In this document: positions 1-64,000 of the stretch, piece by piece
How the letters are laid out: every line of letters starts with the position of its first letter
Position numbering within the stretch: the first letter of the stretch is position 1
Virus record (IMG/VR): IMGVR_UViG_3300025687_000026
Span: 1 to 64,000 of that record
Direction: 5' to 3' (one strand)
Source of the DNA: a virus
Length of the DNA stretch: 64,000 nt
Program-made: the position numbers and the translations under genes
The notes under the pieces: generated by a model
What the model saw: the letters and a program-made list of their open reading frames with translations, nothing else
Databases searched by the model: none
Told to the model about the DNA's origin: nothing

Positions 1-2644
1 ATTCTTCACGATACTTGACTTGGTCAGGACGCTTGTTGTAAGCAGCGTCGTATTCCCGCTTGTGACGCATGGCCTCAGGTGATTTGCGCTCTTTAACAAG
101 CACTTCCGAGCGAAGGAAGCCGCCGGATGCCATGCGAGACGCAAGCCCTCCTTGAGATTTATTATAGCGTTCCCAAAAGGCTTTATGGGGATTTTCGACA
201 TCCCATTCAGGAAACTCCTCAGCCATTCGAGCAAGAGCGATGTTGTTGGGATGTTCAGGGTGCGATTTAGCCTCTTGTGACATCAAGAAAAACTGCTTTT
301 CACGAGGTAGAGCGGCGGTGTCTTTTGCAGCATCAAAGTAATGCTGCAGGTAACGATGATATTGGTCATACGCTTCATCAGGGTAAAGATGGTGTTTGTC
401 CGACCGAAACATGCCGCTGTAGTATTCAGTTTCATATTCACGACTGGCCGGGTCAGTCCAGTAAGATGGAACATGCTGCCCATCTTTGTTGGAGATAAAG
501 TCAGCGATGACTCGTTGCTTGTCATGCAGTTCATCGTAAGGAATGAGGGGATAACCCATGTCAAACGCTTCGTCTATAAACTCATCTGATTTTCCAAAGA
601 GGTCGAACGGATTGGTCATGCTTTGTCGGTTGTAGACTTGCTCCATGAAAGGTTGAGTAACGGCGACTGCGTTCTCAAGCGGTTGACCAAAGATACGCTT
701 GTCGTGCTCTTCGTCTCCAATGGTGCGAGTGTAGACGCCTCCGCCATCGGGGTGCATGCGAATGTCCTTACCCGCCAACACTCGTTGAATCATCTCAGGA
801 CTCTCGACGACACCGACTTGATTGCGCTCAAGCACCGAAGCCATTGGACCGCTGGCCTCCATGAAATGCCCCGGTGTGTTCATCGCTTCAACGGCGTGAC
901 CAACAACAGCACGCCTACCGGCCTGAGAGCCGTCTTGTCCAAGCACTGATGACTTGAAGCCGTGCTCAGTTTCTTGGAAAACATGCGCAGCGTCGACATA
1001 CGGGTCTTCGTCGTTGTCAATCAAGTCGTAGCGAGCATGCTTACTTTCGCCACGAAGGTCATCGGCGTTCTTGTATTTAGCATGGCCGCCAATCGGAGCA
1101 TAGGCGATGTTCATGGCCTCAGCCACTTCATTGTAGAGTTCAGGCCGCTCATCCATACCTTCTTTGGGCAGTGAAACCCACTGGTCTTTGATGCCGAAGT
1201 AGTCGTTGAAGGTCTGCTGCTTGAGCAGACGCCAAGCGAGGTCCATCGGCTCTGATGCAATTTTGCGAGCGCCACCTCGCTTGTCTCTCAATGTCTCATC
1301 CATGTCGAGTCCCAACTCATCCGCACGCTCACGGACTTTTCGCATGGCGATGTCCAAAGGTATTTTCTCGCTGAAGGGAACAAAGCCCTCTGTTTCAGGG
1401 GATGTGAACTTCCCAGTAATGGCCCGGAAAGCAGCATCGCCAATCGTCGTGTTCCAATCCCTGTTATAGCGAGCCTCAGGGGTAATTTGTAGACCAACCT
1501 CGTTCATCAAATCTCGTTGATTTTCCATGGCCGCACGCTCCCAGTCGACTGCACGCAACATTTCACGAGGAGTGCGAACGCCGAGTTTCCCTAAGCGACG
1601 ACCTTCACCCCACTTTGCGTTGATGTCTTCAAGACCAAGGGCATGCCCGAGTTCGTGCAATTTTCGCCAGTTGTCGGTAAATGCCGTGTCACTGAACCCA
1701 GCCGTGCGAACTTCCGGGTCGTAAATCGCGAGATGACCAGTTTCGTAATTCTTTTTGTTGAGGTCGGGCATCGGATAACGCCCGCCGAAGTAATACGGCT
1801 CATAACCGTAAGATGCGAGGAGTTCGTCAACATGAGGTGTCAGTTCACTCATTTGCTGAAGTGGGTATGGTTCAAAGGCTTGATTGATAGCGTAAGGGTC
1901 GTAGTAACCGTAATGCCTCATGATGTCCCAAAAACGAGGGTCCCCGGTAGAAGCGTGTTGGTCGCCACCGAGCACTTCTTCTTTCAACAACCGCCAAGCA
2001 AAGTCCATCGGTTCACCTTTGATGAATTGGGAATAGGTTGACATTTGCCCTCCGTGACTGAACGAGTCAAAGCACGATTCACAGAGGTTGTAGGTAACTG
2101 GGCTATGCGGTCGACCTCGTGCCGAATATCCAGTTTTGTATTGTGCGGGTTGCTCTTTGCAGAGTTGACACATATCATCAGGATTGAGTGTCCCAGTTTC
2201 AAGATGTGAAGGCTCATTGTAATCAATCTCGAACGCTTCGTCAGATTTACCAATGGTTGTCCCCGTAGATGCTGCACTGCGAGCCATCTCAGTGGCTCGT
2301 TGCTCCTGCTCCCGCTTTCGCTGCTCGGCTGCCTGCTGCCGCTGTTGAATGCTTTGTTGAACCATCATGGTTCGCTGCAATTTTTTGTTTTGCGGCGTGC
2401 CGCTCTGCATAGCGGCGCTGGCTTGCTCTCTGAGTTCTCCAAGACCCTCTGTGATGTTAGAGCCAGCGGTCTTAGCAGCATCGGCGACTTTACCGACCCC
2501 TGTTTTGGCTGCACCTGCGGTAGCGCTTGCTGCTTTACCTGCGGCTTTAGCCCCTGCTTTGGCTGCACCAAGACCGGCTCGTGCGACAGCGGCAATCGCT
2601 GGAAAGAACTTTTCAACATCGTCCGGGTCGAACGAGGATGTCAT
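1..2644 (-). CDS. Multidomain putative polyprotein (>880 aa, runs off window start): Ala/Lys-rich helix, CxxC..CxxC Zn finger, HExxH zincin-like domain, further domains, separated by EPMD[FL]AWRLLK / GKSDE motifs
   Basis: Absent from the ORF track because it has no stop in the window. I read the frame by hand from ATG 2644 to position 2 with no stop. HELGH at 1643-1657; GEPMDFAWRLLK 1982-2017; SEPMDLAWRLLK 1220-1255. Confidence 0.85.
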   Translation of the reverse strand, partial: MTSSFDPDDVEKFFPAIAAVARAGLGAAKAGAKAAGKAASATAGAAKTGVGKVADAAKTAGSNITEGLGELREQASAAMQSGTPQNKKLQRTMMVQQSIQQRQQAAEQRKREQEQRATEMARSAASTGTTIGKSDEAFEIDYNEPSHLETGTLNPDDMCQLCKEQPAQYKTGYSARGRPHSPVTYNLCESCFDSFSHGGQMSTYSQFIKGEPMDFAWRLLKEEVLGGDQHASTGDPRFWDIMRHYGYYDPYAINQAFEPYPLQQMSELTPHVDELLASYGYEPYYFGGRYPMPDLNKKNYETGHLAIYDPEVRTAGFSDTAFTDNWRKLHELGHALGLEDINAKWGEGRRLGKLGVRTPREMLRAVDWERAAMENQRDLMNEVGLQITPEARYNRDWNTTIGDAAFRAITGKFTSPETEGFVPFSEKIPLDIAMRKVRERADELGLDMDETLRDKRGGARKIASEPMDLAWRLLKQQTFNDYFGIKDQWVSLPKEGMDERPELYNEVAEAMNIAYAPIGGHAKYKNADDLRGESKHARYDLIDNDEDPYVDAAHVFQETEHGFKSSVLGQDGSQAGRRAVVGHAVEAMNTPGHFMEASGPMASVLERNQVGVVESPEMIQRVLAGKDIRMHPDGGGVYTRTIGDEEHDKRIFGQPLENAVAVTQPFMEQVYNRQSMTNPFDLFGKSDEFIDEAFDMGYPLIPYDELHDKQRVIADFISNKDGQHVPSYWTDPASREYETEYYSGMFRSDKHHLYPDEAYDQYHRYLQHYFDAAKDTAALPREKQFFLMSQEAKSHPEHPNNIALARMAEEFPEWDVENPHKAFWERYNKSQGGLASRMASGGFLRSEVLVKERKSPEAMRHKREYDAAYNKRPDQVKYREE

Positions 2645-2650
2645 TGGACA

Positions 2651-2992
2651 TCACAACAAGCCAAAGTAATCGTTCATCACCGAGTAGAAGGCTTTGGCGA
2701 CAGGCTCAGGCACAGCGTCTTCGGGAGCGGGGGTTTCGCCCTCAGGGTTTTCCGTCGCCTTGGGTTGAGCGGCAAGGTGCTCCTGAAGGAGACTGAAAGC
2801 ATATTCCTTTTCTTCAGGAGGCAAATCCGCCAGTTCGGCAAGAGACATGTGCATGTAATCCTGAATGTTCTTACGCAGCACACCGTCGTCCAAGGCCTTC
2901 ATGAGCAAGGCATCGAATAACGCAGCACCGTAGGTGGCGTTGAAGTGATTCATTTTGATGAGGTCAAAGGCGGCAGCGAAAGCACGGCTCAT
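2651..2992 (-). CDS. Hypothetical protein with variant N-terminal tag (MSRAFAAAFDLIK)
   Basis: ORF track 2651..3016; ATG 2992 preferred because of the tag position and a TATA-like box 27 nt upstream. Confidence 0.75.
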   Translation of the reverse strand: MSRAFAAAFDLIKMNHFNATYGAALFDALLMKALDDGVLRKNIQDYMHMSLAELADLPPEEKEYAFSLLQEHLAAQPKATENPEGETPAPEDAVPEPVAKAFYSVMNDYFGLL

Positions 2993-3009
2993 GCAACTGC
3001 GATGATGTC

Positions 3010-3019
3010 GCTTCATATA
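3010..3019 (-). promoter_or_regulatory. Putative leaderless (late) promoter TATA-like box TATATGAAGC
   Basis: Begins 27 nt upstream of ATG 2992; followed by GACATCAT, as is the copy at 4681-4690. Confidence 0.55.
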
Positions 3020-3032
3020 GCGGTTGCGCTGG

Positions 3033-3935
3033 CTACTCCACTGGCTCTCGATTTTGAATCATGTCTCGCCATTTTTGAGCACCAAGTTTCTGACCCCAGT
3101 AATACTCACTTTCACCGCGGTCTTTTTCCTCTTCACCAACAAACTCAAACAAACGACGCTGCTCAGGGTTGTCAATCATGTCGTTCATCAATTGGAGGTT
3201 ACGAAGCCCTCTTCTGTAGAGTTCTTCTTGTGTTCCAAGATACCCCGTGCGAGGGTTGCGAGCGTCATTCCAAGGCTCAAAGCGTGAAGTGTCCCCGTAA
3301 ATGTTGATGAAACTGCGTCGTTGCTCATCGGGCACTTTCAACCAATCTTTCAAACGAGGCATCGTCGATGCCCACTTCTGACCATTTTCATCGTAAGTTG
3401 GCTCTCTATGAGCGCCAAGATTCATCACTTCAAAGTCAATGGCTTTCATACCATCGTCGTAAATGCCCGTGTTTGCTTCACGAACATCCGTAACGCCTAT
3501 GGCCTGCATCAAGGGGTCCTGAATCGGCCCGTAGGTAATGAGCGGGTGCCGCACTGTGTCTCTGAATTGATTCTGAAAATCAGTTTGCTCTTGCCATGTA
3601 GTGTCGGGGTCGTTTGACAAACGAGCCTTTTCATCCGACACCACAGCGTTCGCTCTCGGCTGCGTTGTTCCGGGGTAAGGACCTTGCACAGTGCCTCCAA
3701 TTTTGTAGGCTAAAACCGGTGTTTCAGGCATGACCGGATAACCCAGTTGAGCCAAGGCGTCCATGGCGGCGATGTTTGTCATTTGCTGCCCGCCCATGTT
3801 AGGGAGTTTGATGACTTCGTTCCTGTTCCTTCTGTTTGGAAAGACCTGTCGGAACGACCCTTCACCCATGGGTAATCCTGAAACGCTCACTTTTTCCGCC
3901 TTCAACACAGCCCATGCTGCATCAAAAGCCCTCAT
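3033..3935 (-). CDS. Protein kinase-like fold protein with N-terminal AFDAAWAVLK tag
   Basis: Gly-rich loop GEGSFRQV, VIK lysine, catalytic loop DVREAN (DxxxxN), IDF (DFG equivalent). Confidence 0.7.
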   Translation of the reverse strand: MRAFDAAWAVLKAEKVSVSGLPMGEGSFRQVFPNRRNRNEVIKLPNMGGQQMTNIAAMDALAQLGYPVMPETPVLAYKIGGTVQGPYPGTTQPRANAVVSDEKARLSNDPDTTWQEQTDFQNQFRDTVRHPLITYGPIQDPLMQAIGVTDVREANTGIYDDGMKAIDFEVMNLGAHREPTYDENGQKWASTMPRLKDWLKVPDEQRRSFINIYGDTSRFEPWNDARNPRTGYLGTQEELYRRGLRNLQLMNDMIDNPEQRRLFEFVGEEEKDRGESEYYWGQKLGAQKWRDMIQNREPVE

Positions 3936-4663
3936 CGGTATTCACCTCGTGTCCACACGGGGTCGATGTTGTTGATTAACAGAGGCTTATTGAGCCGATG
4001 CAAACCCATTCGGTATTCTTCATCAGCGTCATGATGTGAGCGTGCTTGTGCGAGTTCATCTGCTCCGTAGTAACCGTATTCGGGACGCAGGATAGCGTTC
4101 ATCAATGCTTCTCTTAACTTCTCATTGGTCATGTCATGACCGAAGAGGTATTTGCTACTCTGCAATTCAATCGGAACAGGGACATCGCCGTAGCCTGCAT
4201 CACGAAGTGCCTGCATGCGATGTCGACCTTCGTGTCCTACAACTCTGAATCCACCGCCTTCTTCGGGCATGACTTTGAGGAACGGGGCGGCAATCGGCGC
4301 ACCTTGGTCCATAAACTCACGAATGGCCGTTTGTTGACCTGAGCGGTGTTCGGGTGCGGGAGCCCCTACCAATTGGTGAAATTGTTCGGGGGTCATCATC
4401 ATTTTACCGGCTTTGAGTTCAAAGCCCGAGTTTTCACCGATGGGGTAGTATTGCTTTTCTTCTCTTGTTCCGCTTTCAATCCACTCACCTGTTTCTTCAT
4501 CTTGCTTGAAGTTGGGCACAGTGTAGGTTTGCGGTAGGTGAGCAAATTGAGCATCGCCTTCAGAGCCACGAACACGCTCGTTGCTGTCCCAAATCTCGTA
4601 GGGGCCTGCGGTGTAGCGAGCCATCTTGAGCACAGCCCACGCTGCGTCAAAGGCTCCGCTCAT
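3932..4663 (-). CDS. ParB/Sulfiredoxin-like domain protein with N-terminal AFDAAWAVLK tag
   Basis: FRVVGHEGRHRMQALRDAGYGDVPV matches the ParB/Srx GxHRxxA signature. Confidence 0.65.
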   Translation of the reverse strand: MSGAFDAAWAVLKMARYTAGPYEIWDSNERVRGSEGDAQFAHLPQTYTVPNFKQDEETGEWIESGTREEKQYYPIGENSGFELKAGKMMMTPEQFHQLVGAPAPEHRSGQQTAIREFMDQGAPIAAPFLKVMPEEGGGFRVVGHEGRHRMQALRDAGYGDVPVPIELQSSKYLFGHDMTNEKLREALMNAILRPEYGYYGADELAQARSHHDADEEYRMGLHRLNKPLLINNIDPVWTRGEYR

Positions 4664-5505
4664 ACCACTGTCATGATGTCGCTTGATAAAGCATTTTTGA
4701 GACGCATCGCTATTTGCTCCGCAGCCTGCAGGCTACGCTCGTCAATGCCTGTTTCAAAGCCCCAAGCGTTGAGATGGCGAACCAATGTTTCGGTAGCAAG
4801 GTTAGCACCGCTGCCTTCAGCGAATGGGCAACCACCAAGACCCCCGATGGACGAGTCAAATTGCCGGATTCCGGCAAGCAAACCGGCTCGAACGAGTGAA
4901 ATCGCCTGTGATTCGTCTCCACGATGATGCAAATGCAGCGCTGGCGTCATTTCATTTTCAAAAGCGACCGATGCTGCTACCGAGATGTCGCTGGGACTCG
5001 CACAGCCGACCGTATCGGCAAAAACCACCGTGTCGCCGAACATTTTGGCGTCTCGAACCATGTTTTGCAGGTGTTTTCGACCAAAAGAGCCGCTATCAGG
5101 GCTTCCAAAGGCCATCGAGATGTAGACTCGGACCTTTTCCTTGGAGTAGTTGTTCAACATTTGACGATAAGTAAGCATCAACTCACCATGTCGCTTACCC
5201 ATGTTGCGCATGCAGAATGTTTCGCACGGTGAGAGGACGATGTTCACTTTTTCAGCGCCGCAGGCCATCGCACGCTCAAATCCACGCTGATTGAGCACCA
5301 AAACCGACCCTTTTCCTGTGAAAACCGCCTCGGCATCGGCCATTTGCGGCAAAATCTTGGGATGAACGAACGAAACTTCCTCGATGTGCTCGATACCGGC
5401 GTTGTAGAGAGCATTGATGAGTTCACGACGCTTTTCAGTCGGCACGACATGCGAAAGTGACTGCAAACCGTCCCGAGGACCGACCTCGTAGACGGTGACT
5501 TTCAC
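4660..5505 (-). CDS. hmgL: Hydroxymethylglutaryl-CoA lyase (DRE-TIM metallolyase), auxiliary metabolic gene
   Basis: EVGPRDGLQ, SFVHPK..PQMADA, ADTVG, HLHH metal ligands, GLGGCPFA..SGANLATE. Confidence 0.9.
   Translation of the reverse strand: MKVTVYEVGPRDGLQSLSHVVPTEKRRELINALYNAGIEHIEEVSFVHPKILPQMADAEAVFTGKGSVLVLNQRGFERAMACGAEKVNIVLSPCETFCMRNMGKRHGELMLTYRQMLNNYSKEKVRVYISMAFGSPDSGSFGRKHLQNMVRDAKMFGDTVVFADTVGCASPSDISVAASVAFENEMTPALHLHHRGDESQAISLVRAGLLAGIRQFDSSIGGLGGCPFAEGSGANLATETLVRHLNAWGFETGIDERSLQAAEQIAMRLKNALSSDIMTVV
4681..4690 (-). promoter_or_regulatory. Putative leaderless promoter TATA-like box TTTATCAAGC
   Basis: Begins 27 nt upstream of ATG 4663; lies inside the 3' end of hmgL. Confidence 0.55.
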
Positions 5506-5657
5506 TGGATGCCCCTCCGCATTCCGTTGAAGCAGGCTTGGTGAAAGGCCGCCTCGTCTTCAATGAAAACTACAGTGTCAGTGGGGTCGGGGGTAGCCAG
5601 CCACATCGTTACAAACCCCGCTATGAAAGAGAGGAAGAGCAGCGTCGGCAACAGCAT
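5502..5657 (-). CDS. Small membrane protein (51 aa, MLLPTLLFLSFIAGFVTMWLA...)
   Basis: Hand-translated, below ORF-track cutoff; hydrophobic N-terminus; its TGA overlaps the GTG start of hmgL. Confidence 0.6.
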   Translation of the reverse strand: MLLPTLLFLSFIAGFVTMWLATPDPTDTVVFIEDEAAFHQACFNGMRRGIQ

Positions 5658-5696
5658 GTGTGAGCCGAGGGCGGTGTGGAAATTAAACTTATTGAC

Positions 5697-6254
5697 TCAA
5701 AGGCCGTATTGACGGGCTGTTTTGAGGCTGTCTCGGAACTCTCGTCCTTCCCTATTTTCCCTCACATCGTTTCTGAAAGCCATGGGTGATGTCGCATCCG
5801 GCTCACCGGTAGCAATCTCTTCCGGTGTCATGGGCCTACTCGTGACATAAGGTGGTCGGTTGAGCGTAGCCCCTTCTCTAAAATCAGGAACAAAGGCGTT
5901 ATCCAAAGCCGTCATAAGTTTTGAATGAGGAGTCCCTGCTTCGTAAGAATTGATATTGCTGAGACTTCTTCGTTCAAGGTCTGAAGCGGATGAGCGACTT
6001 TCACCGGTCTGTGGGTTGGTGTGAGTGACGGTGTCGAACGGTCGCGGTCGGCTTGAGTCAAAATTGAAAGGTTTGCTCACTGACGGCGGCAATCCATACG
6101 GGTCTGTGGCCCGCTGAACCATACCGGCAATAGCAGGGTGAACTGTTTGACTGACCGAGATGTTCCCCGGCCCGCCCGAAGGAGGGCCAAACATTCGTTG
6201 ACGAGGGTCCGCTTTGAGAACAGACCATGCTGCATCGAAGGCTCTCATCATCAA
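5697..6254 (-). CDS. Hypothetical protein with AFDAAWSVLK tag
   Basis: ORF track; shares TVHPAIxGxxQR with 6251..6790. Confidence 0.75.
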   Translation of the reverse strand: MMMRAFDAAWSVLKADPRQRMFGPPSGGPGNISVSQTVHPAIAGMVQRATDPYGLPPSVSKPFNFDSSRPRPFDTVTHTNPQTGESRSSASDLERRSLSNINSYEAGTPHSKLMTALDNAFVPDFREGATLNRPPYVTSRPMTPEEIATGEPDATSPMAFRNDVRENREGREFRDSLKTARQYGL

Positions 6255-6790
6255 AACTCCCTGTAAGGAACAGAATCTCTGCTGAATCGAGAAAATATGT
6301 GCGACGGCCTCATAGGTTGCCCTTGTTCGCGCCGACGAATTGCGGCTTCTCGGAGACTTCTTGTTGGATATTGAGCAAAGAAAGCAAGGTTTTGGTCTTC
6401 ATCTTCAAAGTAAGGTAATTCTTTCACACCATGTGACCTTTGAGCAATATCAAGGCTGTGTTGAGAAGAGCCCGGACTTGGTTTTATGGTTTCGACAGGG
6501 TCTTCGTAGAGTGTGCCTAAGTCTTCAATTTTTGGACCGGGTGACGACCAATGTCGGGGAGGGTCAAATTGCATTGAAGGTCTTGCCCGATTAAAGTCCG
6601 TATATCCATCCGGCCCAACTCCACGATGAAGGCGTTGCAGCAATCCTCGAATTGCGGGGTGAACGGTTCCAAACCGCTCTTGTGTAGGCTGTGTTTCAAA
6701 CCTTCCATCGCCCCTTTGCTCAAACACTTGGTCTTCAGGGAGCGCTTTGATAACGGACCATGCTGCGTCAAAGGCTCTCATGGGTTTCAC
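6251..6790 (-). CDS. Hypothetical protein with AFDAAWSVIK tag
   Basis: ORF track; 4-nt overlaps with neighbours; segment paralogous to 5697..6254. Confidence 0.75.
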   Translation of the reverse strand: MKPMRAFDAAWSVIKALPEDQVFEQRGDGRFETQPTQERFGTVHPAIRGLLQRLHRGVGPDGYTDFNRARPSMQFDPPRHWSSPGPKIEDLGTLYEDPVETIKPSPGSSQHSLDIAQRSHGVKELPYFEDEDQNLAFFAQYPTRSLREAAIRRREQGQPMRPSHIFSRFSRDSVPYREF

Positions 6791-7215
6791 TCTCCGAAGT
6801 GATAATCAGTTAACGGCATGGCTTCACGGGTGCGGAAACCGGGGCGAGGTGTCGTTGGCGCTCGCTCTCCACGACGCATCTCACGGGGTTTGCCCGCTGA
6901 GAGCGGCATCGTTTGGCCCGTTGAGCCAAGAGGAACATCGGTGTCGATGGGGCGAGGAGCGGCCGCTACAGGAGCCTGCTCCACGAACGGGTTGAATGGC
7001 TCGCCGCCGGGCTGTGAAAACGCACCCCGGCTATCTCGGGGGTCAGGCAAGTTTCGCATAGCGTCGATGCGGGCCTGATGGAATGCGTTAGCGCCAGCCA
7101 TAGCATCGTCACGAAGCGCCATGCGCCCTTCACGGCCCAGCGTGCGCTGACCACGATAGGAGTTCACATCGTATTGCTTGATGATGGACCAAGCGGCGTC
7201 AAAGGGTCGGACCAT
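6787..7215 (-). CDS. Hypothetical protein with PFDAAWSIIK tag
   Basis: ORF track; tag at N-terminus. Confidence 0.75.
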   Translation of the reverse strand: MVRPFDAAWSIIKQYDVNSYRGQRTLGREGRMALRDDAMAGANAFHQARIDAMRNLPDPRDSRGAFSQPGGEPFNPFVEQAPVAAAPRPIDTDVPLGSTGQTMPLSAGKPREMRRGERAPTTPRPGFRTREAMPLTDYHFGE

Positions 7216-7232
7216 AAACTTCTGACAAGGCT

Positions 7233-7242
7233 GCTTGATAAA
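7233..7242 (-). promoter_or_regulatory. Putative leaderless promoter TATA-like box TTTATCAAGC
   Basis: Identical 10-mer to 4681-4690, again 27 nt upstream of an ATG (7215). Confidence 0.55.
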
Positions 7243-7245
7243 AGA

Positions 7246-8340
7246 TTATTGGATGTAATTTGCCCGTGTCCTTCGAGCCATCTCCGATGCGTCGTCCATA
7301 GGGAAAAGCGGTTGATTGGCCTCCCAAGCGGCGTAGTCTGACTCCAAAAGACCGGGAAGCCGACTTTGTGAAAAGATTCGCGAACCGTAAGCGGGATTGG
7401 GAAGACGCATAGGCGCATCTTGCACAAGCCCGTAGGATGGATTGCTGTAATGGGAATCTATCCCCTTTTCGCGCTGTGCGTTTTTTAGACTGTTAATCAC
7501 TCTTCGTCTTTCATAGTCAAAACCACCATTATCACGAGCAAGGATTTCACGAGCCGCCTCGGTCGGGACAATGATGTCCCGGTTACGATGGTAATGTGGT
7601 CTTCCTGCTATTGGTCCCGGCACCTCAAGGTCACGAGTTCGATAAGACTCGCTTGAGCGGTCAAAAAAGGGCACGGTGATACGATGCGGTCCGCGCAGGT
7701 CGCCCCAATCGCCGCCCGGCCCGTGTTTGCCGGGGAAGTAAGGAGCGTGGGTGTAGTGATGGTCGTCATATTCGCTGTCACCCGATGAATCAAATATCGT
7801 GCTAACATCTATGTCGTCAGGTAGCGTGCGAATGAACTTTTTGTGAAACGGGTCGGACATTTCGTTGCGTGAATGTGAAGTCAATGGGAAACCATGCCGA
7901 ATGAGATTTTCAATCAGTTCACGGTAGTAGCCCTTGCGTCGATGCTGTGCGGGGACCTCACCGGCAAAATCGCTGATTTGATTTTCTCTGTTAGTGTGGA
8001 TTTCAGCCAACCGTTCCCCTGCTTCGTCTTCAAGGGCATAGGTGACAGCGTCATCAAATTGAAACCCTGCTGCAGTTGGATTCTCAAATGTCCTTACGAT
8101 GCGAGCAGGCATTCTTCTGCGGGCGACATAACGCTCACGCTGCCGTGGGTTATTCAGAACTTCTTCAAGACCTTCGAGGAAAGGCCCCATCTGACGAGGC
8201 CCCTCATCCGCAAAGCCACGGCCATCTCTTCGCCTGCTTCGCCTGCTATCAGCAATCATCTGCCCTTCGTAGCCGGGAAGCCTTGACTGCCGATTGACTT
8301 GTTTAAGCAGCAACCACGCTTGCTCAAACGCTTCCGACAT
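7246..8340 (-). CDS. GNAT-like acetyltransferase domain protein with MSEAFEQAWLLLK tag
   Basis: VPAQHRRKGYYRELIENL resembles GNAT acetyl-CoA binding motif A; start moved to the tag Met at 8340. Confidence 0.55.
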   Translation of the reverse strand: MSEAFEQAWLLLKQVNRQSRLPGYEGQMIADSRRSRRRDGRGFADEGPRQMGPFLEGLEEVLNNPRQRERYVARRRMPARIVRTFENPTAAGFQFDDAVTYALEDEAGERLAEIHTNRENQISDFAGEVPAQHRRKGYYRELIENLIRHGFPLTSHSRNEMSDPFHKKFIRTLPDDIDVSTIFDSSGDSEYDDHHYTHAPYFPGKHGPGGDWGDLRGPHRITVPFFDRSSESYRTRDLEVPGPIAGRPHYHRNRDIIVPTEAAREILARDNGGFDYERRRVINSLKNAQREKGIDSHYSNPSYGLVQDAPMRLPNPAYGSRIFSQSRLPGLLESDYAAWEANQPLFPMDDASEMARRTRANYIQ

Positions 8341-8344
8341 GCTT

Positions 8345-8869
8345 TTACCGCCTGTAATCACGCAGACGCCTCAAATCACGAGCAACTTCTTCATCGCTCA
8401 ATGGTTTGATTTTGCGACGATAGGAGAGCGGAGCGATAGAGCGTCGATGCGCTTCGGCAAGGTAACGCTGTATCTCTTCCATGTCGATGCCCTGTTCCCA
8501 TGGGATTGCTTCAGGGAGGCTTCCTTCGGGGTCTTCAACCGCTATGGGAGCGTTGCGAGCCTCTATGGCCTGCTGAGCAAACATGCGAGCGTCAGCGGGG
8601 TTGCGAGATGTCCTTGCTTGATGGTCGAGATTGGCGGCTTCCATCCACGGATTCAGGTCAACAAAGCCCTGCGGGAAGGGCGTGAGCGGTTTGTGTCCAG
8701 CAGGTTGAAGCCACCGTGGATTGGTGTTACCACGAGGCGTGTAGGTGTCGAGCATGGATTGCATGTTTTGATAATGACGCAAGTCTTGCTCAGGAGCATT
8801 CGGGTCGTCCTGAAAAGCAGGGTTGAGAGCCTTGAGGACGCTCCACGCCTGCTCAAACGCTTCCGACAT
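8345..8869 (-). CDS. Hypothetical protein with MSEAFEQAWSVLK tag
   Basis: ORF track 8345..8950; start moved to 8869, whose first 27 nt nearly match the start of the 8340 gene. Confidence 0.75.
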   Translation of the reverse strand: MSEAFEQAWSVLKALNPAFQDDPNAPEQDLRHYQNMQSMLDTYTPRGNTNPRWLQPAGHKPLTPFPQGFVDLNPWMEAANLDHQARTSRNPADARMFAQQAIEARNAPIAVEDPEGSLPEAIPWEQGIDMEEIQRYLAEAHRRSIAPLSYRRKIKPLSDEEVARDLRRLRDYRR

Positions 8870-8983
8870 GGCTGGGCCTAAGGTGCTTGAGATTTTGAGG
8901 CCATCGGTAATGAAAGGTAGTTCTGTAGGTAAAATTATTATTTTTTTCAATTTTTTTTGGAGCGGTGTGCGCGGTCATAAGGA

Positions 8984-9414
8984 GCGTAGCATAACGGCGT
9001 AGCCTATTGCTCCGGCTAAGGGGGGCGGCGTAGCAAGGCCCCGGTGCCCCGTTCTATAGACCGCACCCCGTTCGGCGTAGCAAGGCACTGCGGCGTGGTG
9101 GCGTGGTGCTGGCGTAGCACGGCGGAGCGCAACGCTGGCGAAGCCAGCGTGCCGCTCCTTCCCACGGCCCCGTGGAGCGTTAGGCTGGGGCGGTGTTGCT
9201 TCATAAGCGTGGGGCGGGGGGCCACTTCAGGGCCAGCGTTAGGCTCCCCGCATATAAGGCGGCATCGCCCCAGCGTTTTGCTACGCCCCCACCCCGAGCC
9301 CCCCGATGGGGAGCATCACGCTCAGGCGTTGAGCCGCAAGCCTCGGCCCCTTGACCCCCACCCATATGGGTGGCTTGTGCCGCCCTCCCTTGGCCGTAGC
9401 CTGACCGGCGTAGC
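8984..9414. repeat. GCGTAGC heptamer cluster in GC-rich divergent intergenic region
   Basis: Direct copies at 8984, 8997, 9028, 9075, 9112, 9408; inverted copies at 9280 and 10422. Confidence 0.75.
9358..9373. repeat. Perfect 16-bp palindrome CCACCCATATGGGTGG, with a second copy at 10553-10568
   Basis: Read directly; second copy CCATCCATATGGGTGG has 1 mismatch, and the flanking TGACCCC/GGGGTCA show the two copies are inverted. Confidence 0.75.
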
Positions 9415-9441
9415 CTGAGGCTAAACCGCTTGACTGAAAGC

Positions 9442-9465
9442 CTTCACTACTTAAAGCAGTATCAA
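9442..9465 (+). promoter_or_regulatory. 24-bp viral element copy 1 (putative early promoter)
   Basis: CTTCACTACTTAAAGCAGTATCAA upstream of 9501. Confidence 0.7.
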
Positions 9466-9500
9466 TAGTAGATGTCGCCGAAACGGCAGGAGAGATACAG

Positions 9501-10280
9501 ATGCAAGACAAGCAGACATACCCCGAGCAAGCCCAAGCCATGGTTACGACCATGGTGAACCACCTCAACGGACGAGGCCAGTCCGTGACCATGGAGGTGA
9601 ACCTTGACCATGGTGCACCCCTCTTCGGGAAGCCCTATGTGACGGGCTCCCGCACCTTCACCACGGATGAGGTCATTGAGGCCGTGAACCGCCTCATCGT
9701 CATCCCACGCAACAGCAAGGGCGAACCCCACTCCACCCTCGCCGCCTTCATCAGCGACGACGGCACCACCGGCGAAATCACGGGCCGCAAAGCCGCCGCT
9801 CTCGCCCTGTCCCAGACCAACCGCAACGGCAAGTGCGTCGTGGTCGCCGGTTTCACCGCCGGGCCACGCCACGACACGCCAAAGCGTCACGCCATGTCAG
9901 CCTTCAAGGCCGCACAGGACAACGCCGACACCTACACCGTGGACGGGCTTGACCGCACCTTCGCCAGCAAGGCCGACGCTATCGCCTTCGGTGTCCGTGC
10001 CCTCTTCGCCGAGGACTGGAAGGACGCTAACTCGCTGGAGAACGAGGACGACGCACGGGCAGAGCGGGCCGCTCTCAAGGCTCAACTCGTCGTCCGTCGC
10101 AACGGCGAAGTGATGCAGGGCAAAACGCCCAAGTCCACCGCCGCTCCCGCCGCCACCGTGAGCCTCTCAGCCGCTGAGGCCAAGGCCATGGCCGTCGCTC
10201 TCGGTGGCTCCGGTGCCGACATCAAGACGGGTGCCTCCGCCCTCGCCTACCTGCGCTCCAAGGGAATCGGTGGTATCTGA
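9501..10280 (+). CDS. Hypothetical protein, first gene of plus-strand block, in its own transcription unit
   Basis: 259-aa ORF, SD GGAG, strong C-ending codon bias, flanked by promoter-like element and terminator. Confidence 0.85.
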   Translation: MQDKQTYPEQAQAMVTTMVNHLNGRGQSVTMEVNLDHGAPLFGKPYVTGSRTFTTDEVIEAVNRLIVIPRNSKGEPHSTLAAFISDDGTTGEITGRKAAALALSQTNRNGKCVVVAGFTAGPRHDTPKRHAMSAFKAAQDNADTYTVDGLDRTFASKADAIAFGVRALFAEDWKDANSLENEDDARAERAALKAQLVVRRNGEVMQGKTPKSTAAPAATVSLSAAEAKAMAVALGGSGADIKTGASALAYLRSKGIGGI

Positions 10281-10371
10281 GTAGCGATACGCCGCCCCTG
10301 ACCCCCTAACGAAGCCTGACGAACGAACGCCAAGCCCCCAGCCCCCTACGAGGAGGCGGCTGGGGCACCCC

Positions 10372-10406
10372 GGCCCTCGCCCTTCGGGGCGGGGGCCATT
10401 TTTTTT
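10372..10406 (+). terminator. Hairpin (UUCG loop) plus T8 tract
   Basis: GGCCCTCGCCC-TTCG-GGGCGGGGGCC-A-TTTTTTTT. Confidence 0.75.
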
Positions 10407-10445
10407 GGCCTCCCGAGCCTTGCTACGCAGGCGGGGGGCACCGGC

Positions 10446-10516
10446 CTCGCTTCGCTCGGGGGAGGCGGCAGTCGCCGCCTTGGCTCGCTTCGCTCGCTTC
10501 CGCCTCGCTTCGCTCG
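10446..10516. repeat. CTCGCTTCGCTCG short repeats
   Basis: Three copies of CTCGCTTCGCTCG within about 70 bp. Confidence 0.65.
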
Positions 10517-10908
10517 GCGGGATGCGTTCCTTCGGCTTCGGTTCCCCCGCTTCCATCCATATGGGTGGGGTCATCCATTCTACCTGCGCCCTCTGAAAAT
10601 AATGACCTTGCTCCACAGAGAGGCGTGGCCCCTGTCCCATCCCTCTTAACCACCACGCCCGCCGAAGGGCGGCGAGTCCTGACCTTCCCACCACGGCGAG
10701 CGTAGGCTATCCCTATTACGCATATACGCATAGACGCATTCTGCAGAACCCCACCTACACTTGTATAGGTTGTCTTATTATTATTATATACATACATGTT
10801 ATTCTAACATAATAGAGTAGGGGGTGCCCGAGATTTGGACAGCACCTGTAACTGTATAGACGACACCTCCGACGACCTTGACATCCTCTCAGTCCACCGT
10901 TTCTCAGC

Positions 10909-10932
10909 CTTCACTACTTAAAGCAGTATCAA
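10909..10932 (+). promoter_or_regulatory. 24-bp viral element copy 2
   Basis: CTTCACTACTTAAAGCAGTATCAA, 12 nt before ATG 10944. Confidence 0.7.
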
Positions 10933-10943
10933 TGTTGGAGGCC

Positions 10944-11255
10944 ATGGAACCGACCCAGCCAATCCATGAAGCCCAATGTGAGAACGACTGCGGCAACGAG
11001 GCCCACCGCTTCGTTGTCTACGAGTGGGGGAACCACCCCATGGAATACGATGTGATGGAGGTGTGCCGTTCGTGTCATGCACAAATGGTCATCGCCGAGT
11101 TTGAGGGCAACATCCGCATCACACACAACGAACTCTTGCCTGACTACACCGACGACGGCACCCTCATCCCCGAACACGCCTTCACCGATGTTGTCCCCCT
11201 GTCCACCAGCGACCCGGTGGGCACCGTGGTTGAGCCCGTGGAGGTGGTTGCTTGA
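10944..11255 (+). CDS. Small Zn-finger-like hypothetical protein
   Basis: CxxxC...CxxC; start moved downstream of the element. Confidence 0.65.
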   Translation: MEPTQPIHEAQCENDCGNEAHRFVVYEWGNHPMEYDVMEVCRSCHAQMVIAEFEGNIRITHNELLPDYTDDGTLIPEHAFTDVVPLSTSDPVGTVVEPVEVVA

Positions 11256-11509
11256 GCAGTATCATGGGCCAACCCATCTACATGAACGACCCCGACGCTC
11301 TCATCGGTGCGTTGGCGAAAGACAGGAACAGCATGGTGGAGTCCTTCGTGGATGAGGCCACCCGCTTCTACTCCCTCATGCTCATCTACCCATCCTTCCC
11401 TGTGCGTGAAGCGATGGCGATGTGTCGTCACCCTGAGCGTTACAAGATTGAGGTCGGCGAGCAAGTGGGTGATTCCTTCGTCGTCACCATCACGGAGGTG
11501 GTTGCATGA
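11252..11509 (+). CDS. Hypothetical protein
   Basis: Overlapping start/stop with SD GGAGGTG. Confidence 0.65.
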   Translation: MSSIMGQPIYMNDPDALIGALAKDRNSMVESFVDEATRFYSLMLIYPSFPVREAMAMCRHPERYKIEVGEQVGDSFVVTITEVVA

Positions 11510-11670
11510 ACCGAGTAAATGTCATGTTCACATTCTTCCATTACAGCGTCATCACGACGGTTGATGTTGAGGACATTGACGACGCAGTGGGAGTGGCGCA
11601 AGATTTGTTGCACGATGAAGGTGTTTCAACTGACGGTGCACATGACATAACCGTGGAGGTGGTTGAATGA
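11506..11670 (+). CDS. Small acidic hypothetical protein (54 aa)
   Basis: Hand-translated; ATGA overlaps at both ends; SD GGAGGTG. Confidence 0.6.
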   Translation: MNRVNVMFTFFHYSVITTVDVEDIDDAVGVAQDLLHDEGVSTDGAHDITVEVVE

Positions 11671-11942
11671 GTAGCATACCTGAAGGCGCAACCAAACTTT
11701 GCATGGAATACACCCTCTATCATGAGATTGACCTGCCCGAAGACCTGAACCGTGAGGACATCGTTCGTTGGTGGGTTCAATGGAGCACACTACACATTCA
11801 GATGAAAGACGGAACCGTCCACGAATACGAGGACGAAGTGAACACAGAGACGATTGATTGGAAGGGTGGGCACAGCAACCTCACTTGGGTTGATGCGAAC
11901 TACTGCATCGTTTCGGCTGACGAACAGGAGGGAGAAGAATGA
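11667..11942 (+). CDS. Hypothetical protein
   Basis: ATGA overlaps, SD. Confidence 0.7.
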   Translation: MSSIPEGATKLCMEYTLYHEIDLPEDLNREDIVRWWVQWSTLHIQMKDGTVHEYEDEVNTETIDWKGGHSNLTWVDANYCIVSADEQEGEE

Positions 11943-12133
11943 GCGAATGGTTCGTGACACACTACAAATGCGGTGAGTCGGATGGCCCATTCGCTACATA
12001 CGAGGAAGCGAAGGCGCACTACGAATACTTGTGCAACGAGGGCGACCCGGACTCAGCCCATTGGTATTTCATTGAAGAGGTGAACGACCCTTCACTACTT
12101 AAAGAAGCATCACTAACTGAGGGAGAGGAATGA
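11939..12133 (+). CDS. Hypothetical protein
   Basis: GPFATYEEAK small phage-type motif; contains element copy 3. Confidence 0.65.
   Translation: MSEWFVTHYKCGESDGPFATYEEAKAHYEYLCNEGDPDSAHWYFIEEVNDPSLLKEASLTEGEE
12090..12113 (+). promoter_or_regulatory. 24-bp viral element copy 3
   Basis: CTTCACTACTTAAAGAAGCATCAC upstream of the helicase. Confidence 0.65.
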
Positions 12134-14742
12134 ACATGACCATCACACAAGACGAGATGAAAACAATGCTGGACTACTTCATGCAGGTTCATGTGCAGGG
12201 GAGGAAGGACAACATCGGGCCCAACGCCGGGGACGCTTCCTTCTTCGCCTCCCTACACACGACCCTTGACGAAACCCAATACGCCGAAGCCGCCCGTCGG
12301 CTCAGGACTTACCGCAACACCCAACTCCCGTGGCTCTTGAGCACCATCGGCATGGGTGCCGCAGACGGCACCGCCTTCCTTGACGACCTCGCCAAGCAGG
12401 GTGAGGAAGCCGCCGACTACATGAACGGGGTCAAGAAACTCACCACCTTGGTTCGCCATGCCGCTCGGCGTGGGGCCAAGGGTGAGTCTCAGAACCTCTC
12501 CCCGTTTGAGCAACTCGCCCAGCAACTCTTCGGTCACACCGCACACGACAGACTGAGTGCCGTGCCCGATGTGGCTGAACTCTACGCTTCCCTTGTGTCC
12601 GAATACAAGGAGAAGAATGCTCGCCATGAGGCCGAGGCTCGCCAGCGCAAGACCATCCGATGTGAAGTCTATGACGACACATGGTATGGGCGCAACGATA
12701 TTCACAAGCGGTTCCCAAAGACCAGCAAGCGCATCCTCTTGCGCTTCCCCTACGACCAGCAACTCATCGCCGCCCTCAAGTCCTCCCTCGTTGGGGAGGG
12801 GCGTTGCATTTGGAAGCCTGAGCATCGTGCATGGTCGCTCAAGATGGAGGCCGCTCTCATTGACCGGGCGTGTGAAGTCTTTGAGGCCAACGGCTACTAC
12901 GCTGACGAACTCCGCCCGCTCAAAGACCAGTGCGTTGCCGCACCCGTGAGTCCTACTGACTCCCGCATCCAAGCCACCGTTGAGGGTGACTCCCTCGTCC
13001 TCAAGTGGCCGTGGCTCAACAACGATGACCAGCGAGCGCAAGTCATGTCAATCGTCAAGGGCATCATGGGACGCAAGTGGAACGGTCAGCGCAAGGTGTG
13101 GTCTGTCCCACTTGCTCAAGGCTCCTTCCTCAAGGGTCGCCTTGACGGCGTGTATCAGGAACTCGCTGATGCTATCGCCGCCGTCCCGCAACTGAACAGC
13201 ATCGTAAGCAACACGGCCCAGCGCATCTCCATCAGTAGTGCCGCCGAACTCAACGACGAGTCAGCAGTTGCTGACATGCGTGACCGCTTGGCTGAAGTGT
13301 TCCCTGCTGGCCGTGAACTCTACCCCTTCCAGTATGTCGGTGTCCGTTTCGCTGAACTCGCCAACGGCAAAGCCCTCATCGGCGACGACATGGGTGTGGG
13401 TAAGACCATCCAAGCCTTGGCCTACGCCGCCCTTCACCCTGAGCATCACCCTGTCCTCGTTGTCTGTCCTGCGAATGTCAAGTTCAATTGGCTCAAGGAA
13501 TCACGGGCATGGCTCACCACCTACGAGAGCGAGGTCATCAAGAAGGGGAGCGACCCTGTGCCTGACACCGATGTCGTTGTCATCAACTACGACCTGATGA
13601 ACAAACAGGCACCCGCTCTGCTGGAGCGTGGCTTCGGCACCGTCATCTTTGACGAGTCCCACTACCTGAAGAACTACAAGGCTCAGCGCACACAGGCGAG
13701 CCTTGAGGTAGCCAAGGCGGCGAAGAGCGTCCTCGCTCTCTCAGGCACGGCCATCACCAACCGACCCAGCGAGTTCTTCACCACACTCAACCTCCTGCGT
13801 CCTGCTGAGTTCCCATCCTTCTTCTCCTTCGGCAAGCGATACTGCGATGCCCACCACAACGGATGGGGCTGGGACTTTAGTGGCTCGTCCAACGAGAAGG
13901 AACTCCATGAGCGCACCCGAACCGTAGCCATCCGCCGACTGAAGAAGGAGGTCATGGCTGAACTGCCTGACAAGATTCGTCAAATCGTGGATGTCCACCC
14001 TGCGCCCAAGGAGATGAAAGAGTATCGGGACATGTCTCGCATGTGGTCTTCTCAGTATTCAGCACACAAGGCGGCGGGCACCCTACCTGCTGGCTTCGTC
14101 TTGAACATGCTTACCGAACTGCGACACCACGCTGGCCGCATGAAGGCAGGAGCCACCGCTCGCTGGGCCATGGACTACCACAGCACCACGGGCAAGCCTC
14201 TCATCATCTTCACCCACCACCGGGATGTGCAAGAGATGGTGACCGACTCCCTCAAGCAAGAACATTCCAAACTGACCAAGGATGACCGAGCCATCTTCGG
14301 CCCGCTCACGATTGACTTCATCAACGGGAGCGTCTCCGCAGAGAAGCGACAGGAAGCAGTTGAACGCTTCCAATCAGGAGGCACCAAGTTCCTCGTCTGC
14401 TCCACGGTTGCGGCCAAGGAAGGACTGACCTTGACCGAGGCTGACACCGTTGTGTTCGTTGAGCGTGAATGGGTGCCCGGCTGGGAAGAGCAAGCCGAAG
14501 ACCGTGTGAACCGCATCGGTCAGGACGCTGAAACAGTTCACGCCATCTACCTGTCCGTGGCTGGAACCATTGATGAGAAGTTCAACGCCGTGGTTGAAGA
14601 GAAGCGAGCCACCGTTTCCGCTATCATTGACGGCGGAGAGATGGGCGAGCGTGATGGTATCGCCAAGGCTTTGCTCAAGGCCATGGTTGATGCTGGTGAC
14701 ATGCCCGCCGACATGCTCAAGAGCATGGGGGTGAGTGCTTGA
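12130..14742 (+). CDS. SNF2/SWI2-family helicase-like ATPase with two HARP-like domains (SMARCAL1-like)
   Basis: LYPFQ, DDMGVGKT, DESH, LSGT, QAEDRVNRIGQ; upstream FPYD..LIAALK..WKPEHRAW and VKGIMGRKWNGQRKVW repeats. Confidence 0.88.
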   Translation: MNMTITQDEMKTMLDYFMQVHVQGRKDNIGPNAGDASFFASLHTTLDETQYAEAARRLRTYRNTQLPWLLSTIGMGAADGTAFLDDLAKQGEEAADYMNGVKKLTTLVRHAARRGAKGESQNLSPFEQLAQQLFGHTAHDRLSAVPDVAELYASLVSEYKEKNARHEAEARQRKTIRCEVYDDTWYGRNDIHKRFPKTSKRILLRFPYDQQLIAALKSSLVGEGRCIWKPEHRAWSLKMEAALIDRACEVFEANGYYADELRPLKDQCVAAPVSPTDSRIQATVEGDSLVLKWPWLNNDDQRAQVMSIVKGIMGRKWNGQRKVWSVPLAQGSFLKGRLDGVYQELADAIAAVPQLNSIVSNTAQRISISSAAELNDESAVADMRDRLAEVFPAGRELYPFQYVGVRFAELANGKALIGDDMGVGKTIQALAYAALHPEHHPVLVVCPANVKFNWLKESRAWLTTYESEVIKKGSDPVPDTDVVVINYDLMNKQAPALLERGFGTVIFDESHYLKNYKAQRTQASLEVAKAAKSVLALSGTAITNRPSEFFTTLNLLRPAEFPSFFSFGKRYCDAHHNGWGWDFSGSSNEKELHERTRTVAIRRLKKEVMAELPDKIRQIVDVHPAPKEMKEYRDMSRMWSSQYSAHKAAGTLPAGFVLNMLTELRHHAGRMKAGATARWAMDYHSTTGKPLIIFTHHRDVQEMVTDSLKQEHSKLTKDDRAIFGPLTIDFINGSVSAEKRQEAVERFQSGGTKFLVCSTVAAKEGLTLTEADTVVFVEREWVPGWEEQAEDRVNRIGQDAETVHAIYLSVAGTIDEKFNAVVEEKRATVSAIIDGGEMGERDGIAKALLKAMVDAGDMPADMLKSMGVSA

Positions 14743-14867
14743 TTTACGAGTTCGGTGCTTGTCCTGAATGCGACATGCCTTGCTCGTTCACTCTGCATCC
14801 CGATGCTATTCGTGGTGACACTTGGGTGTGCAACTGCGAGTGCAATTTGAAGGAGGGCAACTGCTGA

Positions 14868-14891
14868 CTTCACTACTTAAAGCGGCATCAA
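14868..14891 (+). promoter_or_regulatory. 24-bp viral element copy 4
   Basis: CTTCACTACTTAAAGCGGCATCAA. Confidence 0.7.
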
Positions 14892-14916
14892 TGCAACAGG
14901 ACAAGGAGACGATTGA

Positions 14917-15255
14917 ATGATTGACACAAGCAAATACGAAGGACACACACCGGGGCCGTGGGAGGCGGAACTGGACGACACTGATGGGCACATGTATGTG
15001 GCTATCGCTGAGGGAGATGAAAAGCGAGAGGTGTTTTTGGACTTACCATGCTGGGTGTGTGAGGAAGACATGTTGGAACTCACGGCTACTGCTGAACTGA
15101 TAGCAGACGCACCACTTCTCCTCGCAGAAGTCAAGCGGTTGCGTGAGCGACTCATTAGAGCATACGATTGGGCTGAGAATGCGGTCAATGGTAATGACTC
15201 AGCGATGATGGACTACATTGAATATGTGTGCGGAGACGAAGGTGAAGAGGAATGA
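14917..15255 (+). CDS. Ead/Ea22-like small protein, paralog 1
   Basis: HTPGPW...LIADAPLLLAEVKRL. Confidence 0.7.
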   Translation: MIDTSKYEGHTPGPWEAELDDTDGHMYVAIAEGDEKREVFLDLPCWVCEEDMLELTATAELIADAPLLLAEVKRLRERLIRAYDWAENAVNGNDSAMMDYIEYVCGDEGEEE

Positions 15256-15536
15256 TTGACACAGACAAATACGAAGGACACACGCTGAACGACTCGTTGA
15301 AAATGGGTGAACCCGACTACGACGACGCGAGGGAAATGTTGTGTGGTGGTGGACTCGTCGGGTGGCTCATCATGAGCGACCATCCGGGTGCTGAAACAAA
15401 CGCACAACTCATCGCAGATGCACCACTTCTCCTCGCAGAAGTCAAGCGGTTGCGTGAAGCGATTGAATACGCCATTGTTCATGCGGAGAACTATGATGTG
15501 ATTAGGGTCTTAGATGAGGTGATGAAAAATGATTGA
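15252..15536 (+). CDS. Ead/Ea22-like small protein, paralog 2
   Basis: MIDTDKYEGHT...NAQLIADAPLLLAEVKRL. Confidence 0.7.
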   Translation: MIDTDKYEGHTLNDSLKMGEPDYDDAREMLCGGGLVGWLIMSDHPGAETNAQLIADAPLLLAEVKRLREAIEYAIVHAENYDVIRVLDEVMKND

Positions 15537-15918
15537 TGAAAGCAAATACGAAGGACGCACAGAAGGTAAATGGGAATACGACAGTGCTACTATTCATGCT
15601 ACTGCTAAAGGTGGTAATGAAATCATAGCGGAATACCCTTGTTGGAATTACAACAAAGACCAACTGATAACCAAAGAGGAAGAGGCTAACCTACGACTCA
15701 TGGCGGACGCACCACTTCTCCTTGAAGAACTGAAGAGACTACAACACAGACTCATGCTTGCAGAATCAGCCCTTGGTGAAATCCGTGCCTACCATGAAAG
15801 TGGTAGCGGCGACCTCGGTGAAATCATCCAACACTACAGGGACAACGAGGGCGTTGAAATGCCGAATGCGTTTGACGAGGATGATGATTCTTCATATACT
15901 GTGGAAGGAGATGACTGA
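15529..15918 (+). CDS. Ead/Ea22-like small protein, paralog 3
   Basis: MIDESKYEGRTEGKW...ANLRLMADAPLLLEELKRL. Confidence 0.7.
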   Translation: MIDESKYEGRTEGKWEYDSATIHATAKGGNEIIAEYPCWNYNKDQLITKEEEANLRLMADAPLLLEELKRLQHRLMLAESALGEIRAYHESGSGDLGEIIQHYRDNEGVEMPNAFDEDDDSSYTVEGDD

Positions 15919-15919
15919 C

Positions 15920-16387
15920 ATGACAACAAACAGCAACGAGATGTATGACGAATGGGAGAACCAAACTGAAGGGCAGTGCCCTAAGTGTGGAGAAGGTGAC
16001 ACCTCCATGGCTCAGGAGTTCAATCAGTTTTGGACTCGCTGGGACACACGCCCTGAGAAGATGAGCACAGACGGAGAAGAGATGGTTCTCATCAGGACGA
16101 AGTGTAGCGTGTGCGATTGGGAAGGCTCGTTCATGTATGAACTCGGCCCCTTCGCTGGCTACATCACCGACGAGCAGATGAAAGTCCATGAGGCTATCAT
16201 GGAGGCGAAGGATGAGGCTCGCAACCAAGCCGTCATGGATGGTGTGCTGTGCTTCATGCACGAAGTAGAGAACTGCGATGACCCCATGTGTCAGGCCCCG
16301 GTGCCTGAGCCCCAGCCTGTCAACCATGGCGAAGCGTTCAGCATGGTGAACCGTGCGCTCGCATCCGTCGTCGACGAGGAGGAATGA
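15920..16387 (+). CDS. Zn-ribbon hypothetical protein
   Basis: CPKC...CSVC; start inferred from SD spacing. Confidence 0.65.
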   Translation: MTTNSNEMYDEWENQTEGQCPKCGEGDTSMAQEFNQFWTRWDTRPEKMSTDGEEMVLIRTKCSVCDWEGSFMYELGPFAGYITDEQMKVHEAIMEAKDEARNQAVMDGVLCFMHEVENCDDPMCQAPVPEPQPVNHGEAFSMVNRALASVVDEEE

Positions 16388-16441
16388 GCATGACATATAC
16401 ACAAAGCGTAGGACAACCAAGACAAAAAGGACAACAGCAAA

Positions 16442-16465
16442 CTTCACTACTTAAAGCAGCATCAA
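16442..16465 (+). promoter_or_regulatory. 24-bp viral element copy 5
   Basis: CTTCACTACTTAAAGCAGCATCAA then GGAGGA and ATG 16494. Confidence 0.72.
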
Positions 16466-16493
16466 AAACGGAAAGCAGCAAGGAGGAACAAGA

Positions 16494-16892
16494 ATGACCC
16501 TGACCCATTACCAATGCGAACAACTGATGAGCACGGCTCGTGACCCTTACAAGGGCAAGCCGATGAAGAACAACACCCGACTGTATAAGTTGGGCGACCA
16601 CTACGGACTTGAACTGCACGGCACCATGGTGCTCCGCATCTATGTGGATGGATGGGTGCTCAGTGCTGGTGGTTGGACTACTGTGACAACCAAAGCGAGG
16701 CTCAATGAGTTCGGCCCGGCGCGTATCTCCCAGCGTGACTGGACTTGGTATGTTGCCTCCCCTGACGGTGACAAGATGTTTCACAACGGCATCTTCGTGG
16801 ACTTGAATCACAATGTGTGGGACAGCCGTGCCCACTACCTACACTCACTTACACTCAGTCAGCCTGATGACATCTCGGAGGTGGTTGAATGA
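16494..16892 (+). CDS. Hypothetical protein of a phage-type family (GGWxTxTTKxRLN)
   Basis: ORF with SD; recognisable motif of unknown function. Confidence 0.7.
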   Translation: MTLTHYQCEQLMSTARDPYKGKPMKNNTRLYKLGDHYGLELHGTMVLRIYVDGWVLSAGGWTTVTTKARLNEFGPARISQRDWTWYVASPDGDKMFHNGIFVDLNHNVWDSRAHYLHSLTLSQPDDISEVVE

Positions 16893-17001
16893 TGGAGGAC
16901 AGTTACAGCAGACTCATCCTGTGGATGCTCAACCACAAACCAACACGCCCTGCTGATGACTACGATGACATCGCTGGCTTTGAACCAACGGAGGGTTACT
17001 G

Positions 17002-17313
17002 ATGGCGAACGATACAATCAAGGAAACATTCACGGAGACACGAAGCCTGAACAGAGAGAACTCCTTCGGGACTGTGGCTACTGCGGAGGACATTGAACTC
17101 ACTGTGGACATTGGCTTCAGCCCGAGCACCGGGCGTGGTTGGTTTGAGTTCTACGACGAAGAACAGGACTGGTATGCTTCAGGTGGACTACGGATTACCG
17201 ACGGTGTGCTCACGGACTACGATGGAGTCTTTGCTCTACCCGACTTTGTGCTGGACTGGCTACAGACGCAAGGCGTTGATGTCACCGAGATGCGGAGGGT
17301 GATGAACGAATGA
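17002..17313 (+). CDS. Hypothetical protein
   Basis: ORF with SD GGAGG. Confidence 0.7.
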   Translation: MANDTIKETFTETRSLNRENSFGTVATAEDIELTVDIGFSPSTGRGWFEFYDEEQDWYASGGLRITDGVLTDYDGVFALPDFVLDWLQTQGVDVTEMRRVMNE

Positions 17314-17408
17314 GCATCGTCACACGGCACGGTCAGGCTCAGGTGGTTGTCATCGTTGAGCGAGAAGACGGACAGATGGAAGTCATCTTGGAACTGATGG
17401 ACTGAGGA

Positions 17409-17432
17409 CTTCACTACTTAAAGCGGCATCAA
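17409..17432 (+). promoter_or_regulatory. 24-bp viral element copy 6
   Basis: CTTCACTACTTAAAGCGGCATCAA upstream of ArdC. Confidence 0.72.
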
Positions 17433-17460
17433 TAACAAAGGACAGCAAGGAGGAACAACC

Positions 17461-18411
17461 ATGGCGAAGATGAGTAGAGAACAGAAGAAGACATACGGCA
17501 AACAGAAGAGCGATGAGATGAGCGAGCGGTGGTTCAACGCCATCGCTGACGGCATCAAGTCAGGCAACATCCCATGGCGTAAGCCGTGGAACGGTGGTGC
17601 TTCAGGTATGCCTCAGAACCTCAAGAGCAAGAAGACTTACCGTGGTGGTAACTTGATGGGACTGTGGTTCTCAGCCATGGCGGCTGGCTTCAGCGACCTT
17701 CGGTTCGCCACACGCAACCAACTCAAAGAGGCGGGCATGAGCATCGCTGGCCTGAAGAACGGGACTGGTTTCCCCATCCGCTTCTTCAAACCCAACACCT
17801 ACGAGAAAGAGAACGAGCGAGGCGAGGTTGAGGTTCGCTCAGGTTATGTCACCCGGTGGTATGAGGTGTGGTGCGTTGAGCAGTGCGAGGGTTACGAAGC
17901 CCCTCCCGTGAGCGACTCTCATCAACCTGTTCCCGTCCATGAGATGATGAGCAACTTCAACACCTATGTTGAGAGTCAACCCACGCTGACCTTGAACCGT
18001 GGCGGCAATCGTGCCTTCTATCGGCTCAACGGCGACACCATCCAACTCCCCGTCCACGAAGCATTCACCGATTCACTCGGCGAAGTCATGACGGCGTTTC
18101 ACGAAGCGGTTCACTCCACTGGGCACCCCCAGCGTTGTGAGCGTGACCTGAAGAACTCGTTCGGCTCCCCTGAGTATGCGCTTGAGGAACTGGTCGCTGA
18201 ACTTGGCTCCATGCTTACTGTTGTGCGCCTTGGTGGTGAGTTCAAACCTGATGCTGTCATGGAGGAAAACGCCAACAACATCGCCTACCTTCAGTCATGG
18301 CTCAAGGCTTGTAACGAGCAAGACAAAGCCCTCACCGCCGCATTCGGTCAGGCTCAAGCGGCCTCCGACTACATCGTTTCCTACTGTCAAAGCGAGGAGG
18401 TGAACGAATGA
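17461..18411 (+). CDS. ardC: ArdC-like antirestriction protein (ssDNA-binding domain + zincin-like domain)
   Basis: IPWRKPW, YRGGN, AFY, HEAVHSTGH, YALEELVAELGS, YLQSW. Confidence 0.85.
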   Translation: MAKMSREQKKTYGKQKSDEMSERWFNAIADGIKSGNIPWRKPWNGGASGMPQNLKSKKTYRGGNLMGLWFSAMAAGFSDLRFATRNQLKEAGMSIAGLKNGTGFPIRFFKPNTYEKENERGEVEVRSGYVTRWYEVWCVEQCEGYEAPPVSDSHQPVPVHEMMSNFNTYVESQPTLTLNRGGNRAFYRLNGDTIQLPVHEAFTDSLGEVMTAFHEAVHSTGHPQRCERDLKNSFGSPEYALEELVAELGSMLTVVRLGGEFKPDAVMEENANNIAYLQSWLKACNEQDKALTAAFGQAQAASDYIVSYCQSEEVNE

Positions 18412-18848
18412 GGAGCATCACATACACAGTCTACACGATTGACGAACATCCCGACAAGGAGAAGTGCTACGAGTGGATGCGGGACAACTTAGACTACTTG
18501 TCTGAGCACGAAGGTGAGGCATTCCTTGCTTCCCTCACCAAGTTGCACGAACACATTGGAGGCAAGTTCGACTACCGCGTTTCCCTTTATGTGGACCGAG
18601 GTGATGTGATTCGCTTCACGGACTACGATGAAGAACTGCTGGCTGAACTTGATGCAGATGCTTGCCCCTTGACTGGTTGCTATTGGGATGCGGAAGTGAT
18701 TGAACACCTGCGTGCCGATAACATGCGAGGGTTGATGGACAAACTGAACAAGGCACACGACTACTGCTACACCGACGAGGCTTTGCACGAAACGGCTGAG
18801 GCTAACGGATGGGAGTTCAAAGAGAACGGGGTGATGGAGAATGAATAG
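18408..18848 (+). CDS. Hypothetical acidic protein
   Basis: ATGA overlap; C-terminal EANGWEFKENG. Confidence 0.7.
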   Translation: MRSITYTVYTIDEHPDKEKCYEWMRDNLDYLSEHEGEAFLASLTKLHEHIGGKFDYRVSLYVDRGDVIRFTDYDEELLAELDADACPLTGCYWDAEVIEHLRADNMRGLMDKLNKAHDYCYTDEALHETAEANGWEFKENGVMENE

Positions 18849-19035
18849 TGGAATGATTGGAGATAAGGAAGTTGAGATGCACGAACTTGCTGACTTCACT
18901 TGGGCTATTGACATTGTTCGACACACATCTGAGGACACGAAAGAGTTGCTCGAAGGATGGATAGTCGCAGATGAACAAAAGGCACTTACATTGTATGATG
19001 AAAAAGTAAAGGAATTGCAGGAGATGATTGAATGA
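18841..19035 (+). CDS. Hypothetical protein
   Basis: Overlapping ORF chain. Confidence 0.55.
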   Translation: MNSGMIGDKEVEMHELADFTWAIDIVRHTSEDTKELLEGWIVADEQKALTLYDEKVKELQEMIE

Positions 19036-19535
19036 CTTGGGAAATGAGCGAATTGACATATGAAGTGACAGGAGAACACAGGGGTTGGATGTTGATTAAC
19101 ACCGAAACCAAGCGAACCATCGCTTGCGAATCGGAAGCCGAAGCAAGGGCTATCGCAGACGCACCACTTCTCCTTGAAGAAGTCAAGCGACTACAAAAGG
19201 TGGAGGCTCTCGCTGAGAAGCGGTTGGAGTTTATCCAACGCTTGATGAGCGAGAACGAGAACATGCGCTCTGACCTGTTTTGGCTTACGAACACGATGGA
19301 CGAAGGCCAACAGAAGGACACGGACTACCTCAAGCAACGAGCAGTTCACCCATCCATCGCTGACTTCGTTCAGAGCCTTGCTGAATGGGGCTTCAACCAT
19401 GTCGACCACGGATTCCTGTGGGAAGCCATGGTTTCAGTCATCGAGGCTGGCGAGCGTGGCGACCTTGATGACTTGATTGAGGAACAGGATTCACTACTTA
19501 AAGCGGCATCAAATGATGAGGGGGAGGAAGAATGA
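19032..19535 (+). CDS. Ead/Ea22-like protein, paralog 4
   Basis: AIADAPLLLEEVKRL; DNA at 19155-19189 similar to the 15103 and 15414 blocks. Confidence 0.65.
   Translation: MTWEMSELTYEVTGEHRGWMLINTETKRTIACESEAEARAIADAPLLLEEVKRLQKVEALAEKRLEFIQRLMSENENMRSDLFWLTNTMDEGQQKDTDYLKQRAVHPSIADFVQSLAEWGFNHVDHGFLWEAMVSVIEAGERGDLDDLIEEQDSLLKAASNDEGEEE
19489..19512 (+). promoter_or_regulatory. 24-bp viral element copy 7
   Basis: ATTCACTACTTAAAGCGGCATCAA inside the 3' end of a CDS. Confidence 0.65.
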
Positions 19536-19669
19536 AAGGAACAATGATTGCACTACGAAAAGCACAGAAGGAGAACCGTGAACTCAAGGAGAGACTCAAG
19601 GCCATGGAGCAGTGGCTCTCCGAAGAGACGATGGCCGAGATGGAAAAGCATGGGTGGGTGTTTGAATGA
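19532..19669 (+). CDS. Small coiled-coil protein (45 aa)
   Basis: Hand-translated; ATGA overlaps at both ends. Confidence 0.55.
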   Translation: MKGTMIALRKAQKENRELKERLKAMEQWLSEETMAEMEKHGWVFE

Positions 19670-19890
19670 TTACCTCATGTTTGAGCGTTAAATGCGAGTG
19701 TTGCAGGGAGCACTACAAAACCGAAGAACTTCACTCGCAAGAAGTGACGGAACTCAACCGACTCATCACTGAGATGCACAACATGCACATTCTCGGCACC
19801 CCCTTCAAGGAATGGGACATTGAGTTGCAGATAGCGGCCATGTCAGCGTATCTTGAAACGAAGGAATCGAAAGAGGAGTTGATTGCATGA
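19666..19890 (+). CDS. Hypothetical protein
   Basis: ATGA overlaps. Confidence 0.55.
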   Translation: MITSCLSVKCECCREHYKTEELHSQEVTELNRLITEMHNMHILGTPFKEWDIELQIAAMSAYLETKESKEELIA

Positions 19891-20180
19891 CCCGCATCAC
19901 TGCTGAAAGCATCCGTATGCAGATGGATTCTCTTCGCCTCCAACTGCGACGGCTTGAAGAGTTCAACTCCAAGAACTTCACTCCTGAGAAGTGCGCTGAA
20001 AAAGAACACTACTGGGTGGCTGTTGACAGCGAGCATGACTTCGGTGTCTACAACTGCGTCCTGATGGAGTGTCAACAGTGCGGCACCCGACAGTGGTGGA
20101 ACTACGATTTCAAGGACTCTGATGAAGAGGACCCATGGTCCGACCTGCGCCCTGAAGAACCCAAGGAGGAAGAGGAATGA
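19887..20180 (+). CDS. Hypothetical Zn-binding protein
   Basis: CxxxxH...CxxC; ATGA overlaps. Confidence 0.6.
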   Translation: MTRITAESIRMQMDSLRLQLRRLEEFNSKNFTPEKCAEKEHYWVAVDSEHDFGVYNCVLMECQQCGTRQWWNYDFKDSDEEDPWSDLRPEEPKEEEE

Positions 20181-20695
20181 ACATCTTCGTGCTCCATGAG
20201 AACCCCATCATCGCCGCTGAGATGCACTGCGACAAGCATGTGCCCAAGATGTGCGTCGAGGCCGCACAGATGATGGCCTCAGCCCTGCGCCGATGGGGGG
20301 CCACCGATGAGGACATGCCTCTCACCAAAGCAGGTAAGCCCTACAAGGGCGGCTACGCTCACCATCCCTGCACCGTTTGGGCCGGGGATTCATGGGCCAA
20401 CCTTGACTGGCTTGGCTCTCACGCCATCGCTCTCTGTCAAGAATATGAGGCTCGCTTCGGCAAGGAGCACGCTTGCTGGCGACCCATCGTTCACATGAAC
20501 TCACTCGCTCTCACACCACGCTTCTTCAACGATGCTGACAGGCTGACCCCGTTCGCTCAGGCCATGCCCGACGAACACCGTAACCCGTGCGCCATCACGG
20601 CCTACCGTTCTTACTACCATGACAAGACCTTCGCCAAGTGGGAGAAGGGCACACCTGCTCCCGACTGGTGGCGAGGCGTGGAGGTGACGGCATGA
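20177..20695 (+). CDS. Pyrimidine-dimer DNA glycosylase / endonuclease V-like family protein
   Basis: MNIFVL..HCDKHVPKM..EAAQM, HHPCTVW, EY..RFGK.H, QAMPD, AYR.YY. Confidence 0.75.
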   Translation: MNIFVLHENPIIAAEMHCDKHVPKMCVEAAQMMASALRRWGATDEDMPLTKAGKPYKGGYAHHPCTVWAGDSWANLDWLGSHAIALCQEYEARFGKEHACWRPIVHMNSLALTPRFFNDADRLTPFAQAMPDEHRNPCAITAYRSYYHDKTFAKWEKGTPAPDWWRGVEVTA

Positions 20696-20799
20696 GTGAT
20701 ACGAATGCACACAACCTGAAAATCAAAATTGAGACGGACGAATACATCTACTGGGAATACACGGAGGCATAAATCAGTTGAAAACCGATGGACTGAGGA

Positions 20800-20823
20800 C
20801 TTCACTACTTAAAGCAGCATTAA
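20800..20823 (+). promoter_or_regulatory. 24-bp viral element copy 8
   Basis: CTTCACTACTTAAAGCAGCATTAA then GGAGGAAACAAAC-ATG 20853. Confidence 0.72.
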
Positions 20824-20852
20824 GAAAAGAGGACAACAAGGAGGAAACAAAC

Positions 20853-23165
20853 ATGACGGAGATGATGAATATGAACGAACTACTGAGCAAGGAGCGGTTG
20901 GCTGAAGTCAAGTCGCAGAAGGCGGCGGCCATCTTCCGATACGCCAAAGCCTTCGGGACTTTCAGCATCCCACAGGACTGGGCCGTGCCCAACGCTGTGC
21001 CTTTGCTCTTGACTGACACTCCGCTCCATGTTGAGTCGGCTGGCGGAGTCACCGACTTCCCTGCATTCTTGAGAACCTGCCCACTCAACCCACGCCACGG
21101 TGTGCTTGAGTCTGTGCGCTGCGATGACATGGAATCACTTCACTCTGAGTTCAAGCGTCTCCGTGACATCATGATTGACGATGACCCTGAGGGTTGTCTC
21201 ATGCTCATGCCGTTCATCGACGCTGACAACAGTGCTGTGGTTGCTCTCAGCCACGGTGACTTCAACGGTTACGCCGTCTTCGGCCCCGGTCACGACGGTG
21301 TAACTGCTGGTCATGGCTTGCAGTTGGGCTTCCCTGTTCGTTCCGAGAAACACAGCGACAACATCGCACTCAACGCACTGGGTTGTAGCCCAGCAGACCA
21401 CGAACTTGAGTTCGTTTTCACCATGCCTAAGGGTCAGCGAGAGCGTGGTGTCTTCGATTGTAGCAAGGCCAATGGTGAATACATCACTCAGATTCGTGGG
21501 GCTCCTGAGCACACTCCCGTTAGCCCTCCACCTGCTGGTGTTGATACCATCGGCATGGTTCCGCAGGGTGAGGTTGTCATCAACGACTACATCATGATGA
21601 GTGGGCTTGAAGAGGTGGCTTGGCTTGAAGAGAACATCACCAAGGACAACTGCCCTGACGGTTACATGGTGGTCGAGCCGAACGGCTCTCGTCTCTCTCA
21701 CATCTACGCTCACTGCCGTGGCGTTGGTGTTCCCTATGTCATCACTGAGTCCGTGAACAAAGGTGACCGTTGGGTCGAGGCCGCTCCGGGTTGGGTGGTG
21801 CTTGACAACGAAGGCACCTTTGAGCCACAGCCCTACGCTCCCTCCGCATTCAAGGCCGACTTCATCCGTGGCCTCAATGCTGGTAACGACTACTGGGCTA
21901 AGCAACAGGGGTGGTTCTCCACCTTCTTCCATCAGTGGGTCAGTATGCCTTTGAGCAAACCTCAGGACACAGCGTTCCTCGCTGGTGTCTTTTGTGCATG
22001 GTTGCCGAAGTCCATCATGGCCCTCGGCCTCGGTGAGATGCGGCACGCTACTTCACTCAAGAGCAACGCTAACGCTTCACTGTTCGCTACCATCACCGCT
22101 TGCATCGGTGAAGATGTGTGGGTCAAGGTTCACGACAAGCCACACCTTGACAGCAATCGTAGCCACTACTATGCAGCCATCGGGCACATCAAACCAACCT
22201 TCTCACAGATGGCGAAGATGATGCTTTTCCTGTCCAAGCACTACATGAAGGGCTGGTCGGCTGGCTACGGCGGTCCTGCATGGGGCAACTCCATGGTGAC
22301 TGGAGCCACGCTCGCTCAGAGTGTGCAAACATTCCTTGACGCTCCTACTGATGAGAACCTTGACGCTCTCATCCTCAACGCCAACGCCGCTGAGAATGTG
22401 GTGCACAACAACGGCTTCCTGTTCAACAAGTGGCTGAGCAAGCGTGCGCTGGACGCAGGCACTGATGGCTTCAATGTTCGCAGTGACATCAAGAACATGG
22501 CCGCTACCTACACCATGGCGAGTGAGTTGCTCAACCCAGTGGAGGACATGAGTCCGGCTGAGGAACCTCAGCATGACTGGGATGGAGTGCTTGACTTTGT
22601 GTTCAAGAAGACTCCGGCCTACTGGCGCAAGAACCCGATTGCGATTGCCGCCAATGTGCCTGAGGCACTCAAGACTGCGGCCAAGACCATGCCGGTGGCC
22701 TACCGCCACGGCGACAAGGGCAGTCACAACAGCAGTCACAGCAAGGACTTCATCATGTGTGGTGTTGAGACTTGTTCCAAGTGTGCGTCCTTCATGCTGT
22801 GGGCAGCCAATAACAAGAACGAGGTGCCCGAACTGGTCGAGGTGCAACACTTGTTCGAGGAAGGAGCCATCGACATCATGCTTACTCCGACCAAGTTGGA
22901 TGTGTGGTTGGTCGGCACAGTGGTTCAAACCCGTGCTTCCGTCAAGCAACAGGTTGCTCTCATCAAGGCCAAGGAGTTCTTCCCTACCCCTGATGAGTTC
23001 AAGACCATCTACGCCGCACTCAACCCTGACGATTTGGACTACCCCGACATGGTGTATGTCCTGAACAAGTTCATGTCCAAGCAGGACGACAAGGAAGCGT
23101 TCGTCAACGCACTGCTCGGTAAGAAGCCGGACGACAATGACAACAACAAGGAGGCGATTGAATGA
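20853..23165 (+). CDS. Dikinase-like enzyme: degenerate ATP-grasp-like N-terminus, phospho-His swivel (PEP-utiliser mobile) domain, unknown C-terminal domain
   Basis: VVEPNGSRLSHIYAHCRGVGVPYV matches the GxxxSHxxxxxRxxGxPxV swivel signature (His codon 21699); LMPFIDA and ITQIRG resemble PEP-synthase N-domain motifs. Confidence 0.6.
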   Translation: MTEMMNMNELLSKERLAEVKSQKAAAIFRYAKAFGTFSIPQDWAVPNAVPLLLTDTPLHVESAGGVTDFPAFLRTCPLNPRHGVLESVRCDDMESLHSEFKRLRDIMIDDDPEGCLMLMPFIDADNSAVVALSHGDFNGYAVFGPGHDGVTAGHGLQLGFPVRSEKHSDNIALNALGCSPADHELEFVFTMPKGQRERGVFDCSKANGEYITQIRGAPEHTPVSPPPAGVDTIGMVPQGEVVINDYIMMSGLEEVAWLEENITKDNCPDGYMVVEPNGSRLSHIYAHCRGVGVPYVITESVNKGDRWVEAAPGWVVLDNEGTFEPQPYAPSAFKADFIRGLNAGNDYWAKQQGWFSTFFHQWVSMPLSKPQDTAFLAGVFCAWLPKSIMALGLGEMRHATSLKSNANASLFATITACIGEDVWVKVHDKPHLDSNRSHYYAAIGHIKPTFSQMAKMMLFLSKHYMKGWSAGYGGPAWGNSMVTGATLAQSVQTFLDAPTDENLDALILNANAAENVVHNNGFLFNKWLSKRALDAGTDGFNVRSDIKNMAATYTMASELLNPVEDMSPAEEPQHDWDGVLDFVFKKTPAYWRKNPIAIAANVPEALKTAAKTMPVAYRHGDKGSHNSSHSKDFIMCGVETCSKCASFMLWAANNKNEVPELVEVQHLFEEGAIDIMLTPTKLDVWLVGTVVQTRASVKQQVALIKAKEFFPTPDEFKTIYAALNPDDLDYPDMVYVLNKFMSKQDDKEAFVNALLGKKPDDNDNNKEAIE

Positions 23166-24271
23166 GCAACTGGATGAACGAGACGAGCAAGAAGACTGGA
23201 TGTCACACCGGCAACCCCGTGGTGTTTGAAGCGATGGGTGTCAAGGTGCACGCTGGAGGGCACAGCCGTAACGGTGGCTACCACCGCATGTCACCTGCGC
23301 CTGACCTCGCCATGGGTCCTGCTCAGGTCATGGGCAAGCAATCAGCAACCGTAGTCCCCGACGGTTTCACCTGCGCTGAGCATGTGTCGACCCCATACAT
23401 CATCAGCATCGACTGGCCTGACTTCGACATCCCTCAGGACATCCACCGTGAGTGGTGGCTCTCCCTCGTTGATGACATGCGACGACTCGGTATCAAGAGC
23501 GTCTCCACGCAGTGCGTTGGTGGCCATGGTCGCACTGGTGTGCAACTCGCCATCCTTGCTCACATCATGGGTGCAGTGCAGAAGCCCGATGCCGCCTCCC
23601 TCATCAAGTGGGTGCGCTCTACCTACTGCAGTCACGCTGTTGAGACTGCGAGTCAACAACAGTATGTTGCCGAGTGCTGTGACATACCCATGGGGGATTC
23701 ATTGTTCGCATCATTCAAGGCCCGTGGGCCGTCCTTGACCTTCAGTGATGATGCCCCAGTCAGCGTGCCTAAAAGCATCTACTGGGCTGACGAGGATGAA
23801 GACTATGAAGACGGGCTCTCCATACCCAAGGGCTTCAATCTCCTCGGCTGTCACGACTGTGGTGACCTGAGTTGGGTGCATGAAGACGATGCTGATAAAC
23901 CGTGCAAGTGCGGTAGCCCTGAGCGACTGAATACCAACGACATCCTCTACGATACAAATGCAACTTGCCTTGAGTGCGACAGCCCGTGCAACGACTTAGC
24001 CATCCAATCTGATGGCCGTTGCCTATCTTGTCATGCTCAGGAGCAGAAGAAGAAGACACGGGATGGCGATGTGCAGTGCGGTAAGTGCAAGCGTTACTAC
24101 ATCCCTGAGGTCATCAACTGTAAGACATTCCACTGTGTGGGTTGCGAGCGCAAGGCCACACAGAAGCCCAAGGGCAAAGGCAAGAAAGGACTCAAGCCTG
24201 TGCCCAAGGGCGGGCTCAAGGGCAAGGACCTGTATGACTTCGTTGATGGCTTTAAGGAGGACAACTGCTGA
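23162..24271 (+). CDS. Cys-based (PTP/dual-specificity) phosphatase with C-terminal Zn-finger repeats
   Basis: IDWPDF (WPD loop), QCVGGHGRTG (CX5R, Cys codon 23513), AVETASQ (Q loop), multiple CxxC. Confidence 0.85.
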   Translation: MSNWMNETSKKTGCHTGNPVVFEAMGVKVHAGGHSRNGGYHRMSPAPDLAMGPAQVMGKQSATVVPDGFTCAEHVSTPYIISIDWPDFDIPQDIHREWWLSLVDDMRRLGIKSVSTQCVGGHGRTGVQLAILAHIMGAVQKPDAASLIKWVRSTYCSHAVETASQQQYVAECCDIPMGDSLFASFKARGPSLTFSDDAPVSVPKSIYWADEDEDYEDGLSIPKGFNLLGCHDCGDLSWVHEDDADKPCKCGSPERLNTNDILYDTNATCLECDSPCNDLAIQSDGRCLSCHAQEQKKKTRDGDVQCGKCKRYYIPEVINCKTFHCVGCERKATQKPKGKGKKGLKPVPKGGLKGKDLYDFVDGFKEDNC

Positions 24272-24295
24272 CTTCACTACTTAAAGCAGTATCAA
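24272..24295 (+). promoter_or_regulatory. 24-bp viral element copy 9
   Basis: CTTCACTACTTAAAGCAGTATCAA immediately after a stop codon. Confidence 0.72.
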
Positions 24296-24324
24296 TGAAA
24301 GAGAACACCGAGGAGGAAACAAAC

Positions 24325-24750
24325 ATGAGTAACACCGATGGACAATATGGAGAACACCGACTGCAAGTGCGCTGTGAGTTTGATGCTCAACGCATTCACC
24401 TGCAGGGCGTAGGAGAAATACAGGTCAACCGCAAGTATGGCTTGGCCCTTGAACTACAGGCACCGCCTGAACTCACCGGCTGGCTACAGGAACAGGAGCC
24501 CACGACTGTGAGCCCCGCCAGCGGCAACGCCCTCTACATCAGGGCAGAGATGCGGCACTACTTTGAGAGCGACACCACACAACTCGTCGTGTTCGGTGAA
24601 TCGCTCAACCACCCTGAAGGGGCTGCGCTTGCGATGGACCCGAACGCTGAGAACCTCGCCGTGCAGACACTCATCGAGTTCGCCAAGCAGAACGGATTGC
24701 TGACTCTCGTGGCTGGCGACCCTTACACTGTGGAGGACAGCGAAGAGTAG
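24325..24750 (+). CDS. Hypothetical protein
   Basis: GGAGGAAACAAAC-ATG start. Confidence 0.7.
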   Translation: MSNTDGQYGEHRLQVRCEFDAQRIHLQGVGEIQVNRKYGLALELQAPPELTGWLQEQEPTTVSPASGNALYIRAEMRHYFESDTTQLVVFGESLNHPEGAALAMDPNAENLAVQTLIEFAKQNGLLTLVAGDPYTVEDSEE

Positions 24751-24751
24751 T

Positions 24752-24775
24752 CTTCACTACTTAAAGCAGCATTAA
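24752..24775 (+). promoter_or_regulatory. 24-bp viral element copy 10
   Basis: CTTCACTACTTAAAGCAGCATTAA. Confidence 0.72.
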
Positions 24776-24804
24776 CAAAAGAGGACACCAAGGAGGAAAC
24801 AAAC

Positions 24805-25338
24805 ATGGACAACCAAGACAATACGAAAGAAGAGAAACGAATGCAAGCACTGGCCGACAAGCACGCCGCTGACTACTCATACGGTCAATCGTGTGTGCCT
24901 GCAGGCAGCACTGACTCATCCACCCCGTTGGACACTGAGTTCTTCGGCGTGCGGATGCTCAATGGAGACATCCACAACCTGAGCGGCATGCACCATCGTG
25001 ACCGAATCATCGGAAATGAATACATCACATCGGACGGCATGCGGCACACAACACTTACTGCTCCGAGGCATGAGGTGCTGGACCACTACTCACAGGGGGA
25101 GTTCGAGGTCGACTGCATCGTCGTCCTCAGGATGCTCCCCTTCACACATAGGTGTGGTCATGTCTTCTACACCAACGATTGGTCAAGACCGATTCGAGCC
25201 CCCATCACACCGTTGGTCGAGGTTGTCGCTGAACTCAGCGACCTCACCATCGAGTCACCTGCAGAAGCGTGGAACTATGACCTCGCTGTTGTTCCTATTC
25301 CATCAGGTCAGTATGACTTGACGGAGGTGATTGCATGA
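24805..25338 (+). CDS. Hypothetical protein
   Basis: SD and ORF. Confidence 0.7.
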   Translation: MDNQDNTKEEKRMQALADKHAADYSYGQSCVPAGSTDSSTPLDTEFFGVRMLNGDIHNLSGMHHRDRIIGNEYITSDGMRHTTLTAPRHEVLDHYSQGEFEVDCIVVLRMLPFTHRCGHVFYTNDWSRPIRAPITPLVEVVAELSDLTIESPAEAWNYDLAVVPIPSGQYDLTEVIA

Positions 25339-26855
25339 GCGGAGAATGGAAAGGCTGGAACACATGGGAACGATACGAGAAAGCAGGAATTGTTGAGCGG
25401 AGTCTTGACTTTAGCGAGGAAGACATCATCGTCGACCACGCTGTCGGGCGAACGAAGAACGCCATCGGCAAGTGTTGGCCGATGGATGCGGCCGTGGCCT
25501 ACAGTCTGATGAAGGCTGGCCCGAACGCCTCGTTGACTTGGTCAGACCTCGTCAACCCCTTCACCCGTGCCGCCGCAGTCATGATGACACGCAAGGTGGC
25601 GTGGGGTGAAGTGCCCACGCCGGGCACTCCGTCCTGCGGTCACGATGAGTTCACGGGCTACCGAGCGTTGCTCGGCCGCCCGTCTAAGGACGCCAACGGC
25701 TACCTGCGATTCAGCACCGGCAGTTGGAACACCAAGACCATGAAGCAGTGGTTCAACGATTTGAAGTTGCCCGACGACCACCCTGCCCGCCCTCTCGCTG
25801 AAGTCAGGCTGAGCGAGTATAGCGTTATCTTCTTCGAGCACATCCTTCAAACGCCAGCATTCAAGCCCTTGTTGGACTTGCTCGTTGAGCGGTTCCCTGA
25901 CTTCAAGGTGGTGAAAGACACGCAGGTGAATTATGCTCTCACACACTACAAAGGTGAGTGTGCGTGGGCCAACGACAGTGAGAAGGCATGTCTCCATCAC
26001 GACACACCAAAGTCCACCATGTGGGCCTTGGTGCGCCACGCTGACAACGACGGCTTCGTCACTGCTTACACCCGTAAGGCTTGTCACAGTGGGTGGAACA
26101 ACCACCAGTGGAGTGATAGGGACATCAAACCTACCAGCACCGTCTCATGGGATGAGGTGCGTCGCAGCATGGCTGCCGCTGTTCCTGAGCACGAGGTCAT
26201 CGGTCATATCAAAGATAGCCTCTCTCGTATGCTCAAGCGCAACGACAACATCGTGAGCAAGGAGGGTATCGGTAAGAACGCCAAGCACAAGTGGTCCGAC
26301 TGGGGTTGGCTCGCTGAGATGGCTTCGTATGTCAAGAACACCAACAGCAAAAAGCGCAAGGAAGGTGACATCGTCAACGGCTGGGTCTACACCAAGACTC
26401 GCTCTCGTCAGTCCTACGGTCACGAGATTGCCGACTTCGTGTGGACGCCACAGCAAGAAGTCAAGGACTACATCGTGGCTCGTAAAGAGTATGATGATTG
26501 GAACGCTCGTGGTGTGCTCACCAACATGCGCTTCGCTTCCAAGGCTCAGGCCGAGGCGTTCGCCACGGCTATCGCCGCTGCTCACCTTGAGAACGGGGGC
26601 TTCTTCGCCTACCGCACTCACGAGGACTTCGAGAAGCGTGAGGACGAGGTGAATGTTCAGTGGAGCATCCGCTCCATCGACCAAACGAGTTCCCTCGTCA
26701 TGCTCGGCACCGTCGACCCTGAGGAATACTTCAGTCCTGAGGACATCATGATGCTCATGCGCAACGCTGCTCCCTCGGTCATCGCCGAGCACCGTGATAA
26801 GTTCGAGCGACTACCCTCCTACAACATCAAGGAGGTAAAGCCCGATGGGCAGTGA
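25335..26855 (+). CDS. Hypothetical protein (506 aa)
   Basis: Long ORF, SD GGAGGTGA, ATGA overlap. Confidence 0.8.
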   Translation: MSGEWKGWNTWERYEKAGIVERSLDFSEEDIIVDHAVGRTKNAIGKCWPMDAAVAYSLMKAGPNASLTWSDLVNPFTRAAAVMMTRKVAWGEVPTPGTPSCGHDEFTGYRALLGRPSKDANGYLRFSTGSWNTKTMKQWFNDLKLPDDHPARPLAEVRLSEYSVIFFEHILQTPAFKPLLDLLVERFPDFKVVKDTQVNYALTHYKGECAWANDSEKACLHHDTPKSTMWALVRHADNDGFVTAYTRKACHSGWNNHQWSDRDIKPTSTVSWDEVRRSMAAAVPEHEVIGHIKDSLSRMLKRNDNIVSKEGIGKNAKHKWSDWGWLAEMASYVKNTNSKKRKEGDIVNGWVYTKTRSRQSYGHEIADFVWTPQQEVKDYIVARKEYDDWNARGVLTNMRFASKAQAEAFATAIAAAHLENGGFFAYRTHEDFEKREDEVNVQWSIRSIDQTSSLVMLGTVDPEEYFSPEDIMMLMRNAAPSVIAEHRDKFERLPSYNIKEVKPDGQ

Positions 26856-27174
26856 CGACCGTGTCACTGAGCCACTGCGAGCCGAGAACATCAGCAACGA
26901 TGGGATGTGGACCCTTTCAAGTGGTCACATCGTAGACCTGCGAAATGTTCAACTACGCCTCCCCGGTGACTACGGACATGAGGCCGTCAGTGCTGTGCTC
27001 TGCGGGACCGAGGGTTTCCTTGAATCCTGCCCGATGTGCATGGTCACGCTTGCTGACACAGACTCGCTATTCATCATCATGGAGCAACACTTCTACCTCG
27101 TGGGAAAGTGCTGTAACACGATGATGCTTTACGAGATAGCCAAAGACATGAAGGAGATGAAACAATGGACATGA
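26845..27174 (+). CDS. Hypothetical Cys-containing protein
   Basis: CPMC...CC; SD GGAGGT. Confidence 0.65.
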   Translation: MGSDDRVTEPLRAENISNDGMWTLSSGHIVDLRNVQLRLPGDYGHEAVSAVLCGTEGFLESCPMCMVTLADTDSLFIIMEQHFYLVGKCCNTMMLYEIAKDMKEMKQWT

Positions 27175-27908
27175 ACGAAGACTTTGACCCTGAACTGAAA
27201 GTATGGATGCTGGAGCACTTTGGTAGAATGGCTCCCGGTGCCGTGTGGCGGCCGGAAGGCACTGGCCTGCGTTACCGTAAGAGTGGTGACGATGTGCTGA
27301 CGCTTGACCATCGCATCGACCACCCTGACTCTGTGCACCATCACGAGCGCATCGTTCGTCTGATGGAGTCGGTCAACCTTCGGGTTGAAGACGACGAGGT
27401 CATGGTCACGCCTGCTGCCCTGTCAGCGGAGGACGCCTTCCGTCAGGAGATGCAGGAGCGGCAAGCCGTCGCTTCATCGTGGACCTGTGAGTGCGGCATC
27501 CGCCTCGCCGACATGGACCTTGAGGACGGCACGCCGACCTTCATGGGTGAGCGTGAAATCCTACTGGACGACGGTGAAACATCTTCCATTGAGGACTGGG
27601 CTGTGGTCATCACCTGCGGTGAATGCGACGGCAAAGAGATACCGATGAACCCTGACGACTACAACTTGCTGGCGGGTGACGACCTCTTCATGCGCTATCG
27701 AAATGAGTTCGGTTACCTCAGTGCGATGACTCGTCAACAAATGTTTGAGATGGCGTCGGGCGATGAACTCGGGGTCCTTGTCGGTAGCGAGTGTCCTGAC
27801 ACTGGCGAGAAGGTTCCGCCATGGATGTGGGGCACTTACTGTTCTCGTGACTACGACCTTGACGCCATCTACAAGGAACTCATCAGCGACCCCACGGAGG
27901 AAGAGTAG
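27165..27908 (+). CDS. Acidic Zn-ribbon-containing hypothetical protein
   Basis: CECG...CGEC; ORF track. Confidence 0.75.
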   Translation: MDMNEDFDPELKVWMLEHFGRMAPGAVWRPEGTGLRYRKSGDDVLTLDHRIDHPDSVHHHERIVRLMESVNLRVEDDEVMVTPAALSAEDAFRQEMQERQAVASSWTCECGIRLADMDLEDGTPTFMGEREILLDDGETSSIEDWAVVITCGECDGKEIPMNPDDYNLLAGDDLFMRYRNEFGYLSAMTRQQMFEMASGDELGVLVGSECPDTGEKVPPWMWGTYCSRDYDLDAIYKELISDPTEEE

Positions 27909-28165
27909 TGCACAACTATCCTGACAACTGGAGTTGGTCGGCCTACGACGAGCACCATGACCCGAAGTTACAGTGCGGTCACCATCTACACGACGGTTGT
28001 GACTGTTGGTGTGAGTGGGCTTTTGACGACAAGGCTCATGCTCCGGGTGAGTGCACATCGAGCAACTGTCGCCTTGCCTCCTGCAAACACTGCGGTGAGG
28101 CGTTCAAAAACGCTGACAGAGACGAGCCTGCTGTTTGTGCCTACTGCTCAGGAGAGGAGGAGTAG
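27908..28165 (+). CDS. Small Cys/His-rich protein
   Basis: Multiple CxxC. Confidence 0.55.
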   Translation: MHNYPDNWSWSAYDEHHDPKLQCGHHLHDGCDCWCEWAFDDKAHAPGECTSSNCRLASCKHCGEAFKNADRDEPAVCAYCSGEEE

Positions 28166-28333
28166 ATGTGCGATGGCGTCGTAACACCGTGCAAGAAGTG
28201 CAGTCGGTGGAGCGCAGGCACCCACGAGTGCGTGGCCCCAAGTGCCGAGGCTGTCGCCGAGACGAAGAGGTGCTCCACCCAACCCTGAGTCTTTGTCACC
28301 GATGCTACATGATAATCAAATCAAGAGGTGTGT

Positions 28334-28603
28334 ATGATGAGTGAAGTAACCGTATGGCGAACAGCGAGCATGGAAGGTAAATGGAGGGACGGCAAGGGCG
28401 ATGTGCGCCTTGCGTTCATTGATTACTACGGCAAGTCATGGATTGACTTGCGCATTGTAAATACAAGCGATGGTAAGAATCAACACACACGCCACGGCGT
28501 AAGGCTGACGCTACAGCAGATGAAGGAGATGCTCCCCCGCCTGCTGGAAGCCATCGAGGAATGCGAGGCTATCGAAGAGCAGCGTTCACGCAAGGAGGAC
28601 TGA
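28334..28603 (+). CDS. PC4/Sub1-like ssDNA-binding protein (transcriptional coactivator p15 family)
   Basis: YYGKSWIDLR...TRHGVRLTLQQ matches the PC4 pattern (IDIR..TxKGI.L). Confidence 0.7.
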   Translation: MMSEVTVWRTASMEGKWRDGKGDVRLAFIDYYGKSWIDLRIVNTSDGKNQHTRHGVRLTLQQMKEMLPRLLEAIEECEAIEEQRSRKED

Positions 28604-28642
28604 GTGAGCATGAGTGAACGGACGGAACACTGTCGCTGTGGC

Positions 28643-28666
28643 CTTCACTACTTAAAGCAGCATCAA
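28643..28666 (+). promoter_or_regulatory. 24-bp viral element copy 11
   Basis: CTTCACTACTTAAAGCAGCATCAA, 12 nt before ATG 28678. Confidence 0.72.
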
Positions 28667-28677
28667 AAGGTGATACC

Positions 28678-28902
28678 ATGAACCGAGCAAGAAACATCCC
28701 CGAAGTCGAATACGAACTGCTGAAGCATCTGATGTCCAGCGTGAACATCACTCCGCTTGAAGCGGCCATGGCTACTGACGAGCACAGCCGGAAACGATTC
28801 GATAATGGCGTGAAGAACATACTTGCCTTGCTTGACAACATGGTCGAGCGCAGGCTGCACCGACTACCCAAAGAGCACGCTGACTACAAAGCCAAGGAGT
28901 GA
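28678..28902 (+). CDS. Hypothetical protein
   Basis: SD AGGTGA, ORF. Confidence 0.7.
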   Translation: MNRARNIPEVEYELLKHLMSSVNITPLEAAMATDEHSRKRFDNGVKNILALLDNMVERRLHRLPKEHADYKAKE

Positions 28903-29222
28903 GTGCCGTGAACCGACTCTTTCCGAATGCACCTGAGTCTATCCGATGTAGGATGTGCACCAACATGTTTCCCAATCCCATCCTCAACGGAGCACGCGGC
29001 GTCACAGTTGTGTGTCCCACCTGCAGGACCAACATGTTCAGTGCAAAGACGCAGCGAGCGATGGCTCGTGCTATGACTGAGCCGACCAAGAGCGGGCCGA
29101 CCCCTGAGTCCGTGACTCCTGTGCCTGAAGTTACCACTCAGTTAGATGAGTTCGTCTTCAAGTGTCTCAACGACTACCGCTCTTCACTACTTAAAGCAGT
29201 ATCAAAGGAGGGTCATGAATGA
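28899..29222 (+). CDS. Zn-ribbon protein
   Basis: CRMC...CPTC. Confidence 0.6.
   Translation: MSAVNRLFPNAPESIRCRMCTNMFPNPILNGARGVTVVCPTCRTNMFSAKTQRAMARAMTEPTKSGPTPESVTPVPEVTTQLDEFVFKCLNDYRSSLLKAVSKEGHE
29182..29205 (+). promoter_or_regulatory. 24-bp viral element copy 12
   Basis: CTTCACTACTTAAAGCAGTATCAA within a CDS 3' end. Confidence 0.68.
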
Positions 29223-29800
29223 AGCAACTCTCCGAGATGGACTGGACTGATGGGACGGCCAAGGCACTGAAGGTGGCCGCCTCTCAGATTGAGAAGCGTG
29301 AGAAGTCCCTGCATGACAAGCATGAGGACTACTACGCTGACCCGCAACTCATGCTCATGGACATGACTACTGGCTCAAGCGTCATGCTGACGACTGAGCC
29401 ACACACTGGGGGTAAGACCCACGGCCATGGCTACCGTCGCTGCGCTGCTGTCGAGCAACGCATCCCTCGTAAGTTACCGATGAAGCGTGTCATGCGGCGC
29501 TTGTTGCGCATGGCGATTCGCAACTTCGTTCCCACAGATGCTGACCCCGATGAGATGAGCCCTGTCGTCAAGAAGGCTCTCAAGGACATAGCGGCCATCA
29601 TCGCTGACGACAGTATCGAAGACGACGACAAGCACGAGGCTGCGCTTGATGCAGCCCTTGAGAAGATTCTCGGGCACACGATGTCCACCCGTTCGGGTGA
29701 CACGCTGCTCAAGATGCAGGCCATTCCCCTGAGCACGGCGCACATGGATGTGAGCGCCATCAAGGCTGAAGTGGATGAACAACTGGAGGTAGAAGTATGA
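29219..29800 (+). CDS. Hypothetical protein
   Basis: ATGA overlap. Confidence 0.7.
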   Translation: MKQLSEMDWTDGTAKALKVAASQIEKREKSLHDKHEDYYADPQLMLMDMTTGSSVMLTTEPHTGGKTHGHGYRRCAAVEQRIPRKLPMKRVMRRLLRMAIRNFVPTDADPDEMSPVVKKALKDIAAIIADDSIEDDDKHEAALDAALEKILGHTMSTRSGDTLLKMQAIPLSTAHMDVSAIKAEVDEQLEVEV

Positions 29801-30357
29801 CCAAAAAGAACCGAGGAAAATGGACGACGAATGAAGAGAAGAAATTGGTGGGCCTGTTCAAGCAGGGACTCAAAGTGAAGCAGATTGCCCGAGTGCTCGG
29901 GCGAACCTTCGCTGCGACGAACACCCGCCTGAGTTACCTACGCAAGAGCGGAGCGCTTGATGAGAAGCGAGGCGCATCCAATGGACCAGTCACCCCTGCG
30001 ACCGGTGAGCGTGGACCAAACGACACACAACCAACTGGCGAAGATGCACTCCCGACAGCCATACAGAAGCGAGACATGGTCAGCATCAGTAGCGAGGAGT
30101 TGCGTTCACTGCGTGACGCTGTCAAGCAATTGAAGAAGAAGAACTCGGAAGGCCGTGCGAGAAACATCGTCGCTAACCGGCGAATCAAGACGCTGGAGAA
30201 TGCACTTGACTTTGCTGAGAAGAAGATGGACCAAGGCTTCGCCGCTCAAGAGTTCACTCAGCAACTGCAGCGTGAGAACGCAGCCTTGCGCAAAGCACTC
30301 GCTGCACTGAACGAAGTCATCCTCGTCTACACTGCACGAGGTGAAGACAGCGCATGA
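29797..30357 (+). CDS. Myb/GcrA-like HTH DNA-binding protein with C-terminal coiled coil
   Basis: KWTTNEEKKL...GLKVKQIARVLGRTFAA...RL. Confidence 0.7.
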   Translation: MTKKNRGKWTTNEEKKLVGLFKQGLKVKQIARVLGRTFAATNTRLSYLRKSGALDEKRGASNGPVTPATGERGPNDTQPTGEDALPTAIQKRDMVSISSEELRSLRDAVKQLKKKNSEGRARNIVANRRIKTLENALDFAEKKMDQGFAAQEFTQQLQRENAALRKALAALNEVILVYTARGEDSA

Positions 30358-30692
30358 GTGACAAGGCCGACGCTCTAAGGCGTGCTGTCGAAGCGCACAG
30401 TGAGAACGACCGGACTCTTGAACTGGCGACCAGCCTCGGCTTGAGCGTCGAGCAGTTCGCCGCCGCCAAAATGCTACAGATACGGATTGAACAAGCACCG
30501 AATTGGTTCGGTGTGCGCAGTCCTCACGGGTTGATGGTTGACTGCATTTACCTCGTGGCGAAGCGCAGCGGCATGAAGACAAGTGCTGTCAAGATGAGAG
30601 AGCACACGCTGAAGATTTTCGGAGTCGGCACTCAGCCTCGTCCGAGTTCATGGATGCAGGACTTCACTGAACTCGTCGAGGAGTTTGCATGA
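30354..30692 (+). CDS. Single cyclin-repeat TFB/TFIIB-like protein
   Basis: LATSLGLS..AAK....GVRSPHGL..CIYLVA...G aligns by eye with the archaeal TFB repeat (ASxLGLS..GKSPxGLAAAxIYIA). Confidence 0.6.
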   Translation: MSDKADALRRAVEAHSENDRTLELATSLGLSVEQFAAAKMLQIRIEQAPNWFGVRSPHGLMVDCIYLVAKRSGMKTSAVKMREHTLKIFGVGTQPRPSSWMQDFTELVEEFA

Positions 30693-31924
30693 GGTTCGCT
30701 ACACTCGCTGACATACACGAGCGTATCAGACTTGGCTCACCGAAGCGTGGTCAACTGCAGCGCCTGACCTCCAAGGAGGAAGCACTCTTCTTCTTCGAGT
30801 TCTTCTACCCCGAGCGTGCGAGAGTTTCAACGAGCACAGCCATCGGTAAGGTAGCGCACGAACTGTCGCTTTTCTACGATGTCGCCGCCAACATGATGCC
30901 CGACGAAGAGACATGGTATGCTCTTGCTTCTGAAAGCAACAAGTCAGCCTCCCGTGCGATGACTTGTCAGCAGGTGCTTGACCTACCTTTTGAGTCCATG
31001 TCGTTCACTGACATCGCTTACCGCTTCAATGAAGTCGAGGCTCGCCTCGTATGGCGTTACCTCATGCGAGCAACACCTGACATCAGCAAGCGTTCTTTTT
31101 TCGGTATCATGTCCACGCTCATGGACTTACCTTCCGCTGTTGTCAAACAGAGCATGACGCGTGACACACTCATCAAGATGTTCGATGACCCGAACTCAAT
31201 CCAGTCGCTGACCGAATGGTGGAAGCACTCCGCTTTCCCAACGCCTGCACGCTGGCGCTCGTGGCGCAAACTCACGCCACCCGAGGATGACCACATCGCT
31301 GTCATCGTTCCCAATGGACCGCTCTACTTCACTTGGAGAGGAGAGGCTCGGACCCGTTCAGGAGAGCGTCTGTCTTCCGTGCACGCCAACGACTACCTCA
31401 TTGAGTGGGCGGGCGACCATATCATCGACAGGATTCCAGCCAGCGACCCCGCACGAGCGTGGGCTGACCGAGTCCCTGATGATGCTGAGACATACACCCT
31501 CGCCGACCATGGAGCATGGGAGAATGTCATGCGCCGTCTGAACGATGATGATGTCCAGTGCGTCCGCCTCGTGCGAGCGTCGAACCACTACGAGCCTGAC
31601 GAGGTCATGGGATTCACCATGTTTCCCCATCGCTCTCGCGTCTTCCTCCGCCTGCATGAGATTGATGAGAGTCGCTGGACGCTTGCTGCGCTGGATGGAC
31701 TGGATGACTACGAGCCTGTTGCGAGGATTGAGAGTCCTGAGCCGACCATCCGTGAGGTGGAAGAAGATTCATGTGCTGTCGTGGAGGTGGCTGTGCTTTC
31801 CGTTGACAGTGAGGGTAACATCAACCAGTGCCTGTTCGTGGACATGCGTCCTGACTTGGGCATTGGCGATGTCACCCAAGTGACGGAACTGATTGAAAGG
31901 GGGTTAGAACATGCAGGTGACTGA
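30689..31924 (+). CDS. ATP-dependent DNA ligase-like protein, apparently catalytically degenerate
   Basis: N-terminal MRFATLA (ligase DBD-like), C-terminal FVDMRPDL..DVTQVTEL (motif VI-like); no KxDG adenylation motif. Confidence 0.5.
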   Translation: MRFATLADIHERIRLGSPKRGQLQRLTSKEEALFFFEFFYPERARVSTSTAIGKVAHELSLFYDVAANMMPDEETWYALASESNKSASRAMTCQQVLDLPFESMSFTDIAYRFNEVEARLVWRYLMRATPDISKRSFFGIMSTLMDLPSAVVKQSMTRDTLIKMFDDPNSIQSLTEWWKHSAFPTPARWRSWRKLTPPEDDHIAVIVPNGPLYFTWRGEARTRSGERLSSVHANDYLIEWAGDHIIDRIPASDPARAWADRVPDDAETYTLADHGAWENVMRRLNDDDVQCVRLVRASNHYEPDEVMGFTMFPHRSRVFLRLHEIDESRWTLAALDGLDDYEPVARIESPEPTIREVEEDSCAVVEVAVLSVDSEGNINQCLFVDMRPDLGIGDVTQVTELIERGLEHAGD

Positions 31925-32366
31925 TGACCGTGAGATGTGGCTGGGACTGGGTTACATCCTCGGAGGAGTTCGCTTCACCGTGAGCGTGTCCAAGGCCAGT
32001 GACCGGCCCGCCGGTTATCGTGTCCGCTCCAGCATTCGTTTCCAAAAGCCAGTGGCGCTTCATGCTGAGCGCTCTGTGAGTGAAGCACTCTTCGTAGCCG
32101 GGCTTGAGGTGCAGGAGACATACGAGAGTCAGCCTGAACTCATGGCGTGGGTGGCCTTCATCCTCCGCATGGATGATGCCTATAGCATCCGTAACATGTT
32201 TGCTGACCAAGACGGACTGCACATGTTTCTGTGGGTCTACGACAACCCACCGCCTCGTGACTACGAATCGTTTCTTCAATGGGCTGAGGCTTACGACGAT
32301 GAAATCGAGGCACTGAATCCTTCACTACTTAAAGAAGTATCAAAGGGGGATGACCGTGATGACTGA
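31911..32366 (+). CDS. Degenerate LAGLIDADG-like protein
   Basis: LGYILGGVRFTVSVSK....GYRVRSSIRFQ resembles the LAGLIDADG helix plus beta-hairpin but lacks the acidic catalytic residue. Confidence 0.4.
   Translation: MQVTDDREMWLGLGYILGGVRFTVSVSKASDRPAGYRVRSSIRFQKPVALHAERSVSEALFVAGLEVQETYESQPELMAWVAFILRMDDAYSIRNMFADQDGLHMFLWVYDNPPPRDYESFLQWAEAYDDEIEALNPSLLKEVSKGDDRDD
32320..32343 (+). promoter_or_regulatory. 24-bp viral element copy 13
   Basis: CTTCACTACTTAAAGAAGTATCAA upstream of the RFC/replication operon. Confidence 0.68.
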
Positions 32367-33309
32367 ACCGACGACACTTGACGAGATAGCGGGGCAGAGT
32401 GCCTTCGTTACCGAGGCTAAGCGTTGGGCAGAACAGGGTGAATATCCACCCGCCGTTCTTGTCCACGGTCCCCCCGGTGTCGGTAAGACCACGGTTGGTA
32501 AGGTGCTCGCTCGTGTATCGCTGGGTGAGTTCTTTGACCCGATGAACTTCATCATAACCAACGCCAGCGACGACCGTGGTATTGACTTCATTCGCAACGA
32601 ACTCAAGCAGTGGGCGACCATTAAGGCGATGGGCGCTGACCGACGGGTCATCTTGCTTGATGAGGCCGATGGCCTCACACCTGCAGCGCAAGATGCGCTG
32701 CGTCAAATTATTGAGTTGTTATCGGACAACTGCTTCTTCATTCTCACAGCCAACGACATCAGCAAGATTCGTCCTGCTATTCAGAGCAGGTGTCTCGTAT
32801 ATGAGTTCAAGCCCATCAGTCCTGAAGATGGGGCTAAGAGACTTGTTGAATTATTCAAAGGACACTTGAGTTGGATTGGTGACAGCGCAACACTCAGCGC
32901 TTGGAATAACACATTCATGCGACTCATGAAGTTCACTGGTGGCGACATGCGAAGCGCTATCGCTATCATGGAGAGTCATGGTGACGCTCCTCTTGTTGCT
33001 CTACAGAAGAGGCTATCCGATGGGGGTAACCCATCACAGGCCGCACTCGCCGCCATCAGTGGTGAGTATGGTGACATGCGTAAGCAATTCTATTCTATGC
33101 TTGACCGAGGGTTATCACTTACCTTCGTCATGCGAACATTCCATGAGAATCTAACCGAGTTCTTTGAGATGGATGCTGATACCACCTTCACGGTGATGGC
33201 CGTGCTTGGTGAGATGGTGCCTCACATGTATGAGTGGCCCATCGGTTCCTATTCCTTCGTGGATTGCCTCGTTGCGAGGCTGAAGAAGGAGGTGCACACA
33301 AATGAGTGA
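32350..33309 (+). CDS. rfcS: Replication factor C small subunit (clamp loader)
   Basis: GPPGVGKT, NASDDRG, ILLDEADGLT..AQ.ALR, SRC, GDMR. Confidence 0.92.
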   Translation: MTVMTEPTTLDEIAGQSAFVTEAKRWAEQGEYPPAVLVHGPPGVGKTTVGKVLARVSLGEFFDPMNFIITNASDDRGIDFIRNELKQWATIKAMGADRRVILLDEADGLTPAAQDALRQIIELLSDNCFFILTANDISKIRPAIQSRCLVYEFKPISPEDGAKRLVELFKGHLSWIGDSATLSAWNNTFMRLMKFTGGDMRSAIAIMESHGDAPLVALQKRLSDGGNPSQAALAAISGEYGDMRKQFYSMLDRGLSLTFVMRTFHENLTEFFEMDADTTFTVMAVLGEMVPHMYEWPIGSYSFVDCLVARLKKEVHTNE

Positions 33310-34648
33310 TGAATACGAAGAGCCGGACTACGGCGAAGACGACATGCCTGAGAAAACGAACGACAGCACCGGACTGCCTTCCGGGGTCACGGAGCGCTTG
33401 GCCAAGTATGCCGAGCGCACGAAGAAGGACATCGCTACGGTAACGCAGCAGTTCCATGACTACATCGCCAACGAATACCTCTGTGAAGATGCCTCGGCTG
33501 AAGATGAGGACCTTCTTGAAGACTGGGCCGAGCAAATGCTCGTTGAAACCCGCAACGAAAGCAGCGGTGGCGGCGGAGCCTACGGTGGCGTGCCCTTCGT
33601 CGGCATGTTCGTCGGCGTCGAACCCAACTCCCGTGACCGTCGTGATGGGCTCGTCAAGCGAGCCAAGCGTGACTTCACCCTTGACGCAGGTGCCGCTGTC
33701 GGTAGTGGTTTCGTGGGTCATTTCACCAAGGGCGATGGCGTGTGGATGCTCAACACCAGCGACGGTGAGCGTCGCACGGAGTTCTCCACTGACGAGATTC
33801 CCGACCACTCGTTCATCGCTGATGGCGAACGCATCTGCTTGCTCACCAAGACAAATCGCCCGAAGGCCATGAGCGTGATGGGGCGCAACTACATCTTCCT
33901 CGGCGCACCTGAGGAGGAGTTCACCAACGACAACGCCATCCAAATGTGGCGACTTGATTGTCAAGGTGAAGACGCCGACATGGTCGTGCGCATCGGGGCA
34001 CCCTGCCGCATCAACGCTCGGCTTCCTAACGAGAACGCCCCCGAAGGTTTCAAGGATGTCTTGAGCACGAGCCTCGGCTTGAAAGACAGCATCGAATACA
34101 CCGACGAGTTCGTCGACAAGGATGTCCGTCCGTTCCTGAACCCGTTCAAGATGTGGGTCGATGGCGAACTCCATGGCCACTACGCTGCGCTTGAAGACCT
34201 CGTGGAAGTGTTCGAGTCCGGCAGCCGAACCTTCACCATCAACGGCGAGCAGGGCAAGTCGGGTCCAATCGTCTTCACCAAGGGCACCGTCAACCGCCTC
34301 TCCTCTGAGGCTCGTGACAGTGACTTCGATGAAGGTAACCGCTCTTACTCGCTCTCTCTAACCTCCAGCGCCCTGCAGAGCATGCACAGCAAGCAGGACC
34401 AGCGTGAAGTCATGTGTTGGATTGGTAGTGCTTGTAACGACCTAACCAATCCCTTCTCCGCTTTCGACGGTGACGAGGAGATTCCCTACGCTGAGGGCTC
34501 AACGGTTCTCGTCTGTGGTCGTATCGCCGTGAAGCGAAAGGAAGGCGTCGACATCCCCAACCTCAAGGTCATGGGTGTCTTTGCTCACCCTCGCCGCATT
34601 CGCCGCCGTGCAACCGGAGGCGACACTGGTCGAGGTCAGTTCGAGTGA
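33302..34648 (+). CDS. Putative RPA-like OB-fold ssDNA-binding protein
   Basis: Acidic 448-aa protein, beta-rich C-terminus, position within replisome operon; no diagnostic motif. Confidence 0.4.
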   Translation: MSDEYEEPDYGEDDMPEKTNDSTGLPSGVTERLAKYAERTKKDIATVTQQFHDYIANEYLCEDASAEDEDLLEDWAEQMLVETRNESSGGGGAYGGVPFVGMFVGVEPNSRDRRDGLVKRAKRDFTLDAGAAVGSGFVGHFTKGDGVWMLNTSDGERRTEFSTDEIPDHSFIADGERICLLTKTNRPKAMSVMGRNYIFLGAPEEEFTNDNAIQMWRLDCQGEDADMVVRIGAPCRINARLPNENAPEGFKDVLSTSLGLKDSIEYTDEFVDKDVRPFLNPFKMWVDGELHGHYAALEDLVEVFESGSRTFTINGEQGKSGPIVFTKGTVNRLSSEARDSDFDEGNRSYSLSLTSSALQSMHSKQDQREVMCWIGSACNDLTNPFSAFDGDEEIPYAEGSTVLVCGRIAVKRKEGVDIPNLKVMGVFAHPRRIRRRATGGDTGRGQFE

Positions 34649-34659
34649 GGTGATGAAGT

Positions 34660-35646
34660 ATGGCTGGATTCGGAAAAACCAAAGAAGCAGAGAAGCAAGA
34701 GGTCGAGCAGGAGGTCCTTGAGGCCACCCCTGCTCACAAGCGCACCGACGCTGACCCTTTCGCTATTCTACAAAAGGAACTGGCGATGATGGACAACACT
34801 CCTCAGACGCACATCTTCATGGGCATCGCTGGTCACGACAACACCGGTAAGACCGCTATCGTGACGGACGCCTTCACCAAGGACGAGCGTGCTCGTGAGA
34901 CTGGTGAGGAACTGTGGATTCTTGACTTCGAGGGTGGCGGTGCCGCCAACAAGTCAGCGTTCCATGCTCACGAAGGTCGCATCAAGTGCTGGGAACCATG
35001 GGTCATGTCCCGTGGCGACCGCACTGCTTACGACTACCCTGCTACTCACGACCGTGTCATGAGCATTGTCCAGTTTGCTGTCGACATCGCTCAGAAGCAG
35101 CGTGACCCTGACTACACCGGCACCCGCCTGTGGGGTCTTCTTGTCACTGGTGTCGACCTGTGGGACAGCGTGTGTGTCAACTGCATGCGTATCGTTGACC
35201 TCAACATCGCCAAGGACGGTATTGAAGCCGCTGACTGGAACAAGAAGGTCGGGCATCAATGGGACTGGGCCATCCGCAAGACTCGCTTCCACCAACTGAC
35301 TGGTCTGTGCCGTGCACTGGTCAAGGCTGGTGTCCGAGTGTTTTGGGAGACGCACCTGCGCCTGACCAACTACTCCTTCGGCAAGAGCGAGGCCGTTGAC
35401 CCATCGTGGCGACCCGACTGGGAGAAGGCCAGCAACAACTTCGTCTATCAAATCCTCATCTGTGAGCGCAAGGATGTGCTGGATGACGAGACGGGTGAAG
35501 TTGTCCGCAGCGAATACCAAGTGACCTTTGACAAGAGCAAGACCAATGCTCGCTTGCAGGGACAAAAGCGAACGACACTCATCACGGAGGCTGGACAGGA
35601 GCCGCAGTGGTTCGGGCTACCCGAACTCTACGACGGCTCACTCTGA
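34660..35646 (+). CDS. RecA-superfamily P-loop ATPase (Sak4/RadB-like recombination protein)
   Basis: GIAGHDNTGKT Walker A, ILDFEGG, downstream VFWETH and KSK motifs. Confidence 0.65.
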   Translation: MAGFGKTKEAEKQEVEQEVLEATPAHKRTDADPFAILQKELAMMDNTPQTHIFMGIAGHDNTGKTAIVTDAFTKDERARETGEELWILDFEGGGAANKSAFHAHEGRIKCWEPWVMSRGDRTAYDYPATHDRVMSIVQFAVDIAQKQRDPDYTGTRLWGLLVTGVDLWDSVCVNCMRIVDLNIAKDGIEAADWNKKVGHQWDWAIRKTRFHQLTGLCRALVKAGVRVFWETHLRLTNYSFGKSEAVDPSWRPDWEKASNNFVYQILICERKDVLDDETGEVVRSEYQVTFDKSKTNARLQGQKRTTLITEAGQEPQWFGLPELYDGSL

Positions 35647-35652
35647 GACACA

Positions 35653-35782
35653 CTCACACATGGGGGTTTGCCTGAATAAAAACGGTTATGGTTTGTTTCT
35701 TCCCAGCGTGCATCCCATCGCTTGCTGGTTGTTTGAGGCAGGGGGCAGGGGTGCCTCCGAACCGTTCCCCCACCCGTGTGAG
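35653..35782. ncRNA. Candidate structured RNA (multibranch fold)
   Basis: Nested pairings CTCACAC/GTGTGAG, TGGGGG/CCCCCA, AACGGTT/AACCGTT, CCAGC/GCTGG, GAGGCA/TGCCTC fill the intergenic gap. Confidence 0.55.
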
Positions 35783-35800
35783 AAAAAAAGGTGATAGTAA

Positions 35801-36556
35801 ATGACAGAAGTAACGATTAACCGCAAGCAGGCACTGGGCTTCCTTTCCTCGTTCGGCAACAATGTCGGCGACCTCAAGGTCACCTTTGCCCTTGATGGTA
35901 AGATGACGGCCACGGTGGCCTTCATGTCACACTACTTTCACAAGGAGCGTCAGGTCGAGGGCACTGTGAAGACAGCGGGCACCATCGACATCAGCGAGTT
36001 AGAGAAGGCATGTAAGTTCCTGAAGAGCGCCAAGGGTGACACGGTGACCCTGAAGCAAATGGGTAGCGGTAAGACCCTCTACATCAACGCCGGGACCACG
36101 AAGGTGCAGTTTCCGAGCAGCACGGCCGTTGTTTCCTACAGCAAGGTCCCGCTCATCGAGCGTCTCATCAATCAGACCATTGACTCGCAGTGGACAAAGT
36201 GGAGCACCTTTGACTTGGAAGTCAGCGGCACGGTGAACATCACCGACCTGCTGACGGTGTCGAAGATGCGAGGCATCCTTAACGCCAGCCCTGTCTTCAG
36301 AATCATCGCTAATGCAGAAGAGGCTGAACTTAGCATCACTGCAGGAAAGCGTCATGAGGCTCGGTTGTTCAACACAGTCACGCTGACGGACCCTGTCGGT
36401 CCCAACGCCAGCATCGAGTCTACCTACGGGCCATGGCTGATGGAAACCATCGGGCTGCTGAGCGAAGGTCCTGCTGAGATTCATTTTGGCGCAAGCACCA
36501 TCCTTGCAGTGCGACAGAACGCTGACTTGCTTATCGTGGTTGACCAAAGAGCGTGA
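35801..36556 (+). CDS. Putative DNA sliding clamp (PCNA-like)
   Basis: 251 aa, alternating alpha/beta pattern, between RFC and PolB; sequence divergent. Confidence 0.55.
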   Translation: MTEVTINRKQALGFLSSFGNNVGDLKVTFALDGKMTATVAFMSHYFHKERQVEGTVKTAGTIDISELEKACKFLKSAKGDTVTLKQMGSGKTLYINAGTTKVQFPSSTAVVSYSKVPLIERLINQTIDSQWTKWSTFDLEVSGTVNITDLLTVSKMRGILNASPVFRIIANAEEAELSITAGKRHEARLFNTVTLTDPVGPNASIESTYGPWLMETIGLLSEGPAEIHFGASTILAVRQNADLLIVVDQRA

Positions 36557-36560
36557 TAGC

Positions 36561-38930
36561 GTGATTGTCGACTGGTTCTATCCTGAGTGGTCCGACTCGT
36601 TCGGAGCACCATCCCTCTACCTTAGGACGAGGGGTAAGGACGGAGCCTTGGTCACACGCACCGTCCATCCTGAAGACGATGACTACCTGCGTCCATTCTG
36701 TTGGATTCCATCCAACACACCTCAGTGGAAGTTGAATCGCTTAGCCAATCGCATTCCTGCTGCCGATGTCCTCTACAAAGAGAAGGCGACAGGCCGTGAC
36801 GGTCGCGCTCTCATCAAGGTCGAGGTCGACAAGCCGAACGACCTTTGGGAAGTCAAGGACCTCATGGACACTTATGAAGCAGACTTGAACTACCTTGAGC
36901 AAATCCTGCTACACTTCTACCCTGAGAAAATCCCTGAGTTCCACCCTCGTGTGTGGTTCTTCGACCTTGAGTGGGACCCGAAGCAAGACTTCACGACCGT
37001 CATGGCCGTGGTTGACAGTCACGCTGATGTGCCTGTGGCCTTCGCTTGGAAGCGCGGCATCGACACGATGAGTGTCACCTATGTCGAGCGTGAGGGTGGC
37101 TACATGCTTCATCAGTTCGGCAGCGAAGCCGCCATGCACGAAGCGTTTCTTCAACACATGGAGGCCTGTGACCCCGATATTCTCGTGGCTCACGCTATCA
37201 TGTGGGCCGACTTACCGCACTTGCTGCGCCGACTGGAGAACCCTGACCGCCTCTCCCCGTTGGGTCAAGTGGTCAAGCCGTTCAAGGACAGTGGCTACAA
37301 GGACACACAGCAGCCCATCAAAGGACGCCTCTGCTGGGACTCAGCAGCGCACTGGAAGAGCGGTAGTGGCTTTGAGACACTTTGGCAAAAGTCCGGGCGT
37401 GGGCAATTACCTAACCGCAAGTTGAACACCATCGCTGGTCTGTTGGACCTTGGCTCCAAACTGACGGATGAAATCGAAGGCATGACGGTGTTCAATGGTT
37501 GGTATGACCACTACGACCACTTCGTAGACTACTGTGTTCGTGACACTACACTACTCTCAGCAATCGCTGAGCGCCTCAACGCCATCGACTTCTTCGTCGC
37601 TATGCAACAACTGTGCGGTGTCTCATGGGGAAGCACGCACAAGGTGACTCGTTACTTCCGTGGCCTCATCGGTAGGCGCACGGACCTCAAAGCACCGAGC
37701 GCACGCAACAAGAATCGTGTGGACATGCAAGCGGCCTACATCCCTGACCCCATTCCCGGCCGTCATGTTGGCGTTGCGCTGGTGGACTACGCCGCACTCT
37801 ACCCGAACATCATTCTCAGCGACAACCTCTCCTATGAGACGAAGCGTGACGGTCCGGGGCCGGGTATCAAAAGCCTCGGCAACGGAACGCACTGGGACCA
37901 AACCAAGAAGGGTCTACTCCCATCCATCGTGGAAGAGATGCTGGAACTCAGAAAACGCTACAAGCAACTGATGAAAGAGGCTCAGAGCGAGGAAGAGCGC
38001 CTCGGTTACAACATGCTGCAGACTGCCGCTAAGGTCGCTGTCAACGCCCTCTACGGCATGTGCGGCATGAAGGCTGTCGACGGTATGTGGATTGACAACG
38101 ACATCGCTTCCTCCATCACCTTCCGTGGGCGTGAGGCTATCCGCCACCTGATGAGCGAGAGCGAGGAGATGGGCTACAAGTCCCTCTTCGGCCACACTGA
38201 CTCCGCCTTTATCCAAGTCCCATTCGAGGAGGCTCATACCCTCGCTGAGCACTTGACAAGCACGGCTCAGTCTAAGTTGGACCTGTCTCACATGGATGTG
38301 GAACTGGAAGCCTACTTCGACTACTGGACCACGGCCCCTGTCAAGAACCGCTACTTCGGTTACAAGGTGTGGCCTGAGAGCGACGCAGGGCAACTAAAGG
38401 TATCAGGCTATGAAATCAAAGCATCCAGTTCTGCAGCCATCACGAAGGAGATTCAGGAGACAGCCATGCGCCTCATCGGTCACGGAGCCGAAGAGGAAGA
38501 AGTGACTGAGACGCTGCGTGCATTGTCCCTTGCCGTCAAGAACGGCGAGGTGCCCATCAAAGACACGGCGTGTTCCACTCGTTTAACCAAGGACCCGACC
38601 GACTACGATTCGCCCACGCCGGGAGCCAAGGCTGCTTTATATTACAACCAACACTGCGGTGGCGAATTATGGCGCAAGGGCGACAGCGTGACATGGACCT
38701 ATGTCAAAGGTGTCAACGAGGGTGTTGCTGACTTTGTCACCATCAAGGGTCAGGATTCACCTGTCGCCTTCATCGCCTTCCGAGAGGTAGAAGAACTGTC
38801 AAACTACATCGTGGACTGGGATAAGGTCCTTGATGTGTTAGTGAAGTCAAAACTCAAGCGTCTCTATGAGAGCGTGGGTTGGGACATCGCCGCTGCAGCG
38901 GGAGATGTGGTTCCCAAAAGTTACTGGTGA
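36561..38930 (+). CDS. polB: Family B DNA polymerase
   Basis: Exo FDLEW / YCVRD; pol DYAALYPNI, KVAVNALYG, FGHTDS, KNRY; start moved to GTG 36561. Confidence 0.95.
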   Translation: MIVDWFYPEWSDSFGAPSLYLRTRGKDGALVTRTVHPEDDDYLRPFCWIPSNTPQWKLNRLANRIPAADVLYKEKATGRDGRALIKVEVDKPNDLWEVKDLMDTYEADLNYLEQILLHFYPEKIPEFHPRVWFFDLEWDPKQDFTTVMAVVDSHADVPVAFAWKRGIDTMSVTYVEREGGYMLHQFGSEAAMHEAFLQHMEACDPDILVAHAIMWADLPHLLRRLENPDRLSPLGQVVKPFKDSGYKDTQQPIKGRLCWDSAAHWKSGSGFETLWQKSGRGQLPNRKLNTIAGLLDLGSKLTDEIEGMTVFNGWYDHYDHFVDYCVRDTTLLSAIAERLNAIDFFVAMQQLCGVSWGSTHKVTRYFRGLIGRRTDLKAPSARNKNRVDMQAAYIPDPIPGRHVGVALVDYAALYPNIILSDNLSYETKRDGPGPGIKSLGNGTHWDQTKKGLLPSIVEEMLELRKRYKQLMKEAQSEEERLGYNMLQTAAKVAVNALYGMCGMKAVDGMWIDNDIASSITFRGREAIRHLMSESEEMGYKSLFGHTDSAFIQVPFEEAHTLAEHLTSTAQSKLDLSHMDVELEAYFDYWTTAPVKNRYFGYKVWPESDAGQLKVSGYEIKASSSAAITKEIQETAMRLIGHGAEEEEVTETLRALSLAVKNGEVPIKDTACSTRLTKDPTDYDSPTPGAKAALYYNQHCGGELWRKGDSVTWTYVKGVNEGVADFVTIKGQDSPVAFIAFREVEELSNYIVDWDKVLDVLVKSKLKRLYESVGWDIAAAAGDVVPKSYW

Positions 38931-38935
38931 TTGAG

Positions 38936-39049
38936 ATGAATGGATTTTGGGATAGGATATTCAAGCGACTACGGACGCAAGAAGAAAAGCGCATGATTGA
39001 AGGCTATTACGAAAAAGCGAAGCGCATCTATGGAGTTGAAGAAGAATGA
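38936..39049 (+). CDS. Small hypothetical protein (37 aa)
   Basis: Hand-translated; SD GGTGA; ATGA overlap with next gene. Confidence 0.45.
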   Translation: MNGFWDRIFKRLRTQEEKRMIEGYYEKAKRIYGVEEE

Positions 39050-39231
39050 GCAGAATTGAAGATGAAGTGTGCGAGAAGATTCAGCAGCGTGCTGCTGTTG
39101 GAAAGAAGAAGTATGGTGTAACCATGGAGCGTGGCGACCTCAACCTGCTGGAGTGGCTGCAGCACCTGCAGGAAGAACTCATGGACGCCGCTGTGTATGT
39201 GCAGCGCCTGATGGAAGAGGTGAGCGAATGA
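39046..39231 (+). CDS. Small all-alpha NTP pyrophosphohydrolase-like (MazG-like) protein
   Basis: GKKKYG..M.R.DL...WLQHLQEELMDAAVY (EExxD). Confidence 0.55.
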   Translation: MSRIEDEVCEKIQQRAAVGKKKYGVTMERGDLNLLEWLQHLQEELMDAAVYVQRLMEEVSE

Positions 39232-39509
39232 AAGTCAGAGTGGAGTTCGCTAAGCCCGGAGGCACAAGTGACATTGTCGAGGGAGAGTTTGTTCTACCTG
39301 ACGGTCCCTTCTCATCTTTCATGGCTGTTGACACAGGCGAAGGTCATGTCCTGTTTCCGTGGGATGCCGTCGCTCGCATTGATGTTGTGCTTGAGGAGCA
39401 ATACTTCGCTGACCTTGATGTCGTCGCTCAGAGCAAGGAGATGGCCCTGACCAACTTTGCTCGTGAATACAAGCGCATGACCAACTCACCGGGGGGTCAC
39501 TTCGGATGA
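39228..39509 (+). CDS. Hypothetical small beta-rich protein
   Basis: SD GAGGTGA; ATGA overlap gives start 39228. Confidence 0.6.
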   Translation: MKVRVEFAKPGGTSDIVEGEFVLPDGPFSSFMAVDTGEGHVLFPWDAVARIDVVLEEQYFADLDVVAQSKEMALTNFAREYKRMTNSPGGHFG

Positions 39510-40057
39510 GCGTCATGGTTGAAACCATCAACGGAGCGGTCACCATCAACTTGACCGACTCACAAGTGGAGTGGTGTCGTGAACACGCTCAAAAAACCAA
39601 GGAGCATCACGACAACACTGGGACTGGTGTCTACAGCCACAACCGCCTTTTCGGTGCTATCGTTGGTGCCCGTTGTGAAATTGCCGCTGAAGTCTATCTC
39701 ACTCGCCTCTATCAATCAATGAAGACGAATTACCGTGGCGACATTGAGAACCCTGACATTGAACTGAAAGAAAAACCGGTCGAAGTCAAGGGACTTCGGG
39801 GTGAAGATTGGGACAAACTCAAACGCATGGTGCCTCCAAAGCAACTTGAGAAGTATGTCAACAGCGATAGTATTCTACTGTGGCTCACGACCGAGTCAGG
39901 CAATAGAGTCATTATTCGTGGTTGGAACTTCGCCGCCGATGTTGCTTCAAAGGGTGAAAAAGTCAAGACCATCTGCGACAATGTGTGGTTGAAGGACGAT
40001 AACGACATGCGTTCCCTTGACACTCTCGCAGGAGCACTACGAGGTGATTGGAAGTGA
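39506..40057 (+). CDS. PD-(D/E)xK nuclease-fold protein
   Basis: GARCE...PDIE...VEVK. Confidence 0.55.
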   Translation: MSVMVETINGAVTINLTDSQVEWCREHAQKTKEHHDNTGTGVYSHNRLFGAIVGARCEIAAEVYLTRLYQSMKTNYRGDIENPDIELKEKPVEVKGLRGEDWDKLKRMVPPKQLEKYVNSDSILLWLTTESGNRVIIRGWNFAADVASKGEKVKTICDNVWLKDDNDMRSLDTLAGALRGDWK

Positions 40058-41031
40058 GATGGAATCCCAACCCCGAAGGGGGCAATAACGAGCGTGACAC
40101 TTACGAGCACGAAGACCTCCTCAAATCCTACGAGAAGAGCACTTACGCTTGGGACCCCGACATGAAGGACAAGATTCTCCGAGTCACCAAGTCATCGGTC
40201 GGCACCTTCGATTGGTGCCCTCAGCAGTATTACTTCCAGCAGATTCTCGGCCTGCGTGGCGAGGAGCAGGATTATCACATCCGTGGGTCCAATGTCCACG
40301 ACGCTGTCGAATACTGGTGGAAGGCCATGGAAGATGTCGTAGAGGATGTCTACGACCTCATCGAGAAGGGCGACAAGGACACCGCCCTGAGCCTCTGCAT
40401 CGACACACTCCCTACACCTCCTGAGCCATACATCTACGGGGAGCCTGAGCAACTACGACTCTATGTCAAGTGGGCGTTTCAACGGCTGTGCAACTGCGAG
40501 CGTGATGAAATCAAGGACTGGTTCCCCGTGGGTAACGAGACGGAAGTGCATGCTACTCGCATCGTTGTAGCGAGCGACGGAACCGAGGTGCCGATTCACA
40601 TGAAAGGCTACATCGACCGGATGTTCATGGACGATGACCGCATGGGTATCATTCTCATGGAACTGAAGACCGGCAAGTGGAGCAAATACAAGCCTGCTCA
40701 GATGCGTTCTGAGATGCAGTTCTACCGTATGATGTTAGAACACAGCCCGCACATGGAGTTCCTCCCCGTTGTCGGATGGGGCTGGGCTTTTCCCGGCGGC
40801 GGTATCAATGGTGGCGATGGTCCTGTGTGGGACTACGAGCCCGTGAACGGGCCGGGTGGCCGTTACGCACCCAAAACCGTCGAGAAGCGCATCAAGGCGC
40901 TCGTCGACGCTCACCTTAAGCGAGACTTCCCTGCTGACAAGAACGAGAGCAAGTGCAGTTACTGTGACTTCATGGAGCGCTGCCCGGCTTGGATGGGGGA
41001 TTACAAAATAGGAGATGATATACATGATTAA
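40048..41031 (+). CDS. Cas4/RecB-like exonuclease with Fe-S cluster cysteines
   Basis: WCPQQY, G..VH, GYIDR, ELKTG, QFY, CSYCDFMERCP. Confidence 0.85.
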   Translation: MEVRWNPNPEGGNNERDTYEHEDLLKSYEKSTYAWDPDMKDKILRVTKSSVGTFDWCPQQYYFQQILGLRGEEQDYHIRGSNVHDAVEYWWKAMEDVVEDVYDLIEKGDKDTALSLCIDTLPTPPEPYIYGEPEQLRLYVKWAFQRLCNCERDEIKDWFPVGNETEVHATRIVVASDGTEVPIHMKGYIDRMFMDDDRMGIILMELKTGKWSKYKPAQMRSEMQFYRMMLEHSPHMEFLPVVGWGWAFPGGGINGGDGPVWDYEPVNGPGGRYAPKTVEKRIKALVDAHLKRDFPADKNESKCSYCDFMERCPAWMGDYKIGDDIHD

Positions 41032-41347
41032 TAGGGAAACCTTGAGAATACAGATGAATGAATTGGAAGAACTGCTGCGTGAGCGACGGCCGCATGACGG
41101 CTTCACGCTGCGCATTGGGTTGCCGAAGAACGGGAAGTTCCTTCTCGTTGGCTCCCACGCCATGAGGCAGACCACGCTTGATGAGTTCGGTGACTTGGGT
41201 GAAGAAATCCCTCTACCACCACCGGCAAAGAACTACGAGTTCCACCTCACGGTGCACCCGCAAGCCTTGGATTCTGAGTGCTTGCGTGACACGCTGGAGC
41301 ACATCTTGGCGCTTATCAAGACCAATTATCCGAGACAAGACTGGTGA
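41015..41347 (+). CDS. Hypothetical protein
   Basis: ORF in operon chain. Confidence 0.6.
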   Translation: MIYMINRETLRIQMNELEELLRERRPHDGFTLRIGLPKNGKFLLVGSHAMRQTTLDEFGDLGEEIPLPPPAKNYEFHLTVHPQALDSECLRDTLEHILALIKTNYPRQDW

Positions 41348-41351
41348 GCCC

Positions 41352-42458
41352 ATGGGCTTCATTCGCTTGGACTTCCCACGGGAAGTGCTGGAGATTGGCT
41401 CCAACGGGATGCAGGGTGGACGATTCATCGTTCGTTCATGGGATGAGTTGGAACGATACTGGAAGGGCAAGAACGGTAGCGGTAACGCCTACTTTACGGC
41501 CTACGGCTATCGTGCTACCAAGCCGCCTCGCAACCATCGAGTCGACTACGACACGCCAGTCATCCATCACTTCATCATGGACTTTGACTGCAAGGACTTC
41601 AAACAGCGTGGCGCTGAGGTCCCGTTCTCCTACATGCACGAGCAGGTTAAAAGGCTACATCGTTTCCTGCTGAGTGAAGACATTCGCCACTTCGTGTGGT
41701 TCAGCGGCGGTGGATTCCACCTGTGGGTGCCCCTCTCTGAAACCTACATGCCGACCTCTCCTCAAGAAGTCCGCCGCATCAAAGAGGGTGGTCGCAACCT
41801 GATGTCTTACTGGCATCGCAAGTTGGACCTCGGATGTAACGACCCTGCTGTCGCTTTCGACACGAGCGGCATGATTCGCATTCCCAACTCCTACAACGCA
41901 CGCCGTGGTTGTTGGAGTATTCCCCTCTTGAGCAAGGAGATTCTTGAACTGGACCACGACGGTCTGATGGAACTCGCTCAAGACCCTCGCCCCGGTTACA
42001 TCGAGCACGGTAGCAAGGGCGCTGAAATCACCTTGCCCGAGCGCAAGAACTTCTTCAAGCGTAAGGTTGAGCGAGTAGAGCACCTGCCCGATGTCACGCT
42101 TGACGACATCGTCGTGCTCCCCTGTCTCTCCCCCGCTCTTGGAGTCGGTAACCCAACACACCGTCACCGTCTGCACCTCGCTTCTTACCTTGCAGCACGC
42201 ATGCGCTGGTTCTTCCGACCTGAGGCTGTCAGCAACGAAGACCGTGCGGAGCATGTTCAACGCCTGTGTGAAATTATCGAGAAGCAGGGCTGGGTAGACT
42301 TCAAGGAAGACATGACAAAAATGCAAGTCGAAAGCATCATTTACGGCGGCGAAGGCAAGTGTGGATTGGACGCACCCCGCTGCTCCACCATCGAACGAGA
42401 TGGTTTCTGCGTGGGCCGATGTCGTTACTACGATGGGAGTATCATGGAGGAAGTGTGA
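41352..42458 (+). CDS. Archaeo-eukaryotic primase, PriS-PriL(CTD) fusion
   Basis: DFD, SGGGFH, RIPNSYN; C-terminal LPCL..H..R...YL...C..I...GFC...C Fe-S domain; start at ATG 41352 after SD GGTGA. Confidence 0.88.
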   Translation: MGFIRLDFPREVLEIGSNGMQGGRFIVRSWDELERYWKGKNGSGNAYFTAYGYRATKPPRNHRVDYDTPVIHHFIMDFDCKDFKQRGAEVPFSYMHEQVKRLHRFLLSEDIRHFVWFSGGGFHLWVPLSETYMPTSPQEVRRIKEGGRNLMSYWHRKLDLGCNDPAVAFDTSGMIRIPNSYNARRGCWSIPLLSKEILELDHDGLMELAQDPRPGYIEHGSKGAEITLPERKNFFKRKVERVEHLPDVTLDDIVVLPCLSPALGVGNPTHRHRLHLASYLAARMRWFFRPEAVSNEDRAEHVQRLCEIIEKQGWVDFKEDMTKMQVESIIYGGEGKCGLDAPRCSTIERDGFCVGRCRYYDGSIMEEV

Positions 42459-42856
42459 TGAAGAGGACAGTAGGTTCATCGAGGAGGACTCGCTACAAGA
42501 ATCGCCTGATTCAATTGCTGGACATGGTTGACAGACCACTCTCCCACCACGAGATTATTGACTATACAGTTCAATGGAAACACGGCATTTCAACCGTTGT
42601 CCTGAGCAACATCCTCAGTAAAGACGAGGCCTTTGAAATCTTCGGGAAGGTGAAGTCAGCCAAAACCGTAGGAAGCAGCGACTGCTGGGATGTCAATACA
42701 TACATCCTCAGTCCAATTGGAGTTGAACTGGCTGCTTCTCTACCCACCGCCACACCGTGTAAGGGCTGCAACCAAACTATCATCTTCACAAATGAGAAGC
42801 GTCCGTGCAGCGCTTGCTACATAAAAAAGAAAGAGGAGGAAAGGAACAATGCCTAA
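42458..42856 (+). CDS. wHTH-like plus Zn-finger protein
   Basis: RPLSHHEI..LSNILSK; CKGC...CSAC; TGATG overlap. Confidence 0.55.
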   Translation: MKRTVGSSRRTRYKNRLIQLLDMVDRPLSHHEIIDYTVQWKHGISTVVLSNILSKDEAFEIFGKVKSAKTVGSSDCWDVNTYILSPIGVELAASLPTATPCKGCNQTIIFTNEKRPCSACYIKKKEEERNNA

Positions 42857-43547
42857 GCCCGACCTCATCATTGACAGCAACGAGCGAGGACCGCTCTGCG
42901 ACTCCATTCTGCGTAAGGCGCAGAAGTCAGGGTTGGCCGTCGTCCGTCAGTCTCTCGTGGTAGGTGATTACTTACTCGGCGCAGCGTGCGTTGAAGCCAA
43001 GAGCATCGGCGACCTGTTTCAGTCCAGCCATTCAGGTCACCTATGGCGACAACTGGAGAACATGGACGCCAACTACGAACGCTTCTTCCTGCTTGTGCAC
43101 GGGAGCGTAGCGAAGCATGTCGCCATGGGCAGCAAGAACGGTAAGCGCCTGACGCACAGTCGAGTGCAGAGTGAACTCACCGGCACCATCGCTCGCATCA
43201 TGGCTGACTTTGACTGTCAGGTGTTCTACACGCCCAATGTCAGCGAGGCTGCGCTGTTTGTCGTTAAACTCCATGACAAGTTGCACAAGCCAGCCAGCAG
43301 CCACGGAGCGAAAGCCGTGCGTCGAGTATCAACCAATGATGTCAGGAAGGATGTCTTGCTCGCTATCCCCGGCATCGGACCCGACCTTGTCGACCGCCTC
43401 CTTGAGAAGTGTGGGAACATTGAGGAGATGATGTTCCCCGAGGCACTGAAGCAAGTCAAGGGGCTCGGTGAGCAGCGACGCAAGATGATTCTTGATGTTC
43501 TCACCAGTGAAGACCCGGTGCACATTCAACGCACTGTCCGACGGTAG
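42849..43547 (+). CDS. ERCC4/XPF-family structure-specific nuclease with HhH motifs
   Basis: IIDSNE, GDY, VEAKS..DL..S, G.L..Q; IPGIG and VKGLG HhH. Confidence 0.88.
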   Translation: MPKPDLIIDSNERGPLCDSILRKAQKSGLAVVRQSLVVGDYLLGAACVEAKSIGDLFQSSHSGHLWRQLENMDANYERFFLLVHGSVAKHVAMGSKNGKRLTHSRVQSELTGTIARIMADFDCQVFYTPNVSEAALFVVKLHDKLHKPASSHGAKAVRRVSTNDVRKDVLLAIPGIGPDLVDRLLEKCGNIEEMMFPEALKQVKGLGEQRRKMILDVLTSEDPVHIQRTVRR

Positions 43548-43634
43548 GTTATAATGCAGCATCATATTTGTCAAATGTCTCGGTTGTCTTGCCTTTCGTA
43601 TAGTTTAAGTAGAGGTAGTTGGTGAGGTAGAATT

Positions 43635-45041
43635 ATGCGACGAGCCGTGGATTATCAAGCAGTGAAAAAGTTCGACTTCTTCCGAGGGTATGTAGACCAG
43701 TTTGGGGAAGTCAGTATTGACAACGACATCCCAGCCATGCTGTCTTTCTTTTTCATTCAAGGGCAGGTGGCTGCACCCTATGTGCGCATCCCGTGGGGTA
43801 ACACTCACCTTGACCCCCGTGTTCACTGCTTTTGGATTCAACCCTCAAGGACGGGCAAGTCCATCGCTTGGGAGTTTGTCGGGGATGTCCTGAAAGATTG
43901 TGACATCGCCTACGACGCATACACCAGTGGTTCGGACGCCGGGCTCATCGGTGGTGTGACCACTGAAACAGTCGTCAACGACGAGGGTAAGAAAGAGCAG
44001 ATTACTGTGCAGACCGACGGCATGCTCGGTGGACGCAAGGCTCTCAACTTTGACGAGGGGTCCATCATCCTCAACCCCGGTAAGCACAGCCAAGAGACGG
44101 TGCTTTACCTGCAGTCCGCCTGTAACCCCATCGGGAGCAACAGCAACATCCTCGTGAAGCACCTGAGTGGTCGCCGTATCGAAACGGAGTCGCTGGCCTC
44201 GCTGTGGATTACCACCTACCCGCCCAAGGGCGTGAAGGAGTATGTGCTGACCAAGGGTATCTTCCAGCGTGTGTTGCTTTACTGGTCCCATTGGGACATG
44301 GACCGTCGCCAACAGGTTTCACAGATTCGGATGAACCGGGCTTTCACGCAGGGTGAGGACACCGTTGTTTCTTACAAGGACATCGTCGATTACTTCCGAG
44401 GGCTTGAGACTCGCCTCCGCTACCGTGTGCTTGACCTAACGGGGACCACGAAGAATGAGTGGGACAACTGCACTCGTGAGGAGCAGGAGGACCTCGTTCA
44501 GTCCTGCATGCACGAGATGTTCACGGCTGATGAGTCGTTTTACGCAGCGTCCTACGATGTCGTGGATGACTTCTACAGTCTACTCAAAGACTTGAACTTC
44601 GCCATCGCCGATGTCGTCGCATCCTTTGTTCCCGCCATGGAGAACTACTCTGTCATCCTCGCCACGCACCTCGCCATGATGGATGAGTCGTGGGTCATCA
44701 CGGGTGAGCACCTTGACATGGCGAAAGACATCCTCTACGACTTGTTCAAGAACCTCATTCAGTGGCTTGAGGGTGAGGTCGAAGTCGGTGCAAAGAAGGT
44801 TGAGAAGGAGCAGCACAAGAAGGACTGGATGGCTGCGTTCAACTCTGTCTCCGCTGTTGAACTTGACAAGCGTGGCGACGGCTGGCGTAAGAAGTCAGCA
44901 GTCATCCAGCAATACTGCACCAACCTCCACATCACCCGAGCCACTGGTTTCAAGAAGTTCAACGACTGGGCAGCACACATGTTCAACGCAGCAAAGGATG
45001 GGGCGACCGTCTACCTCCGCTTGAAGGAGGCCGAGGCATGA
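43635..45041 (+). CDS. Divergent MCM-like AAA+ replicative helicase
   Basis: PSRTGKS Walker A, SDAGLIG (MCM SxxGL), LNFDE Walker B, FQR Arg-finger region, C-terminal wHTH-like segment. Confidence 0.65.
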   Translation: MRRAVDYQAVKKFDFFRGYVDQFGEVSIDNDIPAMLSFFFIQGQVAAPYVRIPWGNTHLDPRVHCFWIQPSRTGKSIAWEFVGDVLKDCDIAYDAYTSGSDAGLIGGVTTETVVNDEGKKEQITVQTDGMLGGRKALNFDEGSIILNPGKHSQETVLYLQSACNPIGSNSNILVKHLSGRRIETESLASLWITTYPPKGVKEYVLTKGIFQRVLLYWSHWDMDRRQQVSQIRMNRAFTQGEDTVVSYKDIVDYFRGLETRLRYRVLDLTGTTKNEWDNCTREEQEDLVQSCMHEMFTADESFYAASYDVVDDFYSLLKDLNFAIADVVASFVPAMENYSVILATHLAMMDESWVITGEHLDMAKDILYDLFKNLIQWLEGEVEVGAKKVEKEQHKKDWMAAFNSVSAVELDKRGDGWRKKSAVIQQYCTNLHITRATGFKKFNDWAAHMFNAAKDGATVYLRLKEAEA

Positions 45042-45646
45042 CTGAAATAATGGCCCTTGACATCGAGACGGGTAACTACTCGTATGAGATTGGAGGTTGG
45101 GACAAGCACGCCTTGTTCGAGCCTACCGTTGTCGCTACATGGGACGGAGCCAACGGCGATGTCTTCAGCAAACAGAGCATTGACATGGCTACCGCCAAGG
45201 TGCACGACCTTCACCCACGCACGCTGGGCGACCACCTGCAAAAGCACATTGACGCTGGAGGCGTCGTGCTCGGTCACAACATCAAGAAGTTCGACCTCCC
45301 AGTGCTCAACGCAGCACTGGACTGCTGGACAGCAGGCGACCTGATGAGCAAGTCTGAGAGTGTCATTGACACCAAACTACTCGTCAGCAAGGCCGCTGGC
45401 GGCAAGGACATCGCTACCAGCCTTGAGATGCTGGCCCGTAACACACTGGACATCGGTAAGAGCATGACAAGTGCCGATGCCCCTGAAGCATGGCGAGCAG
45501 GCCGCTACCTTGAGGTGGCTGAATACTGCTTGAAAGACGCTCAATTGACCTACGACCTCTACCAACACGGTCGTGAGAATGGAGTGGTGAAAAGCCGCTC
45601 GTTGGAGGACGGGTCAATTGTTGAAATTGAGGTGAACTGGGAATGA
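45038..45646 (+). CDS. DEDD/RNase H-like 3'-5' exonuclease (YprB-like)
   Basis: LDIET, GHNIKKFDL, YCLKD. Confidence 0.82.
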   Translation: MTEIMALDIETGNYSYEIGGWDKHALFEPTVVATWDGANGDVFSKQSIDMATAKVHDLHPRTLGDHLQKHIDAGGVVLGHNIKKFDLPVLNAALDCWTAGDLMSKSESVIDTKLLVSKAAGGKDIATSLEMLARNTLDIGKSMTSADAPEAWRAGRYLEVAEYCLKDAQLTYDLYQHGRENGVVKSRSLEDGSIVEIEVNWE

Positions 45647-47118
45647 CTGAAAACAAAAATCACAACGCACAACGACTGAACATCGAGGCTGTCAAGCGCA
45701 TCGTCGGCACTGTCCGCACCACGCTTGGTCCGATGGGTATGGACAAAATGATGGTTGACGGTGGCGGAAATGTCATCGTCACCAACGACGGAGCAACCAT
45801 TCTCCGTGAATTGGATAGCGCCCACCCTGCGGCGAAGATGATTGTCGAGGTGTCCAAGGTCCAAGAAACGAACTGCTACGACGGAACCACCAGCAGCGTG
45901 GTGCTCGCAGGTCAACTGCTAAGCAACGCCGAGGGTCTATTCGACAAGGGCCTTCACCCCAATGTCGTCAACAAGGGTTACACCAAGGCTCAGGCGATGG
46001 TGCTTGAAGAACTTCCGAAACTCTCAGTTGATGGTGAGCGCTCACTGCAAGCCATCGCACGCACAGCCATCACAGGAAAGTCATTGGAAGCATCCGAAGA
46101 CCGCGTTGCTCAACTCTGCGTCGACACCATCCGTGCTGTCGGCGATGCTTCCGATGTCCGTGTGCTCGCTGCGCCCGGTGGCTCGCTCAATGACTCCTAT
46201 CTTTTCGAGGGCGTCGTGGTCAACAAGGACTTCGTTACGGCTGATGGTGACTTCGAGAACGCCGTTACGCCCATCCTGCTGGTCAACAGTGGGCTGGAGG
46301 AGCAGAAGCAAGACGGGAATGTGCAAGTGCAGGTGGACGCTTCGTCCTACAGCACGCTGAAGAATGCAGGGCGTGAGGAACTGCTGGAAGCAGCCAAGCA
46401 TATCGAAGCCTCAGGTGCCCGAGTCGTCTTCGTTCGCGACGGGGTGCACGATACGGTCGTGCAATATCTACACAAGCGTGGTGTCTTTGTCTGCCGCCGT
46501 GTGCCCCCGAGCACCATGAAGCGTCTCTGCAACGAGTTCGGTGTCAACGCTTACCACACGCCCGAGAGCGACATGGAATTGTGCGAGGCTCTCATCGACC
46601 GTCGCCGCTACAACGATGTCGACTACCTCTTCGTCAGCAACAACCTCGCCTCAAGCGAGGCTACACTGGTGCTGTTTGGCGCAACGCAGTCGACGCTGGA
46701 CGAGGTTCAGCGTGGCTTTGACGACGCATTGGGCGTCGTGTCCCTCGTGGCCAACGGCGACAGCGTCTGCTACGGTGGAGGTGCAACTTACCTCGCACTG
46801 GCCTCTTGCTTGAGGAGCCGTGCTGCTGAGGTGGGTGGTCGTGCTCAGATGGCGATTGAAGCCTACGCTGACGCACTGGAGGCTATCCCCGGCACCATCG
46901 CTGAAAACGCTGGTCATGATGCACTGGACACTGTGCTCGCTATGCGCCACGCTGGACTGCCCTTCGGGCCCAATGTGGAGACTGGCGGTATCATGGACAT
47001 GGGTGAGTCTCAGGTCTTTGAACCGATGTCGCTCATCCGCAGCGCTATCACGAGCGCTACTGAGGTCACGACAGCCATCCTACGCATCGACGACATCATT
47101 GGTCGGCGTGGTGAGTAA
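45643..47118 (+). CDS. ths: Group II chaperonin (thermosome-like)
   Basis: TLGPMGMDKM, TNDGATIL, DGTTS, GGGA, ILRIDD. Confidence 0.93.
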   Translation: MTENKNHNAQRLNIEAVKRIVGTVRTTLGPMGMDKMMVDGGGNVIVTNDGATILRELDSAHPAAKMIVEVSKVQETNCYDGTTSSVVLAGQLLSNAEGLFDKGLHPNVVNKGYTKAQAMVLEELPKLSVDGERSLQAIARTAITGKSLEASEDRVAQLCVDTIRAVGDASDVRVLAAPGGSLNDSYLFEGVVVNKDFVTADGDFENAVTPILLVNSGLEEQKQDGNVQVQVDASSYSTLKNAGREELLEAAKHIEASGARVVFVRDGVHDTVVQYLHKRGVFVCRRVPPSTMKRLCNEFGVNAYHTPESDMELCEALIDRRRYNDVDYLFVSNNLASSEATLVLFGATQSTLDEVQRGFDDALGVVSLVANGDSVCYGGGATYLALASCLRSRAAEVGGRAQMAIEAYADALEAIPGTIAENAGHDALDTVLAMRHAGLPFGPNVETGGIMDMGESQVFEPMSLIRSAITSATEVTTAILRIDDIIGRRGE

Positions 47119-47213
47119 GTGGCTACTTGCATCGCATGTCAGCGCTCTTGCCTACAAATACATCTTGTAGATGGCGAGTGGTGCCTTGATTGCTGGGAGA
47201 GCGAGGAAGAATA

Positions 47214-47381
47214 ATGGGTCGGCTGCTTGACAAGATGAAAGTCAAGTGCCGTCGCTGCGAGCACGAGCACATCCCTCGTCGTCTGCAAGCCCGGTTTCTT
47301 GACGGTGACAAAGAGCGGGTCAGCCTGTGGTGCTGTAGGGCCTGCGGTCACCTATGGGTTGACAGTGCCTTCAAGCATTAA
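47214..47381 (+). CDS. Small Zn-ribbon protein
   Basis: CRRC...CRAC; last gene before the convergent strand switch. Confidence 0.6.
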   Translation: MGRLLDKMKVKCRRCEHEHIPRRLQARFLDGDKERVSLWCCRACGHLWVDSAFKH

Positions 47382-47389
47382 CTATCACA

Positions 47390-50300
47390 TCAAGGAATTG
47401 GTCCCGGCGTGTAAACCGGATTGTTTGCCCAAGCCGCTATCCTGTCTAACGCTTCGGCTACTGTTGTTGGCGGAGGGCCTGCCCAATAAGCAGGGTTTGC
47501 CGCATAAACATCCGCCGCCGCATCTGTCGTGTCTGTCGTTGAGTAAGCGGTGTCAGTAAGGTTGCTTGCGGCAACGAGGTCACCGTTGGAGTCAGCGACA
47601 AGAACAGCGTTTGTAGCGTTAGTTTGTCGGATAGTGCCGTCCACATGAAGTTTTTGAGAGGGTGAAATCGTTCCAATACCGATTCTTCCTGTGGAGGCTT
47701 CGTGAGCAATACCATATCCACCGGGGCCACCATCACCCGTTCCGAGGTTTAAGGTTCGGAAATTGATGTTTTTAGCGTTATAATTGGTGACGACTTGCCC
47801 CGTTCCGCCTGTGGTATAACCTTCTAAATACATCATGGTTCTAAGGGTTCCTTCCACATCGGATTGGATAAACATAGCACCCGATTCCGCACCGCCCGTG
47901 GGGTCGTCTAAAACCATTCCAATTCGGCCATAAGGTTCGGGATTTGCACCATCGTTGTTTCCATACCACCATAGACTTCCGAGATAATCGTTTGTGGTTT
48001 GTTTTGCACTTTTAATGATGACATCGGGAGCCGAGTTAGAACCCGGAGTCGGGTCGGTGGATTCAATACGGAGGATTTCGTCTAAAGAGTTTTTGGAAAT
48101 ATGAAGGGCAACCTGCGGGGAGGCCGTTCCTAAACCAAGTCTGTTGTTTGCGTTGTCAAAGTGAAGGTTCGCATTGTCGCTGGCGAAAGCCACACCGTCG
48201 CTGAATTGGATAGCACCAGCCGCACCCGATGGCGTTCCAACCGAGCCAAGCGCGGTGTCAATTCCAGCAAGGTGACCTTCAACCGTTGATGCGGTAGGAG
48301 TGTAGTTTGTTGCACTTGCGGCGGCGGTGATTTCACCATCGTCGTAATCTCCCGATGTAGCAACAACCGCACCCGTCCTTCCGAACACGGATGATACACT
48401 ACCAGCAGAAGCAAGTGCGTTGTCAATTCCAACAAGGTGAGCCTCAACATCAGCGGTAGTGGCGGTGTAGTTGGTCGGAGAGTGTGTGGCGACAGGAACC
48501 TCATCGGCATTTTGGTCTGCCGTTGCGCCTGTTTCAATTCCTGTCAGTTTCGTGCGCTCGGCTGAAGTGATGATGGCTCCGCTTCCAGCGTTGGTCACAT
48601 CGTTAAGTTCAGTCACGCTGTGCGTTGAGAGGTCGGTCACATCCGTTGGCTTGTTGAGGATTTCAGCATCGCCGCTCACGGCATTCCAATCCGCATTGAC
48701 ATTGACTTCTGCGCCCGTAGCGATACCAGCAAGTTTGGTTTGCTCGGCATCCGTAAAGGCGTTGGTGTCGGCGTTGCTCTCGTAAGCCGTCTTGATTTCA
48801 CCCGCCGTTTGGTCTGCTGTTGCGCCCACTTCGATACCGTCGAGTTTGGTAGCCTGAGCGCCTGTCATCAAGCCGGAGTTACCACCGGCTACCACTTCAG
48901 TCAGCGTGGCGTTCGTCCCAGTGCTGCTACTCACAGTTTTTGAAGCAGCATCGTAAGCAAGGTCGGTAGCGGCAGCAGCCGCAGCGCCAGCAGCATCGAC
49001 AAAGCCAGCGTCGTTGTTGAGTTCGCTGATGTTGTCACCCTCGATAATCACCTTCTTCTCAGCGTTAGCGTTATTGGTGAACATCGGTCGGTTGGGTGTT
49101 TCGTTCTTGACCCAATACAACCCCTTGCCAGCAACCGATGTATGACCAGTGGCCGCTGTGTCAGCCTTTTCGTCGACGACTAAGCCGGTAGGGTCAATGA
49201 GCCCAGTCACGGTCAATTTACCGTTAACGGTGAGTTCGTTGGCTGCTGTGTCGTATGAGAGCGTTGAGTCACTGGTGAAGCCACCAGCACCATCGGAGAG
49301 TTGCACAAGACCGCTGGTCCCGCTTGAGGTGGTAGCCACGGTGCTGCTGAAGAGCACACGCTTCCAATTGGTGCCGTCGTAAGCGAACATGAGGGCGTTG
49401 CCTGCAGTGATGGCTTGGTTGAGCCCCGTGCTGTCAAAAGTGACGGTGCTGCCGCTGGGCACTGAGACAAAGACCGTGTGGCCCGGTGGGAAGGTGCCGC
49501 TGGGATTGAGCGTGATACCACTGCTTGCTGTTAGAACGAAGACCCGGTTACCGTCAAAGGTGAAGGTTTGATTCGTGCTTGGACTGGAGACATCAATGTT
49601 GGTAGGACCGAGCAAATGAGTGTGTCGGTTGCTGCCGTCTTTGGCGCTATAGTAGAGCATCGACTCGCCGTCGCTGTTAAACGATTGCCATACGATGCCG
49701 TTGTCGCCAAAAGTAGCGGGTTGACCCGTGTGCACCGTCTGTAGCGCTGTGTGGCTGTTGATGCCCGTGGTTGCCGAGATGGTGCCGTCACGCACTGGGG
49801 AGAAGTAAAGCGGCGAGGGGCGCACGAAGACGCGCTTGTCGTTGTATTCAGACAGAGATTCGATGTTCAAGTCACCCGTGGTCGCTCCACCAGCGTTGAC
49901 AGCACGCACTGTGCCCAGCACGATAGTCTGACGGTTGTCACCAGCCCCGCTACCGGTGGTGAGATAAGAAGCAGCCGTGCCTGAAATGGAGGGGTAGGCT
50001 CCTGCAGCGGTCGTGATGTTGACCGTTTGCGTTATCTTGAGGCCATCAGCCGTAGCAACGACTACGAAAAGACACTCTTCGCCGCTATTGAGTGCAACGA
50101 AGGAGCCAAGTTTCTCAGCGGTCGTGCTGGTCAGCGTGACCGTGATGTCACTGCCGCCGCCGATGGCGTAGAGGATGCCGTCAAGAATGACATCGCACGC
50201 TTTGACCACGAACTGGTTGGCGCCCGCTCCCGCACTGATAGCGCCGGGAAGGTCGGGTGGGTCGTTGCGGTCGTTATCGTCGTAAGCCGTATCGTGCGGC

Positions 50301-50434
50301 AACAAGATACCGTTGCCGTGCACGCCTTCGTAGAGATTTGTCAAGGACGGTGAGAGGATGTGACTTCCGTCAGTCAGTCCATCGTTAGCGCCGTCTGTGT
50401 GTCCCGAAAGGGGGTTATCTGTAGTCATCGTCAT
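47390..50434 (-). CDS. Tail fibre / receptor-binding-like virion protein
   Basis: Three TKLxGIxxGA repeats, two NYTxTxxxVExHLxGIDxAL repeats, VSSVFGRTGAV, two R[LI]G[LI]GT..P...LH motifs; Thr/Gly/Ser-rich. Confidence 0.75.
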   Translation of the reverse strand: MTMTTDNPLSGHTDGANDGLTDGSHILSPSLTNLYEGVHGNGILLPHDTAYDDNDRNDPPDLPGAISAGAGANQFVVKACDVILDGILYAIGGGSDITVTLTSTTAEKLGSFVALNSGEECLFVVVATADGLKITQTVNITTAAGAYPSISGTAASYLTTGSGAGDNRQTIVLGTVRAVNAGGATTGDLNIESLSEYNDKRVFVRPSPLYFSPVRDGTISATTGINSHTALQTVHTGQPATFGDNGIVWQSFNSDGESMLYYSAKDGSNRHTHLLGPTNIDVSSPSTNQTFTFDGNRVFVLTASSGITLNPSGTFPPGHTVFVSVPSGSTVTFDSTGLNQAITAGNALMFAYDGTNWKRVLFSSTVATTSSGTSGLVQLSDGAGGFTSDSTLSYDTAANELTVNGKLTVTGLIDPTGLVVDEKADTAATGHTSVAGKGLYWVKNETPNRPMFTNNANAEKKVIIEGDNISELNNDAGFVDAAGAAAAAATDLAYDAASKTVSSSTGTNATLTEVVAGGNSGLMTGAQATKLDGIEVGATADQTAGEIKTAYESNADTNAFTDAEQTKLAGIATGAEVNVNADWNAVSGDAEILNKPTDVTDLSTHSVTELNDVTNAGSGAIITSAERTKLTGIETGATADQNADEVPVATHSPTNYTATTADVEAHLVGIDNALASAGSVSSVFGRTGAVVATSGDYDDGEITAAASATNYTPTASTVEGHLAGIDTALGSVGTPSGAAGAIQFSDGVAFASDNANLHFDNANNRLGLGTASPQVALHISKNSLDEILRIESTDPTPGSNSAPDVIIKSAKQTTNDYLGSLWWYGNNDGANPEPYGRIGMVLDDPTGGAESGAMFIQSDVEGTLRTMMYLEGYTTGGTGQVVTNYNAKNINFRTLNLGTGDGGPGGYGIAHEASTGRIGIGTISPSQKLHVDGTIRQTNATNAVLVADSNGDLVAASNLTDTAYSTTDTTDAAADVYAANPAYWAGPPPTTVAEALDRIAAWANNPVYTPGPIP

Positions 50435-50435
50435 T

Positions 50436-50780
50436 CTATTTCACCTCAATCAACAATTGAATGCGTAGTTCGTTTTGCGTCGTCTTAAGCACAGGAAGAA
50501 TCGTGTGCCGAGCGACTGGCGTGAAAGAGTTTGAACCACGGAACTGGACATAGACTTCTTTCAAGGAGTCCGTGAACTCTTCCGATGCTGGTATAAAACC
50601 TTCAACGAGGATGGTGTTGTCGTCGACGATGCGCACCGTCGGATTGAGCGTGATGGCTGGACGACCAGCGGCCCCATCAGAACTCGTAGATGGGGTTCCA
50701 TCGAAACCTATAATCATCTCGTTGATGTTGCTCGCTATCGTGTCGAGCAGCGCCCGTTTGATGTGGTCGCTTACCGGCAT
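50436..50780 (-). CDS. Putative tail structural protein
   Basis: Position in structural operon; beta-rich. Confidence 0.55.
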   Translation of the reverse strand: MPVSDHIKRALLDTIASNINEMIIGFDGTPSTSSDGAAGRPAITLNPTVRIVDDNTILVEGFIPASEEFTDSLKEVYVQFRGSNSFTPVARHTILPVLKTTQNELRIQLLIEVK

Positions 50781-52189
50781 TATGCGTCACCTCTGTATGT
50801 GATTGGAGTGGACTTGCTACCACCGAGGGTTTCTTCGTCACTACTTCCACCGAGCACGCCCCTGTTCATGGCTTTACCGATGATAAACCCTGAGAGGCCG
50901 TGATTCTGAATTGTAATGATGGGAACCGTGACAATTTCGATGTCACCAAACAACGAGAAGTTTTGTTCAATGACCTGCTCGACGACTTCAGGCCGACGGC
51001 CGGTGTTCTGAGCACCCTCAAGAATGCCTTGCAGCACGCCTTCAATGCCGCTGTCAACGGTGAGGAAAACAAGGTCAGCGGTGTTCTCCGAAAGGTTGTG
51101 ACGCACTTCGGTGAGGATGCGGTTGCGTCCTTCATATTCGATGATTTTACCCGGTCGCAAGTCCCATGAAGCGGTGTGACCTGAACTGGTCTTGTTACCG
51201 GCGAGAAGGTTGTTGGCCTTCAACACGCTGCGTGCAACACGACGGGCCGCCTCGTTGTTTCGCACCGTGAAGTCTTCAATGACCTGCGGGTCCTGTTGCA
51301 CATCGCCACCACGACCACTCTGTCGCTCAGCATCGCTGACTTCGGCGTAGGCGGTATCGTTGACCGAGAGGGGTGTGCCTTGCACGATAACACGGTTGCT
51401 GGTGTTGTCGACTGGGTTGGTTCCAGCAGGCCCGGTCCTGTTGTTAGCGTCGACGAAACGACCGCTTTCACCGAAGTTGAACGGCACATAGAGCAGGCTA
51501 CCAAAGCGCTCAAAGTAGATGATGCGATTGTCATGACGCCCAAGGAAACGCAACGCCGTGACGAGGTTGACTCCGTAGAAGTCGGTAGCGATAAAGCGGG
51601 TGCTGTGACGGCGACGGTCACCGCTGGAGTTGCTGGGAGTGAGCGGAAGTGCGATGTTGACCGAGGTGAGCGTATCAGCGATGTCACGACCAAGACGCAT
51701 GGCCATGTCGGTCGTGCGGAAACCGACATCAATTGGCTGCGCTGCGTAACCTGCCGTGCTGTTGAAGCCCAGTTCACTGAGCGTTTTGCCTTTCATGTTC
51801 CGCACTGCAAAAACAGAACCCTTGTTTCCAGTGGAGTGACTACCGAGTGACAGGCGCTCAGTCTGCTGGTCTATAGAATACAACATCCTCGGACTATTTG
51901 AAGCAGCATCGCTACGCATGTAGAAGATGCGATTTTGTGAAGTGTGACCCGGCGTTGATGTGTGAGTCAAAACGACACTGTCTTGACGCTCGTCGATGGT
52001 GTAAGAGTGCGTTGATGCGACAGCGTAGGTTGAGGTCTTGCGTTGCTTGACGGTGACCTTAGCCTGCGTTGTGCCCTGCATAGCAATTTCACCAAGGTGC
52101 ACTGCGTTGTCGACGAAGACTGGCTTGCGCACTTGTTTCATCACGACATCGGTGTCACCGGTCGTGCGTTGCTGTGCGAGGAAGGTCAC
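50780..52189 (-). CDS. Putative tail hub/baseplate-like protein
   Basis: NRVIVQG...A...A..L...DLRPG.I pattern typical of hub proteins; position. Confidence 0.55.
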   Translation of the reverse strand: MTFLAQQRTTGDTDVVMKQVRKPVFVDNAVHLGEIAMQGTTQAKVTVKQRKTSTYAVASTHSYTIDERQDSVVLTHTSTPGHTSQNRIFYMRSDAASNSPRMLYSIDQQTERLSLGSHSTGNKGSVFAVRNMKGKTLSELGFNSTAGYAAQPIDVGFRTTDMAMRLGRDIADTLTSVNIALPLTPSNSSGDRRRHSTRFIATDFYGVNLVTALRFLGRHDNRIIYFERFGSLLYVPFNFGESGRFVDANNRTGPAGTNPVDNTSNRVIVQGTPLSVNDTAYAEVSDAERQSGRGGDVQQDPQVIEDFTVRNNEAARRVARSVLKANNLLAGNKTSSGHTASWDLRPGKIIEYEGRNRILTEVRHNLSENTADLVFLTVDSGIEGVLQGILEGAQNTGRRPEVVEQVIEQNFSLFGDIEIVTVPIITIQNHGLSGFIIGKAMNRGVLGGSSDEETLGGSKSTPITYRGDA

Positions 52190-55100
52190 GGAGCATCACC
52201 ACTGTGGTCGGATGTGTTGTAAGTCACATCGGCCTTGTGTCCCTTGCTATGCAGAGACTGACTGAAGCGGGGCTTGACTGAGTAGTCCTTACCGCTACCT
52301 GTGCGACGAGGAGCGTCGCTGCGATAGTGCTGCAGCGTGTTCTCGCTGATGAGCAAACGAGTCACTGTGGACTTGAGTGTGCCGGTGTCGAATGTAGGCA
52401 TCGCCGAACCGGGGAGTTTCGGACCCTTCGACACCGGCACAGTGTCGCTACTGCTTTCCATCAAATAAACGGGCTGGTAAGGAGCGTTTCCGTCAGGCAC
52501 CGTTGCACGCATGTAAGAGCCCGCTGAGGCGTTGGTGGACTCGTAGGTGAAGAGCCCATACTTGCCGCCAGCAGTGGCGGTGTAGAAGGTGCTTCCGTAT
52601 TGAGGTGTGCCGCTGGCGACAGCGCGAACAGGGCGGAAGACTTCGATGTGTTGGTTGTCCAGCAGACGCACCGGACGCAACATGAATCGCACTGTCGTGT
52701 CCGTGAGGTTATGAGGTGTCGTCGTGCTTGTCGTGGTCTGATATGGATTGCTGGTTGTGCCCGAACCGCTGCGACCCCAACCGGTGTCATCGAATGGGTT
52801 GACGAACGAGCGGGACTCAAGGATGTAGGTGCCGCCCATGGGCTTGATGTTACCAGTGTGGCTAAAACGCATGACCCCGCCTTGAGGTTGAGCAGCGAAG
52901 GAGAGGCTCGTTAGGTCATAGTCTTCCAGCGTCTGCGAACCTGACTGCAATCCACCCTGCAGGACGATACGCTGCCCAACACCACGGTCAGTGTGCAGGC
53001 TATGAGCCTCACTGTTGATGGCGACCATGTCGGCATTGATGCCGGTGGAGAAGGACTCAAGCGTGTCAGCGTCAATACCGATACGGGGCGAGGAGCGAGA
53101 GATTGGCTCTTTGTGCACCGAGGTGCCGGTGATGCTCTCGACACGGTCGCTGACTGCAGCCTCGGGCTTAAGCAAACCGTCCTCAGCAATTTCAAGGCGA
53201 CCACTGATACCACGCTTGACTTCGTCGGGCTGCAGCACATCATCACGAGGTCGCAGCAACCCTTGACCGAAGGTTGGCTCAGCCGTGTGATGCGAGAGAA
53301 CGACGCCCGAACCTTCGTAGACGGCGCTTAATTCGGTTAGAACATCCTCGTTGAACTGCGTTGGATAACGCACACCACGCCCACCACCCATGTCGCCGAC
53401 ACGCATGGCGTTGGTTGGGGCAAAGACATCGACAAGGACGAAGGCGTTGTTGTTGTTTGTGTCATTGAGTCGACCACCAAAGCGTGGAATGACTTCAGTT
53501 GGGCTGCTCAACACTTTGCCCGTAAGAGGGTCAACGACACCTTTGAAGTTGACAATCGGCTTACCTCCGTTCCACAACCGAGCGTAAGGTGAACGACCGT
53601 AAGTGCGGTCGTATTCGTATGCGTCGCCTGCGTCCCAAGCAGGACGGATGCCGAAGCCACGCACCGGTGCTTTGCGGACATCTTCACCGCGAGTGTTGCC
53701 CCACCAGTCGACAAGATAGTAGCCCGCCGCACCTTCAATGGTGCCGATACCAAGACCTTGGCTATCACCCCACCAGTCACGAGGAGCGTCAGCATTGTTG
53801 CGAATGATGCGAACAGGACAGCCAAACGAGCGAGTCATGCGGCGACCGTCGCTGTAGCGCACCTGCCATTCAGGTTTGTCGGGCCCGAGCATACCACTAA
53901 AGTTGGTCTGCCTTTCCATAACGCCAACATAGGTCGTTGGTAGCGTTTTTGGGGTCAAACCAGCACCACCAGCGTAATTCCAATCTTGCGATTCGTATTC
54001 GACCAGTGGACCGGGCTTGTAACCGAGGGTCAGGTTGCTGCTACTATAGGAGGATTCAGTGAAGGCACGCATGCCGTAGTGTCCCCATTGAGGGCGGTTC
54101 CACGGTTGACGCAGACCGAATCGGTAGCCGAATGGATAAGAGCGGGTGCTCACAAGACTCGATGCGATGCCGATGCCGTCGCTCGCAGTATAAGAAGCAG
54201 CATCGCCAGTGTCTTCCCAATGCTTACCGCCGCCTGCTTCGTAGAGGGCTGGTAGATTCCACGCAGCAGACCAAGCAGCATAGCCGTCAAGACGACTGAC
54301 GAGTGGTCCGCCACGGCTACCGCTTGGCCAATAGTGACTGAGCATGACAGTGTTGCTGCCTTGCGCTTGATAACCCGACATAATGTGAATGTTAGCAGCC
54401 GTCTCTGCTGTTCCGTCAGCGCCAAAGTAGACCTTGGACCCAACGGCCGGTGTAAAGAGGATGTCTGTAGTCAGAACAATGTTCACACCGCTTATTCCAC
54501 CGCCTGCAATTTTACCCAACACCTTACCTTCGACAAAAATGTAATCGCCTGCTGAAGCCCCGTCGCTACTGACATCAGCATTCATCGTGATGGTGGAAGG
54601 TGAACCGGCCGCTGATTGGAAAGTGCCTGAGAACTGACTGGGTGGCTCGGGCGTCTTGAAATCGAGGTGGAACGGACCAAGGCTGGCGGCGTAGTTGACG
54701 CCGTGATAATGCACCGTCTCAAAGTGTTCAGGCATGCTGTTGTAGGCCGCTTTGTCTACAGCCCGGTCATCAGTAGCGTCGCCCCATGTTCGGCTGCTGT
54801 CGGAGTAGAAAGTATGGGGTCGACCGAGGTTTGGATGCCATGCGCAAACGAATGCGTCAGGAGTGTAGAGACTGTTCGTATCTCGTGTCCCACCACGCAA
54901 CTGGTCGAGATTAAGCGACAAAACACCTTGCGACTTGGTCAATAGCGAAGTCGAAACTTCACGACTGTAAGGTCGACTTAAGCGGAGCACGGTGCCCGCA
55001 CTCGGCAAACTCAAAGCAGTCGTGATGAAACGATAGGGTTGGTTCATTGTTCCGCTACTGTAAGTCAAGCCTGTGCGTTTGGTGTAAGACAGCGTCTGAG

Positions 55101-58100
55101 TCACACCGTCATTATCGGTGTAGACCAGTTGTTGACCGTAGTAGGGCACTTCAGGGAACAACGAAGCGTCATCGACCTGAATGTAACCAACGCCCGTGCT
55201 CTGCACCGTGGCGACAGGTGAAATGGAGGTGTTAGCCAGCACCTTGGAGTAGATGTCAGGGCTAATGGAGGGATAGCCACCAAGCGTCAACTGAGCGCCA
55301 AGTGCTCCATGAGAGGCACGACAGAACTCGTAGTAGTTGTCAAGACGATAGAGGGCGAGATGGCGGAAACCTGTGGCCGTAGCGTCATCGGGGGAGTTTT
55401 TGTGCAAAATGCTCCACCATGGGATGTTCAATGTGTAACCGGGTGTGGCGTCAACGAACATGCTCGTGTGATAGGGGTGAGAGCGACGAGTGAAAGTGGG
55501 CGATTCGCTACCCTGCACACCCAATGCGTTGTAAAGCAGCATCGGTGGGAGATTGCTAAACTGACTGCCGTGGTCAGGGTCGTGGTCAAGGATGACCTCG
55601 TTGACGAAAATCTCGCAGCCGCGCACATCAGCAAGCGTCGCTTCAGAAAGGATGAGAGTCGCCGCACCAATCGCCGTCCCTCGCTCGCTGTCATACTTGA
55701 TGCCGACCACGAGGTGCACTTGTTGACCGGTGAGTTCACGAGCAGTGCCGTCGGGTAAGGCTGAAGCGTCACTGTTGTTATGATGGAAGCCAGTAAGTTG
55801 TTGCTTACGCAGGTTAGGCTGGATGACAATTTGATAGGCACCAACCTCGGCAGGGTCAGGGAAGTGTCCGTCCTGCGTGTAGTTGGCTCCTGCCTCAAGC
55901 ACGATGGAGTGGCCACCGGCTTTGTTGATGTCGCCAGCATCGCCCTTGGATGCGAGGACGCCGTAGCCATCAAAGCGCACCTTTGTTTCAAACATCAGCG
56001 TGAAGGCCCCACCATGGATGTCGCTGGGACCGCTCGGCGTAGCGGTCAGACTACCGATGCGCAGTTGCGGGTTGAGAGGGTGTAGGTAGTCGGTGACGCT
56101 GGCCGGTAGGGTTGTCGTGGTTGGGTCCACATTCTCCAGTAGACGGATGAGGTCGGCATCTTGGAGTGTCGCTCTGCGCTCGGCCTCGTGCTTGCCGTAG
56201 AGGCCTTGGTAAGCAGGATGAGCCCAGTGACCGGGTAGCATCGGCATCGTAGCGTTAACGAAGTGATGTCCCATACGAGGCATCGGCATTGGTGTGAGTT
56301 GCGGTTTGCTGTAGCGTGTGTGAGCCAGCAACGCAGTGCCGGTGATGTATTCAGTATGAGCCATGTCAGGGCTGTTACCGCTCACTTCGGCGTGGTCACG
56401 CAAGCGGCGTGCTGCAAAGAAGCGAGTGCTACCAGCAGGGATGTAGTAGGAGGGTGTGATGGTGGCGCTTGGATTGGCTGCGATAAACTCGGTGAAGTCA
56501 ATGTCACCAACCACGCCAGTGAAGGTGTCGCCGCTTATGCCCGTGTAGGACACTACGCACGAGTCGCCGCTGCTTGAAAGGCGCAAGAAACGACGGTTGT
56601 CGCTAACTTCTTTGGAAGCAAACGCTGCATCAAAAACACGGCTGTTGATGGTGGCTGAAGCGGTCAACACACCGCTGCTGTAAGAAGACACGGTGAGGCT
56701 TTGCGTCTCAACGCCGTTGCTGTGCGTGTAGACGGTTGGGAAGCGGTCCGTGTGGCTGTGCCCCATCTTTGTGACATGGAAGAAGAGCGTGCGGTCGTGC
56801 AATTCGTAAGACGACTGCAGTGGGCGGTTACCGGTAGTTTCAACCCATCCGTTCTTCGTGCTGTCGGGGAAGGCACTACCTTCAGCGATGTGCTCCCAAC
56901 CCACTTCGTTCATGGTCGGACCGTAGCGCGGTCCGCTGATGGCGTTGTCAAACAGATGTCCGAGGTGGCTCGCACCAAGGTCGGGGTGAATCATACCGCC
57001 GTCGCCCATTGTCTCGTTTTGATAGGCTTGCAGCCGGTCAAATCCGCTGCGGACAAGGATGTTACCGGGGATGGACTCAGGGTCAGGAAGTTGGACCACG
57101 AGGTTTGGCGAGGTTGAGGTGTTGGCTACCGAAGGAGCCAAACCGCTGGCGAGGCGCTCACCAGCAGCACGGAAGGCACGAATGACCACACCGAGTGGCG
57201 AGCCGCCGCTAAGCGTGTGTGTTTGTCCCGTGTCGTCAATGACTTCCATCTCTTCAAACTGCAGATGCTCGTTGGGAATCTCAAGCACATTCTGTAGTTT
57301 GATACGGTGCTTTTCAGCCAGTTGCGGATGCGCCAGTTCCTGCGCTTGCAGGACAGGTAACATAGCGCTGTTCGTTGTCTCAAAAGAGAAACGGACATTC
57401 CCAAGCAACTTCTCACCCGTAGTGTAGCCTACACCGCCGCTGACACGGTTCACCCAAGGCACAGCACCAAGTCCACGAGCGTTGACGGCAGGCATCGAGA
57501 GGCTACCACCGTCCATTCGTTTCCACACAACATGCTCAATGTTGAAGTTCTTAGCAGGGGAGCGAGCATACATCTCGTAAGCGTTGACATCTCCGACCCA
57601 AAAGGTGTTTTTTTGCTTCGTCCCACCAAACAGTGTAGAAGGTTGGACAGATGCGGAAGCATAGAAGTTAGCAGCAACATTCCGTTGCGCCCCTGCGCTG
57701 GCTGAGAAGTGGGAGCCGATGCTCTTGTCAAGGTCAAAAAAGAGGTCGCCGGTTTTCGTAAAGCAGGGCTCAGCGTTTTCCAAGTCACTCTCAGCAGTAA
57801 TCGGCGGATGAAGTGAGAACTCTGCGTCAAATGGAGCGCCGTCCAAAGCGTTCGTAACAGTGTAATCTGAGATAGTTGGACGAGAAGTTGCATTGTGGAT
57901 GAGTGCCTCGACATTCGGGCCTGCGTGCGCTGGAGCATAGAAGCGGTCTTGACCGTGAATGCGGTCGTCCCAGCGCACTGTGCCCGCCTTAGTGACATCA
58001 GCAGCGTCGACAAGACGCAGCCAGTCACCAACGCTCTTTTGCCCGTCACGGTCCGTCTTGGCGACAAGAGCCAATTCTGACTCATGAGAGATAACAAGCA

Positions 58101-61100
58101 TCGCACGGGAGAACACACCTTGCATGTGAGTGAGTTCTTTCTGCATCTCAGGCTCGTTTTCCATAATGGGCGGTGTGTTGAAGTCGCTACTGTCGGTAAA
58201 GGCGAGGGTGTAGGAACCTGAGTCTGTTCCCATATCGTAGCGGTCTTGCGGCGCATCGGGGTTGCTATTGGAGGGGAAGGTAGCCAACCCATCTGAACCG
58301 TTGTTCGGTGGTGCAGATTCAGGACTGTTCGGCATGGGGGTGATGTTCGGTAGATGGCCGAGCACGCTGGCGCAGCCCATGCTTCCACCGTAGGGTGAGA
58401 AACCAAGCGAAGCGTGCCATGCTCCCAAACCAGCAGCATATTGTCCGCTAAGCCCACCACTCAGTGTGTTGAGATAGGAATAGCGCTCACCAGCCCAACC
58501 TGCAACACCAACGGGTTTAGTTCGGTCAATAGCGTCAACGAGGCCGTTGAAGTGGACTTGTCCATAACCGCTCACCCTCGTCGTATTCCTCCATTGGTGG
58601 ACACCTGCCTTAACCCACACATACAGTTTTAGTCCCGATACACCGGAGCCCAGCGTTGGGTAGGTCAACGGGTTACCGTCAAGGTAGTTATCCCATGTCG
58701 CTACACTCTCAAAAGCACCGTAACCGCTGATTCGATTCTGTCCAAGGAAGAACTTGACTTTGTAACTACCACCGACATACAGGACGATGCGGCTGTGATA
58801 GGGAGCAAAGGCCGGTGAGTTCTCTCCGAGGATAGTTGTAGCAAACGAGTTAGTGGTGCGAATCCAACCCGTTTCAGGAATGTTGTAACCATCGTCAGGA
58901 TTGCTACCAATGTCGACGGTGATGAAGGACGAATTGAGAGCGATGCCTCCACCTCCTTGCGCATAGTCGACAATGTTAGCGCCTTCAAGTTCCCGCCACC
59001 CGTAACGGTCTTGCTTCATGGCGTTGCTAAAACTCGGTAAGAAGGTCCCGCCCATGGCTTTGAGTGCACCGCCGCCGGGATAGGTGTTGATAGCGGCACC
59101 GAGTAGAGCGGCTAACTCTTCTCCGTTTTGACAGCGAGTGGCGTCTACAGCGATGTATTCCATGTCGATGATGTCACGCGTGACTGTTTCAGACACAAAG
59201 GCACCCGAAGAGCCGTAAAGAATCTTGGTCGCCAGTGGAGCGGCAACACGGAAAGCACTGGGATGCAATTCGTTGCCGCTAATGGCGCTCTTTGACACTC
59301 GACTGTTGTCATCAGGATGAGGCGGATTGAAAGTAATTTGATTGTCCATCCACGAACCGCCCGGATGGTAACCGCCATCCATGTGGAAACACCAGTCTGA
59401 ACTACTCGCCATGGAGAAGCCCATGTAGACCCCGTGACGGTTGGGGTGAGCCATGCGGTAGTCATGAACATTGGACACCGTGAGGTTAGTCGCTCCTGAA
59501 GTGAACACTTCACCATACATACGACCAGCCTCGGGACGCTGGCGCAGAATCTCAACATTGGGCTTACCCTGAGCAGGTTCCCAGTTGATGGTTTGACGCC
59601 AATGGAATCGACCGCGGTTGAGTTGATAGGTGCTGGTCCACGGCATGTAGTGACCGGCGTCGTTCATGATGTGGTTGGGCATGAATGCCGTGTTGCTACC
59701 CGTGTGAGCAGGCACTTTAGACCAAGTGTTACCCACCGTGATAGCCCGTCCGGGCGCAGGTTCGTAGGTGTTGACGGGCGTCGCCTCCTCTTGCGTAAAT
59801 GGGAAGGCCTGACCGGGGCCAAAAATGAGGAATGTTGTTTTGTTTTCAACACCATCACGGTGGTCGTTGTAGCGGGCTGTTGGGTGAGCGAAGCGTAGCA
59901 CCAAAGGAATGGGCACCTGAATAGCAACGCCTGCCGTGTAGGGGGCGGGATTGGGATGGTCAGGGTGAACGGTCTGAGTCCCGCCCTTGATGTCAGGACT
60001 GAGGAGGCTATCCTGATTGAAGAACGGTGGATTGATGCTTCCACGATGCTGATTCAAAAGTGCTGTGCCGGGGAAGAAGGCCATGATTGCGTTGCAGTCC
60101 ACCAATGAGAAGGACGAGAGTGTCTCGTTGGCGTGCTGAATGCCCGCCACACCGGTCGGCCCGTTTGCATAAGGATGAGTGTATTTTTCGCTGTAGTCGT
60201 TAGCGCTACCGTCATTGACATCAATGGTTACACCGCTAAAGCCGCCACCGAAGAACAACGGAACCCAATGGTCGCTGCTGTCCCGACCCCCACGGAAGAA
60301 CACTTGCGACCGTGAGTGGAGGCTACCAAGCACACGCACACCGGCAGTCCTGAAGGCTCGCAGCGCACCGTAGCGCTGAATGGTTGGGTCGGTGGACGGT
60401 TTGGCGTCGGGTGGAGTTCCAGTCAATGTTGCTTCATCAATCAAGATGTGGTCAAGTGAAGTAAAACCGGAAGACGCTGTTCCACCGTTGACAGTAGTTG
60501 CGAGAGCGGAAGAGAAGTTTCCAAAATAGACCTCGGATTGACTGCTAAAGGACGCAACTTTCGCAAGGCTGCTGATGGTGTCTCCTTCGTTACCAGCAGG
60601 TCGGAAGAAGTGCCATGGCTTACCGCTACCGGCAGCCAACCCCACTTCAGGGAACTTAGGTGAGTTGATGTAAGAGTCGTTTGCATCGGTTTCAAGAGTT
60701 GGGTTGTTGACCATTGGTAGGATGTGGTCGCCTGAGTAAGCAGTAAAGCGTTGACCGTTGAGATTTTGTTCCCACACTTCCGTGTCAACAGGTTCGTTGC
60801 TTGAGTCGACGAGAACCGGTGAGGCAGTGTTGGCGTTAGAGCCGCGCCCCTTGGTGCTCACTTGCACGACAGTGTAGGGAATGTAGCCACACTCTGCTCT
60901 TAAGCCAGCATCAATTTGAGCATCGGTGGCTGCCCGGTTGTTGGAACTGGGCAGGGTCACACCATCCTTGGTCATCTTGACAAACTGCACATCCCCGTGC
61001 TCAACATGGGCGGCTTGAATCGCCATGTCACGATGTAGCGTGGCGGTGAAAAAGTCAGAGATTGGTCGCACTTTACGGGCCGTGTTGTAAGCACGAATGC

Positions 61101-64000
61101 GAATAGCATCTTCAGCCACGCCCCATTGACCGAGAGTGCGTCCATCAGCAGCGAAAAACTCAGTGCAATCAAACGGCACACCCTCCTCAATGTTTGGATT
61201 CGGTAGGTTGATGGCCGTCGTGACCACTGCCGCCAACAGTTCGTCGGTGACCAATGTGGTCCAATTAGCGCAAGACGACACCAATGCACGAATGCTTGTC
61301 GTGTTGAGGCCAAAACGCTTAGCACCGACGGTAACGGTCGAAGCCGTAGCGAAAGTGTGTGAAGTCATGAACTCGGTGCCTTCGACGCCGTAAAAAATGT
61401 GGGGGCCTGTGTTATCGTTACGGGTGCGACTCGTGTAGGAAAACATGTGACCCCATGAGCCAACAGCGGTGGCTGCGTTGAAGGGGTCTGATACCTGAAT
61501 GACGCCATCTTCAATTGGAAAGCCCATGTAACCCAGCACATCGAAGTGAGGACAGTTGTTGTAAGGGTCGGTCATCTCCAAGGTCAGCGTCTTGGCTGAA
61601 CTGTCGTAAGTGGCCTTGCAGTCGTAGGCTGCGTTGACACTCGGAACACCGTTCCACCGGTTACCTTCCCAACCAATCAGCGTAGCGTTGCTCGGATTTG
61701 CACCGAAACGACCAGTAGCGTCACCCAATCCACGCATGTGGCGACCGATGGTCAAGCCGCCCTGCCCGACATCTCGGTCGTCAATGTAGATGACAATTTC
61801 ATCCTCAAGCGTGTCAGGCAGTTGCGTTTCATCCAGTGTGAAGTTGTTGTTAATCGCTCGGTAGACGATGCGAATACCATGACGCCTACCAAGGTGGTCA
61901 ATGAATTGAAACCCGTAGAGTGGCGAATCACCGATAGCGTCGTGTGAGATTTGAGAAGCAGGCACATGACCCGTGTAGGTCACCGGGAGAGTGTCGCCCG
62001 ATGTGTTCTGAATATCACCATATCGCTTATCGAAGCGCTTGTCACCCTTGCGACCAAAGCCCCACTTCCCGGCATCGGGTGCGAATCCGGGGATTCCGGC
62101 AGCAACAAGACCGCCAAAGTTCACACGACCGGTAGCCTGCGAACCTGTGCGGAGCCCTTCGGTGTAGTTGGTAATGTAGCCTTCAGCCTCCAACGATTCC
62201 GTGTTGACGGTGTTGAAGGACTGGCCGGAGCCCGTCACCATCGACATGGCTCGCATAACCGGGTCCGAGGATTCATCACCACGCTGAGCAAAGTCACCGG
62301 TGGACTTGACATCAGCAGATGAAGCATCGGGCAGGGTGTATTGACGCAGCGAAGTAATCGGTGCAAAGGGTCGCCCGTGCTTGTTTAGAGGCATTGGCGC
62401 TGGGTGCATGTTCTCGCCACTGAGTTCATCAGGTTGACACCAAAAAGTCCTGAAGCGACCACCGTGACCAATCAAGAACTCAGGTTGGTAAGCCGATTGA
62501 CCCCGAGCGTTGTCAAGCCACACAGCAAAGTTGCGACCGGTAGCACCGGGCACGGTGCTGTGAATGACCACGGAGAAACCTTCTCGTCCCTTGGTGTCTT
62601 GCACGACACGGCCAAGATGAGCACGGAAGTAACCCATGTGACTGCCTTGGTCTTGCGTGCTGAACGCCTTGTCTGAGTCCCACCACACGGCAGGGTCGAA
62701 AGCAGAGCCCGTCTCACCGTTGGTAAGATTGGTGCGGGCGTTCTTGGCCCCTGCTTGGTTAATAATTCGCACTACTTCACGAGCAGCAGCCTCAATGTCG
62801 GTGACACCGTCACGAGTAGCGACTTCACCGCAGTCAATGGTAAGACGACGGGTGAAGTCCATTTCAGTCCAGTGCTTAAGATGCTGCAAACGCTGCTCGT
62901 CGTGCGAAGACAGGTCAAGAGCACCTGAGCGAATACCACGCAGAGCAAGGAAGGCAGGGACAACACGAGTGCCGTCGGGTGTATCGAACAGGGTAGATGG
63001 GTCACGGGTCGTGGCCCCTGCCTTCTCCTCACGATGTAGCGTTAAAGCGACGATAAAGCGGTCGAGGTTGGAGCGAACCTTGCGAGTGTAAGTGTGTGCC
63101 TCATTAGCCCAGTAGGGGATGACTGTAGCGTCGTTGGTTCGAGGCTGAATGCTGTCGCCAATCGACCGCTCGCTAAACGGACCGCCGGTGTAATAACCCG
63201 TGTGCACCATGTGTCCGTGTGCCTTCCCATACTGCGTGATGCGGTCAAGTGCCGTGAGGTGGGTTGAAGTGCCCGAAGGAGCGACACTCACGCGGAACCT
63301 ACCGCTTGTGCCGCCGCTCACGGTGATGACATCGTTGTGCTGATAACCTGTCCCGGCAGATGCAATCACCGCTGTAGCAATCGCCCCGCCGCTCACTGTA
63401 ATGGTGACGGTAAGCCCAGCACCGGTGCCCGTCGTGGTCGTTGCCTTGGTTCCAGCCGTGTAACCTGAACCGTTTGCACCGCTACTATAGTAAGGAGTGA
63501 GAGCAGTGACTTTACCCGTGATAGGTGATTTCATGACGCTCGCAGCATAGTGGTTAGCGAGGTCATGAGCATAAGCACTCTCCATGAAACGAGAGCGAGT
63601 AGTGTTGCGGACGAACTTGTTCTGACTGGGATAACCGGCAGCCGTGTCAATTTGAGTGATGTAGCCGTGCTGTCCAGCGCCATTATACTCAATGCCGTAT
63701 TTACCAAGGTCAATTTGGTCGCTACCGTCAACGATGTTCTGCGCCGTGGTGTGCCGTTGGAACCCGATTTCAGTTACCTTGGCGCTGGTTTGAACCTGCA
63801 TGTGAAGGTCTTGGAATGCGACGAACTCACGGTCGTGAGCGACATCGTAGAGAAGGACACGAGCGTGGTCATCACCGTTGAGCATGGGGTCGAGATAAGC
63901 AACTACTGGCGGATTGCTGATACCCAGTTCAGCGTAGTTGACCTCGATGGTCTTATTGACATGCTGAGCGTAGTTGATGGCCGTTTCACGACAAGTGTTG
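52186..64000 (-). CDS. Giant virion-associated protein (>3930 aa, 5' end outside the window)
   Basis: ORF track 3899 aa; frame stays open from 63885 to the window end; G/T/S/P-rich, structural context. Confidence 0.85.
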   Translation of the reverse strand, partial: NTCRETAINYAQHVNKTIEVNYAELGISNPPVVAYLDPMLNGDDHARVLLYDVAHDREFVAFQDLHMQVQTSAKVTEIGFQRHTTAQNIVDGSDQIDLGKYGIEYNGAGQHGYITQIDTAAGYPSQNKFVRNTTRSRFMESAYAHDLANHYAASVMKSPITGKVTALTPYYSSGANGSGYTAGTKATTTTGTGAGLTVTITVSGGAIATAVIASAGTGYQHNDVITVSGGTSGRFRVSVAPSGTSTHLTALDRITQYGKAHGHMVHTGYYTGGPFSERSIGDSIQPRTNDATVIPYWANEAHTYTRKVRSNLDRFIVALTLHREEKAGATTRDPSTLFDTPDGTRVVPAFLALRGIRSGALDLSSHDEQRLQHLKHWTEMDFTRRLTIDCGEVATRDGVTDIEAAAREVVRIINQAGAKNARTNLTNGETGSAFDPAVWWDSDKAFSTQDQGSHMGYFRAHLGRVVQDTKGREGFSVVIHSTVPGATGRNFAVWLDNARGQSAYQPEFLIGHGGRFRTFWCQPDELSGENMHPAPMPLNKHGRPFAPITSLRQYTLPDASSADVKSTGDFAQRGDESSDPVMRAMSMVTGSGQSFNTVNTESLEAEGYITNYTEGLRTGSQATGRVNFGGLVAAGIPGFAPDAGKWGFGRKGDKRFDKRYGDIQNTSGDTLPVTYTGHVPASQISHDAIGDSPLYGFQFIDHLGRRHGIRIVYRAINNNFTLDETQLPDTLEDEIVIYIDDRDVGQGGLTIGRHMRGLGDATGRFGANPSNATLIGWEGNRWNGVPSVNAAYDCKATYDSSAKTLTLEMTDPYNNCPHFDVLGYMGFPIEDGVIQVSDPFNAATAVGSWGHMFSYTSRTRNDNTGPHIFYGVEGTEFMTSHTFATASTVTVGAKRFGLNTTSIRALVSSCANWTTLVTDELLAAVVTTAINLPNPNIEEGVPFDCTEFFAADGRTLGQWGVAEDAIRIRAYNTARKVRPISDFFTATLHRDMAIQAAHVEHGDVQFVKMTKDGVTLPSSNNRAATDAQIDAGLRAECGYIPYTVVQVSTKGRGSNANTASPVLVDSSNEPVDTEVWEQNLNGQRFTAYSGDHILPMVNNPTLETDANDSYINSPKFPEVGLAAGSGKPWHFFRPAGNEGDTISSLAKVASFSSQSEVYFGNFSSALATTVNGGTASSGFTSLDHILIDEATLTGTPPDAKPSTDPTIQRYGALRAFRTAGVRVLGSLHSRSQVFFRGGRDSSDHWVPLFFGGGFSGVTIDVNDGSANDYSEKYTHPYANGPTGVAGIQHANETLSSFSLVDCNAIMAFFPGTALLNQHRGSINPPFFNQDSLLSPDIKGGTQTVHPDHPNPAPYTAGVAIQVPIPLVLRFAHPTARYNDHRDGVENKTTFLIFGPGQAFPFTQEEATPVNTYEPAPGRAITVGNTWSKVPAHTGSNTAFMPNHIMNDAGHYMPWTSTYQLNRGRFHWRQTINWEPAQGKPNVEILRQRPEAGRMYGEVFTSGATNLTVSNVHDYRMAHPNRHGVYMGFSMASSSDWCFHMDGGYHPGGSWMDNQITFNPPHPDDNSRVSKSAISGNELHPSAFRVAAPLATKILYGSSGAFVSETVTRDIIDMEYIAVDATRCQNGEELAALLGAAINTYPGGGALKAMGGTFLPSFSNAMKQDRYGWRELEGANIVDYAQGGGGIALNSSFITVDIGSNPDDGYNIPETGWIRTTNSFATTILGENSPAFAPYHSRIVLYVGGSYKVKFFLGQNRISGYGAFESVATWDNYLDGNPLTYPTLGSGVSGLKLYVWVKAGVHQWRNTTRVSGYGQVHFNGLVDAIDRTKPVGVAGWAGERYSYLNTLSGGLSGQYAAGLGAWHASLGFSPYGGSMGCASVLGHLPNITPMPNSPESAPPNNGSDGLATFPSNSNPDAPQDRYDMGTDSGSYTLAFTDSSDFNTPPIMENEPEMQKELTHMQGVFSRAMLVISHESELALVAKTDRDGQKSVGDWLRLVDAADVTKAGTVRWDDRIHGQDRFYAPAHAGPNVEALIHNATSRPTISDYTVTNALDGAPFDAEFSLHPPITAESDLENAEPCFTKTGDLFFDLDKSIGSHFSASAGAQRNVAANFYASASVQPSTLFGGTKQKNTFWVGDVNAYEMYARSPAKNFNIEHVVWKRMDGGSLSMPAVNARGLGAVPWVNRVSGGVGYTTGEKLLGNVRFSFETTNSAMLPVLQAQELAHPQLAEKHRIKLQNVLEIPNEHLQFEEMEVIDDTGQTHTLSGGSPLGVVIRAFRAAGERLASGLAPSVANTSTSPNLVVQLPDPESIPGNILVRSGFDRLQAYQNETMGDGGMIHPDLGASHLGHLFDNAISGPRYGPTMNEVGWEHIAEGSAFPDSTKNGWVETTGNRPLQSSYELHDRTLFFHVTKMGHSHTDRFPTVYTHSNGVETQSLTVSSYSSGVLTASATINSRVFDAAFASKEVSDNRRFLRLSSSGDSCVVSYTGISGDTFTGVVGDIDFTEFIAANPSATITPSYYIPAGSTRFFAARRLRDHAEVSGNSPDMAHTEYITGTALLAHTRYSKPQLTPMPMPRMGHHFVNATMPMLPGHWAHPAYQGLYGKHEAERRATLQDADLIRLLENVDPTTTTLPASVTDYLHPLNPQLRIGSLTATPSGPSDIHGGAFTLMFETKVRFDGYGVLASKGDAGDINKAGGHSIVLEAGANYTQDGHFPDPAEVGAYQIVIQPNLRKQQLTGFHHNNSDASALPDGTARELTGQQVHLVVGIKYDSERGTAIGAATLILSEATLADVRGCEIFVNEVILDHDPDHGSQFSNLPPMLLYNALGVQGSESPTFTRRSHPYHTSMFVDATPGYTLNIPWWSILHKNSPDDATATGFRHLALYRLDNYYEFCRASHGALGAQLTLGGYPSISPDIYSKVLANTSISPVATVQSTGVGYIQVDDASLFPEVPYYGQQLVYTDNDGVTQTLSYTKRTGLTYSSGTMNQPYRFITTALSLPSAGTVLRLSRPYSREVSTSLLTKSQGVLSLNLDQLRGGTRDTNSLYTPDAFVCAWHPNLGRPHTFYSDSSRTWGDATDDRAVDKAAYNSMPEHFETVHYHGVNYAASLGPFHLDFKTPEPPSQFSGTFQSAAGSPSTITMNADVSSDGASAGDYIFVEGKVLGKIAGGGISGVNIVLTTDILFTPAVGSKVYFGADGTAETAANIHIMSGYQAQGSNTVMLSHYWPSGSRGGPLVSRLDGYAAWSAAWNLPALYEAGGGKHWEDTGDAASYTASDGIGIASSLVSTRSYPFGYRFGLRQPWNRPQWGHYGMRAFTESSYSSSNLTLGYKPGPLVEYESQDWNYAGGAGLTPKTLPTTYVGVMERQTNFSGMLGPDKPEWQVRYSDGRRMTRSFGCPVRIIRNNADAPRDWWGDSQGLGIGTIEGAAGYYLVDWWGNTRGEDVRKAPVRGFGIRPAWDAGDAYEYDRTYGRSPYARLWNGGKPIVNFKGVVDPLTGKVLSSPTEVIPRFGGRLNDTNNNNAFVLVDVFAPTNAMRVGDMGGGRGVRYPTQFNEDVLTELSAVYEGSGVVLSHHTAEPTFGQGLLRPRDDVLQPDEVKRGISGRLEIAEDGLLKPEAAVSDRVESITGTSVHKEPISRSSPRIGIDADTLESFSTGINADMVAINSEAHSLHTDRGVGQRIVLQGGLQSGSQTLEDYDLTSLSFAAQPQGGVMRFSHTGNIKPMGGTYILESRSFVNPFDDTGWGRSGSGTTSNPYQTTTSTTTPHNLTDTTVRFMLRPVRLLDNQHIEVFRPVRAVASGTPQYGSTFYTATAGGKYGLFTYESTNASAGSYMRATVPDGNAPYQPVYLMESSSDTVPVSKGPKLPGSAMPTFDTGTLKSTVTRLLISENTLQHYRSDAPRRTGSGKDYSVKPRFSQSLHSKGHKADVTYNTSDHSGDAP

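What the first reader, a model, noticed from the sequence alone, without database searches (positions are those of the whole stretch)
1..8869. Family of unrelated effector proteins sharing one short N-terminal tag: candidate virion-packaging and protease-processing system
SEEN: eight minus-strand genes (starts 2992, 3935, 4663, 6254, 6790, 7215, 8340, 8869) begin with about 12 residues of consensus [AP]F[DE]xAWx[VLI][LI]K. The instances are RAFDAAWAVLK, GAFDAAWAVLK, RAFDAAWSVLK, RAFDAAWSVIK, RPFDAAWSIIK, EAFEQAWLLLK, EAFEQAWSVLK and the variant RAFAAAFDLIK. After the Lys the sequences diverge into different cargoes: kinase-like, ParB/Srx-like, GNAT-like and unknowns. Codons vary synonymously between copies (GAT/GAC, GCA/GCG/GCT, TTG/CTC), so conservation is at the peptide level. 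hmgL and the small membrane gene in the same cluster lack the tag, and I saw it in no plus-strand gene. KNOWN: T4 internal proteins carry a ~10-residue N-terminal capsid-targeting sequence removed by prohead protease gp21, and Listeria phage A511 capsid protein is cleaved at a Lys-Ser bond. INFERENCE: this is an archaeal-virus 'address label' that loads a variable arsenal of host-modifying enzymes into the head, to be released by cleavage after Lys and injected with the DNA.
Basis: partly seen in the sequence, partly recalled or inferred. Interest (0 to 1): 0.92.

Follow-up and report, generated by a model that had tools for sequence, protein, structure and literature searches.

The report
Shared address tag on magrovirus proteins
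Twelve otherwise unrelated proteins of this ocean archaeal virus carry the same 12-residue helix ending in lysine, most likely a label that loads fast-changing enzymes into the virus head, though neither loading nor clipping has been measured.

Summary
The motif M-x-[AP]-F-[DE]-x-A-W-x-h-h-K heads 8 genes in window 2651-8869. It also occurs twice inside the large ORF at 1-2644 and four more times near terminase and portal elsewhere in the same ~106-kb genome. All 14 copies lie on the structural-gene strand, where shuffles predict none. The genome is a group-A-like magrovirus. Four related complete genomes carry 8-17 copies each, always on the capsid-gene strand. The closest cultured halovirus has none, and 400 host-order genomes show only chance levels. 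Selection acts on the peptide: third codon positions are 44% identical and Lys is never replaced by Arg. Cargos are unrelated: 93 fall into 62 BLAST clusters, and folds include kinase-like and ParB/Srx-like. They turn over between close relatives.

New here: an internal subtype ([ST]GEPMD[LI]A[FWM][RQ]LLK) brackets swappable cassettes in a DUF5872 head-module protein, and some copies sit at the extreme C-terminus. The tag is therefore a portable docking helix, not only a leader. Capsid loading is the best reading (~0.5). Cleavage after Lys is untested. No paper in the library mentions the motif. This scan has already flagged the same tag in at least eight other magrovirus genomes.

The parts
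8345..8869 (-). Tagged gene (174 aa from the ATG at 8869); tag 8831-8869 (MSEAFEQAWSVLK). Cargo has no known family.
   Evidence: no Pfam/PHROG hit
7246..8340 (-). Tagged gene (364 aa from the ATG at 8340); tag 8302-8340 (MSEAFEQAWLLLK). Cargo is a weak GNAT-like lead only.
   Evidence: Atlas feature score 0.87-0.89 to viral GNAT clusters; ortholog in L049 is only 38% identical
6787..7215 (-). Tagged gene (142 aa); tag 7177-7215 (MVRPFDAAWSIIK). Cargo is Pro/Arg/Gly-rich and basic.
6251..6781 (-). Tagged gene (176 aa from the ATG at 6781); tag 6746-6781 (MRAFDAAWSVIK). By eye, both this cargo and the next gene's carry TVHPAI.G..QR soon after the tag; BLASTP found no direct hit between them.
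5697..6248 (-). Tagged gene (183 aa from the ATG at 6248); tag 6213-6248 (MRAFDAAWSVLK). Cargo is Pro-rich and probably disordered.
5502..5657 (-). Untagged 51-aa hydrophobic ORF inside the array
   Evidence: homolog in L005
4660..5505 (-). Untagged HMGL-like (DRE-TIM metallolyase) gene, conserved inside the tagged arrays of 11 related loci
   Evidence: Pfam PF00682 E=2e-24; tblastn 37-79% identity in L004, L005, L008, L010, L020, L024, L027, L030, L036, L041, L049
3932..4663 (-). Tagged gene (243 aa); tag 4625-4663 (MSGAFDAAWAVLK). Cargo is ParB/Srx-like (Osa-like) with an HEGRHRM motif.
   Evidence: VIA Z 6.0 to Osa 4o7k over 121 residues; Srx Z about 4. AF2 pTM 0.77 with the tag as helix 3-12.
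3033..3935 (-). Tagged gene (300 aa); tag 3900-3935 (MRAFDAAWAVLK). Cargo has a protein-kinase-like fold (G-loop GEGSFRQV, VIK, DVRxxN, IDFE).
   Evidence: All 12 homologs down to 33% identity keep the tag. AF2 pTM 0.75, residues 1-28 below pLDDT 50.
2651..2992 (-). Tagged gene (113 aa from the ATG at 2992) with a variant tag at 2954-2992 (MSRAFAAAFDLIK)
   Evidence: ortholog in L041/L049 58% identical
1..2644 (-). Large modular ORF (881 aa in the window, continuing across the contig junction to about 106033). Order: N-part with Cys-rich segment, internal tag 1982-2014, HELGH module, internal tag 1220-1252, a further module, a degenerate tag, then the conserved basic C-domain (ERKSPEAMRHKREYD...).
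   Evidence: C-domain shared with DUF5872-family proteins; HExxH module not assignable by Pfam

Best explanation
The tag is a portable 10-12-residue amphipathic docking helix. F4, W8 and L11 form one hydrophobic face, flanked by D5 and an invariant K12, and the helix is usually ended by Pro. Magroviruses attach it to many unrelated late proteins so that they all bind one common viral receptor. The most likely receptor is the inside of the assembling procapsid (scaffold/protease, capsid protein or portal region). Tagged proteins would then be packed into the head and enter the next Poseidoniales cell with the DNA, as T4 internal proteins and P1 Dar proteins do. The HK97-type S78 prohead protease may then cut at the invariant Lys, separating cassettes of the modular proteins and removing the leader.

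Shown here: the motif, its peptide-level selection, its restriction to the virus and to the structural-gene strand, its modularity and position independence, and cargo diversity and turnover.

Inferred: the receptor, packaging, cleavage and delivery.
For: - Fourteen copies in this genome, all on the structural-gene strand, against 0 expected.
- Related complete genomes carry 8-17 copies each, always on the MCP strand.
- Copies sit inside the terL-portal head module (own genome; a tagged gene abuts terL in L044) and 1.5-2.5 kb downstream of MCP in L016/L031/L037/L038.
- The register is fixed: the start codon lies 1-2 residues before the motif in 101 of 109 N-terminal cases. K is present in 101/101, W in 99/101 and F in 98/101; Pro follows at +2 in 30%.
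- Selection is on the peptide: third codon positions are 44% identical.
- 93 cargos fall into 62 BLAST clusters with different folds: kinase-like and ParB/Srx-like.
- The tag stays invariant while the kinase cargo drifts to 33% identity.
- AF2 leaves the tag outside the kinase domain (pLDDT <50) and models it as a 10-residue helix in the ParB-like protein.
- Cargo content differs between relatives whose flanking genes are about 80% identical, like T-even IP loci (PMC3012670).
- An S78 prohead protease with a scaffold-like tail is encoded. From my own knowledge, HK97 S78 cuts gp5 after Lys103.
- The tag is absent from host genomes beyond chance.
- The cargo repertoire matches early-phase effectors of polyvalent proteins (PMC5512222).
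Against: - There is no proteomic, structural or expression evidence.
- No tag-like sequence occurs in MCP, protease/scaffold, portal, the 1857-aa head protein or terL. The best PSSM score is 6.4, against a 95% null of 8.2.
- Some tags sit at the extreme C-terminus with 2-5 residues after Lys, so cutting there would release nothing.
- The residue after Lys is not consistent between tag subtypes.
- Cargos are mostly acidic (median pI 5.0), unlike the basic T4 internal proteins.
- The main array lies about 10 kb from the head genes.
- Carrying 8-17 extra protein species per head is a heavy load for a ~106-kb siphovirus-like capsid.
- The related halovirus HVTV-1 manages without the tag.
Confidence: 0.5

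Rival explanations
1. The tag docks proteins to a common hub that is not the capsid. Candidates are a viral or host factor in the infected cell, such as the virus-encoded group II chaperonin, an assembly or replication compartment, or a host machine. Another possibility is that the tags bind each other and gather the tagged proteins into one body.
For: The F-x3-W-x2-L amphipathic helix is a generic docking element; from my own knowledge, p53 F19/W23/L26 binds MDM2 this way. The tag is position-independent and can be multi-copy in one protein, which fits multivalent binding. No head protein resembles the tag. A chaperonin is encoded at 45643-47118.
Against: All copies lie on the structural-gene strand and several lie inside the terL-portal module or just after MCP. 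Magroviruses use either a thermosome or GroEL, and only 12 of 26 encode a chaperonin at all (PMC5434244), so the chaperonin is a poor universal receptor. Host genomes lack the motif, so it is not mimicry of a host ligand with this sequence.
Confidence: 0.2
2. The motif is mainly a protease recognition and cleavage site that marks module junctions, as in a polyprotein. Stand-alone tagged genes would be cassettes that kept the junction. Targeting would be done by other parts, for example the DUF5872 domain.
For: In the DUF5872 family the internal subtype sits exactly at borders between the conserved N-domain, variable cassettes and the conserved C-domain. Lys is invariant and never Arg. An S78 protease is encoded, and HExxH modules lie between tags in two proteins here.
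Against: For 9 single-module proteins, cleavage would only remove 12-13 residues, which gives no reason to conserve F, D, A and W so strictly. C-terminal copies have nothing to release. P1' is inconsistent between subtypes. The HExxH cassette is found only in the closest relatives, so it is not the general processing enzyme.
Confidence: 0.15
3. The conserved stretch serves DNA-level cassette shuffling. It would be a recombination joint, like the junction motifs of polymorphic toxin loci, and the peptide itself would have little function.
For: Cassettes bounded by tags differ between homologous DUF5872 proteins, and array content turns over quickly. One adjacent pair shares a 21-nt exact run.
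Against: Third codon positions are only 44% identical. Of the 91 pairwise tag comparisons, only two exceed a 12-nt exact run: 21 nt for 8863/8334 and 16 nt for 6778/4657. Synonymous codons are freely mixed across 101 instances, while seven of the twelve positions (M, A/P, F, D/E, A, W, K) stay nearly invariant and two more stay hydrophobic. That pattern indicates selection on the peptide.
Confidence: 0.05
4. The tagged genes are simply fast-diverging paralogs of one ancestral gene, and only their N-terminal helix is still recognisable.
For: Some small paralog groups exist inside arrays: BLAST clusters of 7, 7 and 6. By eye, the cargos at 5697-6248 and 6251-6781 both carry TVHPAI.G..QR soon after the tag, although BLASTP found no direct hit between them.
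Against: There are 62 BLAST clusters among 93 cargos, with lengths from 70 to 427 aa. Folds differ: protein-kinase-like versus ParB/Srx-like. Relatives also carry D12 methylase, DnaJ Cys-rich and DUF6321 domains. The same motif also occurs inside and at the end of other proteins.
Confidence: 0.02

Closest known systems
Capsid targeting sequence (CTS) of phage T4 / T-even internal proteins IPI-III and Alt
   Same: A short N-terminal peptide is the only conserved part of a diverse, fast-changing set of proteins. In T4 it encapsidates them into the scaffolding core, it is portable to foreign proteins, and the cargo counters host defences (PMC3012670, PMC9024508). Here the tag is likewise the only conserved part, and array content differs between close relatives.
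   Different: There is no sequence similarity. From my own knowledge, T4 uses the gp21 protease cutting at L/I-x-E, whereas this virus has an HK97-type S78 protease and a tag ending in an invariant Lys. This tag also occurs internally and at C-termini, with up to 17 copies per genome. Cargos are acidic rather than basic. Packaging is unproven. The host is an archaeon.
[quoted passage not shown]
   Same: An N-terminal signal (the first 30 residues are sufficient) directs a large enzyme and a reporter into the capsid for delivery with the DNA (PMC9024508). DdrB carries a ParB-like domain and is processed before packaging (PMC5512222).
   Different: In P1 no shared motif across many cargo families has been described. 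Here one motif heads at least 62 sequence clusters.
Polyvalent proteins of phages and conjugative elements (Iyer et al. 2017, PMC5512222)
   Same: The effector repertoire overlaps (kinase, ParB-like, zincin HExxH, N6A methylase). Genes sit in late or structural contexts, and proteins are proposed to be processed into units and delivered with the DNA. The ORF at 1-2644 and the DUF5872 protein are multi-module chains.
   Different: Most effectors here are separate genes that each carry the tag, rather than domains of one giant chain. Pfam found no MuF or MPTase domain in any of the tagged proteins of this genome. The junctions carry a defined helix motif, which is not described for polyvalent proteins.
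Encapsulin cargo-loading peptides, and the HK97 protease or scaffold C-terminal targeting tails
   Same: From my own knowledge, a short peptide docks cargo to the inner face of an HK97-fold shell and works when transplanted.
   Different: The motifs are unrelated and usually C-terminal. In this genome the scaffold tail (PST.DM..MSWEEVHQLAG) does not match the tag.
Junction motifs of polymorphic toxins (for example VENN in CdiA)
   Same: From my own knowledge, a short conserved motif separates a conserved trafficking part from swappable C-terminal modules. The DUF5872 family here shows that layout.
   Different: This is a viral head-module context, the motif is helical, and it is also used as a stand-alone N-terminal leader. 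No immunity genes are seen.

Membership tests
T4-type CTS / internal-protein system | One short N-terminal peptide shared by otherwise unrelated proteins | tested here: met
   Nine N-terminal copies in this genome and 109 across loci. 62 BLAST clusters among 93 cargos; kinase-like versus ParB/Srx-like folds.
T4-type CTS / internal-protein system | Cargo loci are hyperplastic between close relatives | tested here: met
   L049 has flanking HMGL and SNF2 at 79-80% identity but lacks orthologs of the kinase, ParB-like and 8345 genes. Retained cargos are 38-58% identical. Copy number is 8-17 per genome.
T4-type CTS / internal-protein system | Tagged proteins are physically inside the prohead or virion | not testable with these tools
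   No proteome or structure is available. Only gene position and strand argue for it.
T4-type CTS / internal-protein system | Tag removed by the gp21-type prohead protease at an L/I-x-E site; sequence kinship with the T4 CTS | tested here: not met
   The protease is Peptidase_S78 (HK97/XkdF type), not gp21 type. The tag ends in h-h-K with no L/I-x-E consensus. So this is an analogue, not a member.
Substrate of an HK97-type (S78) prohead protease cutting after Lys | S78 protease encoded in the same head module | tested here: met
   PF04586 E=4e-9 and PHROG head maturation protease hits at 80059-81453.
Substrate of an HK97-type (S78) prohead protease cutting after Lys | Observed neo-N-terminus after the Lys, or the same site in the known substrates (capsid or scaffold) | tested here: inconclusive
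   No tag-like site in MCP, scaffold or portal. MCP has a conserved ...SELLK-AD... near its N-terminus, but nothing shows that it is cut.
Polyvalent proteins (PMC5512222) | Two to fifteen conflict-related domains in one polypeptide | tested here: inconclusive
   The ORF at 1-2644 and P0001 have several modules separated by tags, but no module reaches a Pfam threshold.
Polyvalent proteins (PMC5512222) | Zincin-like MPTase and/or MuF hub domain | tested here: inconclusive
   Only HExxH motifs are seen (HELGH; HEDMH). Pfam gives no MPTase or MuF hit on tagged proteins. A separate untagged ArdC-N + MPTase-PolyVal gene lies on the other strand at 17461-18411.
Simple paralogous gene family | Homology along the length of the proteins | tested here: not met
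   No two tagged cargos of this genome hit each other at E<=1e-3, and different folds are predicted.
Mimicry of a host N-terminal leader (as in staphylococcal phage 80alpha / ribosomal protein L27) | The same motif on host proteins | tested here: not met
   The strict pattern matched 4 loci among 185,579 species genomes. Five of the 7 matches lie on one viral contig of a Poseidoniales single-cell genome. The looser pattern gave 5 single hits in 400 Poseidoniales genomes, with about 3 expected by chance.

The most novel reading that the evidence does not exclude
Magroviruses, among the most abundant archaeal viruses in the surface ocean, may use one position-independent helix as a universal address. 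The helix (F-D-x-A-W-x-h-h-K) would also act as a Lys-specific processing code. Through it, 8-17 rapidly exchanged proteins per genome would be loaded into the capsid. Examples include kinase-like, ParB/Srx-like, zincin-like and methylase proteins. These would be cut free by the HK97-type protease and injected ahead of gene expression. That would make it an archaeal-virus counterpart of T4 internal proteins, built as a cassette system.
Probability: 0.4. Interest if true: 0.85.

Novelty: new variant of a known kind. Interest (0 to 1): 0.72.

Why it matters
No cargo-packaging signal is known for any archaeal virus, and magroviruses are uncultured, so their infection strategy is inferred only from genes. 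A single recognisable tag would give a direct, sequence-based list of the proteins these viruses probably carry into Poseidoniales cells, which are about one gene in ten here. It would mark them as the likely front line of virus-host conflict. It would also make the question testable without a culture: procapsids could be reconstituted with tag-GFP, and viral-fraction metaproteomes could be searched for tagged proteins and neo-N-termini. Finally, a 12-residue portable loading signal for an HK97-fold shell would be a useful tool for protein encapsulation.

Tried and rejected
- Pfam, PHROGs and NCBIfam on all tagged proteins of this genome gave no family.
- PDB sequence searches for the kinase-like and ParB-like proteins found nothing usable.
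- The HExxH modules could not be assigned to any zincin family by Pfam at E<=1. BLASTP against the genome's own MPTase-PolyVal gene gave only E 0.011-0.24 over short, mis-registered stretches.
- HExxH cassette as the tag-specific protease: rejected as a general answer, because it occurs only in the closest relatives of the DUF5872 protein.
- Resemblance of the tag to the scaffold/protease C-terminal tail (a lead from earlier notes on other magroviruses): not seen here. The best PSSM score in the protease/scaffold is 3.7, against a null median of 2.4.
- Host-leader mimicry: rejected.
- DNA-level repeat or recombination site: rejected as the main cause.
- The cultured halovirus relative HVTV-1 has no tag, so its published virion data cannot be used.
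- The 1857-aa head protein has no Pfam domain that would identify a receptor.
- Full-text searches for the motif strings, and reading of three magrovirus papers, found no mention of the motif.
- A role for the HMGL-like enzyme in modifying the tag lysine was considered, but nothing supports it beyond conserved position.


Full report
**What the DNA is.**
The window is the first 64 kb of a single 107,060-bp contig. Its first bases recur near its end, as in a circular or terminally redundant genome of about 106.4 kb.

The plus strand from about 9 to 47 kb carries replication genes:
- an SNF2 helicase;
- an ArdC-N + MPTase-PolyVal gene;
- family B DNA polymerase;
- an RFC-like ATPase;
- a PD-(D/E)XK nuclease;
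- a group II chaperonin.

The minus strand carries one long co-oriented block. It runs from 8950 down through the contig junction in this order:
- large terminase (94298-95782);
- portal (88253-89962);
- a 1857-aa protein;
- an HK97-type Peptidase_S78 prohead protease with a coiled-coil tail (80059-81453);
- an HK97-fold capsid protein (78847-80019);
- tail tube, tape measure and a 5660-aa ORF.

A thermosome gene, an SNF2 gene, a ~100-kb genome and a capsid protein 34% identical to haloviruses HVTV-1 and HCTV-5 together match group A magroviruses as described in PMC5434244.

**The observation.**
All eight N-terminal instances exist at the stated starts. The DNA pattern for F-[DE]-x-A-W-x-h-h-K matches seven times in the window, all on the minus strand. 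None of 100 dinucleotide-preserving shuffles gave a match.

A position matrix built from the strict matches found 14 copies in the whole genome, all on the minus strand:
- Nine are N-terminal: eight in the window, and one at 92712 that heads a 200-aa gene between terminase and portal.
- Five are internal:
  - two in the ORF at 1-2644;
  - two in a 302-aa DUF5872 protein (91208-92116), where they flank an HExxH module;
  - one in a 477-aa protein next to the terminase.

**It is a family-wide feature.**
- A degenerate DNA pattern in IMG/VR returned 50 loci. Many hold tandem arrays of 8-12 genes that each begin M-[TSNR]-[AP]-F-D-x-A-W-x-h-h-K.
- Of 137 distinct instances, 109 are N-terminal. In 101 of those, the start codon lies exactly one or two residues before the motif.
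- Among those 101 instances, Lys is present in 101, Trp in 99 and Phe in 98. Arg never replaces Lys.
- The residue after Lys is Ala (36%) or Met (21%), and Pro follows at +2 in 30%.
- A tag profile found 17, 13, 8 and 10 copies in four near-complete related genomes. These always lie on the strand of the capsid gene, which is 63-81% identical to this one. The profile found none in HVTV-1.

**It is viral, not host.**
The strict pattern occurs in only four loci among 185,579 species genomes. Five of the seven matches lie on one 106-kb contig of a Poseidoniales single-cell genome. That contig has nine copies in the same two-cluster layout as this genome, while the rest of that cell's assembly has none. 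Four hundred other Poseidoniales genomes gave five single matches, about the chance level.

**Selection is on the peptide.**
Pairwise identity of the tag-coding DNA is 0.70, 0.87 and 0.44 at codon positions 1, 2 and 3. Only two tag pairs exceed a 12-nt exact run: 21 nt and 16 nt. Synonymous codons are mixed at every conserved residue.

**The cargos are unrelated and unstable.**
- With the tag removed, 93 tagged proteins fall into 62 BLASTP clusters. No two of this genome's nine hit each other.
- Pfam recognises only five families among 94 tagged proteins: DUF6321 twice, and D12 methylase, DnaJ Cys-rich and ParBc_2 once each.
- The 300-aa protein is protein-kinase-like:
  - G-loop, VIK, D-x-x-x-x-N and DFE motifs are conserved;
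  - Atlas neighbours include Kinase-PolyVal, T7 kinase and APH;
  - AF2 gives pTM 0.75, and the top 50 Foldseek hits are almost all kinase-fold proteins (mostly protein kinases, plus HipA and NleH2), at marginal E-values near 1e-3.
- The 243-aa protein is ParB/Srx-like: it has an HEGRHRM motif, VIA gives Z 6.0 to Osa, and sulfiredoxin and ParB follow.
- The GNAT reading of the 364-aa protein is only a weak lead.
- All 12 kinase homologs keep the tag down to 33% identity. One ParB-like homolog has a different N-terminus without it.
- A relative with about 80% identical flanking genes lacks the kinase, the ParB-like gene and others. Its retained cargos are only 38-58% identical.

**What the tag looks like.**
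F4, W8 and L11 fall on one face of a helix, with D5 and K12 at its edges. AF2 models residues 3-12 of the ParB-like protein as a helix. It leaves residues 1-28 of the kinase unpacked at low confidence. The frequent Pro after the tag fits a separate, detachable helix. That this is a docking helix is inference.

**The new point: an internal subtype and cassettes.**
The DUF5872 protein has 1743 homologs. Seventy-two of the 120 listed carry one to three internal copies of a distinct subtype, [ST]-G-E-P-M-D-[LI]-A-[FWM]-[RQ]-L-L-K.

The layout is:
- a conserved N-domain ending in GVGGKPTIVK;
- a tag;
- variable cassettes, each closed by a tag;
- a conserved C-domain of about 77 aa starting PVSPEAKRHKLEYD.

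The ORF at 1-2644 ends in the same C-domain. Some copies sit at the very end of a protein with 2-5 residues after Lys. The tag is therefore position-independent. This fits a docking or sorting element better than a pure leader that is cut to free what follows. The HExxH cassette occurs only in the nearest relatives, so it is not the general tag protease.

**Mechanism.**
The best reading is a capsid-loading address analogous to the T4 CTS. Processing by the S78 protease at the invariant Lys is possible. From my own knowledge, HK97 cuts its capsid protein after Lys103.

For this reading:
- the restriction to the structural-gene strand;
- copies inside the head module;
- a repertoire like that of delivered effectors (PMC5512222);
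- T-even-like turnover of the cargo genes (PMC3012670).

Against it:
- there are no protein data;
- capsid, scaffold and portal contain no tag-like site;
- some copies are C-terminal;
- the residue after Lys is inconsistent between subtypes;
- the cargos are acidic.

I put capsid loading at about 0.5. Some form of portable docking or sorting tag is close to certain.

**Novelty.**
The motif strings are absent from the paper library, and three magrovirus papers do not mention such a motif. Earlier notes of this scan describe the same tag in at least eight other magrovirus genomes. Their suggestion that the tag copies the scaffold tail does not hold in this genome.

Noticed in passing
window 4660-5505 (-): The untagged HMGL-like (DRE-TIM metallolyase) gene sits inside the tagged arrays of 11 divergent related loci at 37-79% identity. 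It is already listed as a magrovirus auxiliary metabolic gene (PMC10160649). Why it keeps this position is unexplained.
   Followed up: partly
L055/L057 = CACGHY010000002.1 (G001:C2), 106,262 bp: A contig of a Poseidoniales single-cell genome (AG-422-I20) carries nine tags in the same two-cluster, one-strand layout as this genome, while the rest of that assembly has none. It is probably a magrovirus genome caught in or on its host cell, which would be a direct host link.
   Followed up: partly
window 52186-63885 (-), continuing to 69168 on the contig: A single open frame of 5660 aa follows the tape-measure gene on the structural strand. Its 3899-aa part inside the window (52186-63885) has no Pfam hit; the remainder beyond the window end was not scanned. 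A second giant ORF of 1857 aa lies between portal and protease and also has no domain hit.
   Followed up: partly
L002:7208-8116 (-) (contig 91208-92116): The 302-aa DUF5872 protein repeats a basic stretch (RAKKQGVGGKPT[IV]VK), once before its first tag and again after its last tag. Its N-terminal domain is about 90% identical across hundreds of metagenomic clusters, while the rest is swapped.
   Followed up: partly
L003:10034-11005 (-) and window 1-700: The two contig ends overlap by about 700 bp but are not identical, with several amino-acid differences in the overlapping ORF. This suggests population variants merged at the assembly junction.
   Followed up: no
window 17461-18411 (+): An ArdC-N + MPTase-PolyVal anti-restriction-type gene sits in the plus-strand (replication) block without a tag. 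Not all conflict-type proteins of this virus use the tag.
   Followed up: no
contig 78847-80019 and L072 (HVTV-1): The magrovirus capsid protein starts about where HVTV-1's begins after a 73-residue N-terminal extension. Both share a K-A-D site (SELLK-AD versus GMSK-AD) near the N-arm. Whether either is a maturation cut is unknown.
   Followed up: no
N-terminal tags in all loci: Met directly follows the tag Lys in 21% of N-terminal tags (for example LLKM). This could allow an untagged isoform from an internal start.
   Followed up: no

Follow-up and report, generated by a model that had tools for sequence, protein, structure and literature searches.

A conserved 13-residue helix at module borders and protein termini in the late operon of a magrovirus

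The window analysed here is the 64,000-nucleotide stretch at positions 1 to 64,000 of IMG/VR record IMGVR_UViG_3300025687_000026. At its left edge lies an open reading frame on the minus strand, running from 2644 to 2 and encoding 881 amino acids inside the window. The sequence-only reading had called it a "hidden" frame of more than 880 residues missing from the ORF track. It is a real gene, and its absence from the default ORF list comes only from the frame running past the edge of the window. The two ends of the contig overlap, its first 702 nt matching the last 702 nt at 97.4% identity without gaps, and when the gene is read across the contig junction it reaches a stop at genome position 106033 and a full length of 989 aa. 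Homologues on other contigs cover query residues 1-989, which confirms the continuity of the gene across the junction. The multi-module ORF is a confirmed, genuine late gene of about 989 residues.

Magroviruses infect Poseidoniales archaea and, in surface seawater, belong to the most abundant viruses of archaea. The hosts have not been brought into culture, and for the majority of magrovirus late genes no function has been assigned. The present genome (~106-107 kb) is group-A-like: it is terminally redundant and encodes PolB, a thermosome-type chaperonin and an SNF2 helicase, all of which match the group-A magroviruses (PMC5434244). TerL, the portal, the major capsid protein (MCP) and an S78 protease-scaffold protein are encoded in the same minus-strand late operon as the multi-module ORF and its neighbours (Table 1).

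Table 1. Features of the multi-module ORF and its tagged neighbours (window positions unless marked as genome positions).
Feature	Position	Strand	Description
Multi-module ORF, N-terminal 881 of 989 aa	1..2644	-	From ORF translation, terminal overlap and homologue alignments
Last 108 aa of the multi-module ORF	genome 106033-106358	-	Across the contig junction
Module A1, residues 1-131	2252..2644	-	Conserved N-terminus FDPDDVEKF, Ala/Gly/Lys-rich stretch, Gln-rich long helix (predicted helix 85-125)
Spacer 1, GKSDEAFEIDY	2219..2251	-	Resembles SEAFEQAW, the first half of the N-terminal tag; no LK end
Module A2, candidate zinc ribbon	2021..2218	-	CQLC 2159-2170, CESC 2072-2083; low AF2 confidence
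Internal tag 1, GEPMDFAWRLLK, residues 210-221	1982..2017	-	HMM 23.9 bits; predicted isolated helix 212-221 with coil on either side (low-confidence whole-ORF model)
Module B, ~220-aa HExxH domain, folded residues 229-450	1295..1981	-	HELGH at 1643-1657; AF2 pLDDT 89
Low-confidence linker, module B to tag 2	1256..1294	-	Model residues 223-237, pLDDT about 47-54
Internal tag 2, SEPMDLAWRLLK, residues 464-475	1220..1255	-	HMM 26.1 bits; helix 237-251 of the module B model, outside the fold
Module C, residues 476-683	596..1219	-	Mixed alpha/beta
Spacer 2, GKSDEFIDEAFDMGY	551..595	-	Half-tag-like junction
Module D, residues 699-845	110..550	-	Helical
Degenerate tag SEVLVKERK	83..109	-	D/E module junction
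Module E start, SPEAMRHKREYD...	2..82	-	Runs on across the contig junction; separate gene in several relatives
Neighbour	2651..3016	-	Variant N-terminal tag MSRAFAAAFDLIK
Neighbour	3033..3935	-	N-terminal tag MRAFDAAWAVLK
Neighbour	3932..4663	-	N-terminal tag MSGAFDAAWAVLK
Neighbour	5697..6254	-	N-terminal tag MRAFDAAWSVLK
Neighbour	6251..6790	-	N-terminal tag MRAFDAAWSVIK
Neighbour	6787..7215	-	N-terminal tag MVRPFDAAWSIIK
Neighbour	7246..8361	-	N-terminal tag MSEAFEQAWLLLK
Neighbour	8345..8950	-	N-terminal tag MSEAFEQAWSVLK

In a comparison of 40 homologues, at least five unrelated modules were distributed independently, and the protein is best read from these alignments as at least five independently shuffling modules, A to E, with A1 and A2 counted together as module A. 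Both internal tags, the HELGH motif and both GKSDE spacers were found on the minus strand exactly where the sequence-only reading had placed them, and the CQLC..CESC motif that it named is present in module A2. Across relatives, the D/E junction forms a graded series from a full tag to VLVKERK. The GKSDE..AF.. spacers and VLVKERK appear to be worn-down versions of the tag. Neither the multi-module ORF nor the tagged neighbours gave a Pfam or PHROG match, even at E<=5, and ParB-like and GNAT-like readings of two neighbours, made by eye, were dropped for the same reason. A PDB sequence search gave no match. Module C is also present in a 735 kb uncultured phage record; it retrieved nothing from the ESM Atlas.

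Module B alone was folded confidently by AF2, with the tag as a separate helix outside the fold. Its HExxH motif lies on model helix 92-117 and is invariant (H102, E103, H106) in 45 diverse relatives. Two downstream residues, E141 and D175, are likewise invariant in the family and are candidate third metal ligands, while D112 of HExxHxxGxxD is kept in close relatives only. A Foldseek search of module B against the PDB gave no match at E<=0.001. With VIA-align the best hit was ArdC (6sna_A), a weak one (Z 5.0, rmsd 6.4 Å, 132 aligned residues), with PprI next (Z 4.0). In BFVD the hits were weak ones to entries of phage peptidase, M48, SprT-like and IrrE-like type, and some neighbours, again only weakly matched, bear the annotation large polyvalent protein associated or ART-PolyVal-like. 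The ESM Atlas gave a weak lead only, Peptidase_M78 on 14% of one cluster. Module B shares the HExxH on a long helix with the ArdC, SprT and IrrE-type zincin-like domains, but it gave no Pfam, PHROG or PDB sequence match. Judged by its motif, it is probably a zincin-like HExxH domain and a putative metallopeptidase, the sole module with a predictable activity. It retrieved only four IMG/VR loci. Its distant relatives are found in proteins of 1,000-2,900 aa alongside InPase, mCpol, S-AdoMet lyase and DUF3293, the first three of which are domains of polyvalent proteins (PMC5512222).

The tag itself is a 13-residue amphipathic helix, (A/T)(G/S)EPM(D/E)xA(W/M/Y/F)(R/Q)LLK, with one hydrophobic face (M/F, A, W, L, L). 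The 107 kb genome contains 11 strict matches, far above chance; all 11 are in minus-strand late ORFs and none is on the plus strand. The tag heads at least eight mutually unrelated neighbour proteins in the window and two outside it. When nine stand-alone tagged proteins (the eight in the window and p200) were compared by BLASTP, we observed self-matches only, so they have the tag alone in common. Homologues of 40-88% identity keep the tag and do not keep its flanks, and among 125 internal instances the conserved block is sharp-edged and lies between unconserved flanks. The loci sampled hold 128 tag-bearing ORFs with up to 7 tags each, and the segments between tags fall into 87 clusters. In these relatives 42 tags are N-terminal, 74 internal and 6 C-terminal. 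A distant virus, whose terminal repeat of 123 bp is exact and whose MCP identity is only 69%, carries nine tags, on other cargo. No constraint is seen on the residue after the tag lysine (A, E, M, N, S, D and others), a freedom unusual for a tight protease site. We found no mention of this tag system in the published literature.

Synonymous codons within the tags vary under conserved amino acids (4-6 Leu codons and 3 Pro codons are used), so that selection is shown, as judged from codon comparison, to act at the peptide level. Tag codon usage is nevertheless skewed towards GCT, GAC and CCA, and therefore some DNA-level homogenisation or shared ancestry contributes too.

The proposal that the tags mark domain boundaries was borne out, since 28% of homology breakpoints fall within tags, versus 4% for random positions. 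Orthologues also lose modules exactly at the motifs: module B is cleanly deleted together with one tag in P0004-6, and module D is deleted exactly at spacer 2 in P0002, P0009, P0011 and P0023. The expectation that structure prediction would place the motifs in linkers is well supported for tag 2, a helix that follows a low-confidence linker, but not for the rest, where the whole-ORF AF2 model has a mean pLDDT of 44 and is too poor for a fold search.

Modules occur both alone and in fusions, and the stand-alone and internal copies align from the first residues past the tag. The p200 protein is an internal module of P0024, and L087:6037-7650 encodes a protein that forms the final module of the one at L084:3065-6148. 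In L122, L123 and L127-129 module E stands as a gene of its own; in L124 it is fused and has kept its former start methionine. The locus has a polyprotein-type junction motif between units that exist also as separate proteins. Cassettes have been fused or split. The fusion of formerly separate tagged genes, from which the sequence-only reading had derived the protein, is thereby supported, although the direction, fusion versus fission, is clear only for module E.

A close known parallel to the multi-module ORF is given by the polyvalent proteins of phages and conjugative elements (Iyer et al. 2017, PMC5512222), in which a zincin-like MPTase is a frequent hub domain and with which it shares a large late-operon protein, unrelated modules including a zincin-like HExxH domain, and solo versions of modules. 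It also lies, like these, among late/packaging genes, where they are found in phages. It differs in belonging to an archaeal virus and in having a strictly conserved 13-residue junction helix that also heads solo proteins. A check of PMC5512222 for linkers and cleavage sites found no description of a junction motif.

We favour, at roughly even confidence, the reading that the multi-module ORF is a mosaic "polyvalent" virion cargo protein and that the tag is a procapsid address helix, its LLK end perhaps being cut by the S78 protease. In this reading the helix would most likely hold cargo within the procapsid during assembly, docked either to the scaffold or to the interior side of the capsid protein. 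The hydrophobic-hydrophobic-Lys end of the helix may be where the S78 prohead protease trims the tags and splits the fusion into pieces, and the released pieces would reach the host together with the DNA. Packaging, the docking partner, cleavage and delivery are what we infer here. Because tags exist at the extreme C-terminus (6, with nothing downstream) and at the extreme N-terminus, we argue from their positions that docking or recognition, and not cleavage alone, is probably the selected function.

Two packaging systems resemble such an address. The capsid targeting sequence (CTS) of phage T4 ends in a prohead protease recognition motif. It is common to diverse internal proteins (PMC3012670), and the magrovirus tag is similar to it as a short N-terminal peptide on otherwise unrelated proteins encoded with head genes. 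In contrast to the CTS, the tag is not strictly N-terminal but also internal and C-terminal, and the protease is S78 (HK97-type) and not T4 gp21. A sequence relation is not expected. Encapsulin cargo-loading peptides are short, stand at either terminus and dock diverse cargo inside an HK97-fold shell, and in many of them a hydrophobic residue and then Lys or Arg close the sequence. The tag is like them in being short, in standing at termini and in its hydrophobic plus Lys end, and any binding by it is putative. However, encapsulin peptides are extended, not helical, and do not recur between domains.

A role outside the virion appears unlikely. Here the helix would bind a hub in the infected cell (membrane, viral chaperonin or host factor) or drive oligomerisation, and packaging would be unrelated. 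The amphipathic character of the helix, its occurrence at any protein position and the presence of a thermosome-type chaperonin agree with this. However, the tags are found only in the late structural operon beside the terminase and portal genes, a chaperonin gene is present in only about half of magroviruses (PMC5434244), and the relatives of module B belong to polyvalent proteins of phages, for which injection is predicted (PMC5512222).

Slightly less probable still is a self-processing polyvalent protein, in which an embedded HExxH metallopeptidase (module B, or the smaller HEDMH module of p302) recognises the tag and cuts the junctions. The HExxH is invariant across the module B family, tags flank module B on both sides in every carrier, the p302 HExxH module likewise lies between two tags, and MPTase domains have been predicted to process polyvalent proteins (Iyer et al., PMC5512222). 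Nevertheless, module B is absent from five 91-100% complete relatives with strict tags (positive control 4/4), the p302-type module is also absent from 4/4 searched of those five, and a tag at the very N- or C-terminus leaves nothing to be released. What the tagged complete relatives without these HExxH modules suggest instead is the S78 prohead protease, which is universal, or docking alone.

Internal translation starts are a very improbable explanation. The tag methionine would be a start codon, and the long ORF would also give proteins beginning MDxAWRLLK without proteolysis. Methionine is 90% conserved at this tag position, the start methionine of stand-alone module E aligns with it in hybrid junctions, and the database gene call P0303 begins MDLAWRLLK. 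Against it, a conserved Shine-Dalgarno sequence was not found, the Gly codon before the methionine is GGC, not GGT, in 31/45 tags, 23 tags have Ser there, and some tags have Ile, Phe or Val in place of Met. We give hardly any credence to the tag as a recombination joint only, its DNA kept for cassette recombination and its peptide without a biochemical role, as pre-toxin motifs of polymorphic toxins might suggest by parallel. The breakpoints within tags, the skewed codon usage and the hybrid junctions agree with it; against it stand synonymous variation beside near-total amino-acid conservation, single-module genes that keep the tag at their N-terminus, and N-terminal and internal tag subtypes that differ in DNA and some residues but have the same helix pattern.

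For cleavage by the S78 protease within the address-helix reading, an ELLK is present at MCP residues 30-34 and an SLLK close to the beginning of the protease ORF, which is suggestive only. As a test for cleavage at LLK, the N-terminus of the MCP was uninformative: the retrieved MCPs are all at least 80% identical, and the ELLK says little because the N-terminus is conserved throughout. A cut after lysine would look like a tryptic end and would be masked by trypsin in standard proteomics.

More tentatively, and with less confidence than for the address helix at this locus, one position-independent helical tag may be both the address and the release signal for magrovirus virion cargo, so that gain of a tag makes a protein cargo and cassettes are freely fused, split and swapped. 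One tag picks out, from sequence, a whole class of likely virion-delivered magrovirus proteins. With it, the long-standing idea of polyvalent proteins being processed at defined sites can be put directly to the test. If the address and release reading is true, no cargo-loading signal would have been defined before for any archaeal virus, nor any junction motif for polyvalent proteins. Should the tag load cargo into an HK97-fold shell, it could be used as a portable tag for encapsidation.

We read the multi-module gene (modules A1 and A2, B, C, D and E; hereafter the ORF) from 2644 to the window edge, where it is still open after 881 aa. It had been described as missing from the ORF track, and it is hidden only because default ORF lists skip frames open at the sequence end. 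All the positions that the sequence-only reading gave for the tags, the HExxH motif and the spacers are right, on the minus strand. The window covers the opening 64 kb of one 107,060 bp contig, whose first and last 702 nt are the same at 97.4% identity (18 mismatches, 0 gaps). This gives a map of about 106.4 kb that is either circular or terminally redundant, and the mismatches probably represent two strain variants assembled into it; in IMG/VR the record is listed as linear, with 100% completeness. With the overlap counted once, the frame runs across the contig junction to a stop at genome position 106033 and encodes 989 aa. Alignments to homologues on other contigs (some >100 kb) span residues 1-989, so in nature the gene is unbroken.

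Features of the ORF and of the viral genome
Feature	Coordinates	Strand	Remark
ORF (within window)	1-2644	minus	modules A-E
ORF N-terminus	2605-2644	minus	FDPDDVEKF; MAEAFDPDDVEKF in homologues
GKSDE spacers	2222-2251, 560-595	minus	
Tag 1; tag 2	1982-2017; 1220-1255	minus	flank module B
Last conserved helix of module B	1331-1363	minus	IPLDIAMRKVR, family consensus vPLe.aL; resembles the tag
Module C	596-1219	minus	sole match in GenBank phage collection: 735-kb uncultured huge-phage record LR756501/LR756503 (28.6% identity over residues 476-656)
ORF with variant tag at start	2651-3016		
Run of consecutive tagged genes	3033-8950	minus	
HMGL-like (DRE-TIM metallolyase) enzyme	4660-5505	minus	amid tagged genes; Pfam E 2e-24; no N-terminal tag, tag-like AEQIAMRLKNAL near C-terminus
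Repeated 56-83-nt elements (self-BLAST)	~14846-24807	plus	before early genes; e.g. 15095/15406, 17392, 20783-20865, 24264, 24752
Tail-fibre-like 1,014-aa ORF	47390-50434		adjoins 3,899-aa ORF
3,899-aa ORF	52186-63885	minus	far end of late operon; no Pfam match, no tag
Homing-endonuclease-like gene	89959-91185 (L002:5959-7185)	minus	between portal gene and p302; GFLDADG motif; matches PHROG HNH endonuclease family
p302	91208-92116 (L002:7208-8116)	minus	second, smaller tagged HExxH cassette: DUF5872, tag, small HEDMH module, tag, repeat of DUF5872 basic tail
p200	92113-92715	minus	tag at start
Terminal copy of first 702 nt	106359-107060		

The contig carries genes for a family-B DNA polymerase, a thermosome-type (Cpn60_TCP1) chaperonin and a SNF2 helicase, together with a tailed-virus head module of TerL, portal, S78 prohead protease and major capsid protein (MCP). 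It shares the thermosome, the SNF2 helicase and terminal redundancy at ~100 kb with the group-A magroviruses, whose hosts are Marine Group II (Poseidoniales) archaea (PMC5434244). MCP relatives are encoded on >590 IMG/VR contigs, and the 80 that we retrieved are 80-96% identical.

A pattern search of all six frames gave 11 strict tag matches in the genome, each within a late ORF on the minus strand. Consecutive genes carry seven of them at residues 3-5, with the form M-x-x-(A/P)F(D/E)xAWxx(L/I)K; p200 has another at its start, the ORF contains two and p302 contains one. A small HMM made from the tags of relatives added four matches: the second p302 tag, p477, a 53-aa ORF and the variant copy that heads 2651-3016. 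The nine stand-alone tagged proteins have no mutual BLASTP similarity beyond the tag. The consensus of 125 distinct internal copies in relatives is (A/T)(G/S)-E-P-M-(D/E)-(I/L)-A-(W/M/Y/F)-(R/Q)-L-L-K, with Pro, Met, Ala and both Leu each at least 90% conserved and flanking positions at most about 36%. The copies differ in synonymous codons (4-6 Leu codons, three Pro codons, both Lys codons), which indicates selection on the peptide itself; certain codons are still favoured, so shared descent or gene conversion may also contribute. By position, the tags counted in related loci are N-terminal in 42 cases, internal in 74 and C-terminal in 6, and a single ORF has as many as seven. Searching IMG/VR with the strict DNA pattern for EPMDxAWRLLK gave 19 stretches, none on a contig longer than about 109 kb. 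A complete relative with an exact 123-bp terminal repeat (MCP identity 69%, TerL 51%) bears nine tags on other cargo and has no homologue of the ORF. Term searches found no mention of the motif in magrovirus papers, including PMC5434244, or in the polyvalent-protein paper PMC5512222. By its residues, the ORF N-terminus looks like an N-terminal tag with the hydrophobic W and L positions turned acidic, and could be either a tag that has been disabled or some other signal. The resemblance between the tag and the last conserved module B helix hints at a possible origin of the tag from the C-terminal helix of this domain.

The tags mark module borders. Query coverage by the 40 database homologues ranges from 22 to 79%, and these proteins bear as many as four tags, in varying places. 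Their BLAST segments break in the query at ~134, 210-229, 450-489, 680-699 and 840-849, which are the sites of both GKSDE spacers, both tags and a VLVKERK junction. Counted over all protein pairs, 28% of the internal breakpoints in homology lay within a tag, versus 4% for random positions (the counts are of pairs and not of independent events). P0004-6 lack module B together with exactly one tag, and P0002, P0009, P0011 and P0023 lack module D, the deletion beginning exactly at the GKSDE junction. In four loci sharing module B the alignment is conserved through LLK and unrelated directly beyond. These breakpoints and clean deletions agree with the earlier proposal that the motifs are domain boundaries at which homologues gain or lose modules.

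Several modules stand alone behind an N-terminal tag in some cases and form internal-tag fusions in others, with alignments beginning at most four residues from the tag. The genome's own p200 matches residues 422-613 of P0024, L087:6037-7650 matches the final module of L084:3065-6148 (1,027 aa, six tags), and P0015 matches L085:6018-7904. Module E is a separate gene of ~143 aa in L122, L123 and L127-129, starting with MTDIGVVRKERK followed by SPEA. It is fused with the old start Met retained in L124, via hybrid junctions (GEPMDLGVGVIRKERK) in L120 and L130, via a full tag in L132 and L133, and via the degenerate SEVLVKERK in the ORF. The pairs and the module E series support the claim that formerly separate tagged genes were fused.

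The whole-ORF model was poor (mean pLDDT 44); both tags appear as short helices in low-confidence regions, with coil on both sides of tag 1. Modelled alone, with a 45-sequence alignment from the full HMMER scan, module B was predicted confidently (pLDDT 89, pTM 0.83) as a domain at fragment residues 1-222, a low-confidence linker at 223-237 and the tag as a separate helix at 237-251. For tag 2, this model places the motif beyond a linker and outside the folded domain, the outcome that the sequence-only reading had set as a check.

The module B family comprises 314 clusters (E<=1e-3) among 1.84 billion representatives, and its position varies within proteins of 185-2,933 aa. HExxH is invariant, with W98, R99, G118, R122, W140, E141, D175 and R179; the HExxHxxGxxD form is confined to close relatives. 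Module B had no sequence match in Pfam, PHROG or PDB. Its best VIA-align matches were weak: the antirestriction protein ArdC (6sna_A, Z 5.0, rmsd 6.4 Å, 132 aligned residues), then PprI/IrrE (Z 4.0). A BFVD search gave one clear family member (E 3.5e-21) and weaker matches to phage "peptidase", M48, SprT-like, IrrE-like and "large polyvalent protein associated" entries. The structure matches of the model, weak as they are, point one way. Long family members also bear InPase, mCpol, S-AdoMet lyase and DUF3293, which are domains of the polyvalent proteins, where zincin-like metallopeptidases are the commonest domain and were proposed to process the fusions (Iyer et al., PMC5512222).

Module B was absent from five tag-bearing relatives (strict tag; 91-100% complete), an absence that is meaningful since the search recovered 4/4 known carriers. 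The p302-type HExxH module was also absent from four of these five. Because complete tagged relatives do without them, the HExxH modules look like cargo rather than an enzyme for processing in general. All of these viruses have the S78 prohead protease, and its ORF here has a long, scaffold-like C-terminal region. The sequences ELLK at MCP residues 30-34 and SLLK just upstream of the conserved core of the protease ORF are only suggestive as candidate protease sites, since conservation extends over the entire MCP N-terminus. The residue following the tag Lys is unconstrained. Tags at extreme N- or C-termini have nothing to release, so selection must, at least in part, be maintaining recognition or docking. 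The nearest precedent comes from T4, whose diverse internal proteins have in common only a capsid targeting sequence that guides them to the scaffolding core (PMC3012670).

The tag may instead have a role outside the virion. Internal translation initiation at the tag Met is weakly suggested: this Met is 90% conserved, it aligns in the hybrid junctions with the start Met of stand-alone module E, and the database gene call P0303 starts with MDLAWRLLK. However, there is no conserved Shine-Dalgarno sequence, the Gly codon before the Met is GGC in 31 of 45 tags and Ser stands there instead in 23 tags, and the Met is sometimes replaced by Ile, Phe or Val. A purely recombinational joint leaves the amino-acid conservation across synonymous change unexplained.

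What stands of the sequence-only interpretation is the module borders and the gene fusion, while we infer that the fusion is cleaved and the tagged proteins are packaged. The feature is best filed as a combination of polyvalent cargo proteins with a capsid-targeting-type signal, both of known kinds.

What the first reader, a model, noticed from the sequence alone, without database searches (positions are those of the whole stretch)
20853..24271. Coupled dikinase-like enzyme and CX5R phosphatase: a viral write/erase phosphorylation module with unknown substrate
SEEN: two genes overlap by ATGA and are bounded exactly by element copies 8 and 9. Gene 1 has a phospho-His swivel motif (GSRLSHIYAHCRGVGVPYV), a degenerate PEP-synthase-like N-terminus and no recognisable PEP-binding barrel. 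Instead it has a helical region with YGGPAW (22266) and HNNG..FNKW (22404). Gene 2 has intact WPD, CVGGHGR and Q-loop motifs plus Zn fingers. KNOWN: ATP-grasp + His-swivel + a swapped acceptor domain is the architecture of rifampin phosphotransferase and glucan water dikinase, and the latter is counteracted by the dual-specificity phosphatase SEX4. INFERENCE: the pair reversibly phosphorylates a non-pyruvate acceptor such as a nucleotide or immune signal, nucleic-acid end, glycan, lipid or protein. It may serve counter-defence or host takeover.
Basis: partly seen in the sequence, partly recalled or inferred. Interest (0 to 1): 0.8.

Follow-up and report, generated by a model that had tools for sequence, protein, structure and literature searches.

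The report
Viral dikinase-like enzyme with phosphatase partner
A probable marine archaeal virus carries a two-gene unit that occurs in many tailed viruses: an ATP-driven enzyme that passes phosphate on a swinging histidine to a helical domain of unknown fold, plus a cysteine phosphatase; its target is unknown.

Summary
Gene 1 (20853-23165, 770 aa) and gene 2 (23162-24271, 369 aa) overlap by ATGA. They sit exactly between copies 8 and 9 of a 13-copy promoter-like element.

A confident AlphaFold model shows that gene 1 residues 3-328 form an ATP-grasp plus phospho-His swivel module. It resembles rifampin phosphotransferase (Z 15.9) and PPDK (Z 14.8). Residues 330-620 are all-helical, with no match in PDB, BFVD or Pfam. 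Gene 2 is a PTP-superfamily phosphatase with invariant WPD Asp, CX5R and Q-loop residues.

In 75 of 76 assessable sequence clusters from viral contigs, a PTP gene lies next to the gene 1 homologue. It usually overlaps by 4 nt.

New here: the helical domain is homologous (hhalign 97%, E 4e-11) to stand-alone orphan proteins (PHROG 20946) of cultured Vibrio, Stenotrophomonas, Rhizobium and Rhodobacter phages. In the two cultured-phage loci and six viral contigs examined, the orphan lies between or beside PTP genes and downstream of a truncated "PPDK" that papers read as a glycolysis gene. This is a fusion/fission pattern.

The substrate is unknown. A nucleotide or nucleic-acid hydroxyl is my best guess. 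The writer/eraser and counter-defence readings are untested. The scan had already found this pair on other DNA.

The parts
20801..20814 (+). Promoter-like element, copy 8 (TTCACTACTTAAAG; the extended similarity runs 20783-20846). It lies 39 nt before the gene 1 ATG.
   Evidence: 13 exact copies against 0.18 expected; extended repeat families; sequence read.
20853..23165 (+). Gene 1: dikinase-like phosphotransferase, 770 aa (P0001).
   Evidence: ORF and translation; 59 homologue clusters; 1172 representatives by profile search; AF2 model with pLDDT 88.6 and pTM 0.82.
20880..21542 (+). ATP-grasp nucleotide-binding domain (about residues 10-230). Invariant residues: K23, R74, R81, S87, H147, G149, T151, Q213, R215. 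E186 is nearly invariant.
   Evidence: VIA-align: RPH ATP domain 5hv6 Z 11.7, PEPS 2ols Z 12.4, synapsin and Ddl Z 12. Foldseek hits to PPDK, RPH and ATP-grasp enzymes. Invariant columns.
21546..21812 (+). Phospho-His swivel domain (about residues 232-320). The candidate catalytic His283 codon is at 21699-21701.
   Evidence: The 5hv3 (Z 15.9) and 1kbl (Z 14.8) alignments run through the His domain. H283 is invariant in two alignments. The motif aligns with the TSH motif of canonical phage PPDK-like proteins.
21840..22712 (+). All-helical domain of unknown fold, the presumed acceptor domain (about residues 330-620). Signatures: GEMRH at 22032-22046, YGGPAW at 22266-22283, HNNGFLFNK at 22404-22430.
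   Evidence: Domain model pLDDT 81.6. No PDB match: Foldseek best E 0.38, VIA wide best Z 6.4. No BFVD match. No Pfam match. Homologous to stand-alone PHROG 20946 proteins.
22707..22784 (+). Putative zinc knuckle (H619, C636, C641, C644). The variable acidic tail then runs to 23162.
   Evidence: These four residues are invariant or nearly invariant in the magrovirus-clade alignment. They are absent from many shorter distant members. Metal binding is inferred only.
23162..24271 (+). Gene 2: PTP-superfamily cysteine phosphatase with zinc ribbons and a Lys-rich tail, 369 aa (P0002).
   Evidence: ORF; PHROG 17568 E 1e-15; family profile against PTPRA 6uzt E 1.3e-7; 94 homologue clusters.
23414..23659 (+). 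Catalytic core of gene 2: WPD at 23414-23422, C118-x5-R124 at 23513-23533, Q165-Q166 at 23654-23659.
   Evidence: P86, D87, C118, G120-G126, E161, Q165 and Q166 are invariant in 36 sequences. They align to the WPD loop, P-loop and Q-loop of receptor PTPs.
23834..24268 (+). Cys-rich zinc-ribbon region (about residues 225-330) and Lys-rich tail (residues 331-369, pI 9.7).
   Evidence: Conserved CxxC pairs; weak zinc-ribbon hits; composition. This region is absent from the minimal ~190-aa partner phosphatases.
24273..24286 (+). Promoter-like element, copy 9. It starts 2 nt after the gene 2 stop codon and heads the next gene (ATG at 24295).

Best explanation
The two genes form one promoter-bounded, translationally coupled unit of a probable marine archaeal tailed virus. 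Gene 1 is a compact, highly diverged member of the PPDK / PEP synthase / rifampin phosphotransferase class. Its proposed mechanism has three steps. The ATP-grasp domain binds ATP. His283 on the swivel domain takes the beta-phosphate, with AMP and Pi released. The swivel domain then delivers the phosphate to an acceptor held in the C-terminal helical domain, in a polar site built from E395, R397, H398, R436, the YGG..W loop, H518, N519 and K526. This helical domain replaces the PEP/pyruvate barrel and is the specificity module. In other phages it is a separate protein that works with a truncated PPDK-like donor. Gene 2 is an active hydrolytic cysteine phosphatase. It acts on the same molecule, removing either the new phosphate or a neighbouring one. 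I therefore read the pair as a two-step pathway rather than a simple switch. Shown here: the folds, the invariant residues, the gene linkage and the domain fusion/fission. Inferred: the chemistry, the role of the helical domain as acceptor site, and the order of steps. My best guess for the acceptor, at about 35%, is a hydroxyl on a nucleotide or on DNA/RNA.
For: Fold: RPH 5hv3 Z 15.9 over 265 residues spanning both the ATP-grasp and His domains; PPDK 1kbl Z 14.8. Foldseek top hits are PPDK, RPH and PEPS. The protein-language-model neighbours carry PEP-utilizers and PPDK_N. The PPDK-type motifs appear in the same order in both consensus sequences: SQK / LRTCP / HDGVTAG / ELEFV / TQIR / GSxLSH here, against GGKG / VRSGA / GEDVVAG / DIEFT / LQTR / GGxTSH in canonical phage PPDK-like proteins. 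H283 and the C-domain residues E395, R397, R436, G473-G474, W477, H518, N519 and K526 are invariant even in members with 20-35% identity. The motifs are collinear in about 125 of 143 distant representatives. The C-domain is homologous to stand-alone orphans: hhalign 97.2%, E 4e-11. In all 8 split-form loci the orphans sit beside PTP genes and 0-1.7 kb downstream of a PPDK_N + PEP-utilizers protein without a barrel. A PTP gene is adjacent in 75 of 76 assessable clusters. The one exception lacks the C-domain. The WPD Asp, CX5R and both Q-loop Gln of gene 2 are invariant. From my knowledge of classical PTPs, these residues mark a water-activating hydrolase. Context for a nucleic-acid guess: neighbours in distant loci are PD-(D/E)XK, AAA_25, AAA_24, ERF and Prim-Pol genes. 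A conserved large gene, annotated DNA polymerase I in the two cultured phages, lies a few genes downstream of the cassette in all 8 split loci. DLP3 DNA resisted 15 of 15 restriction enzymes, and only 4 of 36 enzymes cut DLP5 DNA (PMC7326821, PMC5834331).
Against: Gene 1 has no sequence-level match to PF01326 or PF00391. hhalign against canonical phage PPDK-like proteins aligns only the His motif, at E 0.18. Membership of the class therefore rests on a predicted structure. No biochemical data exist. The helical domain could itself be the phospho-acceptor or a regulator rather than a substrate pocket. I could not read model coordinates, so I did not check whether the invariant residues cluster or face His283. 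The nucleic-acid guess is weak. This genome has no ThyA, ThyX or TGT homologue, so the known hydroxymethyl-pyrimidine and deazaguanine routes are not supported. DLP3 and DLP5 carry other possible DNA-modification genes. Domain pI values are uninformative. No third conserved gene points to a pathway.
Confidence: 0.7

Rival explanations
1. A true writer/eraser switch on a protein. The dikinase phosphorylates a host or viral protein, for example on Tyr, and the PTP reverses it to time or limit the signal.
For: Gene 2 aligns best with classical pTyr phosphatases, including the WPD loop and Q-loop. The pairing is near-obligate. The unit shares its promoter-like element with an ArdC-like anti-restriction gene.
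Against: As far as I know, no PPDK-class dikinase phosphorylates proteins. Known acceptors are small molecules and glucans. Making an antagonist in fixed ratio from the same mRNA would give a futile cycle. The pTyr-recognition half of classical PTPs is missing, since the domain is about 185 aa rather than about 280 aa. No conserved third gene exists that could be a viral target.
Confidence: 0.12
2. An end-healing pair for broken nucleic acids, working like T4 polynucleotide kinase-phosphatase. The dikinase phosphorylates 5'-OH ends and the PTP removes 3' or 2',3'-cyclic phosphates, countering host nucleases.
For: A kinase and a phosphatase that cooperate would explain coupled expression. Partner phosphatases match the PTP-SAK family of predicted RNA-repair proteins. 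The gene 2 tail is Lys-rich with zinc ribbons. The module sits among replication and recombination genes.
Against: No ligase is conserved next to the pair. The minimal ~190-aa partners lack zinc ribbons and a basic tail. The folds differ from all known end-healing enzymes.
Confidence: 0.1
3. A phosphorelay. Phosphate moves from His283 to a residue of the helical domain, or to Cys118 of the PTP-fold protein as in the PTS EI-to-EIIB chain, and the proteins are carriers rather than kinase and hydrolase.
For: The helical domain has an invariant His (H518) and can be a separate protein flanked by two PTP-fold proteins. As I recall, a PTS EIIB domain carries phospho-Cys on a phosphatase-like fold.
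Against: The invariant WPD Asp and Q-loop Gln pair are features of hydrolysis, not transfer. No terminal acceptor or transporter is linked.
Confidence: 0.06
4. An auxiliary metabolic gene: a real pyruvate phosphate dikinase or PEP synthase that boosts host glycolysis or gluconeogenesis. This is how the cultured-phage relatives are described.
For: GenBank annotations and papers on vibriophages and DLP3/DLP5 use this reading (PMC12038007, PMC9229204).
Against: No PEP/pyruvate TIM barrel is detected by Pfam. In gene 1 the region after the swivel domain is all-helical. The cultured-phage proteins stop about 200 aa after the swivel domain. The constant PTP and orphan partners have no place in glycolysis.
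Confidence: 0.02

Closest known systems
Rifampin phosphotransferase (RPH-Lm; PDB 5hv3, 5hv2, 5hv1, 5fbs)
   Same: It is the best structural match: Z 15.9, rmsd 3.6 over 265 residues, covering both the ATP-grasp and the His swivel domain. Like RPH, gene 1 carries a helical non-barrel specificity domain and so belongs with the small-molecule dikinases.
   Different: The domain order differs. In the alignment the RPH His domain lies at the C-terminus of the chain, whereas here it is central. The helical domain shows no detectable similarity to the RPH rifampin-binding domain: there is no PF27448 hit and RPH is not among the top VIA-wide matches. The only hint is a language-model lead at 0.87. RPH has no phosphatase partner that I know of.
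Pyruvate phosphate dikinase and PEP synthase (PDB 1kbl, 1dik, 2ols)
   Same: The domain order is ATP-grasp then central swivel His (Z 14.8 over model residues 10-328 against chain residues 6-517). The ATP-grasp and TSH-type motifs appear in the same order.
   Different: There is no PEP/pyruvate TIM barrel. There is no Pfam-level sequence similarity. The ATP-grasp and swivel domains are much smaller, about 320 aa against about 510 aa.
Truncated 'PPDK' + PHROG 20946 orphan + PTP cassette of cultured phages (Stenotrophomonas DLP3 gp135/gp140/gp139+gp141; Vibrio phage PG28)
   Same: It has the same three functional parts in the same order. The orphan is homologous to the gene 1 helical domain, sharing the ExRH, YGGxxW and HNNGxxFNK motifs. 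The phosphatases belong to the gene 2 family.
   Different: The donor module there is a canonical PPDK_N + PEP-utilizers protein on a separate polypeptide. There are usually two phosphatases and small intervening genes. The hosts are bacteria. The ATP-grasp/His modules of the two forms are not alignable by sequence.
Two-component small-molecule dikinase HpeHI (PMC12167813)
   Same: It is a precedent for a dikinase split into separate polypeptides with a swivelling His, which supports the fused and split forms seen here being one system.
   Different: HpeHI is split between the ATP-grasp domain and the swivel + substrate domains. The phage split lies between the swivel domain and the acceptor domain. 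HpeH is RPH-like, the substrates are phenolic compounds, and the abstract mentions no phosphatase partner.
Glucan water dikinase with the SEX4/laforin glucan phosphatases
   Same: A dikinase and a CX5R phosphatase act on one substrate.
   Different: No carbohydrate-binding module was found in either protein by Pfam. The plant genes are not an operon. Gene 2 has a Q-loop like classical PTPs rather than dual-specificity phosphatases.

Membership tests
PPDK / PEPS / RPH dikinase class (structural superfamily) | N-terminal ATP-grasp nucleotide-binding fold | tested here: met
   VIA-align Z 11.7-12.4 to the RPH, PPDK and PEPS ATP domains and to Ddl and synapsin. Foldseek probability 1.00 to ATP-grasp enzymes. 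The model has pLDDT 88.6.
PPDK / PEPS / RPH dikinase class (structural superfamily) | Swivel domain carrying a conserved catalytic His in a G-x-x-S/T-H motif followed by a small helix and a G-x-P-x-V element | tested here: met
   H283 is invariant in 43 and in 39 sequences. Full-length RPH and PPDK alignments extend through the His domain. The local motif alignment to the canonical TSH motif is weak (E 0.06-0.18).
PPDK / PEPS / RPH dikinase class (sequence families PF01326 and PF00391) | Significant match to the Pfam PPDK_N and PEP-utilizers models | tested here: not met
   Gene 1 has no such hit at E<=1. The cultured-phage split-form donors do match, at 1e-42 and 1e-26. Gene 1 is therefore a structural relative only.
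PPDK / PEP synthase proper | C-terminal PEP/pyruvate-binding TIM barrel (PF02896) | tested here: not met
   No Pfam hit. The region after the swivel domain is predicted all-helical.
PPDK / PEPS / RPH dikinase class | ATP converted to AMP + Pi, with beta-phosphate transfer through phospho-His | not testable with these tools
   This needs enzyme assays.
Rifampin phosphotransferase family | RPH-type helical substrate-binding domain (PF27448 Rph_4th) | tested here: inconclusive
   No Pfam hit at E<=5 in 15 C-domain sequences. No RPH chain appears among the VIA-wide top rows. Language-model neighbours carry PF27448 at score 0.87, which is only a lead.
PTP superfamily (gene 2) | C-x5-R P-loop with the catalytic Cys and Arg | tested here: met
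   C118 and G120-G126 are invariant in 36 sequences and align to the PTP P-loop.
PTP superfamily (gene 2) | General-acid Asp (WPD loop) and Q-loop glutamines of classical PTPs | tested here: met
   P86, D87, Q165 and Q166 are invariant. They align with the WPD and Q-loop of PTPRA and PTPN3.
PTP superfamily (gene 2) | Score above the Pfam PF00102 gathering threshold | tested here: inconclusive
   P0002 itself scores 18.8 bits against a cut-off of 20.9. Partner phosphatases from four of five other loci tested score 27-32 bits; the fifth (L049) scores 20.6, just under the cut-off, but matches PTP-SAK at 39.5 bits. The family profile hits PTPRA at E 1.3e-7.
Classical pTyr-specific PTPs | N-terminal half of the ~280-aa domain, with the pTyr-recognition loop | tested here: not met
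   Only the WPD-to-Q-loop half aligns. The domain is about 185 aa and has a different N-terminus, with invariant C14 and H15.
Glucan water dikinase / SEX4-type pair | Carbohydrate-binding module on the kinase or the phosphatase | tested here: inconclusive
   Pfam found none in either protein. No dedicated structural search for such a module was made.

The most novel reading that the evidence does not exclude
The module is a previously unknown nucleic-acid or nucleotide modification pathway shared by archaeal and bacterial tailed viruses. The dikinase would place a phosphate on a base, sugar or end of viral DNA or of a nucleotide precursor, using the new helical domain as the nucleic-acid-handling catalytic site. 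The PTP-fold enzyme would process that intermediate. This might account for the unexplained restriction resistance of phages such as DLP3 and DLP5.
Probability: 0.2. Interest if true: 0.9.

Novelty: new variant of a known kind. Interest (0 to 1): 0.72.

Why it matters
The catalytic chassis is known, but two things are not: the acceptor domain has no recognisable relative, and the near-obligate phosphatase partner has no precedent in this enzyme class. The family is large, with about 1,170 clusters at 50% identity. Where its source could be checked, it was viral. It spans probable viruses of marine archaea and cultured phages of Vibrio, Stenotrophomonas, Rhizobium and Rhodobacter. Papers currently treat the cultured-phage versions as a glycolysis gene and use them as evidence that these viruses reprogramme carbon metabolism. 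The domain content contradicts that reading. Linking the archaeal-virus fusion protein to the split cassette makes the question testable in culturable systems. Those phages can be knocked out, and their DNA and metabolites can be analysed. Finding the substrate would define a new viral phosphorylation chemistry.

Tried and rejected
- Sequence searches of gene 1 found nothing useful in Pfam, PHROGs, PDB or the cultured-phage collection.
- Five long homologues of 1093-1412 aa, plus two of 1095 and 957 aa whose N-terminal extensions exceed 400 aa, have no Pfam domain, so their extra N-terminal parts gave no clue.
- hhalign of the gene 1 family against canonical phage PPDK-like proteins aligned only the His motif.
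- The C-domain fold searches gave noise only. Foldseek PDB best E was 0.38. VIA-align against 48,161 chains gave a best Z of 6.4, to GPCR-type helix bundles. BFVD best E was 0.14.
- A membrane location for the C-domain was rejected. It has one moderately hydrophobic helix, and the stand-alone forms have none.
- The known hydroxymethyl-pyrimidine and deazaguanine DNA-modification routes are not supported in this genome, which has no ThyA, ThyX or TGT.
- BLAST clustering of neighbours found no third conserved partner gene outside closely related genomes. A Pfam tally of 117 neighbours showed only a general replication/recombination setting.
- Domain pI values were uninformative.
The scan with A1 found one contig in a bacterial MAG. 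That scan detects only close relatives, so absence from cells is not shown.
- Model coordinates are not readable in the script box, so residue clustering and the distance between His283 and the C-domain were not measured.


Full report
**Observation.** The window is the first 64 kb of a 107,060-bp IMG/VR virus record rated 100% complete. Gene 1 runs 20853-23165 and gene 2 runs 23162-24271, both on the + strand. They overlap by ATGA, and each has a GGAGG about 8 nt before its ATG. The 14-mer TTCACTACTTAAAG occurs 13 times exactly, always on the + strand, between 9.4 and 32.3 kb. Chance predicts 0.18 copies. Copies 8 (20801) and 9 (24273) bracket the pair. The longer TTG-initiated frame from 20778 is not the gene: the element lies inside it, and homologues begin at the ATG.

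**Genome.** The window encodes these recognisable proteins:
- a family B DNA polymerase
- a clamp-loader-like AAA+ protein
- a PD-(D/E)XK nuclease
- a Cpn60/TCP-1 chaperonin
- an SNF2 helicase
- an ArdC-like anti-restriction protein
- a Pyr_excise-like protein

The polymerase's best cultured relatives are haloarchaeal tailed viruses, at 24% identity. Relatives of both genes lie on marine contigs of about 95-107 kb. This matches the published description of magroviruses, including the SNF2 helicase and chaperonin of group A (PMC5434244). An archaeal host is an inference. The repeated element, with its TTAAAG core about 39 nt before each ATG, is most simply a promoter, so the two genes form one transcription unit.

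**Gene 1, N-terminal half.** Sequence searches are blank. An AlphaFold model built on 43 homologues is confident: pLDDT 88.6, pTM 0.82.
- Foldseek ranks PPDK, rifampin phosphotransferase (RPH) and PEP synthase first, followed by ATP-grasp enzymes.
- VIA-align gives Z 15.9 to RPH 5hv3, with 265 residues aligned over model residues 3-319. It gives Z 14.8 to PPDK 1kbl, model residues 10-328 against chain residues 6-517. Both alignments cover the ATP-grasp and the His domain.
- The family consensus shows SQK, LRTCP, HDGVTAG, ELEFV, TQIR and GSxLSH. Canonical phage PPDK-like proteins show GGKG, VRSGA, GEDVVAG, DIEFT, LQTR and GGxTSH in the same order.
- K23, R74, T151, Q213, R215 and H283 are invariant.
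- Profile-profile comparison by sequence aligns only the His motif, weakly. Assignment to this class is therefore structural.

**Gene 1, C-terminal half.** Residues 330-620 are all-helical. A putative H-C-C-C zinc knuckle and a variable tail follow. A separate domain model (pLDDT 81.6) has no match in PDB by Foldseek or by an exhaustive VIA-align run, and none in BFVD. Pfam finds nothing at permissive thresholds. Language-model neighbours carrying the RPH "fourth domain" are only a lead. E395, R397, R436, G473-G474, W477, H518, N519, G521 and K526 are invariant, even in members with 20-35% identity. The motif order is kept in most of 143 distant representatives.

**Link to cultured phages.** Gene 2 has weak tblastn hits in 12 phage-collection records, 8 of them from cultured Stenotrophomonas, Vibrio, Rhodobacter and Rhizobium phages and 4 from uncultured metagenome assemblies. 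In DLP3 and PG28 these hits lie in a cassette:
- a "pyruvate phosphate dikinase"
- one to three small genes
- a phosphatase
- a 326-339-aa hypothetical protein
- a second phosphatase
- DNA polymerase I a few genes further on

The "dikinase" has PPDK_N and PEP-utilizers domains but no barrel. One "thymidylate synthase" in DLP3 is in fact a phosphatase. The hypothetical protein belongs to PHROG 20946, of unknown function. It is homologous to the gene 1 helical domain: hhalign gives 95% (E 2.5e-8) for one sequence and 97.2% (E 4e-11) profile to profile. The ExRH, YGGxxW and HNNGxxFNK motifs all align. The orphan occurs in 40 records of cultured phages. That is the same host spectrum reported for viral "PPDK" (PMC12038007). 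Six further viral contigs have the same split layout. One of them shows donor, orphan and phosphatase in direct succession. This fusion/fission pattern ties the three parts into one system. Split dikinases are known, for example HpeHI (PMC12167813).

**Gene 2.** The first ~190 residues are a PTP-superfamily domain. P86, D87, C118, G120-G126, E161, Q165 and Q166 are invariant. Partner phosphatases from four of five other loci tested pass the Pfam PF00102 threshold. The Q-loop glutamines and the WPD Asp argue for a hydrolase; this rests on my knowledge of classical PTPs. The pTyr-recognition half of classical PTPs is missing. Zinc ribbons and a Lys-rich tail follow, but the minimal ~190-aa partners lack them.

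**Linkage.** Two scans of viral contigs gave 110 loci, falling into 80 clusters at 90% identity. Seventy-six clusters can be assessed. In 75 a phosphatase gene is adjacent on the same strand. In 74 it lies downstream, most often with a 4-nt overlap, and in one it lies upstream. The single exception is a 513-aa protein that matches only the N-terminal part and lacks the helical domain. The phosphatase therefore tracks the helical domain.

**Distribution.** A profile search finds 1,172 representatives at 50% identity, 670 of them below E 1e-30. A scan of 185,579 species genomes for close relatives found one 30-kb contig in a bacterial MAG, probably a mis-binned viral contig.

**Function.** Shown here:
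- the folds
- the invariant residues
- the gene linkage
- the domain fusion/fission

Inferred:
- ATP beta-phosphate passes to His283 and then to an acceptor in the helical domain
- the phosphatase acts on the same molecule

Coupled translation fits a pathway better than an on/off switch. The acceptor is unknown. Several points favour a nucleotide or nucleic acid. The setting is a replication/recombination block. A conserved large gene, annotated DNA polymerase I in the two cultured phages, lies a few genes downstream of the cassette in all eight split loci. DLP3 and DLP5 DNA is heavily restriction-resistant (PMC7326821, PMC5834331). Against it, this genome lacks ThyA, ThyX and TGT, and no third partner gene is conserved. 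A metabolic PPDK reading is rejected.

**Novelty and earlier notes.** I found no paper describing this module. Magrovirus papers do not mention it. Earlier agents of this scan reported the fused pair and, separately, the split cassette on other genomes. As far as those short notes show, the homology that joins the two is first documented here.

Noticed in passing
window 9443-32334, + strand: There are 13 exact copies of TTCACTACTTAAAG, each about 35-40 nt before an ATG with a GGAGG. They head a one-directional block that includes the SNF2 helicase, the ArdC-like gene, the Pyr_excise-like gene and many orphans. This looks like a virus-specific promoter with a TATA-like TTAAAG core, defining one regulon.
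   Followed up: partly
window 14905-15918 and 19032-19535: Tandem small paralogous ORFs share repeated starts (14905, 15240, 15517) and a repeated segment (15095, 15406, 15695, 19147). This is a small gene family of unknown function in the same promoter block.
   Followed up: no
window 52186-63885 (-), 47390-50434 (-), 50780-52189 (-): A 3,899-aa ORF and the neighbouring 1,014-aa and 469-aa ORFs have no Pfam match at all. They are presumably virion or tail proteins of unknown type.
   Followed up: partly
window 45643-47118 (+): A full-length Cpn60/TCP-1 chaperonin (E 1.6e-122) lies at the end of the replication block, as described for magroviruses.
   Followed up: no
L037:6439-7215 (DLP3 gp141); PHROG 17568: PHROG 17568 and the GenBank records of DLP3 and DLP5 label this family 'thymidylate synthase'. 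Its members match only DSP/PTP phosphatase models. This is an annotation error that propagates.
   Followed up: yes
L094:4256-5797, L095:6866-8407, L096:1-1404: A 513-aa viral protein matches only the ATP-grasp part of the family. It has no helical-domain signature, no Pfam domain and no adjacent phosphatase. It may be a different acceptor variant.
   Followed up: partly
L112 (NZQM01000111.1, MAG labelled Parvibaculum sp.): A 30-kb contig in a bacterial MAG encodes a gene 1 homologue at 57% identity. It is probably a magrovirus-like contig binned into the wrong genome.
   Followed up: no
L038:2716-3189 (Vibrio phage PG28): A CsrA-like protein is encoded between the truncated dikinase and the first phosphatase of the split cassette. 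DLP3 has a 'transcriptional repressor' at the equivalent place.
   Followed up: no
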